Source: Perna viridis
Lineage: Eukaryota
Assembly (NCBI GenBank): GCA_037379345.1
Contig: CM074512.1
Span: forward strand, 69,957,597-70,021,596
Direction of reading: 5' to 3'
Length of the DNA stretch: 64,000 nucleotides
Every line of letters begins with the position of its first letter. Positions within the stretch are counted from its first letter, which is position 1. Below the pieces are notes generated by a model, which saw nothing but the letters and a program-made list of their open reading frames with translations, made no database searches and was not told the DNA's origin. Position numbers and translations under genes: made by a program. Below, piece by piece: positions 1 to 64,000 of this stretch.

Positions 1-492
1 AACCAAAATTATACTTATTTCGTTTACATTTTTAACAAAATATTTATATTGATTGCCAATTTTGGTCTTGGGACGTGCAAACGAATCTATGAAAACTGGT
101 TTCACACGTTGGCTATCATTGGGAAATATACTGTACGTAACTCATTTGACAGACGTTCTTTTTTCAATATTTATCATCAAGGGCGATGTTTACATCAACA
201 TAAAAAAACGGCGTTCCAATTGTGGCCCTATTTTTGCTCTTGTAATGTTGATATTTTAAACACCAAACAAATGGGCATTCCAACCAAGAACAATTAGCAT
301 GTTTCTCCTTTGTCAAACTCAGAATTTGAGTGGGTAACTTTTCATCATTATTGGGAATGCTCAGACATACAGATTTTATTATTTTGAAGGTGGCTAGAGA
401 GTTTATAATTGTTGAAAACAAACAACCACTTTTATTTGACTCTTAGGAAATAAACAGCTTTGTTATAAATCGAAGTTTTTTCCTTTCTAACG

Positions 493-666
493 CAGGGGCG
501 AATCCAGGATTTCAGGTAAGGGTGTGAAAATAGACTTGCCTAGCGAAGGAAGGCAAGACAATTTTTGGGGAGTAGATTAGCGGAAATTCAATATTCATAC
601 AGATTTTTTTTTTCCATTTTCAGGGAGGCGCGTACGTCCGGTACGTCTTCCTTGGATCTGCGTCTT
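493..666. mobile_element. Short degenerate MITE (caggggcg.atcca...tggatc.gc ends)
   Basis: Imperfect inverted termini. A related copy lies at about 2475-2656. Confidence 0.45.
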
Positions 667-991
667 TAAAATATACATTTTTTCTTTAAAGTTTTTATTA
701 TTTTTGTGATAACTACGCCTTTATATACATATTTAACATATTATTAATGCTCGGACACAGTATAAACTAGAAGCTTCATCTGCACTAACATGTATCTAAA
801 TGTCATTATGTGTGATTAATAAAAAATTATGTGTTCTTCTATTGTAAAGGGACACGAGTTATTCCGCTTCAAACATTGTGCTGTCTTAATAAATCGTGCA
901 AATCATCACCCCGTTTGATCCGATGAAATATTAATGGTAAAGCTTGAAATCTGTGAAACGCTATAATTCTGAAAAGAGGGGAAAAAAATAA

Positions 992-2400
992 ATATAGTCA
1001 AGGGAACCGAGATTTGAGCGGAAATCTTCCAAGGATGAAGACTAGATAGAGAAAAAAGACACACTCAACAAAGAACATAAAACAACCGAGAAAATGTACA
1101 AAGAAATAAAAGTAAATGAGCAACCCTGGCTAAACTAAAAACTAGGATCAGGTACACCGATAGGGTAAGCGTCCGCTGCTTTTCTAGAAACACCTACCGA
1201 GTTACTAAAAATGTCACGCAATGGTACTCCAGCAGTGCTAGAGGTTGTCTGGCAAGATTTTTCTGATTTGGTGCCATCCTAACGTTGGTATATGGAGGAT
1301 CGGAATTCCAACCGCTTACAATATGGGAGTAACGTTCGGGGTAGACGAAAGGGGGAAGGAAAACTATGACACGGTGAAAAAATCGGTTCTCATATGGTGC
1401 AGATGGGTACATTGCATCGATCCATGAGTTCATGATGACGACCATACATGAAGACTTTAATCTTATAGCAACATAACTCTGTTCTAGAAGCTGAACTGTA
1501 TGAAGTCAAGCTCGGTACAAAAAGTCCGCGTAGTTACAACAAGCTCCGGTATTAAACGTATGAGTTGTGATATGCAAACTCCATACGCATGCAGTTGCCA
1601 CAGGTGAAAGGAAAGTTGACAATACGGAATGAGGTCATCGTCTTTGTCGTATATATAGGTGGTCATGCGTTTTCCTTTACCATCGATCTCTAAGCGTTGG
1701 TCAAGATATGAGACTGACTTCAAATCGTGTCCTTCATCTCAAGTTCTTTGGGTAGATGCGATGTATATTTCCCCAGACTAGGATTGTTTAAAGTTATTAC
1801 GTCATCAATATAGCAGAAACTGAGATCAAATTATCTTGTTAACCGATTTTCCTTCTTTTGGATCAGATCAGCTATAATGTCAATCTCATATGAGGGAAGG
1901 AATGGGTCACCGAGTAGCGGCGCACAGTTAATTAATTTGTTCCCATTTGAATGGGGACCGTTTGTTAAAAAACGCGTCCACCAAGCTGGAAAAATATGAA
2001 GGTATGATAAAAATTCCAGCATTTTGATGACATCTTCTGTATATTTGGAAGCTCGAGTACTGTCTTTTCTAGCTAGAGTGACAACGATGTACGTGTATTA
2101 TGTTTTTGAGTCGGGATTTTAACTGAGTTAGGGGAATAGTAACCTACAAAGGGTTGAAAAAACATAGGCATTGATGCTATTATATTCTAATAATAATTTA
2201 GAATGGAGGGTTTCCAGAAGATCTTTCGAAATTTTCAGGATCCAGATTGAATTGATAGTAGTTTATTAAGTGCCTACTTTCTTTGACAGTAGTGAGCATA
2301 AATTTAATTTTTAAAGATTTGAAAGAGGTTTGGTAGTACATTTTGCAGATGTAACTAGAAAGCGTTGTTTGTATGGATTCCTACAGAGTTTTAGCATCTA
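992..2400 (-). mobile_element. Decayed Penelope-like retroelement (RT pseudogene plus 3' end)
   Basis: Frameshifted RT motifs in order on the - strand: NPYKQRFLVTSAKCTTKPLS, AYVFSTL, MLEFL, NCAPLLGDPFLPSYE, FCYIDDV (about 1800-1820), SYLDQRLEIDGKG...IYDKDDD, AYGVCISQLIR. Confidence 0.8.
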
Positions 2401-2474
2401 GCACATGGGCGGTATCTAGGTCACAATCATCGTCTGGCGGTATCTAGGTCACAATCATCGTCTTAAGTTGAGAA

Positions 2475-2656
2475 AGTGGCGGATCCAGAGGGGTGCGGGG
2501 GGTTAGCACCCTCCTTTTTATTGGAAAATTTGTCATCTTCATGGGAAAAAATTATAGTAAATGGCAAAAAAAAAATATGTGCAAGCACCCCCTTTTTCTA
2601 AGGAACCTCGGCTGGCACTCCACCTCCTGTGACTTAGTGACTGGATCTGGTCCTGC
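2475..2656. mobile_element. Short degenerate MITE related to 493-666
   Basis: agtggcggatccag ... ctggatctggtcctg termini with internal gcacccc motifs. Confidence 0.45.
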
Positions 2657-2764
2657 ATAAATTTGAAAACATCCAGGATAACAACACGAAGATATTATAA
2701 CTGCGAACTTATTCAAAATAAAATGACCATGCAGGGATTTTATATTTATATACACTTAATCCCC

Positions 2765-3745
2765 TATGGCAAGCCAATGTGGACAAAAATAAGTGTTTTC
2801 TAATATTAAAAATGATTTTTTAATATTACAAATTCATTTTTTAATATACCATATTTGATTTGTAATATTACAAAACCCCTTTTAATATTAAAAAATCCTT
2901 TTTTGATGTTAAAAATTCAATTGAATTTCTAATATTAAAAACTGATTTTTTGATATTAGAAATTGATTTTCTAATATTAGAAAATGGATTTGTCTCTTCA
3001 ATTACTAATTTTTAATATTAGAAAATCATTTTGTAATATTAAAAAATGTGACTGATTTTGCAATATTGCAAAGTGATTTTCTAATATTACAAATTCAATT
3101 TGTAATATTACAAAATGTGTGATATTTTATAATATTACTAAATCAGGAATTTGTAATATTGGAAAATGATTTTTCAATATTAGAAAATGAATTAGTAATA
3201 TTAGAAAATAAATGTTTTCTAATATTAAAAAATGATTTTTTAATATTACAAGTCAATTTTCTAATATTACAAATAAGATTTCTAATATCATAAAACACTT
3301 TTTTAATATTAAAAATTCAATTTAATTTCTAACATTAAAAAATGATTTTTTAATATAAGAAATTGATTTTCTAATATTAGTAAATGGATTTGTCGTATTC
3401 AGTTACGATTTTTTAATATTAGAAAATCATTTTGCAATATTAAAAAAATGTGACTGATTCTGCAATATTGCAAAGTGACTTTTTTATATTATAAATTCAT
3501 TTTCTAATATTACAAATTCATTTTCTAATATTACAAATTCAATTTGTAATATTACAAAATGTGTAATATTTTATAATATTACTAAATCAGGAATTTGTAA
3601 TATAAGAAAATGAATTTTTAATATTGCAAATTGAATTTCTAATATTAAAAAATCTGTTCTAATATTGAAAAATGATTTTGTAATATTAAAAATTCATTTT
3701 CTAATATTACAAAATATTGATTTTTGTCCACTTTGGCTTGCCGTA
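2765..3745. mobile_element. Non-autonomous TIR element (IS3EU-like) filled with AT-rich subrepeats
   Basis: 25-bp TIRs tatggcaagccaatgtggacaaaaa / tttttgtccactttggcttgccgta, flanks atcccc/atccca (6 bp), interior of about 21-22-bp repeats with a TAATATTA core. Confidence 0.8.
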
Positions 3746-4241
3746 ATCCCAGACTACGGAACTTTAGTTTATAGATGTGTCCGAATGTAGCAAACAAAAA
3801 GAACACGACGAAAATCCAACCTTATATCTGTAACTTAATCCAGGAAGGATATGATATATGCCCCCTTTTAATGTCTACATTTCTTTCATGGAAACGCAAG
3901 AAGGCTTATGAGTTCAATTTGAACTCCTTACGATATTATTTATTTTTCTGAAGCCAATAAGACGAATTGCAACATTTTTTTCAGTAGTTGATATAGCCCC
4001 CCTCTTTTCTTGAATGACAAGGAGCAGGTTTGCACCTGAAGAGGTCATGGAGGTCAATTTTTCTCAGCGGAATGATTTTGATGTTACTTTTCAACTAAAT
4101 TTCTTTTATTCATTAGTAGATTTCATTCTCCAAATCTTGTTTTCTTTCGGAAAACAAAAAAGTCTTCCTTAATATTCCAAACTGTCCTAAATTAGTGACG
4201 CTGAAATGGAACTATATTGTGTGTCCTAAAACTGGAATGAA

Positions 4242-4300
4242 GGCCACGCCCATAATACATGTGAAGTAAGATGGCGGAAACAATATGGCCGAAACAGGAA
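4242..4300 (+). promoter_or_regulatory. Probable core promoter of the kinase gene (Sp/KLF GC box and YY1 site)
   Basis: GGCCACGCCC at 4242-4251 and AAGATGGCGG at 4268-4277, in a locally CpG-richer stretch about 220 bp upstream of the first ATG. Confidence 0.55.
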
Positions 4301-4486
4301 TAGATCGCCTGATGGAGCGAAAATTACTGATATCTTACCAATGTCTGTCAAAAACTCAAACTTATGCCATCAGAAAAACACCGTATATTTGAACTGAGCG
4401 ATTAGGCTAGACGCAAATAATAACATACTCGTTAAACTCGCACTAAGGTCGTTTGTTTTCATTCAGGGATTTTGACAGTCGCCAAA

Positions 4487-7400
4487 ATGATGGCGCAGCC
4501 GCAGGTAAGAACACTTGACAACACTCGTTCGACACCAAATTATAACATTTTCGACAAAATAATATGTGTTCAGTTTGTTGTGTCTTAAGGAAACGACCAA
4601 GCCACTAAAGTGTTCACTTTATTTCGAGGTCTCATGAGCTTAGTGGCCTTGTCATTCCCCTTTTTGGCCGTGTTCCTACAGATTACTAGTTCTTAAAACC
4701 ATTTAGGACAAGAGAAAGAACATTGATTTGTTTATGAGGATGTAAAGGAATTTGTCTTTTAATGTTCAATAATGTGTATTATTATCATAATTATGTTGAA
4801 CTCAAAGCTAGAATTTGGTAATTCTAAACTCAGTTGTCCCCCTTTATATGATACCACTTTGTTTTCTTAAATTGATACACTTTGGTATCTGTTCTATCTT
4901 CTACTGAAACCCTAGTTATTACATTAGTTTCATAATCAAATACAGGGCAATTTTATAATTCTGAAGACATTGAAATTCACAATTGTCAAAAAAACCACTG
5001 AAATAAAGTTGCCTGTTCGATTTATTAATGAGTTTAAAATTTAAGTAATGAGAGCATGGCTGGCTTTGGATTTCTGTATTTTTGCAACCTTATTCTGTTG
5101 TTAGTTTATACATGTACATGCAGATAGGTTACAAAATAAGTAAGCTTGTACCCTTACTCAAATACTATTATGCTGATTCCTTCATTATTTCTTGATATTT
5201 CCAACTGAAAGTTTGTACACATGTTTTTAATGATGTGATGGCAAGGCTTGAAGCAGTGATTTTTTAAAATATTTTGTGAAAATTTATTTTTACTTTATTT
5301 TCTGTTTTAAAAAGGTTCTTTAAATTTGCAACCAATAATTCCTTTACCTAAAATCACATTGGGATATTTTAGTTATCTGTACAGTTTCAATATACAATTT
5401 ATGTTGGAACACCATAATATTATCAAAATATTCATGGACAATAAATTAAAAGCAAGTAAGATTCCATATATGAAACTTTCTTTTATCATTTTTGCTTAAT
5501 TCTTTGCCGGAACATGAATTGATGCTACATGTATATGCAGTACAGAATTCAGATTTTTACACGTTTTTCAAAAATTGAAACAGTTTCAGAATCTTTCAAA
5601 CCTTATCACAAAATCTTAGAATTGAAGTTATAACCTTTTGAATGTTTTCAGAAACGTGTAAAATTCTAATGAAAATGAGAAATTGACAATAATTAGTTAG
5701 GTAAAGAAGTTGGTAATGCATTTTGTACCTTTCCAAAACAAAATATCAGTCAAATAAGAAATAGAAAATTTCCATAATTTTCATAACTTTAAATGAACTG
5801 AAACAGACTTTTGTATACAGTGTATCTCATGAAATTTCCATAACATAAGATTTTGTAATAATGAATATTTTAACAAAACATTCTTTGGTTATAAAGAAAA
5901 GCTGGTATATGTATGTGTTAAACATAGTGTACTGTACCCAGTTTTAAATGGTTCAACCAGGCATGCTACCTTCCTATGTACATGTGTCCAGTTCCCTCAG
6001 ATTGGAGCATAAGGTCATGACATGCATACCAGGGACCTTCTATTTGTGGTTGATGATGAAGTGTCATGTTTGATGCAGAATTGTTAGAAACAACTGAAAC
6101 TTAAAAGGTTCTTCCTAGGACAAAGCATTATTTATTACTGCCTTGCGATACCCTTTTAGCTTCTAATCATAAGAGACTCGTTGTGCACGTTAATACCATT
6201 GTGGATGTGTGAAACTTGTCCACCACAATCTGTAGGGAATGATACATGACAACCACTTTCTATTTTCAAACTGACCAGACCTGGTGAAATTATTTTTTAA
6301 CCTGCCTGACTTTTGGCAACCTTATAAAATCTGCTGGACCGACAATTATCTGCCGGACAAAAAAAAAACAAAAACAAGAATTAGCAGCCACTGATGGCCA
6401 ACTTTCCATTCTGGATTAAAACTCCTCGTTTTACATTTTTCCTCATATTCCTGTTGACGAGCTTTAACCTTTGCATCAGTAAGCTTCCTTTTTAAGGGCT
6501 TTCCAGGGATGGCATCCCTATTATATACTAAAGCCGGAATCATTTCTTTGATCCAATTTAAATTTGCCTTGTTCGGAAGGCATCTTTAAACCGGAAGTAC
6601 TGGTTGAGGTGTGTCTAATAAATAAAAAACGTAATGTCAGTAATGATAGGCCAAAAAAAAGGTCAGAAACAAGCATTTTGCTTATATCTAGACAATTATT
6701 TGACTTGAAACAGTTAAGAATTGAGGGCTGGAATGGGCTAAAAGCAAGTGTTTTACTGATGTTCAGACAATAACTTCAGTAAAAGGGAATGAATCTCTTT
6801 GTTGTACCATAAAGTGGTATAATCACCTGGAAGATTTGGATTGATTCTGGAGGCTCTGACTGGGATTATTAGGAATAAGGGTCCCAAAAAGGATCACTTT
6901 AATTCTGGTCAAATGTCTAATCACAATCAAAATTCAAAGATGTGTCAAGTATAAAATAATTTTTTTTATAGATATAATTACTTTTTTAAGGCTTAAGTAT
7001 TACTTGCACCTGGTTTTGAATAAAACATTTTGAAGTTTCTTGAGTGTAACTCTCATGATAGCTGAAAGTCATGTGGATTATCTGCAATACATAGCATCTG
7101 GTACTAAAGTATGATTTGATCTGGCTTGCTGTTGGTTGATTTAATTTAATTAGTATTATTATTTTGTGTCTATGAATAGTTCAATCTGCATTTGAATGTA
7201 CATAGAGAAAAACAATCCAGGCAAATGATATGCTGGATGACTCAGATGTTAAAATGTATTTTTTTTTAATTTAGGGAATTTAATTCTGTAACTAAAGTAG
7301 TCAGTACTCTATTCAAGTTAATTCTTTGCATACATGTATACATGTACATGCACTTGTCAAACTATACTACCTTACAAGACTTGTTAAACTTGATCACTAG

Positions 7401-10400
7401 TCAATATCATCATATAAATCATTGTACAGATGTATTACAGAAATAACTGATTCAGACATGTTCATTTGTTTTGTAGTTTGGCTTAAGGATGGTTTTAGAT
7501 TAATGGAATTTCTATGAAATCTTCAATGACTTTTTAGATTATTGTCAATAATTTGAATTTTCAATACTACAATGATACATTCCTATTTATTTTATAAAAA
7601 ATGTTCTTCCATTCCATGGAGTATGTTAAAATGAGAAACCTTGCCGAAATTTTCCAAATAAACAACCTTCCCATTTTTTATCAAAATTTCAATACCCCTG
7701 TTTAACAAAAGTCAAGGCTTTTATATAAATAACAAAAAAAAAACATTATGTCTGTCCATGTTCTGTGGCAGAATTTTTTTCTGTGTCAAAAACCAGTGCT
7801 GTGTCAAAATTTTTATCCCCATCAAGATAAGTGTTCAATCTTTGTGGTCACATCAAGCCATGTCCAGTGGAGCATTTTTTAAAGGTTGCAATATAGGGTT
7901 CTCTGGGGGTTGGAATTTAAGTGAAAAATGTAAACAGTTGTGCTTTCAAGTTTAACATATTTATTCTACATGTATGTAGAAATTTTAATATTCTTGAATT
8001 TAGTTATTCCTGCCTCAGTTACCAGTAACACTGTAGCATGTGTATTTCAAACTCTAGGGGTTTGAACACTACTTTTTTCAGAATTGATAGAATTAGAAGG
8101 ATAATAATTACCGAGGGAGCTTAATTTTTGTTTAGTTCTTTAAATTTCTGCAAAATCCCAGTGGAACATACATTTGAATAGATTTGTAAATAAGGTTTTT
8201 CTGAAATTCATTAGCTCAATCTATTAGTCATAATATTTATCATGAACAGAATACAAGCTTTAATATTGTACAGAAACAACCTGTCTCAGTATGACTGAAA
8301 ATTTTTTGATAAATTTGATTATATATATATCTGATAATGCATGTTTTACACCTTGATTGTTTGATTTTGGTTCTGTATATTTACCTTGGAGAAGGAAGTG
8401 CTCTTATATCAGCAAGATAGCATAGTGGGCGTTGTCCTGAAATGTCATGAAAACGATCATCTTGAAGTATTCCACTTGGCTCATATTTATACTGATATTT
8501 TATTGTGATGTGTGCAAACCTTTAAATCTTTTTCAACCTTAATTGGAGAAAAACTGAGAAGTGTATTATTACAGACTAAGAATCCAAAGTGTTTGAATTA
8601 AAAAATAACATGTAACAACCAAGTACAACTAAGCACTTGAACTTATTAAAAGCTTCAAAATTTAGTAATTAAAGTAAGATGATCTGTAATTACAGGGTTT
8701 GGTAAGATATATGATAACCAGACTTCCCTGCCTTTATCTTAGATGGAAAAGTACATGGTTACTCAGCACATGCTATCTTACAATTCCTCCCTTGATCTCT
8801 ACATGCAGTTGATTTATATACTAGAGTAGTGTTTTATATTGAAATTTATGGTATTAGTATTATATTGAAATTTTATCTGTGTAACTGTACACCCAAGTCA
8901 CCTTTAAACAAGGAAGTGAAATAATCAGCATTGTATTATATGACTTGTTTAGTCATCTATTAAAAGGCTGTGAATACTTGAAACTGTGTCCATTTCTGTA
9001 TCTGTCATTGCATGTTTGTGTTGTGAAACAGATGTGCAATCACTGTTATTGAAAATTATAGATTTTTAGCATAAATTTTTAATATTAGTCTCGATCATTT
9101 ATTGTTTCCTACTTAATGGAATTAAATTATTTGCCTTTTGTCTGAAGTATTGTTTTTTTTTTTTGCATCTAGAAAAGATAATAAGTTTTCATTGGATGTT
9201 AAATCAAGTGCATTAAAACTGACTTGGTCAGGTACAGTCTGTACCTCTAACCACTAACCAAAGACATGTAAAAGTTGACTTCATTGTTAATTTATTATTT
9301 AATATCCATGTAAAATAAAATGGTCAGGTTCAAGTTTGGTCATCAGCAACCATAGAATAATTTTTGTACAAACATATCTTTGAACATCAACTCCAGGTAA
9401 AGTGTGGTTTTTACGACAAAAGAAGAGAGATCCAAGGTTTAGGCAAAAAGCATGTTGGTCCTCCATCCTTCTTTGCAAAAACACCAAACATTTGGAAATT
9501 CTGATGGAATTCCATAAAAAAAGCCTACTTACATACAGTACATTATACCTGTTACTGTACAGCCTTCGATTGTCAGTGCCTGAGTGAAAAATTTGATGGT
9601 CTTGAGATACAAAATAATGTTGGAAACTGATTAAGTTTGGAAGGTTCTCACATTTTTATGTTAGCTTTTCTTTGGATATCTCAAGATTAGTGCAGAAGGT
9701 CCTCACTTTTATATATTAGAATCTGTTTTCACTGTTCTTGAAATGACAGATTTTCTTTACCTTATTCTGCATTTGTAGTCCTTGTACTTACATGTTTGTA
9801 ATAAGTTCCACCTTTTCTTTTTTCAGAGACGGTCTAACGGAAATGTTGACCCCGAAATCAGATTCTCCAAGATGGAGAGGATTGGAAAGGGATCTTTTGG
9901 AGAAGTGTTTAAAGGATTAGACAATGAATCCCAACAAGTTGTAGCCATAAAAATTATTGACTTAGAAGAAGCTGAGGATGAAATTGAGGATATACAACAA
10001 GAAATTATGGTTCTTTCTCAGTGTGACAGTCCTTTTGTCACCAAATATTTTGGTTCATATTTAAAGGTAAAATATCTGACCGATTACCTACCAGTAAGCA
10101 GATGATGAAAAAAAAAATAATGCATAAAATTTACCACAAACATTGAAAGATATTACATGAATTTCCAATCATTAAAAAAAAAATTCAATCGAAAACACAC
10201 TAGTATATGACTGCAGGTTATGTAAGTTTGTTATGGGATATATAAAAGTTGAATGGATGGATTTCTTTATTAGCCACTTAAAAAATATGTTTGGTTCCAG
10301 TCACCCACCCAAAAAAAATTAATGAAAAAAACGTCTGACCTTACCCATTCTCGGTAGTCAGGATTAATTTTTTACTTTTCCGGACCAAATTGGGTATTTA

Positions 10401-13400
10401 CAATTGAAAACATCGGCTGCACACCTGCTTGCAGCCATAAGCCATAAATTTACAGTCTGTTCATGTTTCAATTTCCTGTAAACTAGTAATCAGTTGTTAG
10501 AACTGAAATTTTGATTGAACACTTAGGCTTTCATAATTTTTGGGATTTAGTGATTTTTCAAGCCGACCTCTTGAGTTGTTTAAATAAAAGTAAAAGTAAT
10601 AAAAAAATAAAATTTTCTGACTTACTGTCCCTATTTTATTCAAAGAGGTGACCATAACCATACATATTTTTTTTTATTTGGCCTTATACCAATAAAAAGT
10701 GAAATGCTCCTTTTTTTTTTAAGACTAAGAATGCGGCCTTTATTGAGCTTTAATTAAATGAGTCACATCCTACAACAAGTTTGATTGCTTATTGTTTGAT
10801 GGGTGTTGTCAAATATGAATATTAGGTGCATTCTGAGTTCTGCTGATAGTAACTTAAGTTTACCATTTACATTTTAATTTACTAGATGCATGTACATTGT
10901 ATGTCAAAAGAACTATTGTCTACTTATTTTATTTTTCATTTCCATCACCGCAAGCAGTTTTGATAAGTTTTGGTTGGGAAGTCTCTAGTTTGATGGCTAC
11001 ATGTACTATTTGTTAGGTTGTCTGTCAGTGGTTACCAACACTTTAGATAAACTGCTTTGGTACCAATATTGCTAATTTGAACACCCCTATTGACATACTC
11101 ATGGGTACCAGTGTTGTTGATTTGAACACACCTATTGACATACTCATGGGTACCAGTGTTATTGATTTGAACACACCTATTGACATACTCATGGGTACCA
11201 GTGTTATTGATTTGAACACACCTATTGACATTCTCATGGGTACCAGTGCTGTTGATTTGAACACACCTTTTGGCATTTCATAAGTTGCAACTAATTCCAC
11301 TAGAAGAATGAATTAATTGAACTCTTCTCACTAAAATAAGCACATACTCCAAAAATGCATTCTAGTAAGTTTTGATTTGATTTTATTTGATGTAAAACTC
11401 CATAAACATGTTTTACAGGGTGCCAAATTATGGATTATAATGGAGTATCTTGGTGGCGGTTCTGCTTTGGATCTAATGAAAGCTGGGCCTTTCACAGAAA
11501 ATGACATTGCTATTATACTTAGGGAAATATTGAAAGGATTAGATTATTTACATTCTGAAAGGAAATTACACAGAGATATAAAAGGTTAGTGGATAGGGAT
11601 TATTGTGGATGTTGTGGTTTATACAGTCACATTGTCATATGTTTCTTGCATGTAAATGAATTCAAATTTCTATGTTCATAACCATAATTAGTCTGTTATA
11701 TCCAGTCAACTGTAATGCTACTCTTTGCATCACAACATGTTTAAAACTAATTTTGGGTTGAGTTTCATTAGAATGCACTCTGTCCACAGTTTTAATTTAT
11801 GTGTAAGATTAATGAAGAGGTTTAAGGGATGTGTTACTATTGGGGAACACTTACAGAAACTGGAATTCATACTGAGTAATGATTAAATGAAAATTAAATA
11901 AGTGAATATGACCATCTGGGAGGCCTGCAATAACTCTTAGATTTATTTTACTTTTTGGTATATAGTGGAGAATCTGCTACAGTAATTACAAAACAGACTC
12001 AGTACAACAGCAGACTAACATTTACCAACATTTACATTTTGCAAACTTTTACATCCAAAGAGTTACACTTGATTAGTAGGTTTTTACATTGAACCAAGTT
12101 TTTTTTGTCAGCTGCCAATGTGTTATTGTCTGAAAATGGTGATGTAAAATTAGCAGATTTTGGAGTTGCTGGACAACTTACAAACACAACCAATAAAAGA
12201 CAAACTTTTGTGGGGACACCATTCTGGATGGCCCCAGAAGTCATTAAACAGTCAGCCTATGATACCAAGGTTTGTATATTCTTTAGTTTTTAGTTTTAAT
12301 TTTTCCACTCCTAAAGGGAAAACAGTGGTATTTATTTTCCCATAGCCGACAATACTAACCTTTTCAAGTTTTTCGGTAATTTCTAATTAAAATTAGGACT
12401 CAAAAACCATTTTTTATTGTAGTACTTTAATTTAATGATCGAAAAATCACCATGGGAATAGAGGTTGATCATCTCTTTTTTTCAACCACCATCAAAAGTT
12501 TGAGGGTACTGGAAGTTTTGCATTTTTTTTTTGGTTCTGCACTCATGTGTAATATGCAGTCTTTTTAGCTCATCTGCCCAAAGGCCATGTGAGCTATTGC
12601 CATCACTTGGCGTCTGTTGTCGTCGTTAACAAGTATACAAGACTCTTCACCTCTGAAACTACTTGACTAATTAGAACTGTTGTGGGTTTTTTGATTCGTC
12701 GAAAAACATGACCGCCGTTACTAAAAATAGAACATAGGGGTCAGACAGTAGTTTTTCACATATATCTCCAAAACTGTTAGGTTTATCCAAATTCTTTTAA
12801 TAGCTGAAATAATCCATATTATTAAGACTACAAAAGTCTTCAGACTCCTTGTAAGAGTTATTGCCCTTGAAAGGGGAAAACTGACTTTTTTTTAATAGTT
12901 TTCAGTCAATATCTTGAAAACTATGATAGATTAAAAGAAACTTTCAATTGTTGAAAAGATTTTGTGATAAGTCCTACCAAAGACTTCTTGAGTCAAAATT
13001 GTTGGACAACTTCTTGTTTAATTTGATGGGATGGGATGTGTATATTGTCAGGAAGTTTTGTTAGGGCAAAAATTGTAGAAATGACGGCTGCTGGTGTAAG
13101 ATGCTTTTCAGGAAAACTGTTTGGTTGTCTGCAACTCCTCAATGACTCGTAGGATTGTTATGAAACTTGGTGGTGTGTTAGATTATCATAGAGAAGTGTG
13201 CATATTGTGAGGAATTTATGTTTAGGCGAAAAATGACAGCTGATGGATTTAAGCGTTTTTCAGCAAATCTTGGGTTTGATGTGTTGACCCCAACTTCTCC
13301 TTAACTATTGCAGGATTGTAATGAAACTCAATGAAGTGTTATATTACCATAGAGATGTGTGCATATTTTCAGGATTTTTATGTTGAAAGTAAATTTGCAG

Positions 13401-16400
13401 ATATATTCTGTTATTGTGTTATCAACAAAAATACTACGGATTTCTTTTTGGAGTTGAGTGTTTTAGAATGACAGCAAAATTGTGTGTCAAAAGTGCTTAG
13501 TTATCCCCATAAGAATTGTGTCCAATATGATTCGTGTGTACACATTTGTTCCCAAATGTACAGGGTTCAAGAGGCTACAGGGGTTATTATTCCTATTAGG
13601 GGCAATGTCTAGTTCTCATTTGTCCCCTAGCTTTAATAGTAAGGATGTTGGTCCATGGTTGTAAAGCTGACTGACAATTAGCCTTTCTGTCTGAAATAAA
13701 ACAAAAACCTGGAACATTTGGGCTTGAATTTTTAAAAGGTATGCAAAGTAACCTTATCATACATTCATATTTCTTTCTTGACATAATTCAGAAATAAATT
13801 GAATAAATAGAATAGAAGTCCTGGGTTGGGTTCCTTAAGGCTAAAAAAACATAAAATTTAAATTGTTTATTGATGTTCTTATTGTCTTTTGTGTTTTTAT
13901 TACTTTTTTTATGAAGTACTTTTTTAAATGACACATAATCAGTACCTAGAGAAGATAAATATGTAGTTTTTTTTTCTCTGATATAAGTGTGGTAGGGGGT
14001 TGTTCATTTTATAAAGTGTTAGACAATTGTAAAAATGCCTGGATATTTAAGGAAGTCATTAAGGTTTATATTTGGTTATCTGATAACAATAGAGATTTAT
14101 TACATGTACATGTCTAGTGCATGCCATACATTTAATGTACTACCTGGTTAATTACAGTGAAAGCTGTTTTAACTTTTATCTTTTCACAACCAGATACATG
14201 TCTAAACCAACCATATTCTGAAAGCCATTTATTCATGGTACATTTAGTACATTTTAAATCTAAGTACATCATAAACATGCTTCAAATTAAGCAGTAGACT
14301 TGGGGCTTTGGAAGGAGTTCATGTAAAATTAAGCAGTAGACTTGGGCTTTGGAAGGAGTTCATGTAAAATTAAGCAGTAGACTTGGGCTTTGGAAGGAGT
14401 TCATGTAAAATTAAGCAGTAGACTTGGGCTTTGGAAGGAGTTCATGTAAAATTAAGCAGTAGACTTGGGGCTTTGGAAGGAGTTCATGTAAAATTAAGCA
14501 GTAGACTTGGGGCTTTGGAAGGAGTTCATGTAAAATTAAGCAGTAGACTTGGGCTTTGGAAGGAGTTCATGTAAAATTAAGCAGGTCGTTACAGAAATTC
14601 TTCAATAAAGTATATGATGTACTGTAGGAAATGAAGGTTGATCATTAGATGTAATATTGAGGAGTTTATTTCTTAGACTGGTTTGTAGGAAATATGTTAT
14701 ATTATTAACATGATTATGCAACAAGTAAAATGGATTTTCATTAAAAATTCAGGTATCTATTTACACAGATCTGATCTAGCTTTTTGAAGATATTCTATCA
14801 CTAAGTCCTTTGTTATTATCAAAGTCTAGTTTGTTAAGTGATAATCTATCAATTAAAGGAGATATAGAATGGAGTCTCTTTACATGAGTGAATGAAATGA
14901 TATCTATTTTCTCCTTGCATAATATGTTAGGTATTTTGTCATGTTATGGTTTAATCTAGCCTAAGTTGGCTATAAATATATATACATATACATTACAATG
15001 TATTACCTAATTTTGAATGCATGTTACCAGTATAGTAATCGAAAAAAAATTAATCTGAGAAGTAACATGTAATTGAGTCAATCTAGAAGAGATGTTCATC
15101 ACTAAAAATGGAAGAATCGAAGGATTTTTGTTTTGCTTAAGTCTTTTAATTATGATTTGTTGTAATTATTACGGGAAAATAACATCCACAATTTTGTACA
15201 TTGTCATTGTCGACGTTACAGGCATAAATAAGATTCAGCAGATGGCAATAAACGTTCATTGAAGTTAGGAATTGTTCAATATTCTTTCGATTAGTTCAAT
15301 GTATTAACCATAAAACTAAATACCCATACGAGGTTTGGAAATTAAACATCGATTCTTAAGGAGTGGTACTTGTAAATTTGAAAAATGAACTCCCTCATAC
15401 ATACTATTGTGATGTCACATATTGCATGTTGACACTTTCCAATGCCCATTGAAGAACATTTGATATGTTGATTGATTTTAAGTCAAAAATTGAAAACATG
15501 TACATGTTGGGTCCTTTGGGAGAGAAAGCTGTCTGTTTTTTTTTCCTGTCAAATTTGAATTAAGCCATGGATATTGTCTAGATGATTGGAAGTTGCTTCT
15601 CTGATTGATATTTTGGCAATGACCACAGACTTGATGGAAACAGGATTTCGTGTCAAAGATTCAACAACCTTTGAAACTATGCACAATTGTTTAATACCAT
15701 GAACTGCAGGTTAAGGTCAATTTTCAGCAAAATAAAAAATATAGTTTTGAGTTGGGCCATTTTGGACATTTTGCCATCCCCCTTTTTTCAGTATTGCATG
15801 GTGGGGTGTTCCATCAATGCCCTTTGATCTACTGTGAAGATGAGAATTATATGTTACATGTAATGATACATGTACATTGAATAATATTTTTATTTGAAGG
15901 TTGATATATGGAGTATAATGATACACTGATGTTTTTTTTTATTTGCAGGCTGATATATGGAGTGTAATGATACATTGATGTTTATTTAAATTGCATGCTG
16001 ATATATGGAGTGTAATGATATATTGATGTTTTTATTTGCAGGCTGATACATGGTGTGTATCTATGGCTGGTATAGGAAGTGTAATGACACATTGATGTTT
16101 TTTTATTTGAAGGCTGATCTATGGAGTGTAATAATACATTGGTGTTATTTATTTGCAGGCTGATATATTTTGTGTAATTATACAGTGATGTTTTTTATTT
16201 GCAGGCTGATATATGGAGCTTAGGTATTACGGCCATAGAACTGGCCAAAGGTGAACCACCAAACTCAGAACTTCATCCGATGCGGGTATTATTTCTCATT
16301 CCAAAAAACCCTCCTCCCCAGCTGTCGGGCAACTACTCAAGGTTTTTTAAAGAATTTGTAGAGCTTTGTTTGAATAAGGAGCCTGCAAATGTAAGTTATT

Positions 16401-19400
16401 ATTATGTTTAGAATGCTCTATAATTATGCTTCTTGATTGAAAGCCAATTTGAGGAAAGTTTTCCTGTATAGCAGGAAATTTTAACAGAATATATATCTTA
16501 AATGAGAATATCAGAATTGATTTTGCAGAATACTGTCAATTTGGGAATTACCATGCTATTTCTGTTGTAAAAAAAATGGGTTGAAAATGCAGTACATGAA
16601 AGTAAACATCACATTTTGGAATTTTTTATGAATAAAGCAGGAGTTGAATCAATATTGCAAAAAATTGAAATTACTTATTTTGACACCAACGACTAAATAG
16701 TAATTGTAAATGATTATGAATTAATCCTTTTCATTCAAACTACATGTATTTCTGTGGGATTTCAGTGAATTTCTTAGTTATGTTGTGTATAGAGGAAACT
16801 GTTTGAACAGACATGCTGTTGATGCCCCATACTATAAAGATGTAGAGGGTACAATCTTTTTACTGGTCATCAGCCAGTTTGTATGTCAGACCATTAATTT
16901 GTTATCACTCTATTGTCTCTTTGCCTTTTTACTTGTCTGATTTCCCACCAACTTAGATACACTGCTGGTAACCGTAGAAGCTTTGATGGAATTGATTGCC
17001 ACATAAATTCCTCGAGGCAGATCACATGCTAGGACTGAGCAGTGAAAGAAATTAGCAGTAGACCTATGAACCAAGTCTATGTAAAATCAAACAGGTCTAT
17101 GATGAAACTGGCTCAAGTTGCTTTAAAATGTACAGCGCTGTCTATGTAAAATTATGATGGGTCTATGTTGACAATAAATTCAGTTTCTAACACTGGACTG
17201 AGTGTCCAGGGGTTGAGGTGCCACATGCTAGGACTAACTGTCCAGAGGTTGTGGGACCACATGTTAGGACTGAGTGTCCCGGGGTTGTGGGACCGCATGA
17301 TAGAACTGAGTGACTAGGAATTGTGGGACCACATGATAGAATTGAGTGTGCAGGGGTTGTGGGACCACATGTTAGGACTGAGTGTCAGGAATTGTGGGAC
17401 CACATGATAGAATTGAGTGTGCAGGGGTTGTGGGACCACATGTTAGGACTTAATGTGCAGGGGTTGTGGGAACACATGTTAGGACTGAGTGTCCAGGAAT
17501 TGTGGGAACATGCTCACTGTTATTTAATATTCAATACTTCAATATTTTAAGTACAATGTACAATTCCTGTGTGAAAGTGTCAAATCCAAATTTTATTTTT
17601 CTTTTTCACAGAGACCAAGTGCCAAAGACTTATTAAAACATAGATTTATACAGAGAGCTAGGAAGACAACATATCTACAAGATTTAATAGACCGATACAA
17701 ACGATGGAAGTCAGAAAAACCCAACAATGGCGATTCTGATAGTGATGAAAGCGAGCCGTAGGTTTAGTTTTAGTAGTAGTAACAGATATTGATCAAGGAA
17801 CTTGCAACACCATAAAGAGCTGTAAACGCAGTAGAAAAAAAATATGAATGCTTGATGAATTGTTAGGTACTATAAGGCAATTATAAGTATCTAGAGGAAA
17901 ATAGTTAGTAATTTGTTACAATTTCTTCATAAAAATATCATAAGGTGAGAATTTCCTGAAGTCCTGTGTTTTTCCTCAAATCATCAATTTCAAGTGATCT
18001 GATTATTCAGAGTTTGAGTTTAGGAAGGACTTGAAGAAAATCTCAATTTGAGATGTTGATGAAACTGGATCATGTAGCTATATACACAGTGTTAAATGAA
18101 TTCTTCATAAATTTCAATTCATTATGAAACTTAATTTTTTATTCCCCTCCTCTCAAAAAGGTGTTTGGAATCTTTAGCAACCCTTAAATGTTTTCCTATT
18201 TGTCTCACTATCCTTCCACATACCTTGTAAGCATGACTCTTTCCAAACTGTTCCGTTGGTTTTGATGAAACTTAAAGCTGCATTAGCTGTTATTTTCATA
18301 ATTTTTTGTTTCTGTTGAAACATGCCTTAACTTCGAATTATTTCTACTAAATTGTACTTTTCCTGTATAACTTCATTTGATATCCACAAATAAAATGCAT
18401 TAAATGCATGAAATAGGTGTCTATGTATTTATTGTCATGGAAGCAAAAAATCGACTGAGATAAATTTGTATGCATGTGACTTCTGGTGATCTTAATCTGC
18501 ACATTTGCTGTAAGGGTCACTTCTTCAATAACAAATCTAATTGCAAAGCGAAAGTGGTTATTCAACGGCAAGGAAGACCAGCAGACTCAAGTGGTAAAAG
18601 AAAAAAATTTGAATATAATGCAAGGATCCTTTTGAAATTTTCGTATTGTGATATAATGTGGCATAAATATGGTTATTATCTGTTTAACTAATGAAGAAAC
18701 AGAGGAAATGAAATGAAAACAAGACACATGCTTACCTGTATATCTGTTATTGTTATTATTTTTTTTTTTTACCAAGGTTAAAGTATATTTAACCCAGGTT
18801 GAATGTCCTGTCAGCAATCTTTGGAAGTGATGGCAAAAAATAATTAGATCAGAGCTAATGATCTTCTCTGATTAAAAAACGTTGTTTTCACAATATTCTG
18901 TAGGTATTATTGGCATTTATTGCTTCCACTAGCATAAAAAATGAACAAATTTGGCAGCTAATGCAGCTTTAATATAATGGTTTGAATTTGTATGTTTTAT
19001 GCATGAAATATGAAAACATTTATGACGCTGGGATAAGGATAATCCAATATTTTTAAGGTCAACATGTTTGTAGAGTTCAAGTAGAAATTGAGAGTGTCCT
19101 TTTTGTGATACTGCTCACAGGTCCAATTGAAGATAAATAAAGCAAGATACTTTTACCTGTACTATCATGCTATTATCAGAGTAAAAATGTGCTTATTATG
19201 TCCTTTCCCCTCTCCCCACTTCGATTGGTAGTCATAGTGTTTTTGTCCTGTTTGTCACACTTTTGTGAGCACACTCTCTGGAAACTACTGCATTAAATGT
19301 TATGAAATTTTGTAGGTATTTAGAAGATGATATGTACCAGGAATTTATGATGCACTGTATTTTGTTGGAGTTTTTCCACTTTGAACTTCGGAACTAGAAA

Positions 19401-22400
19401 TTTTTGTAGGCAAAATGAACTTTAATTATTGAAATATTATTGTCTTATACTGCTCTGTATTTAACTTCTTTTTCTTACACTGTCCTATATTAAGTCGTTT
19501 TTTTTTGTACTGCCCTGTATTGTATACTACTCTGTCTTTAACTTGATTTTCTTGCATTGTCCTGTATTTAACTTGTTTATCCTACACTGCCCTGTCTATA
19601 AACTTGTTTTGATTCTGTCAACAGAGATGATGACAATGAGGATAATGTAGATACTGACTGGATAATGACAATAAAACAGGCTGACAATGATCTGAAGAAA
19701 CAGTTAATGAATGGCGATAAAACTCCTGATCAGGTACAGTATTCCACAGAACAAAGTTTAGTATTTATTCATAATTATACTGTGACAGAAGATTTAGTAC
19801 AATTTAATGCCCCTACAATCTTTACAACAAAGTCAGTGTCATTTCTTTTACTATTTTACACTCAGATGAATTTCAGTAATTTGAAAGTAAAAAAATTGTT
19901 TTTGTCAAAAATTGTATTTTTATTTTCTGAAAACTTATTTCCAGGAAGGAGAACTAAAGTGGTTTTGGGATTCATGTATTGCAAAGTTACTATGTTAGAA
20001 AACTTAGTATATATCATGCTTTTGTCACAGTTGGTATAAAATCAGAAAGATGTTGTTCATGTTCTTAAAACAATGTGTGATTGCTTTGAATGATAGGGCT
20101 ATGGTATATGCATGATGCTTTTATCATATGTAAAGGATTTGTGCATGGTAGTTTATACATAGAGATATGTGTTTGTTTTGCATATTGATACGACAGGAAA
20201 GAGGAAATTGGTTTTACAATGGACGAGTACCGGGAAAGGAATGTCAGGGATTCAATTTTATTGTTTAGCAAGTTAGCCAGTTGGACAAATCATCTAGATC
20301 TTGTGTTAGTTATGTCACCACAGGGATCTAGCAGATAAGGAGGAATCATGTGCAAACTCTAAATAATTTAAGATTATATGGAAATAAAGAATAGCATTTA
20401 AATATTTTGAATTAAGCAAGGTAGAACTGTTGTAGGTACAGAATCAACAGAAACGTCCTGCCCCTCCAGCACCCCCAAACAACCCTGTTATGCATGAGGA
20501 CAATGATGTAAGTCCTATGGAGTGCTGTGTAGTGTGGCTATATATAATTCTTTTATTATACATGCCATAGCTATTTCCTGGTTGTACTGTACTGCAGTTA
20601 ACTCCCGGAACAGTTTTTTTTTCTGTTATATTTTCCAGTGTATGTAAAGAATGTTTATTTCTGAATATAGCTGAAATATTACTGCTTGGGTGTTAACCCC
20701 CAAAAATCAATCAATCATGTTTCACTTTTCAATACGAAAATGTGTTCAGCTTGACTTCTGAGTAGACTCAAATTCTTTTACATGAAACTATGATTTTGGT
20801 ATGAATGTAAAGAAAATCAATTTAAAATTTGATGGTGTGATTGCAGTACACTAGTGTGCTACCATTAGCCCTTCTGTATAACAGGTTAAAATGACAGGTG
20901 TAATTTGGATTTATCAGGAAATTATTGCTTCAATATATGTAAGCATGTTTGGTTCTATAGGAATCAGGCTATAAATTCTTAAATGCATTGAGTAGACAGT
21001 TCAAGTCTGAATTTATTATTTGCTTTGAATGTAATTTGCAAAAATTTTCACCATGTGACAATAGCCTGTTGTATTGAATTTTAACCTCCAACACCTGATA
21101 CTTGCACTCTGGTTTTAATTTGGTACAGATTAGGCATCTTATAGAAAAGAAGCCAGAATTATTAAAGTGTGTTCTGATTCTCATGTATGAACACCTTTGC
21201 CAGTTAACACATCATGTATAAAAGCACATTCATTGGTGGTTTATGGGTAATAAAATTATTAACTTCCATGGTATTGTCATTCTTCAGTTATCATTTCCTT
21301 TGGCATATTTGTCAGTAATCTATATAGTTAGTGTATCTACCCTCAAAATCAAAATTTCACAAATTGTTTTTTTCTATCTATTCTGTCTCAATGTTAGCAA
21401 TACTCTATATTAATGTATGTATTATTATCCTTATGTATTTCTGAGATTGCTTAGATCCTCATTTTTAGCTTAATTGTCCTTTGTGGCAATTGGATACAAT
21501 GGACAGACTTAGTCATGACAACATTTTTGTTTAAACTTGCCGGCCAGAAATTCCACATTTCTGCCTACCTGTAAACTGGGCCAACTCTTTCAGGACCCAA
21601 CTATTTTTTATTGTTGGCTTTGTAAAACAGCCCTGCAAATTCCACCTTGAATGGGGACTTACCATGATTTTATGTTTTCATCTGTTCATTTGTCAGTGCA
21701 CTCTTCAGTACTTCATGAATGCAAGTCCACTTAAAATTTTGTTGAAACTTTGTAGAAAGGTAGATGTCATTGTTTACATTGTTTTTAGGGTAAATTTTAA
21801 TATGCCATGTATCCTTGTTGAAATGCCTCGCTGTCATTTTGATTCAACCAATTTTATGTGAGTCATGAGACATTTGTTTTGCATTGACATTTTATTGGTG
21901 GCTTTAAATATAAGATGACTTATTAATCTGCTTATGCTTGTTCTTTGAGGACAAAATATATGTTGTATGCAGAATGCTTAAACAGTTCAACACTCAATAG
22001 TTTTTTTTTTGCAGGTTCTCATAGTAAAAACAGTATTGCATGTATAATAGATATGTTAGAACTAGATGTTTCACATTTTGCTTTTGGTTGTATATTTAAA
22101 TAAATTTAGGGGTTCAAATTACATAAACAAAAAATTATGAGGATATTACCTCAGAGTCATAACTGTTGTATTATCTAAGTGAATAGATTAAACTAAGATT
22201 TTCAAGATGGTTAAAGCTACAAAAAAAAATGTCTTCCCTGCTATCCTACCTACCCTAGTTTTTTCGTGCCCACCCTAAACATCTGATGGCCATTTTGCTC
22301 AAGCACTGTAAAAATTTAGATTGTTTCCCCAATAACTCTATGTAAAATGTTAGAAATGTTTTTGAAAAATAAAACAATTTCCCTTCCTACCTACCTTATT

Positions 22401-25400
22401 TTTTTTCCAGTAGCAGGAAACAAGACTTAAATTTTTTGGGCCCAACCTTCTGAATTATTGATTTGAACCCCTGCTGCTGTCTATCATATCTCTATGGCAT
22501 TTTTTTTTTTCTGAGCATGATATGTGAAAGCATGGTCTATTTGTGTGTTACAGAACTATAACATTCATTCAAGAAAACCAGAAAGAATGGAAACACAGCC
22601 ATATAATCACCCAACTGTAAGTTTATCTATAGCCTTTGCTCTTTATACCCTCTTGACCTTTAACCCTAATGCTTGAAGAATTTGATTGGATAACCTTCTT
22701 TTATGTTATTTATAGCCTTGGGTCCATATGACCATGGAGGATGAGGAATAGTTCTTTTAGTATTAGAATCCATTGACATGCATGCATTTCATGAATTTAA
22801 CAGAGTTGTCTACTGAAAAACAGTTTTTAACATTTTTCTAGCTCACAGTTGTCTGTGATAATCCCCAGAAAACATAGCTTTCCTATTAAATCTATGTGTA
22901 ACTTATGTCTTTTGTCTTTTACTATTCATACTGAGTGATTTTAATTACACTAACACTATTTTGAGGTTTCTCTGTGGATAAGAACAGAGCTGACATTTTA
23001 AAAGATGTAGAATTATTTACTGATTGAAGGTTAAACTTGTTATTTTTGGTTGTTAGCCATAATCTTCAAGAGTTGTTCTTTGAATTGAAATCAGGAAGTG
23101 GAAAAGGGGGACTTTTATATCGGCCTTTTGGCATTTGTAGAAATTCGCACGTATGTGGACTTGTGAAATGGATTTTAATTTTTAGCCTCTTAAGGTTGAG
23201 CTGTTACTAAGTAACCAATCACAATAAGTAGGGAAAATTGAATTACTTAAAACTTCAATGTTATCTCATCTATATATCTCAGCGGGTTCCTTTCGGCCCG
23301 ATAATTCATGGACGCACTGAGTCAGCACCAGTGTTGAGTGATCATAGAGAAAACCTTGTAAGTTTTTACGTCTATATCTTATAAACACTTAGCACCTATG
23401 TATCTTCCTTGGCTTAGTTAATTTTCATTATGATATGTTACTGAGTTGACTTACCATAATTGTCTGTGGATGCTGGAGCATTTAAAGGCTTCAGGCTTTC
23501 GTTTTAAACATAATTGCTTATCCATATAACGATCTGAATTGTATCAGATATTTTGCTCAGCTTGTGCTTTGTGTGCTGTGTTTAAAGTTTTTTTAGATGA
23601 ATTTTCAGTGTCAAATAAATGGACAATAAGTCCCTCACTGAATTTTCATGCAATAGGAATAATACTTAAAGTTAGCTTGAGATTGTGGTACATTTCACTG
23701 AACACCAATATGTCATTGGAAGCTGCAGTCATTTTCACAAGCATTAAAAATATCTATATAAGCATAACAATATCTTATGTTAAAAAACAGAGATAGGCAA
23801 TGCTAACTTATTGTAATAATTGAAATGGTTTAAAAATCTTGCTTTTCTATAAAGATAAAAATCTTGTTTTGGAATTATATAATCTCATAATAATATATTA
23901 TTTTTGCATCAGTTTTTGTACATTTATATATTTTTCCCCTTATTGGAAAAAAAATGTTTTTTTTTTAATTAATAACTTTCTTTTGTGATTGACCAATGAT
24001 TATTGTATTTGGTACATGTATTACATCTTTGGGTGGTTTGTGATTTTTTTATAGCATTCTTTTTGTTGACATTGAATATTCATTAGTATTTTGTTATTTT
24101 ACATGAATATTCATAAGCATTTTGTTTAATGTTGACATGAATATTTATAAGCATTCTTTGTTATATTGCCATGAAAATATATTAGCATTCTCTTATTTTG
24201 ACAATAGGATTTGATGAGCTTTTGTGATGTGATGCTTGCTATTTACAGGGTGCTCCTATACATCAACGTAGTCATTCTGATGAAGTACAACCCCTACCAC
24301 CTTCATATTATTCTGTGTATCCTGCAAACTCCTCCAATCATGTTAATCGAGACCGAGTAAGTCTTCCAACACTGCTTTGATCTTGATTTTTTTTCGGAAA
24401 AATTGTCTTTTCCACTCACTCATAATGTTCAAATATCTACTAAAGTAAATTAGCACAAAGTGAACATTACAGAAAACTTAGTTGTTGTTTTTTTTTTGGA
24501 GGAATTTCCTTTTTCTATTGCACTGGTTCTAAAAATATGCATCACCATATAAAACATTGAAATGACTTTCGGGTACATGGCTATTACCATTCACATTTAG
24601 TGACAGACTAAGTATCCTGCATGATTGTTATGGCAAAGATATCAAATACCTTCAGAAAAATTTACACCAGAAATGGAATTAACACATAGAATGTACTAAA
24701 CTGACTGTTGCTAATGGGTGAATTTACTAGTAGTGTAGCCAAGTGTTGAAGGTTTGAGATTTATCTGTATACTAATGAAGTGAAATGTGTAATTTAAAAG
24801 AGCAAAGAGCTATTTCAGTGAAAAGATAAATTATTTAACCATGTATAGGGTTTAGGTCAGGGACTTTATCCTATATCTTGCAATCTGTCTCTTCCTTTGA
24901 CCACATCAGAATAAAGTGGTACTGTTCAAGCTCTTTCTTAAAAATATATGCATTTCTGTACACATACACCTGGCTTTCAATATTATACATACATGTACGT
25001 GTATGCTGAAAATCTGTAAAATATTTTACTGCTTATGAATAATATTGTTGTCTTTCTGTCTTCATTTAGCCTGTGTCACGTCCAAAATCTCAGTATGATA
25101 TACCCACCAATGTTCAACCAACTCCATACGGGGCAAACAAGGGCCCTGAATATGCTCAGTATAGACAAGTGAGTCAGGGGCCTGATGGTATAATGTATAT
25201 TTGATAAAACCCTTATATTACACATTTCTTCTAAGTATTAATCTTTTATATTTTACCTCTCACATATTATTTATTATTTAATCTAATATTTACTGGATGA
25301 ATTGTTGGTCATTTTTCTGATTTTCATTGAGACAATTTTGATGCTTGCTTGATTTGGCTGAAAATGACCACTCTTCATCAGAGCAACACACTAATGGCAT

Positions 25401-28400
25401 GTGGTATATTTATGATATGTATTTAGTTCTCTACTTGTATATTTACAATTTTAACATGCAATTATAAACATGGTAGCAGTTTACTTTGAATCACTCTACA
25501 AGCATGTTGGTAACAAAAAATTGTAAATATTAAGTTATAGAGGCAGTTATCTTGGACTGAGAAGAAAATGAGATACAACACGTGAATCTCATGCACTTGT
25601 TTCTGGCTGGTTACTATCAAATATCATTATATGATTGTAATCTGACATTGATGGAAACAAGTGCCTGTTCTTGGGAGAGAAGATTTGTTCTGAAACATTA
25701 TTTACATAAAAAGTAATAGGTCAAACTTGAACTTCAGGGTCAAATGGCCACCCCTGTCCTATATAGTATCAAAAACATGCTGTCCTAGATCTATGAATTG
25801 AAAGAGCATATGTGTGTGTACATGTGTGAGTAATTTGCCTCCGGGCTGTCAGTTAGCAGAAGGGGTGAAACTGATTTTTCAGTATTATTTATTCAAGATA
25901 ATTTTGTGAAAAATTTCTACAATCATTGTACCATTAGCATAATGATTTTGAAAGACTTATTTCCCAAGCTTCGCAACGGTATGCAACTTTAAGATGTCAT
26001 TTGTCCTGGTAATTCACAGTGAAACTTTGAAAACTACTTTTTTAACATGTAAAGTAATGGAAATTGTGGAAGAAGAAAGTGAAATTGTCAAACAGCAAGC
26101 TATGCTAGAGGAACAACAATTCTCTTTGTATTGGCTCATGTAATCAATTTTTCATGTTAACATCGTAAACTGCAGAACGTAAGTCCGGTGAAAGAAGTTG
26201 GAATTTAAATAAACATTTAAGGTTAAGAAAGTGATTTAGGTTGAGTGAACGAGAGGTGGAGGTGGAAGTTCTTTGTAGGAATAAAGCATGAAAGAAACAG
26301 GCTTAATTCAAAAAATCATAGTGGTTTATATTCAAAAGAGAAATTCAAATTTAGGATCAAATTCAAAGAAGCATTTCAGGTTGTATTTTAAGAAGTAAAT
26401 GGGGTGGAGAGGACGAGGTTTGAAATCATGATAAGAAAACTCCTAAAGAAATTTGGATTTAAGATGGGAACTTAGGGCAAGAGGTAGAATTTTATTTGAT
26501 AATGGACAAAGGTAGATGGAAGAACACAGATATAAGCTGTTTAAAGGTCAAAATATAGGATTAAATGTTCAAAACCTTTCGATCAGTACCACTTGGTAAC
26601 AGACTTGATTCTATGACAGGAAGTACTTTTGAACATTTCCTTAATAATTTTATTTGCTAAAACAAATACTAATTACACTGTAACAAAATATATTTTTAAA
26701 CAAATGCATGACATAACTATATTGTGTAGCAATTTCATTTATTTTCTTGCATGGAGAATGAGAAAGTGTTTTTAAATGACTCTTCCAGAAAAATGATACT
26801 GCAGTTTGATGCTAAACCCCAGATGTTCATGTTTTCAGCAATTTTTTCTATCAACCTTCGATGTTAAAACAATTTCGGACTCTGTAAAAATATCCCTATA
26901 TCTTGTGTACATTGGCAGTATGCAATTAATGTATATTTCTTGAATTCAGAATAAAATGATTTAATTTTAATTTTTGATCTATTTTGCTAGTAAGCCAGGG
27001 GTTTTGAGAAACATATTTGTGAAGTTCAAATTTCTTATACAGATATTTGCTGATAAAAATCCAGAATGGGGAAATATCGTGTCTCTCTGTATGATAAAAG
27101 GTATTTTTTCTTACTTTCTGGGATTTCCCTGTCTTTTCTCTTGAAAAGCCATGAAAAAATATCATGACAAAAGTAACAAATTTCCATGACAATATTGATC
27201 AGTAAAAGTCTCTTTAGTAGTTTTTATTTAATTTAATGTCAAGTTGACACAAATAGGTGTTTTTTATACCCCCATTTTACAAGTGAGATGGGTGGGGGTA
27301 TATAGTTGCAGTCTTTTTTCTGGAATGTTTTTTTATCAACAGAGCTTGAAAAGAGACTTGTATTGTTTATGACACCTTTTTAATAAATATGCTGTTATTG
27401 GTAAAGCACTTTAAATGTACTCTTGAAAATAACTTCACTACAGTTATTTTATTTAGTATTGAAGTCTAATGCCTACATAAGCTATTTATTTTTTCATATA
27501 TGTGTTTTCAAGCTTTATATACATGTATAAGCATTGTGCATCATTGCAGGGATATGCATATGCTGCAGAAGTTTCTATATATATATTGCAGGATTTCCAG
27601 TCTTCATGTACATTGTATCACATATATGTCATTGACAGGTGTTTTTATGGAAGATTGTTGTTCTAATGAATTAGAAAAAATTAGGAACTTTCAGTATTAC
27701 ATCAATGTTAAAAAACAAGAATTTTACTTTGTTTGAGTTTGTTGACATCCTAATATATTTGCAAGACTTTCCTGAATTGAAAAAATGCAAATAAGTTTAA
27801 TTTATTTTTCAAATATGTCTTTGACTAAGCCCAATTTATTAGGCTTGCTTAATTTGCTTCCATAGTTTCAATTACATATATACACCTCATATCTCATTGA
27901 CATATTTCAAACTTGTACAAGTTTTCTTCCTTGCATAAGTGTTCAATGTATTTTCTTTCCACATTTCTTTCAGATGAATATTGTGCATGTAATAAATGTA
28001 AATGAAAAAGGGTCAAGTGTTTCTTTCTGTTTGTCTATGCATAAATTAGCATTTTGTAATATGTAGCTTGAAATATTATTGAACTTTCTATTTGTCTTTG
28101 TGTGAATTAGCATTTTTTTTTAATATGTAGCTAGAAGTATCTTATCTCTTCTGTTAAATGATCAATGACTTGCAGCGTATATCACATTTCATCATATAAC
28201 ATGAAAGGTGAACTATATTACATTTTTGTTTCGTAGAATCGCCAGCCAGCGCCACAGCCTCCTGGTCCGGGTCGACCCACGTCCATGATAGATGTATCAC
28301 GTCAGTCTTCCAGTCTCTCTAATACAGTTGTACCTTTATTAAATTCAGTGAGTCAAGTGTGAAAGTATTTTTGTTTTTGTATTGGGAATTTTCATGTGTC

Positions 28401-30278
28401 ACAAAACACAATTTTGAGTTTGATTGATAAGATGTTCTGAAATACATGAAATATCTGTCATAGGTCATGAAATTAAAATCAATCAAGTTTTAGAAGAAAT
28501 ATATATTTTCCTTTGAATTCATTTAAAGTGTGAAACATCATAACATTCCATATCTTTGTTTAATGACTTGAATTATATGTTTTGTATTACTAAGGTGGGT
28601 CATTTCTGTATATGTTTTGTCGTACTAAGGTAACTCATTTCTGTATTTTTTTGTCCAAGCAATTTAATTTCAAGTTTTCAGTCAAGACTATAGAAAGTGG
28701 GTTTATTGTGAAGTTATGAAGTTTCTTGTATTTACAAAGAACTTTCCTTTACTGCTGCAAAATGTCATCAGTATTGTAAAAGATTTGAGATTGTGTTGAT
28801 GTCACTAAGAATTTTTACAAACCAACAGAAGTCATTTTAAAAAAAGTCATGTGATGAAACAATTTTGTTTTCAAGTCTGTAGAGGATATGTGGATTGACT
28901 GAATGATCATTCAGATTACTTTTCATAGCAATAAATTAAGATTATATTGATCACTTCATCTTTATTTAATTGTCTCCTTTATATTAGTTAAAGTCAGACT
29001 ATTATGAGGATTACAGACGCAATGGAAGACCTGTTCAAAGAACAGAAACTGTTGATGAACTCAGGAATGCTTTTGAATTGGTTGAGAGGTCATGTCCTGG
29101 TATTGTAGATGAGTTTATAACAAGTGTCGTCAGTCGAATAGCATCTGTATCCCAGGGTGGTGTCGATGTCAGGCGAGCTGTAGATAAGATCAAAAGGTAA
29201 ATATTTTGAAAATATCAAAATATGTAAGATGTATTCTAAAATTCACTTGAAAAATTTAAGGAGTAGGAAATCATCCCAATTTAGTAGTCTAGGTTACCAG
29301 ATTGAATAACAAAACAAATGGAAATAAGCCATTTTTTTTTACACCTTTTTAGTTGTAGTAAAACTAGCACAGTAGATACACCTAAGTTGTCAGTGAATTG
29401 TGAAAATCTGAATGAATTTGAAAAAGCTATTTAATGTTGGTTGGAAAGATTTGTGATCATTATATTAAGGTATACCCCTGTTTTTGGACTGATAATTAGG
29501 GCATACCACCTATCTTTCAACTGGCCATTTGTTAGGGTATACCACCTATCTTTCGACTGATAATTAGAGCATATCACCTATCTTTCGACTGGCAGGTTGT
29601 TAAGGCATATCACCTACCTTTCGACTGATTATTAGGGCATACCACCTATATTTCAACTGGTTGTTATGGCATACCACCTATCTTTCGACCGGTTGTTAGG
29701 GCATACCACTATGTCCACTGTTTGTATTTCTGTTTATGCATAGAATGATATTTGTGAAATCTGAGTAATCTGACTGTTAACAGTAAGTTTTGGGACTGTC
29801 CTATCATGTACTTCAAAGCCATTCATTCAAATAGGCACAAAAATTGAACAGACATTTTAAATGATTAAGTGTACTGTGCCATTAAAGTTTGTAATACACA
29901 ACTTTCACATTCACTTCCGTTCTGGTAAAGTTCTTTAATTATATCAAAGTAAACTGGGGTTAACAGGCACAAGATCGGAAAGACATTGTAATGGGAGCCA
30001 AGGGAAACAGAAACTTGCTTCTATCACTACAAAGAATTTTTGAAGGAGAGGCATTTCAGATATTTTTATAATTGGAGATGTATTTCCACATCACTATAAC
30101 TGTTCTTGTAGCCTTTAAATCAGACATCCTGTCTTTGTCTTTTATAAAATCATATACTGTACCAGTTTCCACCTGATTAGACTGTGAAAGTCATCTATTC
30201 TAATCTGATAGAATCTTAAACATTGACTACTACACACAATCATTGAACCTTCATGTTATTTTTTCCAGACCATCATAG
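4487..30278 (+). CDS. STK26: GCKIII-family serine/threonine kinase (STK24/STK25/STK26, MST3/YSK1/MST4 orthologue), 15 coding exons, about 589 aa
   Basis: Exons with GT-AG introns and consistent phases: 4487-4504 (MMAQPQ), 9827-10066, 11419-11584, 12112-12269, 16205-16390, 17612-17757, 19625-19733, 20436-20507, 22554-22616, 23283-23357, 24249-24356, 25070-25168, 28237-28347, 28988-29196, 30269-30278 (stop TAG). Motifs [55 protein letters not shown]. Invertebrates usually have one GCKIII gene, so the symbol is the closest-looking paralogue only. Exon 1 and the linker exons are less certain than the kinase exons. Confidence 0.93.
6380..6500 (-). pseudogene. Possible remnant of a hAT-type transposase N-terminus
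   Basis: KRKLT...[22 protein letters not shown] resembles the R.F...W.....WL start of TTF-type zinc fingers of hAT transposases. No catalytic domain seen. Confidence 0.3.
9827..17757 (+). CDS. STK26: Kinase catalytic domain exons 2-6 of the GCKIII gene
   Basis: ORF-track peptides at 9782, 11377, 12105 and 16199, plus exon 17612-17757 ([13 protein letters not shown]...LIDRYKRWK), join into a full Ste20 kinase domain. Confidence 0.97.
11058..11275. repeat. 45-bp minisatellite, about 4.5 copies
   Basis: Unit ttgaacacacctattgacatactcatgggtaccagtgttattgat. Confidence 0.95.
12563..13460 (+). mobile_element. Helentron-type non-autonomous element (HINE/pearl-like)
   Basis: ttttagctca...gtgagcta hairpin head and gtc microsatellite. 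12563-13020 is a close inverted homologue of 57000-57890 and is followed by older core repeats. Confidence 0.7.
14284..14584. repeat. 41/42-bp minisatellite, about 7 copies
   Basis: Unit aaaattaagcagtagacttggg(g)ctttggaaggagttcatgt, nearly identical copies. Confidence 0.95.
15860..16220 (+). repeat. About 46-bp tandem repeat containing the splice acceptor of kinase exon 5
   Basis: About 7 units of gatatatggagtgtaatgatacattgatgttttttatttgcaggct. The last unit is the real acceptor at 16204/16205. Confidence 0.9.
17190..17512. repeat. 36-bp minisatellite, about 9 copies
   Basis: Unit gtgggaccacatg(t/a)tag(g/a)a(c/t)tgagtgt.cagg(gg/aa)tt with partly alternating variants. Confidence 0.9.
18276..18968. 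mobile_element. Kolobok-like MITE with TTAA target duplication
   Basis: Perfect 14-bp TIR agctgcattagctg / cagctaatgcagct with TTAA on both sides. Confidence 0.8.
28237..30278 (+). CDS. STK26: C-terminal CCM3/PDCD10 dimerisation domain exons of the GCKIII kinase
   Basis: [15 protein letters not shown]...[31 protein letters not shown] resembles the GCKIII tail (ELxxAxxLAExxCPGI). Confidence 0.85.
29470..29710. repeat. About 33-bp degenerate minisatellite, about 7 copies
   Basis: Recurring gggcataccacctatctttcgactg. Confidence 0.85.
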
Positions 30279-33096
30279 CAGTTAAATGTATAGTAGTAAA
30301 ACCAGTTAGCATTAAGTTAACAAACTACAGACTGAGTCAACTGTGATAACGACATTTCCGCTGTTAGAAAGTGCTGATTCAAGGTCTGAATGGAAAAAAA
30401 AAAAGATGGTGCTGTCCTTCATAATAAAACTCCCAGAGCCAGGCTTGTTACAACAGACCAGAGATGAATTGAATTCTGGGATATGTATCAATGTTCTATT
30501 TAATATTTATTGGTTTTTTTTTGTGATGGTGCCATAACATATGAGTTATTTGCAAGTCTGAGGATTTTCTGTAATGCAATTAAATTCTTTGTATTTTACT
30601 AACCAGAAAGTTCGAAAATACTCAGACTTGAGAGTTTTCAATGTCATATGGCACAAATCCTGAAGTTGGATTTCATTTGTACTAAATTTGTTACATTGAG
30701 AATTAAGACTGAAAAATCATAGTAATTCCAATAGGGCCATACATGATGATTCATTGAGACATTCAAATCTGATGTTTATTAACCACATCACAGTTGTTTT
30801 GACATAACAGTGTCTTGGAAATCATTTTAGTATCACAGCAGTATTCTGGTTTAGAAAATACCAGGCAGTACCTACATGGTAAAACAATTAATTTGCCTTT
30901 AATTCAGATTATTAATGAAATCTGATTTCAGGAGATTATCTGGGTGTCAGCTGTCACCTGTGATTTCAATCTTTACTAATTTAAATTATTACTAATTCTC
31001 AGATAAAAACTTGTTTGCCTCCCAAATATCTGTTTAATACATTGTATTTGGTTACAATATCTGATTCATTGCCATATAGATTGATAATTATTGTTGAATT
31101 AATTTGACATGCTGAAAACTAGGATCACTTTTGTTGTATATTTCATTTGATCATTTATTTATTATGTAAAATTATAGGTTTAATCTACACATGTACATGT
31201 ATAATGATTATATTTATATGATCTTATTGAATTTACTATTGATGGATTTGATGGTGGATTTTTTTTTAATTCTGGTTCCATATTTCATCTCAAAATACTG
31301 TGTTTTACTGAAAAAAAGGAAAGCATTGTCCTACCAAATACGAGACAACAGCAAGAAACAAATAATTTTAAGATTTTAAGAGTTTTGAGGTTTCCACTAT
31401 AACAGAGGAGTATAGGTGAACTTATATGCATGGATGGATATTGAATGTTAGAATCAATAAAAGAGATAATAAATGATCTACGAGAGTGTCTTTGTTAAGG
31501 ATGTGTGTTGAATATTCAAGAAAAGTGTGAAATATTGTATTAAATATATATTGTGGTATACATAGTTTAAAAAGTAATACACTTGTAGACTTGGTTCAGT
31601 AATTTGAGCCTTTGTGAAGATGCAATTCTGCATGCATGTATCATAGACTATTAGGTTTTAATCCCAGTGTCAGGCAATATATAGTTGCGATGAGAACCTT
31701 TTTATGGTGTTGATAAGAAGCGTTCAGAGTAACCAGATATTTTGACTTTAAAACCAAAGGATGAGTGCCTAGCATACATCTTGTAGAAAATCAGATTAAG
31801 TGGGGAAAAAACAGGATGTGTGCTTAGCTAACATCCTGCAGAACATCAGATTAAGTGCCAGTGGAAGAAAATGTGCCCTATGCAACACTTCAGAAGTTCA
31901 TTGTCACTAGTTTTGGGTTATGCATTGCCACCTTTTAGAGAGAAGCGGTCATGTGATAATCTTTGGCTAGTGATATTATAGGTAGCTAGATAGATAGTTC
32001 CTTAGAAAAATGGTAGTGTACAATTGCTTTGGAATTTCACTACAGAATGGTTATGTCTTTCACTGTGGAAGAACTTTTGTTCATGGATTTTACACTTCAT
32101 GGTCATACCTAGTTATATATTGGGTTTTGACTTCACAGTTTGGTTTATAATCATTATTTATGAGGAACTAATATTATGTCTTGAATGAAATCTTTGGTTT
32201 GAAAAAAAAAATAAAAAAAAAATGCTGCCATATGGACAACAATTCTTTCACAGTAGGTTATTTACATAATTCAGGGGAAAAAGTGCTTTCCTTTATTAAT
32301 TCAGGCAGCTTCTTGGCTTGGACATTCCTACTACATGTATGAAAACCTTGGAAATAGATTGTTTGCAAGCTTAAAGGAAGCATATTGTATGCCTCTTACT
32401 TTCTTTGTAGGTTTTGTTATTAAATCAGCAGAACACCTGATATTTTTGTCAATGTTTTCCATGGTTAATTTTTTTTCTCATAATACTGTTGCATTTATTT
32501 TCATCAAAGAATAATGAAGAAGCAATATACAATACTTAAAAAATGTGAAAGTGTGTGAACATAGTGAAGCAATGTTGACACCAGGTACACTTAAGTAGGG
32601 ATCCAAAATTTAATGAACTGGTTCCAGTTCTTGTTATGTAACACCCTGTCAGTAACAGTAAACAAAACAAGAGATTCCTTGTAGTAACACACCAGTATAG
32701 TCATTATATTGCTTCTTAGAAGGTTCACAAGAGCTGTTCCATTGAGATATACAAGGTATGGGGGGAAAAGCATTTTTTGCCTGTGACCCCCATAGAAACA
32801 ATTTTAAGCGATGTCTGTATACTTAATTCAGTATGTCAAGAGTTCTTGAAATTTGATTGATGTCTGCTCCCCCCATCAACTGTAAGAGTTGTTTGAATGG
32901 AACAGCCCAAATGAATGAAAAGGTAATAGTGCATTCCCGGTGAAGACAGTTAAATCCAGACTTGATAGATTTATCTCATAAAGCTATGGTAGTACTATTT
33001 ATTTTAATGTCTATCAATATTCAGGGTAGATATGTGTGGTTCTACTTCACATAAAGACAGAAAAGAAAGAATAATTTTGTTCAGAAAGAGCTGATT

Positions 33097-33178
33097 GTTA
33101 TTTCCTGATGTTGTACTCGCTGAGCAGTAGTACTTCTGTTACTTCCTGATGTTGTACTCGCTGAGCAGTAGTACTTCC
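33097..33178. repeat. Short tandem duplication in the presumptive 3' UTR
   Basis: ttcctgatgttgtactcgctgagcagtagtacttc occurs twice. Confidence 0.85.
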
Positions 33179-34885
33179 ATGGTTCTTGTAGAAATCCTAT
33201 TTTGACACTTGCTGATATTTTATTGTGAATACAGGAGTAAAAGACATAATGTTCATTCTGCTTTTAACAAGATGAAAGTTTAAAATTTTTGCTCCATTAT
33301 TCCTTTAAAACTATACACGTTATGTCAGTATGTCCTTATAATACCTTTAATATTTTCATTCAAATCATTGTTCAGTAAAGCAGCAGGTCTTTGCTGTGTT
33401 GTCATTCCTGAAAAAGCCATTCATGTTTGCAGTAAAGGATTTAGAAAATGGAATCTCCCTTTTTTGGTTTATAAAAATTCTTTATAATTACTGGTACATG
33501 GTCTCGAAACAAAAGTACTGTCAAAATTCTACTTTGTATAACTGACAATCTTAAGGGATGCTTTACTGAGGATTATGCAAGAGACCATAGTTCACCAGAT
33601 AGCCTATTTATTTACCATTTTACCTCTATGTGTAAAACTATCCATTGCTATTGGTTAGTTCAGTAATTGGGCACGTATGGGAATAATTTTGTTTATGTTA
33701 AATTTCTTTCGTGAAATAAAATATTTGCTGCCCAATATGCAGTTCTATTTTTTTTTTTTGTTTGTTTATTTTATTCTGTTTATCCATGAAATATTGCAGT
33801 GTTTTTATCATTATCAATTGTGTCACAGAACAGTAAATATGGGAGGGAAAATTTCTGCCATAATGTGTTTAACTTTTTAGAAATATTTTTAAAAGCTTAG
33901 CTATTCAAGGAATATTTGGAAATTGGGTTCAGAAATATTGATGATTTTGTGTTTGTAATGTGTTGGTCTTTGAATTAAAATATTCCAAGTGCCTTTCTGA
34001 GTTACTTTACAAATCTTTGAAAGATTTATTTGGACTTCGTAGGATTGCACATTAAAAATACTTCAAGTTGGGGCCAAATTGCTTCATTCCTTGCAGACAA
34101 TCATTATGCCTTCAGGAATAGATTAACAATTCTGTGTATATGTTGTACATATGCATTTTTTTTTTATTAAATCTGTACAGTGAATAATCTAACTTGAGAT
34201 TTTCTCCTTTTATTTGATTATTTTACATCAGCCTTTGTTATTGGTATGTCTAACTTCCTGGTGTTTTAAAGGCTAAGAAAATTAGAAACCAGCTTGTCTC
34301 AGTATTGTATTTTGAATGAATGTAAAATTTAACTGCCAAATGTTGCGAAATTGAAGAGAAATTTGAAAAATATAAATAAAAATTTCATTTATTTTTTCAT
34401 TTTTCTGTGGCTACATTATAGCTTATATATTTCTATTCGAACTCATACTATATAAACAAACCAAATGGTATTTCAGTCTTTCTTTTTTTATATCAACATA
34501 CATCAACAAAATTTGAGTTTATTTTTCAGGAAATGGCTTAGCTATGGCAAGATTTATTTCTCATTTCTTATTAGAAGTTATTGATACATAGTGTTCTATT
34601 ATTATAACATATCCAATTTTAGTACTTCATATACCTTTGTAGTGGGCAAATTTTGTTGTGAAGTATATTGAGTTTTCAGCAAACTTTGCCTCGGTTTCTT
34701 GACATGAGCTTTGTGAAATCCTAAATGTGAGGAGAAGAAATAAAGATGTATTTATTTGCATCATTAATATTATAATGATTGTATATTAACAGAATTATTG
34801 TGTAAATATTTGCTTATAGTGTATATAATATATACATAATTATATATCATATCATTCCAAAGGATTTCTCAGATGTATTACTGAA

Positions 34886-34891
34886 AATAAA
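34886..34891 (+). terminator. Candidate poly(A) signal of the kinase gene
   Basis: AATAAA followed by a T/GT-rich tract (tgttttggtttt) at the end of a long repeat-poor stretch. Other AATAAA hexamers occur upstream. Confidence 0.35.
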
Positions 34892-35014
34892 TACATTTTA
34901 ACTTGCAACTTGTTTTGGTTTTTAAACCAGGTTTATTCTTGTGTAGGTCTTCAGGTTTATTGCCAATTAATACAAGATGGTGTGTAGAAAAATATCAGTT
35001 TTGCAACTAATATT

Positions 35015-35943
35015 TATAGCTCATCTGGTGGGAAATGTGTCCATCGTCTATAAACTTTTTCAAACATCAATGAAACTACTGATAGATTGTGAACGAACTT
35101 TGCTTGAATGATCTTTAGGGTATCTTAAAGAATCTAGGAGTGGGGATTATTGATCTGGTGAAAAATATGGCCATCATTACCTAAATAGACAATTGGGGTC
35201 AAATTGCAGAATTTTGCAAATAAATGAAAAACAGATGGGCTTAGCTAAGGTCTAGTAAGCAGTAAAATTGTTCAGCATGTTGGGATGTACCTATGCCAAA
35301 ATTTTCAAAAAGATCCGATAATGAATGAACGATTTATGGGTTCTGGAATTGCTTTTTTCCCGTAATTTTACATTTCCAACTTTGAAAATCTCTTAAACTA
35401 CTGGATGAATTGAAACAAAACTAAGCTTGATAGTTACACAGAACATTTTAACAATCTGTGCATGGGAATTTTCGACTTTGCTAAAAAAACATGGCTTCCA
35501 TTACTTAAAATAGACCATAGAGGTCAAATTTCTGAATTTTGCAAATAAATAAAAAAAAAGTTGGGTTTAGCTACTATCTGGCAGGGAGTAAAAGTGTTCG
35601 GCGTGATGAGTTGAATTTTTCAGACAGATGATTGAGTTACGGGTTTTGAAATGGATTTTTTCCCAATAAAAATCGAGAATTTATGGAAATAACTTGACAC
35701 CAATGGGTTTAGCTGAAATTATGGGATAAAATTTATCAGCCTATGCTGAGATTTTCATTAAAATCTGTTGATCGATGCTGCCCTTGAAGAGTCAAAAATG
35801 ACTGAGCGATTTATTTTATTATATGAAAACCAGGTGGATAACCAAGATACTCTAGCAACAATAGTACAGTAGGAACAAGAGTCCAGCTTTAGAAAGCTTA
35901 AAAGACTATTTTTGACCTGGTGAGTAATTCAGAGCCTCTAGTT
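35015..35943 (+). mobile_element. Older Helentron-type non-autonomous element between the genes
   Basis: tagctcatctg head, two core repeats sharing aaatagac...ggtcaaa with the 12.6 and 57 kb copies, ggtgag...gagcctctagtt tail. Confidence 0.6.
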
Positions 35944-37797
35944 ATTTTATTCATGTTTGAGGTAGAGGAGTAACAAGATGTTGCTTGCTATGTTGTGTTT
36001 AGAATACTGTCACACCTGAAAAGGGGAGATACAGCAATAGTCATCTTGCAAAAGCACTGTGCCATATATCAAACATTCCCTCAAATAGAATCTTGAGAGA
36101 TCTGTAACAGATGGACAGGCAAGGTGATTGCTATATTGCCCTCGCTCTACACAGGAAAAATTGCAACATGTTTTCATATGTTTTTAAACATTGGGAAACA
36201 TGTTAAAAAGTTCTTAGAACTGGTATGGAAATATATCCATTTTTGCCCATTAAAACTCATTAACTGCATAATTTCCCAAATTAAAATGAAAATGTATGCC
36301 TTTAATGATTGAAATCCTCATAATGGTAAATTGCAAATTTCAAATGCCAATTTTATCACTACAGGAATTTAACTTGTAATACCAAGCAAGGACCTTTTTA
36401 GTTTTGTATTTTTAACAACATTTCTTCATTAAAAAATATATAAAGCACGAATGCCCTTCAAACCCTTAACATATACAACACATACAGATACATTTCACTT
36501 GGAAATGTGACTACTACACCCAGTTAAATAGTTCAGGGGAAAGCATTGGTATTCCATTGATGTAATGACTATTACACCATTAAATGTCTCAGGTAGTTAA
36601 CTGGACGATTGACAAGGACTTATCAAGAGTTTACAAATATTTTTACTTAGACCTTGTGTCTAGGCAAGCTGAAAATTAGGAAAAAAAAACAAGAAATGAA
36701 GGTGTGAAAATACATACAAGAGATGAGGGACACGAAGCATTTTTAAATCCAAGGGGAGACAAAAATCCATGAACTCCTTGGATTTTTTTTTAATAGCATA
36801 TACAATGATGATGTCCAGGGAATGGAGTAGGTCTTCTCTTAATAAAATCAGGATTACTTGATCAACTTCTTCAGTGCATGTACATGTAATTGACTGGTTC
36901 AACATCTATTTTAAAAGAAGGTGTACAGCTCCTTCTAAATTGTTCAATTAACCAGACAGTACCTAATATTTTGGTGATAATTATCAATGGGGCTCTATCC
37001 TGTCCACAGTAACTGCTGTCACAGATAAGAGAAAGAGTACACACAAATATTTTTCAAGTACTATTTTAATATCATACTTTAACAATTTAATTCAAAATCT
37101 CAACAATAATGTACACTTGAATTAGCCTCCATCACAATAAAGAGACCATTTGATTTGCACATGCCCTTTTTTTAAAACTTGATCTTCATGTATACAGAAA
37201 ATTCAACTAAAAATTTGGAAAATACAACTCCAATTTCTGATAATAATTGATTTAAAATAAAAAAAAATTTCTGTATTTAGAATTTCAATAAATGATGTCA
37301 TCTGGTAAAAATTTTCTTGTTCTCTTCGGCACTTTCTTTTAAACAGCTTTAACTCTTGAACATCACAATTTAATACTGACCAAGTGAATTTGTTTCTTTG
37401 CAGATCAAAAATATTTCATTGACTTTCCTGTGATATATAATCAAATTTATACAAATAATAAAAAACAATTTCTTATACCATCAAAAATCTAATTTTCAAT
37501 TTGTTCCATTGCGTCACTTAATATGATAAGCTATTAGCACATAAGATTTGGCACTTCAACATATTTAACAACGGCTGAACACACAAGTTTTGAACTAAGT
37601 AAAAACCTAGTCCATTTTTTTTAATGCCCTACCACTCCAACATCAGGGCCATCCCGAGCTGTCAATTTAATGACACCTGTTGTCACTACCATATTACACT
37701 GTTGGGGTAACAGTTGTCCCATTCAGAGATCATAAATGTGAACACATGATAAAGATGGTTTTGATGACTGAGAATTCAATGTCCCTTCACTGACCTT

Positions 37798-40700
37798 TCA
37801 TTTTACTGGACTTCTACTTTCAAATTTTAACTTCTTTGATGCAGGTGATGTAAATGGAACCTAAAAAAAATCGTAAGTGTTTCATAATTATTGGGTATGT
37901 GATTAAGCTTGGTGCACATTCCAAGTGCTACCAATAGTAAATGAAGTACAGCTCCCCCTAAGAATCATGCACAAGAAGACAATAAGTGATTCATGCAGAC
38001 CTTTAGCATAAATATATTTCGGTTGGAAACTCTTCAAGATGCAGGACATTCAGCATGCTAAAATACCTGGTTTAACCCACCAGTTCTATCAGAAATGTCT
38101 GCAACAAGTCAGGATCATGGCATTAGTATCCACCTTTTAGGTTTTGACCCTGATATTGCCATTTGTAATACTGAATTTGATCTTGACTATTGCCTTGAGT
38201 TCACCAGTTTAGTGATTTTGTAAGCACAAAAAATATTTGGCAGTAAACTCTTTAGTATGCCGATTAGATATTGTTTTAAAAAATGAAAAAAATGCCAGAA
38301 AAAGTTGAATTTAGTAGAAATTAACATGAAATTCTCAGCTGAATTTTTCTATTAAAAACAGTGCAGGGAAATTTTGCCTCCAATATTTGTACACTATTTT
38401 AACACTGTAACAAATTGTTAATTCTGTCAAAATATACTCTATCGAAACAAACATTTTATATGTTACTTAAAGGATCAAGTCTACTTAAGATTAAATATGG
38501 TTTTTAGACAGATAAATACAAAACAGAATCATAATTTACAATGAAACGCAAAAAGAACTCAAGTCAACATATTCTACTTTTCATTGATAACCATTTTTAC
38601 AGGCAGTTTAGACTTATGGTTAAGTTGGTTGTTCAAACATGCATTACATGTAAGCGGGGGTATAAAAAGATATAATCAATTAACCAAGCTTACCTTAGAC
38701 CATTTCTCCAACAACTTTTCATATTCTGACATATAAAATGCAAACACTTCATCACAATCTCTTCTGACAACACTACCAGGGGGATTGTATGTTCTACAGT
38801 TATCTCTCACTAACAACATGTCTGAATGAAAGTCCTCATAGTGGCTATAGCTACCAGTCTGCTTACAGAAAACAAAAATTAACAGAACAATGTTACAATA
38901 GATGTCAACCTCATGAACAAGAAATAATTTGAGTAGACTCGCATGCCTGCTTCAAATCAAGTTAAATGTTAAGTCAGATTGATTCTAATTATTTTCTGTC
39001 ATGCACACCTATACATAATGCCCAATCAAAATCTCTTCAACAGTTTAGTAGCAGGAATCTTGACATCTCAGTTTGACTAACAAGTGCATTTAAAACAAAA
39101 TCCTCAACTCTAAGAGGTATAGGAAGATTACTCGTGAACAGTGAATGGTTTATGTATTAAGTATTTTATGGCACACAGAAATGTGTGCAAGATTGATCAA
39201 ACTGTAATTTATTAGAGTCACAGGAAAGATGGATAGATATGGAGGCTCCTTCCATACCAACTCTCTCATCAAGGAACAAATCATGTCCTTGTTGCAAACT
39301 TCATGAATTTAAAATTTCGGTAAAATCCATACCTTAGTTTGACCCTCATCCCCCCAAAAAACTGAAGATATTTTACTGTAATAAACAATGATTAATTAAG
39401 ACCTCTAGTTTCCTTTTGATTGTTCCAAAATCCATGGGACTTTTTATAATACTGTAGTAATCTGGTGCATCATTGGGATCAACTGAAAAAGATAATGATC
39501 ACCTTCTGTAGTGTCAAGTTAATACTTTAATAACAAGGCCAAACAAAAAAGTTGAATTTAACCAAATCAGAAGTAAATATAGATCAAAAATAGAATCATA
39601 ACGGTACTTATCAGGAACAAAAAACAGGATTTGAAGCCCAAGAAAATCATTTCTGATAAATTTCACATTTATCAATTACAAAAAATTTAAAGTACAAAGT
39701 TTAAAATCATTTATACATGCTGTACTTTGAGGGTATTTTTTTATGATCTTCATTTAAAATCATTTTGATGGAAACATTAATAAAGTTAACCAAAAATCAA
39801 AGCCAGTAAGTCTTGCCATATTTATCATTTCAAAAATGCAACGGTTCATATATAAAACCACTAACTACTTGAAATATTGATGCTAATAAAGTGACCATTT
39901 CTAAATACTTCTTATTACCAGTGAATTTCATATTTTCTTCATCAATTTAAACATTCTAATTTGCTAGACGATGCTAAGTCAAACAAGCATTCTGACAGTA
40001 TTGCTGATGCATACAGTGTCCCCTTTCGGCCTTTGAACTCATTGCCTTTATGAGATTTTTTTTTTTATATATGTGAACTAACAACGGATGGTGTTATTTT
40101 TTAACAATCAAGAGAAAATAACTCTTGAACAGCAAAAGCAAATTCCATCAAAATCAAACCTGAGCTTCATTTTACAGTAGATAATAACATTTTTGCATTA
40201 CAGAAAGCTGCATAAAGACATTCTCTTTCTATCACCTGGAAAGTTGAAAAAAACTTCGTTATTAAGAATTAAAGGGCAAATAACTCTAGAATGACAACAG
40301 CAATTTGCATCAAAATGATGAAACAAAATTTTATGTAATTTTCTATGTCAAAGGGCCATAAGTTCCATATAAACCATTTTGCCGAAATAATAATTAAATT
40401 TAATTTGTAACTTGTCATGATAAGACTAGCTAACAAATATGAAATCAATTGGATGAGGCATTACAAAGAAAAGTCTGGAAAACGAAGTGTGACTGACGGA
40501 CTGACGGACAGATGGATGGACGGAGTGCAAACCTAGGAATCCAAGGGACACAATGTCAGTAAAAATCATTCAACCGTAACATCATTCGAACTTAACTTGT
40601 AACTTGTCATAAGACTATATACCAAATATGAAATCAATTGGACGAGGCATTACAAAAAAAGTCCAGAAAACATAAAATTTCATGAAATTCTGTATGTCCA

Positions 40701-43700
40701 AGGGCCATAACTTCCGTAAAAATCATTCAACTGTAAGGTCATTCAAACTTAACTTGTAACTTGTCATGATAAGACTATATGCCAAATATGAAATCAATTG
40801 GATGAAGCATTACAAAAAAAGTCAGAAAAACATAAAATTCCAAGGGCCATAACTTCTGTAAAAATCGTTCAACCATAATGTCATTCGAACTTAACTTGTA
40901 ACTTGTCATGATAAGACTAAATACAAAATATGAAATCAATTGGATGAGGCATTACAAAAAAAAAGTCTGGAAAACATAAAATTTCATGAAATTTTCTATG
41001 TCCAAGGGCCATAACTTCTGTAAAAATTGTTCAACCGTAACGTCATTCGAACTTAACTTGTAATTTGTCATAAGACTATATACCAAATATGAAATCAATT
41101 GGATGAGGGATTACAAAAAAAAGTCTGGAAAACGAAGTGTGACTGATGGACAGATGGATGGACGGAGTGCAAACCTAAGTCCCCTTCGGCATTTGCCGAA
41201 AGGGGACAACTATAAAAGAGACAAAGATATGTGGCATCATTTGTACAACAGACAATGCTAAATGACAAGTATTGCTGGCAGACAGGACATACTCAACCTT
41301 CGGAAGCACCTATGTCAAACCCCTTTTTTTTTTTATTAAAGTAGTTGCTAGTGCTCTAGTTGTTTCCCTTATCTTCAGTTTTTATGCATTATTTATTTTA
41401 TTTGGTCTGCTACACTGTGTGTGACATCTTGTTTCCTTTATCTTCAGGTTTTATGTTTTATCATTTTTATTTGGTCTGCTACACTGTGTGTGACATCTTG
41501 TTTCCCTTATCTTCAGTTTTTATGTGTTATCTATTTTATTTGGTTCATTGTGTGTGTCGATCTGTATCATGTGTTCATGTTTAGGTCATATTTTGGGATT
41601 TTGAAGTCTTTGAATCATCCCTCTACTGATGCCTTTTTTTTGGCCGATATTTATAATTGTTGGTACACGTGTAACCCATAATGTTATGTCAAACTTCTAG
41701 TATAACAGATCATACTATGTCCAGCAATTGACGCAAAGTTTACCTGGTTTTAAGAACCATGAAGCAGCATTCATTTCTCCTTTATCCCTACTAAGTCCTC
41801 TGTATTTAGATACTCTTTGTATTAACCTGTAATTATACAGTGATAAAATGAACAGGTAATCATATTGTATAAAGAATATAAACGCTTAAATTCTTTATCT
41901 TTAAAATATCAAGACTAAACTTTTAAGAAGTATATCATATACATAACTTTAAGACAAGTTTTGTATGTATTAGCACATCGTTTTTTTCTTTAGAGCTCAT
42001 CATTTCTTCAAGTATATTTAAATAGGAGATGTGGTATGCCAATAAGACAGTCATCCATCAAATCCCAAGAAACCAACAAGCAGACTTCTACAGGTCACTA
42101 CATGGTCTTCAACGATGGGCAAAACCCATACCATAAAGCAAGCTGTAAAAGGCACAAAATAAATGAAGTGAAACTATTCATAAAAGATGAAAAATCTACC
42201 TCATCTATGTTATTTCAAGCATTCTTACCACAGACAAGACTTTGACCACCCTGTATTCTGCGAAGTAGGACTATCCTCAAGGTTACTGGGAGGTTTCCTC
42301 TTCCTCTTACTCAGACGTACATTGGGATCCATATTTGCTGCATCTAATGATTCTACAGAATTACTAGTTCCTTAAAAAGATAGAATTTACATGATAATGA
42401 CTAGCGCCAACATAGAATTACATTTTATAATGACAATAGTGCATTCACATGGTAATCAAATTTAGCCTGTGTTGCAGGTCCATATTATTGTCAACATTTC
42501 ATCTTTTTGAACACCATTTCAGTCTTTTTTTCTAAGGAGAATGTTGAATTTCAGCTTTTTGTCAACCTTATAATTTTTATAGGTGCACCTGGTCCATGCT
42601 TCAAGTTTTTAGTGGAATCTGAGTTGCTCATTTGCTTTTGTTTCTTTGTATGTATGATTTTAGTTACTTTATATTCTTTGTTGTGTATGTCTGTTTCCCA
42701 TGTCTGGTTTTTGTCCCTGGATTGCATTCTTTTGATTACTGCTATAACCTTGGTTCCCTTGATTACTCCTTCTACTTGTAATACAAGACAGGAGGGAATA
42801 AGTTTTTTACATAATTAAAATTTTAAAACTGATACTTGGGAGGGGGGGGATAATACACAAAATGGGGAAGGGTATGCATTGTCAATGTTTCCAAATTTAG
42901 GCATGTCAAGCCAAGGGTGTCAGAGTTTAAAATTTGTCAAGTTGTGTACTTCTGAGCTCAAGTTTTATTTGCTCGTCAAAAACAGGCTTATTCAAGAACT
43001 TTTTCATTCATTGAGGCTATTTCATACATATTATTGTGTCCGAACACTGTAGTATTTACACTTGGCATGGGTATTAGCAGAGTGTTCAATAGATTAACTC
43101 TTCTAATTTCAATAACTTTTAACTCAAAAGAGGCATGCTCATTTCCAAAGAAACTCACCTGAAGATGAATTGCTGGCCACACCAATATCTTCCAATCCAA
43201 CAATTTCTCCTTGAACTTCATTAGAATCAACAGTGGTTTCTATTGTGACAGGCATTTCACCTGATGGAGCACTATCTATGTAAGTAGTGTCAATATTCTC
43301 AGCTATAGTAGTGTTTGAATCATCAATGATTTCAGCTGTATATATGCCTTCTTCCTGTGACAAAACTGCTTCATGTATGACACTTGTGGATGGCTAAAAT
43401 ATAAAAGACAAAAATTTTTAATAACACTCTTTCAAATTCAGGAAGATGACAAAACATATAAGTCCCATATCTTGAATTTAATAATTTGTAAGACAGAAAT
43501 ACCGTACCAAGATTGTAAAGCTGCTAAGAAAATAAAGGTTAATATCTGCATTTTCATGTGTGTACCTCTATAAATCTAGCTTTATTTATCATGTACATGT
43601 AGTTGCCATCTTTTCTCTACGAAATTTCTGAACTTTCACTTCATGCAAGCAGGGTGTGCCAATTAAGTTAGTTTGTTTCATGTTGGGACTACACTTTACA

Positions 43701-46700
43701 GTACCATCTCCTAGTACAAGTAATCTTTCTAAATGTCTAGTATATAGAGTTACTTTGTCAAATGTCAAAGTTTCTCAGTCTAAAGACCACTGTCAAAGCA
43801 AGCCTTATTCTTTTGTCCCAGTCAGTACAATTATCGTCATACTGCAGTGTATGATGTATGTGTCATATAGGGCTAGCTGATGAAAATTTTATTTGCACTA
43901 ACTGAAATCAAGGTCACCCGTCAGTAAATGAATCTTGAAAAATGAATAAGATTCTGTTGTCCTCTGAACAAGTATAATTTAACTTTTATTTGTCTGAATG
44001 GTAGTTATGCTTGTCCCCCTTTAATGTCATACCCTATACTGGCACCTCACCTGTGTATGAGTTGTGATATTGATGGTGGATGACTTTGAGATTTCTTGGA
44101 TAGGAATAAAACTACTGGACGATGCTGATTTGATCCGAATCATGGGACCCATCTGAGATCCTTCATTACTAGTGGATACATCCACCGTTTCCTGTTCAAC
44201 AGGTTGACCAGCAGTGGTAGAGGTATACACTTCATATGGAGTTGATGTCACCTCTGAAAAAAAAACCCAACAAAAACATACAACTATAACTTTTTGATTT
44301 AGTATTATTCTGATGAAACCTTTACAGAACACCTAAACTAGTGATATTTTGGTGGAAATACATGCATTTTACATAGATAACTCTACCCATAAAAAAAAAT
44401 AATCATAAAATAATGAAAGGGATTGATTACCTTATGACATCAAGAAAAGTGCTCTTCTTAAAATAATGCAAATTAACAGAAATGTTGGAACAGTGTTCTT
44501 CCTTGTGTGATTGATAACTATTTTTAAATATAGCATGAAGTGGGTCTTACTTACCAACAACTTCTGTGCTGGATTGATTTGCAGCAGCCACTGCCGCCAC
44601 CTTTTCCGCCAGAATGTCCTCTTCCATAAACTGGTAAGAATCTAAGTTTATATTAGCTTGTTCTAAAGAACTACTTAACAAGTCAAATGATTTAGCAGCA
44701 CTCGAAGACACAACAACTTGAGACTGAGTCAAATTTTCTGAGGTTGATGATGAAGATGAATTCTCAGAAGAGTTTGTGTTATAAAAAATTCCTGTTTGAG
44801 GATCAAGTTCACCTTGTAAATTCAGACGCTGAGCTATTTGTTCTAGCTCAGCCTGAGAGTTCTGATTAGATATTTGAATGGCAGCACCAGCAGCTTCATC
44901 TTGAATTACTGTTGTTTCAACCTGAATAGCAAAGAATTTTTCTTAAGTTCTGACTACATGTATCTTAAAATGAGAGAGTAGAAAATATGACCCGTTAGGG
45001 CAATTCACACAAATGTGTATAAAACTTTCATTATTAAGTACCACTCCATATAAAATTTAGACACTGACATGAAAAACCCATCAAACAAATGTTTTTTGTT
45101 TGTTTCAGTGATTTATCCAAACATTGCTTGTGTAAACATGTTCAATTATTCACAGTGTGAAATAAATTCAGTAATTTTGCTGATTTTTTCCCGCTAATAT
45201 GTTATACTTCAACATTACAATTAACATATTTTACCATAATTGACATCGCTTTTTTTCAAATAACAGAATAAAATTAATTGTAGAATATGTAGACATTTTT
45301 TTATGATTCTTTTCTTGACTTTAACTTATCCTAAGATGTCATTAAATGATTGATTTGTTTTTTTAATCATACCTCTTGGACTTGAGGAGCATCACTGTCC
45401 TGTGAGTCCATCCTCAATATTGACACCCTTTCAGCTGCTTTATCTGGTTGGTTCAACATTTTCATTGCTTGTTCTGTAACAGAACATATAGCATGAATGA
45501 TGTTACAAGTGCAAACTTTCATTAAATTTTATACAAATATACTTAAATCTCTCGTAATTTTATCAATATGTTAGTAAAAAAAAATAATCATGTCCAAGCA
45601 TTATGATTTTTAAGACAAAGCCAATTTAAAAACAAAAAATGAATGTATACTTGTAATTTGACATCCTACTGCTATATGTAAGATGGATCTTTCTTTTACC
45701 ATTATCCCCCAAAGTTTTAAAATTACACCTTTAAACTTACCAATTGTGTAATATTGCTGCTGAGATAATTGGTCAACATTCAGTTGACTCAGATCTATAC
45801 TGGAAGCCCTAAAAACACAAAAAAAACTTATATCAATACAAGATTAAGATTTCCCTATGTATCAACATATTCTCCCTCAATATCAAAGGCCATTAAATTA
45901 AAATAAAATTATCATTTTGATTCATACATGTTCTTAAAACCATTTTTCCAATCAGTCCCTTTCTATTTTAATACATCTTTTTTTTTTCATGTTTAGTCAC
46001 TTGTTCTACACTACTGATTTGTTTTTGTTGCTGACAACTGAGACTTAATGCAGTACTGAAAAATTTATAATATTGGTTCATTTTGGCTGAGACTTAAATA
46101 TTGTATGAAACATTATTACATATTCAGACATTTGTATCTAATGACTATAATTTATTCCAACAGACAATAAAATGGAAATCATAATTCACATAGATTTCAT
46201 TTACTGTGTTGATCAATTTGATGGTGCTATGAGTTATCATTTTGGTAATGTATGAGTAATTGTGTCCACAACCTATTTCATGATTGGGGCCATTTTTGAG
46301 ATAATCATGTAGTTCTAGCTGTAAAAACACTATGTAAACAAGTAGAGAAACAGGATTTTACCCTGTGAGCAGGTGATTACTCTAGTCCTTCAATTTCCAA
46401 ACTTTTCAGAATTGCACTTTCTTCATGGAAACTAGAAAATTTGAAGCTATAACTCACCCTAATGTTATAAATATATTATAAATATTATTATTAACAACTC
46501 ACAGGGTAAGTTTCTATGTGCACTGTATAAAGTTTTAAATGATACTGTGAACTCATTTTCACCTTACCTCTGTACAGTGACTTTTGGCTTCTCCTGTGAT
46601 GTTGATGGTTGAGAATCTATGATTGCCTGTAGAGCTTGGTTATCTATACCTTGGCTTGTGTAGGCCTGATTGCCATCGTCATACTCAAACCATTCATTGC

Positions 46701-49700
46701 TAGGCAAGCCTTGACTAGTCACAACTGAAAGACAATACAATCATAAAATTTGTTGCATGATCTACAAAACATTTCTCAAATTCTACTGGCATTTAATTGA
46801 AGATCACTAAAAATTATATGAACGGAGCACCATCAATGTCCTACATATGTAGAATGTAAGACCAGTCTAAGAATGCTAAAAAATAATCTGACCAAAGAGG
46901 CGACAGTTGTCAACACAGAAGTAGATAATTGTGCAAGTGCAGGGGCGCTGCTTTGTCTTTTAATATGACATAGCGCTCCATCCACCATAGACATAGCCTA
47001 AAATCATATTCATTGAATAAATAACTATTATGTACAGGTAATGAACTTTCATAGAAAACAGCACTAAAAAGTTGTGTGAAATGCAGAAGTACAAAAAATA
47101 TATAATATTTTAATACCAAATATACATACATACATGTACGAGAAACTTAAATACAGGGGTGATTTTAAGATGTCCACAAACAAAGCAGAAATTGGCAAAT
47201 TTGGAAGTAAATATATGTTAAAAAAAAGAATTTTAATGGTAAAATCTGGATTTGAAATAGGGGAATTTCACTAAAAAGCGGGAAAAAAATTGTCCCTGTA
47301 AATACTACAAATATTGTGAAGTTGTGATATCATAAACATGGCTACATTAAAAAAAATCTGTAAACAAAGCAACTCTGTAGTAAAATCATGAAGGTTTATA
47401 AATGTTGTCCAAAAGAAGGTTATACAATCTTGTGGATAAATGTTGAAAAAGTTTTACATTGATGACAAATACTGCATACCTTTGGTTTGTTCAGAAGCTT
47501 GACTAGACACTGCTAAAGCTGCCATTGTCGCTTCATCTAGATTGATAGTAACATCACCTCCACCTTCTCCTTCTTGTATACCTGCTGCCTTTATAAGGTC
47601 AGCAAGAATGTTATTGTTCTTCGCTTCAGCTTCCATTCTTATTCTCTGTAATGTAATATTCATAGAGTAGTTAATCTCACCACAGAACTACCCATACACA
47701 TGTATATGTGTATAGATATTACATTCAATAAGCCATGTTACTACAGACCTCCTGCCATGGAAACCTATTGTCAATCTAATTGATATTAAACTTTCTAATT
47801 GTTCCATCCATTTACTACACACGTCATGAAGACCTCTCACCTGACTTGAACTGTACTACTTAACTGCACATACATGTATTATCACATAAAACAATTTTTA
47901 ACAGTTAAAGATTGTAACATTCATTTAACTAGAACTATAGAGAATGTTTGGGTCAGTCTGAACACTTACTCAACTAGAACTATAGAGAACGTTTGGGTCA
48001 CTGTCAACACTTACTCAACTAGAACTATAGAGAACGTTTGGGTCACTCTCAACACTTACTTAACTAGAACTATAGAGAACGTTTGGGTCACTGTCAACAC
48101 TTACTCAACTAGAACTATAGAGAACGTTTGGGTCACTGTCAACACTTACTCAACTAGAACTATAGAGAACGTTTGGGTCACTCTCAACACTTACTCAACT
48201 AGAACTATAGAGAACGTTTGGGTCACTGTCAACACTTACTCAACTAGAACTATAGAGAACGTTTGGGTCACTCTCAACACTTACTCAACTAGAACTATAG
48301 AGAACGTCTGGGTCACTCTCAACACTTACTGAACTAGAACTATAGAGAACTAGAACTATAGAGAATGTTTGTGTAACTCTCAACACTTACTTCACTAGAA
48401 CTATAGAGAACGTTTGGGTCACTCTCAACACTTACCTAACTAGAACTATAGAGAATGTTTGGGTCACTGTCAACACTTACTTAACTAGAACTATAGAGAA
48501 CATTTGGGTCACTGTCAACACTTACTCAACTAGAACTATAGAGAACGTTTGGGTCACTGTCAACACTTACTTCACTAGAACTATAGAGAACGTTTGGGTC
48601 ACTCTCAACACTTACTTAACTAGAACTACAGAGAACATTTGGGTCACTGTCAACACTTACTCAACTAGAACTATAGAGAACGTTTGGGTCACTCTCAACA
48701 CTTACTTAACTAGAACTACAGAGAATGTTTGGGTCAGTCTCAACACTTACTGAACTAGAACTATAGAGAACTAGAACTATAGAGAATGTTTGTGTAACTC
48801 TCAACACTTACTTCACTAGAACTATCGAAAAAACATTTGGGTCAGTCACAACATCTGATTTGTATCTTGTCAATTGATTCAGATTTGTGCCAGTCTAAGG
48901 TGGATTATTAATACATTGTAGGACTATATGATCATTGAACATGCATTAGTAGGAGAGCTTCACTGTCAGTGACAAAATATAAATCATAATTGGTTATTTA
49001 AACTACTGAAATAAGATCAAGTCTTTGTTTCATTTTTTCCCCTACTGACATGAAGCATAACACTAATTTCCAAATTTATAGTTCTATGCATCACCAGTGC
49101 AGTAAGCAGACTTGAGTTATCATAGATTGTTTACCAAAATTAGCCGTATCACAAAATTATAAACCCCCAAAGCACTTAAGCTTCATTCCTAGTACATGGT
49201 AGAAGTTCTTGGTGCTGGATCAGATTTCCTATTTCCATTATAGTATTTTAAGTACTTCTTGTATACAATTTAGTTTTGGACTTCATTATTCCTTATTATT
49301 ATTTGGTACAGTTGATAAAAGGTTACTCCTTGAAACATGTACAGCATACTGAACCCACCTGTCTAGTAGCCTCTAACTGGCCTGGTGTTGTTACAATGAC
49401 TTTTCTCTCTATAGTTCTCTGGCCACTAGGTGTAGAGACAACAATATGTTTGGTGGAATCCTGTCTTTGTAAGAAATTAACAAGCTCCTGAAATAAAAGT
49501 GAAAGAATGAGCTTGAGAACTTGTAGAATAGCAATATAAGAATTACAAACCAAGTATGATTCAATTTTTCCTCTGAGTAGAACATACAATTGAAACTATA
49601 TGTTACTCTATCTACAAAAAGTATATTAAAACAGAAGGAAACTTAGTTTATCATCATTCCCTTATTTCACTCATCTGTTGGCTGTTATGCAATTCATTTT

Positions 49701-52700
49701 AACAAAAAGAAAACATTTAGCACTAGAAGTTTTAGCACAATAGGTCCAAAATAGAGGAATGAATTACCTGCAAATCTCTGAAATTGTGAATCTTTAGATA
49801 TAATTAAATGTCATTTGAAAACACTGTAGAAGATTATTATGAACTATTTTTAAGATGTGTAATTGTGTACTATGTTATACCTATGCTGTATTGTAGTCAT
49901 TCATTTTGTATAATTAGTTTGTGTTTTTATCATTTTCTTCTGTGAAACGACATTGAATATGTATTATATATGTAGAAACAGGCATTTAATCAAATTTTCA
50001 ACATTGAACTTTTTCCTCCTGTATCAATATTGTATTGGTTTACCTTTTCATAAGCAGATGACTTGATTGTCGTAGTTTTAGAAGTACCAGCACTGGGAGT
50101 TCCAGTTGAACGTCTTGGTTGTGTTTTCTGCACCACAATAACATTTGGCTTCCCACCTTCACATAAATAAAACAAACAAAAAATGTTCTTTCTACTGACA
50201 AAAACTGAAAGTTTTTTTTCAATATACTAATGTCAAATGGCATAATATATATGTACTTAACTAATATTGCTATTAATAAGTTTGTGGATGTAAATTGGGT
50301 TAAGGAAGTAATTAAAAACAATATCAAATGTTAATGTCAAGATACTCTAAAACACCTCTCTGCTCTCAAGAATTCAGTTAGTATTGGTTTTCATTCATGT
50401 AAATCATGCAATTACATGTTCTACTATAATGAAAATCAAGACTGATTAAATGAATGTTGTTTTTTTTTAAGTTTTATGGTATCTTTTTTCATCAACTGTA
50501 TATACAAGCTTTGATTATTACACAGTTAATCTATTTTGTTAACTTAAAAATGAGACTCTCTAGTTATGAAGAAGTAACAATTCATATAGTCAGTTCAAAT
50601 ATTTCCCATCACAATCTTACCATGTTTACTGCCCTGTGTCTTAACAGCATGTAGCTGTAATGTTTTAGGATTAACAGTGACAACATTAGGATTTCTGCCT
50701 GTCCCTGTTGAGATTATCTTTCCTCCTTGTGTAGTTATATTCAAAATCTTTGCACCACTCTGTCCTGTAAAATAACAAAATTGTATTAATAACCAAGAAA
50801 TTGGAACATAGAAAATTTCTGATATTTACCCTCTATTATAAAACAATTCCAAGGATACTTATGGAACAGCAAAAGAAATTATCAAGAAAGTGCACATGAC
50901 CTATATTTTAGATCTCAATAAAGCCATGTCATTTAATCACTTGAACAAGATTTTTGCTTTTGGGTTTTGGGTTTTTGTTTTTTTTTTAATTTAGTCAGTC
51001 TTCACAGCCAAATTACATTAAAACATCACAAACTGGATTACTTAGGTATAAAAAAGTTTTGTTTAGAACTCTATAAATAGCCCTTGTCACTAACCAATGG
51101 AAGTGATAGGTCTGGTAACCATGGTAACATTAGATGAACTTGCAACTGATGACCCAGCACTGACTACAACAACAGGAGTACCTGAAGCAGATGATGTTTG
51201 TGACATCTTGGGAAGGATTTTACCTGAACCTCCAGCACTAATTATCTTCATACCTACAATAACACCAAATAATCATTAGAACTAGAGAAAGATGAATTAA
51301 TCACAGACACCTCGGCATTCAAAATTAAAATAAAAAAAGGGCCATTACTCTTGAAAAGTAAATATAGAAGACTCCATTGAACACAAACTTTATGGTCCAA
51401 AGCATGGTGTTACAGTTTGAACTGTAAAGATATTAATTAAATTATAATCTAAAAAAAGAACACTATATATCTATGATTTATTGGGCTTAGGTATAAAAAT
51501 AATTTACCTTCAATAGTTTAGTGTTAGTCATGTTGGTCGACAAACACATATAATTGTGTCTTAAATTTTATATTTTTTAAAATTTATTTCTATCTAAGGA
51601 GAAAATTGACTTGTAAGTCCCTACACAATCAAACTGACCTCCCTCCTGTTTGATCTGTACATTAGTACCACCTTTTGTGACAGGTTTAATGTGTATATTC
51701 TGTACATTCTGCGGGTTAGGCTGTACAGGGTGAGGACCCATCGGTATGACAACTCCAGGCTTCTGTGAACCTTGTTGTACCTAGTAAAGAACAAAACAGT
51801 CTAAGAGAAAAAAACATTTCCTTACAAGGCTTTCAGTAATATTGTAAAAAGGCATCTATCAGCACCAAAAACCTTCAAAATAGTTATTGACAGTGATAGG
51901 CTAATGCCTTTCTCATATTAATTACTTACATTAGGGAATCTTTGTCTTGGGAAGGTCTTCACTCTTGGTCTTGGTACACTGACAGTGGGAGTCAAGAAGG
52001 TCATAGTTGAAGTAGTAATTGAAGTTCCTTAAAAAAAAACGATGTAATGTGAACTAACAATTACAATGTATTATACTTATCATGTAATCAATACCCCCAT
52101 TTAAAATAGGTTTTCATCAACATGAAATAAGACTTCTAGTATTTAATCCATTTTAATTCAACTTACAAAATGTTCAAATTCCCATACTTAATTCAGTGTA
52201 AAATACAAATCAAAATAATCATATGTGCTAATATAGAAGACAAACTGTTAACTTCAATCTTACCTGATCCAACTGAAGCTACTGCAGTTGATGTTACAAC
52301 ACCAGATGTCACTGATGTGTTTGGGAGAATAATGGAGGCTTTACTACTTCCTGTCATGCTCGCTGAAGTCTTTACAACTGGAACTGTGATTGATTTCTGT
52401 AGTACATTAGGTGAAGTTTGTCCTGATGACATCAAAATCACCTGCAAATAAATGTAAGTCAACAACTTTGAGATTATTTCAAGCACAATTTCTATTCTGC
52501 TTACATTTCAATTCAAAATGACCCTATATAATATACATTAATTATAAACCAGGACTATAGCAACTCACATGCAGCAGTGTTCTAGGATCTTTTAAACTTT
52601 TCCACTTTTTCAACTTAAATTGAAGTTCACTTTTAGAACTTAACTAATCCTTACAGAATTCAAGTTTTCTACTTGCCAAAGGGAAAAAAGTACAAAATAG

Positions 52701-55700
52701 TTTTCCCACACCAAAACTGCACTTGCCTCATGTGATTGGTTACTGGAACAAAATAACTTTTCTACATCAAAAATGCACTTGCCTCAGGTGACTAGAAAGT
52801 GAAATTAAATAACTTTCCCAAACTTTTGCATTTGCCTTGCGTCATTAGAAAGTGGACAGAAATAACTCCCACATCAAAATTGCACTAACATTGGGTGATT
52901 GGAAAGTGGAACAAAATAATTTTCCAACACCAAAAATGCACTTGCCTCTGGTCATTAGAAAGTGGAACAAAATAACTTTCCCACATCAAAATTGCACTTG
53001 CCTCAGGTGATGGGAAAGTTAAACAAAATAACTTTCCCACACCAAAATTGCACTTGCCTCAGATGATTGAAAGTGTAACAAAATATTTCACACCAAAACT
53101 GCACTTGCCTCAAGTGATTGGAAAGTGTAACCAAATAACTGTCCCACAACAAAATCGCACTTGCCTCAGGTAACAGGAAAGTGGAATCCTAGAGCACTGA
53201 AGCAGTGATACAGTTTGCCTCCAATTACCTCAGAAGTAAGGCTATTTCCCCTTATAAAAGTCTCTCAACTTTCAAAAAATGGTTCAAAAATTATTTCCCA
53301 GAGCCAGACTGCTAAGTATGATATTTCTTGTCCAAATTTACTGATCTTTTTCTGTATACCTAATTCATTATTCCAAATTTAAAAAAAAAGATGATGCCAA
53401 TTTCCTAATAAAAAGAGGATGGGAAGTTTAAAAAAAAACCCAAAATAACAAAAATATCACTGAAATGTTTGTCAGTACCTTCTGGGATTGTGTAGTGGTA
53501 CCTGTCATCTGACTTCGGGGACTTTTACTGATGGTGATTTTCATTGGTGAGACTCCTGTAACAGGACTGGGTGTTGTGGTGGTATAAGTAACCCTGGGGG
53601 TCTGTGTTGATGCAGAAGGGGATACTAAACTCTCGGCTGAGTGACTTCTCCTTCTTTTTCTCTCTGGTCCTTCTTCTTCATCTTCCGTGTTCAAACCACC
53701 TTTATAAAAAATATAATATACAAATGCAATATAAATTAAAGAATAAGCAGAACTCTTTTGAACACATTTTTGTCAGTATGGCCACAGCCACTGTTTAAAC
53801 TGTTGTTTTGTGTTTTTAAACAGCTTTATTTAATTATTCCCTTAAATCATAACGGTTAGAGAAAATTAATACTGGGGAAACACTACTTTGTGTAATTAAA
53901 ATTCTTACCTTTGATATGAATAGACATTCCACTAGGCAAAACAACAACATTAGAGTTAGGACTGGTTGGTCTGTTTGTCTTAGTTACCCCACTGCTGCTG
54001 ACTGGCAGAGGTGGAGAGATTGCTGAAGATACTGGAATTAAAAAAAAAAAACCAACTACAATGAAATCTTAGAGAATGGTCTAAATAAAAATGTCTACAT
54101 GAACAATAAAAACCTTTATGTTCAACTTTTAACATTAATTTTCTGAGTCAACAAACCAAGGCTAGTAGGGGTATAAGCATTAAATTGGCATTAATTTGTG
54201 ATGCAATGATGGTAATGGATCTGTACACCAAATATCACTGACCTTGCATAAGGGATTCATGATTAAATGAACTTATCAGAAAACTTAACATTAAAATTGT
54301 GGACGCAGCCATCAGCAGAAGCAAAAACTAAGTTTGCCTTCCGCGGCTTTTGTCGCAGGCAAGACAAAAATGAACAGCTAAAAATGCACTCACATGTATA
54401 AAAGTCACATTTAGTATATTGCTTTTATTTTCTTCTATCCCTATTCATATGTTTTAATAGGATTTCACAAATGGAAATTATGCATTAAAGCAACTCACAG
54501 CTCTTCATAAAAAAGTGACAACGCTTAAGGACAAAGCTCTTTTTTTTGTTTGGTTGATTTTAGGAATGACTATTAAGTGTTTTCTGTCTATGAAGAAATA
54601 ACCCCAATCAAATGGTGCACACTAATTAACCTGCAAAGCAAGTGTGCACCCCTGGCATTATTTTAAAGAGACAGAAAAAATGTAACAGTCATTTCTAATA
54701 ATTTAATATAAGTACCTTGTATCAAAATTTAACAAGTAATTCATCAAAAAAGGTTCATGATGTCACAGTCACATAATAATATTTGGTCTATGAGATGATG
54801 GACAAAAGTTTTTATCAAATCAGAAAGCATTTTACTTCTGAATTAAATTATTTTTTAATAAACCTAATTATAACAATTATAACTGATATCAAACAATTTT
54901 TTTTTTACAGCAACATAAAAAATAACCAGAATGTGACTTACAATCTTTATTTCCAGTCTGTGAAGGAGCGGGCATACTGGCATTTTTCTCTGCCTGAATG
55001 TTAGCAGCTTCATTAGCCTTGGCAGTAAAAGCAGTCTGTGGTACCAGTCTAGGCATCAAGGGAATGAGTCTTCTCCCCTCTATCAACCACTCAGACATTG
55101 TATTGGGACCAGATACACTGCAAAAATAAAGGAATTTATTTTCATTTATTATTTTACAGTGTTGTGAACTGTTGAAATTAAAATAGGTAAACAAATAGAC
55201 AGATGAGAAGACAAGGCAACATGCATAAGTTTTGATTCTAACATTAATCAATAAACAGTATCCTAGCTAGGGCAAAATGGTACTGTGCCCTGCCCCATAT
55301 AGTGCCCATTTACAGTTATCTGAATATCTCTTCAAGATAACACTCTTGTTAATAAATTACCCCAAGCCAATTAAGAAGTGTCACCTTCATCAACTACATC
55401 CTGTCATAATTAACCCTCAGGTAACTATTAGTGATCAATCAGCTGATCATGGTTATCAGATGATGATTGACAAGTAGAAAATGGATCCTGATTGGAACTA
55501 TCACCATTTTATGGACAACCAATCATAGGTTATTAATTAATTTCTACTGCTAAATTAATTTTGCAAATATTTTTAAGTTAACAGGTCCAAGTTTTCTAGA
55601 ACAATTAAATGTAAACAATTGCATTTTGCACATGTTTGTTCAAAATGTTAGTTACCTCCCTTACAATTTCAATATCTTTAGGATTTTCTATATCTTCAAC

Positions 55701-58700
55701 AGTATAGAAAATAATATTCCTCTTAATTACATAGTAAAGGTTAAGATTAGGTTTCAGTACAATTAACTTAATCTTTTCTGAGTTTTCAAGTCTTTCCTTT
55801 TTTTACTTATGAAAAGAAGTGAATATGATGTGTTTTAGAAAAGTTTGGGAAAAATGTGGATGTATGTACATGGATCTCCGCTGTTCAACTGTTGCTGTTG
55901 TCAAGAACCTAACCTGCCCCAGAAATAATATAACTGCAAATTGTATTATTCAAGTCGTAGCATAGTTTTTCTAAGATAGGAAAGGAACTTGTTTTCTTTT
56001 TTTGAATTTACAGCTGTCAGTTGCGTCTGAATTTTGTTTACGACAAATGATATGTGTAAAATATTGCCACCATCTGTGGAGAACTGTAATATTCTGGTAT
56101 CTGTATAAATCAATCTGACATGCTAAAACTGAAAAGGATGTTGCTAGAGATGCTCTTAAGGGTTAAAAATTGTAAAGTATGATGGAAGTGCTACATAGTT
56201 ATTGATCATTTTGAAAGCGAGGGGAAGGGGGATGGGGCTGGGATTTTGGAAAAATAAGAAAAATGAATAAGTGATATTTTTTGGAAAAACATTTTTTACT
56301 CATTCATTGAAAAAAAAAAAAAAACTATTTCCCCCATTATTTAACAAGGCAGATTTTCAAATAAAAATATTGATTTTGCTTGTTGCCAAAATATATAAAA
56401 AAAAAAAAAAAACTTGCACTTGTGAAACAAAAATTCTAATCTGATCCCCACCCCTCTGTGCCAAAGGAGTTTTTAATGTCCTTTTATTTTAACATGATAT
56501 ATACATTTCAAATGAAGACAAAAAAAAAAAGAAAAAAAAGAAAAAAAATAAATTATACATGTAACAGCAGCTAATAGCTTTATGTCACAACAGTAAAATA
56601 AAGTTGGTTGTGTAAAATACATACTAATCAGCAACTGTACAAAGCTTCTCATCATTTATGGCTCTCCTTACTTCAGCCCGATGTCTCTCAGTTGATATAC
56701 TACAATGTAACAAAAACAACAAATATCTGATTCAGGTGGGTAAATCAGCAACTCTACAGAGTTCAATAAGATATACTGTTAAGAATTAATGTTGCATCAA
56801 GATTTAATAAAAAGCTAAATACTGCTAAGACCTTAAAAACCTTTCAATATATCTTGACCATTTCCTATTTATGTGAGAAAGAAGAATCCATTTGCATGTA
56901 CACATCATAATACATTATTAAGTTAGAGGATATCACTCACTGAAGGCTTAGAAAAACAAAAGATTGTAAAAGTGCATTATCAATACAAGACTTACTTAAA
57001 ACAAGAGGTTCCCAGGAGCCTGAATCGCTCACCTGTTGAATTTTGCCTTACAAAGGCAATAAATTAAACAAGTTGTCCAACAATTTTGACTCAAGAAGTC
57101 TTTGGTAGGACTATTACAAGATCTTTTCAACAATGGAAAGTTTCTTTTAATCTACCATAGTTTTCAAGATATTGACTGAAAACTATTAAAAAAAAAGTCA
57201 TTTTTCCCCTTTCCAGGGCAATAACTCTTACAAGGAGTCTAATGACTTTTATAGTCTTAATAATATGGATCATTTCAGCTATTGAAAGAATTTGGATAAA
57301 CCTAACGGTTTTGGAGATATACGTGAAAAACTACTATCTGACCCCTATGTTCTATTTCTAGTAACGGCAGCCATGTTTTTTTCAACGAATCACAAATCCC
57401 CACATCAGTTCTATGCAGGATACCCCAAGGAACATTCATATCAAGTTTGGTTTCAATTGGTCAAGTACTGTCAGAGGAGAAGATTTTTGAAAGAAATAAC
57501 ATTAAAAATAACATAAATCGTTAAAAAAAGGCAATATCACCAACATGACTCAACATTTTAAAACCAAACTTTGAACAGAGATAGACCTCATCATGCTGAA
57601 CACTTTTACCCTGCCAGAATTCAGTTAAACCTAACGTTTAGGAGATATATGTGAAAAAATACTGTCTGACCCCTATGTTCTATTTTTAGTAATGGCGGCC
57701 ATGTTTTTTGACGAATCAAAAATCCCCACACCAGTTCTATGCAGGATACCCCAAGGAACATTCATACCAAGTTTGGTTCTAATTAGTCAAGCAGTTTCAG
57801 AGGAGAAGAGTTTTGTATAATTCCTAACGACGATGACGGATGCCAAGTGATGGCAATAGCTCACATGGCCTTTGGCTAGGTGAGCTAAAAATCAGAACTA
57901 GTTCACAGTCAGCATCGCACTGAAATAAAAGACTAGATCAAAGACTGACCTGAGATTATATCGAAGACCCTAGAGAATTTTAAGACTGACCTAAGATAAT
58001 ATTGAAGACCCTGGAGAATTTTAAGACTGACCTAAGATAATACTGAAGACCCTGGAGAATTTTAAGACTGACCCAGTGTAGGAAACCACCGCTCGCTAGC
58101 TCGCCAAATACCAGTAGATGTGTAATTTGGTGAGTTCTCATTAGCTTACACTCTTCAATTTGACGACTGTCATTTGATTGGAGAGTTCCAAGGAAAGTTA
58201 ACCAGCCAACCGGTTATTTATTAAAAATATGTTTCCTACATTTTAAGAAGTTTAGCTTGAATATGTTAAGTGAATTTTGGCATGATATGCACAATTTTAT
58301 TGACTTGTAAAGCATTGTTTACAATCTGCCATTTAAATTTCCGGTAAACAGGATGTGCCAAAACCTTCACGACGGTTCAGATCTCATATTAGTATTCAAA
58401 TGAAATTATCTTGGTAATTTATGATATGTTACCTTGCAAATTAGTTGTTTATTGTCACAATAAAAATGAAAAAGAAGCAAATGATAAACATTTTCTTGTT
58501 TCATAATGATGAATCTGCAGAAACATTTTTTAAATATGAGTTCAGAAATGAGTACTTATTCTGTTACTGTAAAGTAAATGAAAAACTTCAAAGGGAGGGA
58601 ATATTCGAAAATGGAAAAGTTTTTGATAAATTTAAAAACAAATGAAAAGATAGTAGAAGAAAGAAAAGGAAAGGCAGAAGATAGTCAAATCCAAGAGAAA

Positions 58701-59151
58701 ACAAATGGTAGTACAGAAAAAAACCCAAATATGTGAAGAGCATAGACATTTTTTGAATGAATGGAAATAATTTGGCTAGTTGAATTTATATTTGGCTAGC
58801 AAGGTCAATATTCCACTAGCCAGAATGGCAAGTTGGGAAAAAAAATGGTTTCCCACACTGGTGACCTATGAGATAATATGGAAGACCCTAAAGAATTTTA
58901 AGACTGACCTGAGATAAAATTGAAGATCTTGGAGAATTTTAAGGCTGACCTGAGATAATATTGAAGATCTTGGAGAATTTTAAGACTGACCTGAGATAAT
59001 ATTGAAGATCTTGGAGAATTTTTTTCTTTTCCTTTGTTAGGTCTCCTTGTGCCCTAAAAGCTGAAATGAGGGAAGAGTAAGCTTCCAATTCCATCCTCCG
59101 TAACATCCTTTTGGACTCATCCTTAGACATATCAAGTAGTAATGGCCACAT
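37798..59151 (-). CDS. EMSY: EMSY (BRCA2-interacting transcriptional repressor) orthologue with C-terminal bromodomain, 24 coding exons, about 1182 aa
   Basis: Exons 5' to 3': 59151-58991, 56699-56625, 55117-54942, 54031-53909, 53699-53479, 52441-52264, 52027-51930, 51780-51639, 51253-51095, 50764-50621, 50156-50044, 49487-49359, 47645-47480, 46724-46568, 45808-45741, 45473-45373, 44921-44555, 44253-44051, 43393-43159, 42370-42229, 41826-41744, 39482-39403, 38858-38694, 37860-37798 (TGA). All introns are GT-AG and phase-compatible, total 3549 nt. EMSY-like blocks: ENT domain, RLIPLMPRLVPQTAF, SNVVVLPSG, KILPK, KPNVIVVQKT. Confidence 0.9.
38694..42260 (-). CDS. Bromodomain-encoding exons at the C-terminus of the EMSY gene (missed by the ORF track)
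   Basis: Spliced translation GWSKSCLWLIQRVSKY...AASWFLKPVDPNDAPDYYSIIKSPMDFGTIKRKLETGSYSHYEDFHSDMLLVRDNCRTYNPPGSVVRRDCDEVFAFYMSEYEKL fits the bromodomain consensus, including the acetyl-lysine-binding Tyr and Asn. Confidence 0.93.
39982..41210 (-). mobile_element. Helentron-type element with internal tandem array of about 160-bp units
   Basis: aacaag end with gtcccc sub-terminal repeat, about 5 core units (aaatcaattgga at about 40442, 40630, 40791, 40933, 41093), gacg/gatg microsatellite, terminal hairpin gtccccttcggcatttgccgaaaggggac. Confidence 0.75.
41358..41545. repeat. About 70-bp tandem repeat, 2.5 copies
   Basis: ttgtttcccttatcttcag...ttttatttggtctgctacactgtgtgtgacatc repeated. Confidence 0.8.
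42023..42165. repeat. Degenerate copy of a dispersed short repeat
   Basis: agatgtggtatg...ggtcac...cttcaacgatgggcaaaacccatacc...aaaaggc resembles an abundant bivalve interspersed repeat as I recall it. Only one copy in this window. Confidence 0.4.
42581..42768 (+). mobile_element. Second, 5'-truncated 3'-terminal fragment of the Penelope-like family
   Basis: Highly similar to 60103-60290. It explains the look-alike ORFs 42507..42818 and 60011..60283. Confidence 0.7.
47154..47298. mobile_element. 145-bp MITE with CAG termini and 6-bp TSD
   Basis: caggggtgatttt / aaaattgtccctg with a perfect taaata duplication on both sides. Confidence 0.7.
47925..48845 (-). repeat. 45-bp minisatellite, about 20 copies, each with a GTAAGT donor consensus on the EMSY strand
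   Basis: Unit caactagaactatagagaacgtttgggtcactctcaacacttact. Confidence 0.95.
52575..53199. mobile_element. MITE carrying an internal minisatellite (about 58 bp x 9)
   Basis: TIR cagtgttctaggat / atcctagagcactg, flanks atgcag/aagcag, internal unit ttcccacaccaaaattgcacttgcctcaggtgattggaaagtggaacaaaataact. Confidence 0.75.
54942..59151 (-). CDS. EMSY: EMSY N-terminal (ENT) domain and adjacent HP1-binding region, coding exons 1-3
   Basis: MWPLLLDMSKDESKRMLRRMELEAYSSLISAFRAQGDLTKEKKKILQDLQYYLSISTERHRAEVRRAINDEKL...SGPNTMSEWLIEGRRLIPLMPRLVPQ closely parallels the human EMSY N-terminus. Confidence 0.96.
57000..57890 (-). mobile_element. Complete Helentron-type non-autonomous element
   Basis: Head ttttagctcacctagccaaaggccatgtgagcta at 57890, two internal core repeats, tail caggtgagcgattcaggctc...cctcttgtt at 57000. 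Confidence 0.75.
57942..59021 (-). repeat. 41-bp minisatellite copied from the 3' end and donor of EMSY coding exon 1, split by a MITE
   Basis: Unit taagactgacctgagataatattgaagatcttggagaattt, about 4 copies at 58861-59021 and about 3 at 57942-58073. Confidence 0.9.
58074..58860. mobile_element. MITE inserted into the 41-bp splice-donor minisatellite
   Basis: TIR cagtgtaggaaacc / ggtttcccacactg, flanks ctgacc/gtgacc, and the 41-bp array continues on both sides. Confidence 0.8.
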
Positions 59152-60052
59152 TTTCCCCTGAAAATATAAGACAAATTTATACCTACAAAATTTGCCAGCT
59201 GCAATTTTTTTGTTGCTGAATTCAGAAATTGGAGCCAACATAGGTACAAAAAAAAATGTGATTTAAAAAAAAAAAATAAAATATAACAAGGTCTGCTGAT
59301 GATTATACTGATAAATTCATCAAAATAACCATCACTCATGACAAGATCTAAAACTCATAGTCACTTTTGCATAGAAAAGGGAGCAACAGATGCATCATTG
59401 TATAACCTCTATAAAAATAGTAAATACTTACAGAGATCACCAAAAGGTCTTCCATAAGTGTAAACACACCTTCAAGTTTGTTCTGATAGGCCCCGACAAG
59501 AAAGGTAAAAACAAATCCAACAGAATGATGACAATCCTTTTTAATAAACTAAAAAGTCAAATAACGAAACGAAAGACAGATCAGTGAACCAAGATAGACA
59601 TTAGAGCGAAATCATTCATTTCTAACCAAGCACCATGCGGCAAGCACAACAAACAGCTTGGAAATAGTGAACAAATATTAGAAATCAACAAAAAATCTCC
59701 AAAAACATGCTTCATTCTAAAGTATCTGTTGAAAATTTTGAATTGGATCTTGAGCTTGATATCACAAAGCAATAACCTGTGCTGTTATAAGCAAAGCTGG
59801 GCAAAAAATTTACTTGAAGCTTTTGAAACAAAATAAAATGTAGAAAAAAATGGGTTCAACAAAAAATATTAACATTTATGATAGCCGGACCTGTGCAAGA
59901 ATATTTATGAACCTTGAATATAGACATATTTTAAGAGCATTATATTTAATTAAGTATAGACTTAGACTCAAAATAAAATGTAGCAAAATTATATAGTACT
60001 TCTCCAAATAGTGTTGTTTTATTTTATCATGACCTTTATATTACTAATATTT

Positions 60053-60290
60053 ATGAGCAACTCTGCGGGCGTTTCTAGAAAAGCAGAGGACGCTTACCCT
60101 ACTGGTGCACCTGGTCCACGCTCCCAGTTTTTAGTGGAGTCCGAGTTGTTCATTTGCTTTTGTTACTTTGTATGTATGATTTTAATTACTTTATGTTCTT
60201 TGTTGTGTATGTCTGTTTCCCATGTCTGGTCTCTGTCCCTGGATTGCATTCTTTTGATTACCGCTATAACCTTGGTTCCCTAGATTACTC
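60053..60290 (+). mobile_element. Solo 3'-terminal fragment of the Penelope-like family
   Basis: Colinear homology with the reverse complement of 992-1207 (tttctagaaaagcag..gacgcttaccct...ggttccct). Confidence 0.7.
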
Positions 60291-63200
60291 ATTCATATTA
60301 AATAGTCCCTGATTTTATACATGTAGACCTTTGTCCTTAGTGGTCTCATTCAATTTTGCTTAAAAAATGATGTTGACTTTTAATATACAAGTTTCAAACT
60401 ATCTTAATTCTCTTTATTCATAGAATGAAATTTCTAGCAAGCTATCTGTTGGGCCAGTTTTTTTAAAGGAGACATGACACAAAAAATTATTTTTTTTTTC
60501 AATTTTTGGTTTATTTGATTTATTACACCTAAATTATATCATTAAAACGATCCTTGTAGTCACTTACGTCATTTAATTGAAGATAAATTTATTCAAAATC
60601 GATGATGACCCAAGCTATACAAATTTAATTTGCCAGAAGGTCATGTGACCATGCTATGTCATTGGTTCTTAATTCGTAGATCGTGTGGTTGAAATGCGTG
60701 GGGCTTCTGCACTTTTTACATGATTTCTACCACTGAGAGTGAAAATATTTAAAGTTTTGTTTTGCCAGCGAATATATACCTACAGTTGTATCAATTTAAA
60801 CCACTTCGAGAAGAAAATGATTAACAATGACAGAATATTTAACTTTTACATGTATGAAGACTAGAGTCCACAGAGATACAACAACACTTCTTTTCGATGA
60901 TTACATAGAAATATTGCATTGTTCTGTCATGTTCGAACTTTTTACATAAAGTAAATTAATAGGCGAGTATCAAACAACGGATTTCGAGGTTTTTAATGCA
61001 CCTACCTAACACGTGGCTATATTATATATCTTTGGAAAAGTCTTTAATCGTACTTTCAGAATTGCTTAGTTGTAAAAATGGGAAATGGTCATAATTTTTT
61101 TTAAAACTGCAAAAACAGCAAAAAATGAGTATTTCAAAATCATATAACATTTAAATAAAAACGTCGTTTAAAAATAAAACATATTTTAAAATTATATAAA
61201 ATTAGTTTTTAATCAATTTAAATCTTAGCTTTATTCATTTTTACAATTACCTTCTAGAAATTCTGAAGATTTTAGGAAAAAACTCGTTATTTTGTAAAAA
61301 AAAACAAATTTTTAGGGGTTTCCATATTAAATGACAGGCATTTTTTTCTTGCCTTATAAACATAAAAAAACTTATGTTTTCGTCACAAGAACATATTTAT
61401 CAATTTTTGTAAACCTAAGATTGTGGTTGATTCATCCCTTTATTGCTTGAAATGCTGTTTCTTAAAACGCAAAAATGCAGGAAAAGGTTTTAAAGCGTTA
61501 ACTTATAATCGAAGACACTTATTTATTATTTGCAACAAAAAGTTTCGGATATTTGATGTTTTGGTCCTTTCAAGTATCTGTCTGTATGTCCGTACCTGTG
61601 TCCTTGCATCCATCCGTGTGTCTGTCATAACATCTTGTGGCCTGGGTAACGCCTCCGTTTTTTTACTGATTTACTTCAAATTTTAGTGAATGATTAGTAA
61701 CAATAATATCATAGACGTTTTTTCACTTACATCGGTCAATGGGCAATATTTTATTTGTTACATACATGTAGAGGATAAGTGTGTAAATGTTTGCATGCTT
61801 GCTTAATTTCTTTAAATTGTTCCCCTTTTAGTTAGACAAACATACAACTAAGAATATCTTAATCAGAAGCTAAACCAAAGCAAGAAAAAAAGGTCGAAGG
61901 CCACTGCCAACTTCAGTATGCAGAATAAAGCATGTCATGTAAGACAACAAGGGGTCTATTAGGGGTCTGAGGGGCGTATTTTATTAAAGAAAGAAAAGTA
62001 AGGCAACAATGAGAATACTGAATGCATATTAAAGCCATATATATCTTTTTCACTCTTCACTATTATAATTTGCAAAACTTTTAATCCTATAAGAAGTTAG
62101 AGGCTAATTATAAATGCCCATTCTTAAAGTTTCTTCATTTTTTATCCGAGGTTGCTTTTATCACTTTTTGATAATTTCAATTTTGATGATTGCCCAATGT
62201 GAGAGAACGGCTCAAAAACTGTCAAATGTTGTAGGTGGCATGCCAAAACACTAAGTATTTCGGGACATTCTTGTTACCTAATACAACCTCAAAAAGAGCA
62301 GCTCCAGTCGGCTATATGTCTTACACAGAAGTATGAAACTTTGTACGGCACAGTTGGGTAATTTTCCTGAAAGCATTTGGTAAATAGGAGTAAATGCATA
62401 TAACTCTGTATCTACCAAGAGATTTCAAAGACTCCCATTTTCCAATTTTTTTCTTAATGATAAATTAAAACACGGCAGAGTATAAAAACCACCAAACCAC
62501 AAAATATGTAACTGAAAACAGACGCTCAAGTATGCACAGAAAATGGTCGACATGCCTGCTCACATATATCAGCACACCACTGATATTGTGTTTCTGCTTG
62601 TTGAAAACAAGACACAAAAGAATTTGCTGTCTGTCAATTGTAGGTAACTTACATGGTACCTCAACAATAGTACGTGGTAAAATTTCTAAAGAAGTACCAA
62701 GTAATGAGAGGTTTCGGCATGGAAAGAAAACATTCGAATAGCTTAGAAAAAGCCTAGTTGTTCTGAACAGTGTCAGCTCTATGCTTTAGTTGCACCAGTA
62801 TAGAGCGATGAAACTATTTTCGCCTATTGGCTTTTAATTGACAACTGGTGATTCTTTGATTGTGTTGCCATGTATTTAATTTTTACTGCGGCTTACCTCC
62901 TCACAAAAATGAAATGCGGCATTAACTATTGAGTAAAAAGAATCCTTTCCATCTATTGTTTCAGCATTCATGTCATCTTGACATCGTAATGGCAGAAAAC
63001 AGTGGATATATATGAAGTACAAACATGCAAAGGTTGTAAGCAACAATGTACAATCAAACCTTGTGATATGAAGGAATCTATGAAAGTAAAAGTGCTCAAT
63101 TAGAAATTATGACCTTCGATAGAGTGCAATTGCAAAGAGATGTCAATACAAAGTGCAACTAGAGCCTTTGTAAGCAATGACATAATGCATTCAGACAAAT

Positions 63201-64000
63201 CTGAACTTTTTTCTATATATACAAAAGGAATTCAAATAAATGTTCCTTTTTCTACATTGCTGTAAGATTTATCATAAAAAGTCATGTCAATAAAGAAGGC
63301 AGTCTCTAAAGATTGCATCAGTGTCACTTTGTTCACAGTAGGATATTAATTGAAAAATTGTAATCCTAATTTTGTGTTTTAGAACTGAAACTTCCAAATA
63401 CAGTATTTTGGTTTCTTTTTCTGAAGTTTACGCAGACTTTTGTAGTTTTACACACTTTTTTTCAGTTTTTAAACTGATAACTCTGAATGCCTAAGACAGT
63501 TGTGAAAAAGCTACTTGATACAAAGTTGGACTTCCCCTGACCATGATTCACATCAACAACTATGTTGTTCCCAAAATATTTATTAAGAAATGAGTGAAGT
63601 CTAAAAGACATGTATTTGAATAACATGTCTGTTTGCAGAAAGCGATATTTGTATTTTTTTCAGCAAGAGACCTTTTTTCAGAACGAACAACTCTACAGGT
63701 ATAGATTTTATAAGTCATGTGAATGGTACATGAACATGTTCTCATTTGATTTTTTGTAGATTCTGTATCACGCCAAATTTATGCTGTATTTTGAAATACA
63801 AACGAATATGATGGAGTTTCCGATCTTTTTGCATAAAATGCAAGACGGCCAATTGTGTAAGGTATTAGATATAGGTCTCATTAACCACTTCCAGGTCAAA
63901 TGGCCACCCCCTATGTAGTACCAAAAACACACTGAACCTAGACATATGCATTGTAAGTGCATTATTTGTCTGTATTATGATTAAAAGTAGTCAAAATAAA

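Follow-up and report, generated by a model that had tools for sequence, protein, structure and literature searches.

A Perna viridis EMSY gene that ends in a bromodomain, an architecture recorded from sponges to amphioxus

The 64-kb window of the Perna viridis genome (the whole stretch of DNA analysed here) carries on its minus strand, from 59151 to 37798, a gene of 24 exons with 3549 nt of coding sequence, or 1182 codons and a stop. The exon chain was rebuilt from the sequence, with its ATG at 59151 and the final stop base at 37798; all introns are GT..AG with consistent phases throughout, and the numbers are identical to those of a preliminary description of this DNA. The encoded order is an ENT domain (exons 1–2), a linker rich in serine (14%) and threonine (10.5%), a KRKRK patch (exon 20), a bromodomain (exons 21–23) and a short basic tail (exon 24). 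Pfam scans of each of the 24 exons assign exons 1 and 2 to ENT and exons 22 and 23 to Bromodomain; the remaining 20, including each of exons 4 to 16 and exon 21 by itself, gave no domain match. The 1182-aa model was joined in a script for length and stop count, and searches were run with single exons or with database orthologues. The features are as follows.

58991..59151, minus: exon 1, ATG at 59151, first ENT half (Pfam ENT E=5.5e-14, 52.4 bits, profile 1-40); donor GTCAGT; matches residues 1-53 of Mytilus edulis EMSY-like
56625..56699, minus: exon 2, second ENT half (ISTERHRAEVRRAINDE); Pfam ENT profile 43-66 at 23.7 bits, so that the fragment alone falls short of the 28.5-bit cut-off; phase 2 on both sides
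54942..55117, minus: exon 3, conserved post-ENT motif SEWLIEGRRLIPLMPRLVPQTAF; open frame, near-identical in the gharial EMSY alignment, tblastn
53909..54031, minus: exon 4, linker with the NVVVLPSG motif common to vertebrates; splice sites, M. edulis match
53479..53699, minus: exon 5, linker, an acidic stretch and then an ERKRRRS patch; gharial and M. edulis alignments
52264..52441, minus: exon 6, S/T-rich linker; splice sites, frame, M. edulis match
51930..52027, minus: exon 7, linker; acceptor located, M. edulis match
51639..51780, minus: exon 8, linker; splice sites, frame, M. edulis match
51095..51253, minus: exon 9, S/T-rich linker; splice sites, frame, M. edulis match
50621..50764, minus: exon 10, linker; splice sites, frame, M. 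edulis match
50044..50156, minus: exon 11, linker with a KPNVIVVQK motif kept across phyla; splice sites, orthologue alignment
49359..49487, minus: exon 12, linker; splice sites, frame, M. edulis match
47480..47645, minus: exon 13, linker; splice sites, frame, M. edulis match
46568..46724, minus: exon 14, linker; splice sites, frame, M. edulis match
45741..45808, minus: exon 15, small linker exon located via the M. edulis protein; splice sites
45373..45473, minus: exon 16, linker; splice sites, frame, M. edulis match
44555..44921, minus: exon 17, the largest, with a conserved DLLSSSLEQA.INLD.YQF motif; RNA joint 44555/44253 in three runs; single copy
44051..44253, minus: exon 18; RNA joints at both ends (runs X1, X6 and X9)
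43159..43393, minus: exon 19, the last with detectable vertebrate EMSY similarity; RNA joints 44051/43393 and 43159/42370
42229..42370, minus: exon 20, where the basic patch is LSKRKRKPP and the helix preceding the bromodomain begins; RNA joints
41744..41826, minus: exon 21, helix Z of the bromodomain as far as the WF..P shelf (AASWFLKP); RNA joints 42229/41826 and 41744/39482, orthologue alignment
39403..39482, minus: exon 22, ZA loop (VDPNDAPDYYSIIKSPMDFGTIKRKLE) with the conserved Tyr; Pfam Bromodomain E=1e-6, 29.0 bits, profile 23-47; RNA joints
38694..38858, minus: exon 23, helices B and C, whose NC..YN motif contains the acetyl-lysine Asn; Pfam Bromodomain E=1e-7, 32.2 bits, profile 49-83; joint 39403/38858 in X1 and X6
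37798..37860, minus: exon 24, coding part, conserved tail VPFTSPASKKLKFESRSPVK and stop codon; orthologue alignment
37060..37797, minus: 3' UTR, extent inferred; the X9 contig continues 782 nt past 38692, with ATTAAA signals at 37091 and 37070
38859..39402, minus: intron 22, retained in some contigs; read-through adds 9 codons and then a stop
58869..59022, no strand: 41-bp minisatellite, 3.8 copies, covering the final 32 nt of exon 1 together with the donor (Tandem Repeats Finder)

Splicing of exons 17 through 23 to one another is seen in Logan contigs of X1, X6 and X9, three runs that belong to three studies and whose label as RNA is a guess. The four junctions singled out for checking in the preliminary description—44051/43393, 43159/42370, 42229/41826 and 41744/39482—are all spliced in these runs, as is 44555/44253, and single contigs cross all of these: record 21 of X9 (4919 nt), record 6 of X1 (3356 nt) and record 20 of X6 (3298 nt). 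Their lengths of 3.3–4.9 kb are the size expected for a whole EMSY mRNA, and upstream of 44253 they have 2608–2693 nt, a fit to 2578 coding nt with a short 5' UTR in addition; for P. viridis, the joining of exons 1–16 to the 3' exons is based on this length and on the orthologues. At the other end, the contigs cease to match the genome at 38692, which is consistent with a donor at 38694 spliced to exon 24 at 37860. A processed retrocopy was considered as the origin of the spliced joints and ruled out, since exon 1, exon 17 and exon 23 match the 723-Mb genome at a single place each. The locus is a real, expressed EMSY gene ending in a bromodomain, and the earlier proposal of one gene and one mRNA joining ENT to the bromodomain stands, on the in-phase chain and the spliced contigs.

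Could EMSY and a small neighbouring bromodomain gene have been merged, by read-through or by the model, with normally separate products? The contigs cannot show each molecule at full length, and a cluster of Logan proteins of 212–214 aa carrying a bromodomain only (P0006) at first resembled a separate short product; in a related species these frames read on across introns 22 and 23, left unspliced, and the cluster was rejected as a separate bromodomain mRNA. All of the junctions are in phase without an intervening stop or start, the spliced contigs extend from far upstream across the bromodomain, the linking exons 17–20 hold conserved motifs, and the single frame is kept from sponges to amphioxus, also on intron-free transcript contigs. 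We regard a merger of two genes as very improbable.

Intron 22 is unspliced in record 1 of X1, record 16 of X6 and record 21 of X9, with the spliced joint 39403/38858 also present in X1 and X6; the contigs give no isoform proportions. Read-through of this intron, which had escaped the preliminary description, would truncate the bromodomain and remove helices B and C, and judging by these contigs part of the EMSY output may be made without a complete bromodomain.

The N-terminal end is that of EMSY. The ENT profile (PF03735) found in exons 1 and 2 scores 85 bits in the collinear M. edulis orthologue, and the top solved relatives in the structure database are EMSY ENT structures. Similarity continues past the domain, with SEWLIEGRRLIPLMPRLVPQTAF, NVVVLPSG and the RKRRR patch aligning in the same order with gharial EMSY. 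In human EMSY the ENT domain dimerises and, together with the adjoining motif, docks HP1 and BS69, the docking site being the region that corresponds to exon 3; the post-ENT docking motif RRLIPLMPRLVPQTAF is kept in the P. viridis protein. The S/T-rich linker of about 900 residues is probably disordered. The SKRKRK patch, which the preliminary description had placed ahead of the bromodomain and which we locate in exon 20, is probably a nuclear localisation signal; across a 35-sequence alignment that includes sponges, its RKR core reaches at least 90% conservation.

The closest comparison is with the RefSeq EMSY-like protein X1 of Mytilus edulis (P0157; 1170 aa, ENT 14-82, Bromodomain 1061-1131), which is collinear with all 24 P. 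viridis exons at 83% identity. Invertebrate RefSeq and UniProt entries named 'BRCA2-interacting transcriptional repressor EMSY-like' have the same order of ENT, long linker, KRKRK patch, bromodomain and basic tail, examples being Magallana gigas X3, Branchiostoma floridae XP_035692520.1, Trichoplax adhaerens B3S7M2 and Strigamia maritima T1J4R7. There is no difference in kind between these and the P. viridis protein, which is the orthologue in another mytilid. An older GenBank model from M. edulis (CAG2251966.1, P0004) lacks both ENT exons and exon 22, and some database models are therefore incomplete.

Vertebrate EMSY (human C11orf30; structures 1UTU, 1UZ3 and 2FMM) resembles the mussel protein in its ENT domain and S/T-rich linker. 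Over the first 300 residues, covering ENT and the adjoining motif, gharial EMSY and the mussel protein are 51% identical, and the two align to about residue 953 of 1170, short of the basic patch. Exon 17 matches residues 1145-1306 of gharial EMSY (BLASTP) and weak C-terminal similarity extends to exon 19; vertebrate EMSY stops where mussel exon 19 ends, without the KRKRK patch, bromodomain or tail. As the preliminary description had stated, vertebrate EMSY has only the ENT domain, in each of the listed proteins from bony and cartilaginous fishes, a frog, reptiles, birds and a platypus. Each listed insect EMSY likewise has ENT only, and this loss of the bromodomain in insects is absent from the preliminary description.

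EMSY with both domains is recorded in sponges, Trichoplax, cnidarians, molluscs, annelids, nemerteans, a brachiopod, echinoderms, hemichordates, amphioxus, myriapods and a tick. Our own Pfam scans found both in a chiton, a clam, an annelid, a sea star, a sea urchin, an acorn worm, amphioxus, Trichoplax, an octocoral, a hydrozoan, a jellyfish, a millipede and two sponges, and many further species have both in precomputed Pfam annotation; the sponge genera with this architecture are Sycon and Corticium. Full-length frames with ENT and a bromodomain lie on Logan contigs of just 3.7–5.1 kb, which must therefore be mRNAs. The P. viridis protein belongs with this metazoan orthogroup: its reading frame, the spliced RNA and a motif alignment with 23 taxa show both domains in one frame, the bromodomain standing C-terminally between the KRKRK patch and a basic SP.SKK tail.

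Bromodomain relatives were gathered by an exhaustive HMMER search with exon 23; a word-indexed search that started from the chiton orthologue's bromodomain region gave two proteins, a number set by the limit of the index. EMSY-type bromodomains are 46–91% identical to P. viridis exon 23, and multi-bromodomain proteins of other families reach at most about 45%. Identity between the EMSY type and other bromodomain families is about 30–40%, and the EMSY type forms a conserved group of its own, with no vertebrate member among the named matches.

The preliminary description had left open whether the architecture is an ancestral animal form lost in vertebrates or a lineage-specific fusion. Because it runs from sponges and placozoans to amphioxus, the data support the first, with ENT plus bromodomain as the ancestral animal form of EMSY, lost in vertebrates and in insects. 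That the fusion is confined to molluscs or lophotrochozoans has a negligible probability in our estimation: both domains occur together in EMSY of Porifera, Placozoa, Cnidaria, Ecdysozoa (myriapods and a tick), Ambulacraria and Cephalochordata, across which the bromodomains keep the above identity to exon 23 and the flanking motifs are common. In chordates the point of loss is bracketed, between amphioxus and the jawed vertebrates sampled. Very probably, the locus holds this mytilid mussel's single-copy EMSY orthologue, retained in its ancestral metazoan form.

The bromodomain itself appears intact. Both exon 22 and exon 23 score above the cut-off of 21.7 bits for PF00439, and in the M. edulis orthologue the domain scores 73.9 bits over profile positions 13-83. 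The pocket residues in P. viridis lie in PDYY of exon 22 (the ZA-loop Tyr) and NCRTYN of exon 23 (the Asn of YN); neither this Tyr and Asn nor PMD, WF and NC..YN vary among 35 sequences that span sponges to amphioxus. The four-helix fold predicted for the EMSY-type domain, with the canonical Tyr and Asn, is also that of PBRM1, BRD4 BD2, BPTF, GCN5 and BAZ2A, which are related by sequence, and of BRD1, BRPF1 and CBP/EP300, which are related by fold. The predicted fold of an orthologous fragment (P0024, 65% identical to P. viridis in exon 23 and not the P. viridis sequence itself) is a left-handed four-helix bundle with ZA and BC loops, has pLDDT values of 93–99 across the domain and superposes on BRD1, BRPF1 and CBP with TM scores of 0.85–0.89 and rmsd of 1.5–2.5 Å. 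Bromodomains without a working pocket typically lose the Tyr and Asn residues. From the conserved residues and the orthologous fold we infer that the EMSY bromodomain would read acetyl-lysine.

It is rather unlikely, though deserving some weight, that the domain is instead a structural or protein-binding module and not a reader of histone acetyl-lysine, perhaps one that recognises acetylated proteins other than histones, or different acyl marks, or that serves mainly as a regulated appendage which intron retention takes away. Intron 22 is, after all, retained in contigs of three runs, and two large animal groups have lost the domain yet kept EMSY, so that it is dispensable for some core function. 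The invariance of the acetyl-lysine-holding Asn and Tyr across these 35 sequences argues against such a module, as does superposition of the predicted orthologous fold on bromodomains that bind acetyl-lysine. 

With the bromodomain taken as an acetyl-lysine reader, as we favour, we propose that EMSY could act as a dimeric chromatin scaffold, in which the two tethered bromodomains of the dimer would read acetylated lysines directly while the N-terminus would hold co-repressor partners. The vertebrate and insect lineages would later have dropped the last five exons, leaving reading to partner proteins.

In other eukaryotes ENT proteins have been reported in the company of bromodomain proteins, there on separate polypeptides. 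In Arabidopsis the bromodomain protein GTE4 and the ENT-containing EML1/2 are in one chromatin complex (10.1101/2024.07.25.605061). Plant EML1–4 combine ENT with Agenet/Tudor and have the bromodomain on another polypeptide, whereas mussel EMSY has its bromodomain in the same chain and Pfam finds no Agenet/Tudor domain in any of its 24 exons or in the scanned orthologues. The kinetoplastid ENT proteins Tb927.11.5230 and LmxM.24.0530 were found with BDF3 and BDF5 by co-purification or proximity labelling (PMC8559703, PMC9279504); they are separate from the bromodomain factors and merely distant ENT relatives, for which we claim no orthology to EMSY. A tentative reading, which we hold to be possible and no better than that, is that ENT and the bromodomain are an old functional pair, fused in the ancestral animal EMSY and carried on separate subunits in plant GTE4–EML and in kinetoplastid BDF5/BDF3 with its ENT protein. 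The original job of EMSY would then have been to bring partners to acetylated chromatin, and vertebrate and insect EMSY would be derived, reader-less forms dependent on bromodomain partners such as BS69/ZMYND11. If true, this would recast the route of human EMSY to chromatin; we found no such statement in print.

Human EMSY is a BRCA2-linked repressor that is amplified in breast and ovarian cancer, and it is not known to carry a domain that itself reads chromatin. An ancestral EMSY with a conserved and, by prediction, apparently functional bromodomain offers a concrete hypothesis on the original role of the protein, for which oyster, mussel, sea urchin, amphioxus and Hydractinia are tractable systems. 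The architecture is not new: as the preliminary description had allowed, it is already catalogued, in RefSeq and UniProt for dozens of invertebrate species, where it sits mostly under the name 'EMSY-like' and seemingly unremarked. The open-access literature yielded no paper on an animal EMSY that combines ENT with a bromodomain, an absence that is weak evidence. For genome annotation the result is an ordinary one, a well-behaved orthologue.

Rfam and tRNA scans of the whole 64-kb window gave no match, so that a very abundant element within intron 19 belongs to none of the known RNA families. The 41-bp minisatellite unit of exon 1 recurs in a second array at 57941-58073, and a repeated copy of the donor lies at 58950.

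The window is AT-rich (G+C about 32%) and lies on contig 2 of a 46-contig, 723-Mb assembly. EMSY-like open stretches run along its minus strand from 59151 to 37798 (for example MWPLLLDMSKDESKRMLRRMELEAYSSLISAFRAQGDLTKEKK, ISTERHRAEVRRAINDE and SEWLIEGRRLIPLMPRLVPQTAF), and minus-strand open frames at the 3′ end of the gene encode a bromodomain, in which AASWFLKP is followed by VDPNDAPDYYSIIKSPMDFGTIKRKLE and then DMLLVRDNCRTYNPPGS. An exon chain was built by enumerating frame-keeping GT/AG pairs, using Mytilus edulis and chiton proteins as guides. A single chain resulted, with 24 exons, GT..AG introns throughout and consistent phases, and a coding total of 3549 nt (1182 codons plus the stop); it agrees to the base with the 24-exon model of the preliminary description, from the ATG at 59151 to the end of the stop codon at 37798. 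The linker is 14% Ser and 10.5% Thr. An exon of a neighboring gene, upstream of the EMSY 3′ end, was also recognized:

9782-10105, plus strand, N-terminal lobe of a GCK-III STE20 kinase (best solved relatives human STK25, STK24 and MST4, E about 1e-36)

Each exon was scanned separately against Pfam, for which the Bromodomain cut-off is 21.7 bits. The ENT domain and the bromodomain lie at opposite ends of the protein, and no Pfam match was found in the remaining twenty exons scanned singly.

Pfam matches of single exons
Exon 1, minus strand, ENT, profile 1-40, E=5.5e-14
Exon 2, minus strand, ENT, profile 43-66
Exon 22, minus strand, Bromodomain, profile 23-47, 29 bits, above cut-off
Exon 23, minus strand, Bromodomain, profile 49-83, 32 bits, above cut-off

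Public runs from the same organism contain 30-44% of the sampled words of 38600-44599. Logan contigs (assembled public reads) of four such runs from four studies, whose labeling as RNA is a guess only, were aligned to this segment, and three of the four (X1, X6 and X9) have minus-strand GT..AG spliced joints within it.

Spliced joints in Logan contigs
44555/44253, minus strand, X1, X6 and X9
44051/43393, minus strand, X1, X6 and X9
43159/42370, minus strand, X1, X6 and X9
42229/41826, minus strand, X1, X6 and X9
41744/39482, minus strand, X1, X6 and X9
39403/38858, minus strand, X1 and X6 only

The second to fifth of these are the junctions previously singled out for checking, and all four are spliced in all three runs. 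A processed retrocopy as the source of the joints is excluded, because exon 17, exon 1 (ENT) and exon 23 (bromodomain) each have one match in the genome. Exons 17-23 belong to one gene and one spliced RNA. Single contigs span the joints in X9 (record 21, 4919 nt), X1 (record 6, 3356 nt) and X6 (record 20, 3298 nt), with 2684, 2693 and 2608 nt, respectively, upstream of 44253. The coding sequence upstream of that position in the exon chain is 2578 nt, so these lengths fit contigs that include the start codon plus 30-115 nt of 5′ UTR; from their length we infer that they do extend that far, which would cover exons 1-16. At the other end, all contigs lose their match to the genome at 38692, which fits a donor after 38694 and a splice to exon 24 at 37860, the first two bases of exon 24 also being GT. 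The X9 contig continues for 782 nt past 38692, to an end close to two ATTAAA signals (37091 and 37070).

Some contigs of X1, X6 and X9 retain intron 22 (38859-39402) alongside the spliced form, in proportions that are not derivable from contigs. Translation reads through nine codons of the intron before a stop, and a protein made from the retained form would stop within the bromodomain, after the ZA loop and without helices B and C.

The RefSeq Mytilus edulis EMSY-like isoform X1 (P0157; 1170 aa) matches the entire 24-exon chain collinearly, with 83% identity; the window thus derives from another mytilid, and the gene structure has already been modeled in a relative. An older Mytilus edulis GenBank model, CAG2251966.1 (P0004), is without exons 1-2 (ENT) and exon 22, and therefore scores as bromodomain-only, whereas the RefSeq model is complete. 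Such incomplete models can keep database surveys from recognizing that ENT and the bromodomain occur together.

Searching 1.84 billion representative proteins exhaustively with exon 23 (HMMER) gave 266 matches. The nearest single-domain ones are 46-91% identical and include some two dozen proteins, about 800-1900 residues long, that match at their extreme C-terminus; multi-bromodomain proteins of other families reach at most about 45% identity. Pfam scans identified an N-terminal ENT and a C-terminal Bromodomain in proteins of a chiton, the soft-shell clam, the annelid Owenia, the crown-of-thorns star, a sea urchin, the hemichordate Ptychodera, amphioxus, Trichoplax, an octocoral, a hydrozoan, the jellyfish Sanderia, a millipede and the sponges Sycon and Corticium, mostly named in their sources as "BRCA2-interacting transcriptional repressor EMSY-like" or "Bromo domain-containing protein". 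Several full-length two-domain proteins are encoded on Logan contigs of just 3.7-5.1 kb, a size at which these must be spliced mRNAs.

Word-indexed queries with the ENT region returned two listings, each giving the precomputed Pfam domains of at least 120 EMSY proteins. Among the matches listed, both domains are present in nearly all molluscs and in annelids, nemerteans, Lingula, echinoderms, hemichordates, three amphioxus species, two myriapods and a soft tick; the few that depart from this are partial or split gene models. Every vertebrate listed (bony fishes, skates, frog, reptiles, birds and platypus) and every insect listed has ENT only, as do horseshoe crab and scorpion models, which may be isoforms or incomplete; separate Pfam scans of cockroach and horseshoe crab proteins upheld this.

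Judged from animals other than tunicates, jawless fishes, crustaceans and nematodes, the two-domain form of EMSY is ancestral in Metazoa; amphioxus has retained it, and vertebrates and insects have lost it. Of the two origins proposed in the preliminary description, the ancestral one is borne out by this distribution from sponges to amphioxus, with the listed vertebrates ENT only, and a lineage-specific fusion is not. Gharial EMSY is 51% identical to the mussel protein over residues 1-300, with a second, weak alignment over mussel residues 808-953, where the gharial protein ends; from this comparison vertebrate EMSY resembles the ancestral protein minus the portion encoded by the last five exons. 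The architecture is not new at the level of databases, as the preliminary description allowed: dozens of species already have it in their records, among them Trichoplax B3S7M2 and many RefSeq models. Among the 40 titles listed out of 52 open-access papers combining EMSY and bromodomain, no description of an animal ENT plus bromodomain fusion was found. What remains of value is the ancestral origin with vertebrate and insect loss, and the resulting hypothesis on EMSY function.

Conservation was examined in two alignments, one of the C-termini of 23 taxa and a separate one of 35 full sequences. In the latter the invariant positions are the WF shelf, the Tyr of the ZA loop, PMD, NC..YN (which contains the acetyl-lysine Asn) and an Asp after it, and conservation of the RKR core in the basic patch is 90% or more. 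The pre-domain helix and SP.SKK tail are also largely conserved. Exons 21-24 match every one of these conserved columns. An orthologous 234-aa fragment (P0024), rather than the window's own domain, was folded using the alignment; its predicted fold has a pLDDT of 93-99 across the domain and superposes on the BRD1, BRPF1 and CBP/EP300 bromodomains (TM 0.85-0.89, rmsd 1.5-2.5 Å). The nearest solved bromodomains by sequence—PBRM1, BRD4 BD2, BPTF, GCN5 and BAZ2A—are, judged by that measure, too distant to be orthologues.

In human EMSY (structures 1UTU, 1UZ3 and 2FMM) the ENT domain dimerizes. A motif adjoining the human ENT domain binds HP1 through its chromoshadow domain and BS69 through its MYND domain, and this motif is conserved in the mussel gene. 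The mussel protein would be a dimer bearing two flexible, tethered putative acetyl-lysine readers, which could put its N-terminal partners onto acetylated chromatin; nuclear import is the probable role of the KRKRK patch. In Arabidopsis the ENT-containing EML1/2 share one complex with GTE4, a bromodomain protein (10.1101/2024.07.25.605061), and in trypanosomatids an ENT protein is found together with bromodomain factors (PMC8559703, PMC9279504). The ENT-bromodomain pairing therefore recurs, as separate proteins in these organisms but fused in mussel EMSY.

Several repeats lie in or near the gene.

Repeats in the window
58869-59022 and 57941-58073, 41-bp minisatellite, 3.8 and 3.2 copies, 92-94% matches
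42608-42775 (intron 19) and about 60218-60385 (second copy), repeat of about 170 bp
47925-48771, tandem array, 45/135 bp period, intron 12
52692-53186, tandem array, 56 bp period, intron 5
40540-41133 and 41360-41544, tandem arrays, 142-160 bp and 69 bp periods, intron 21

The minisatellite takes in the exon 1 boundary, with the final 32 nt of the exon and the GTCAGT donor, so that copies of this boundary in intron 1 provide extra candidate donors 41 nt apart and out of frame. Scans for Rfam families and tRNAs gave no match to the repeat of about 170 bp, whose summed contig depth is 40,000-157,000 in all four runs, compared with 5-30 for EMSY exons; this is probably an interspersed element of very high abundance, transcribed or highly repeated. 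A plus-strand ORF of 152 aa that arises from the 45-bp array is spurious.
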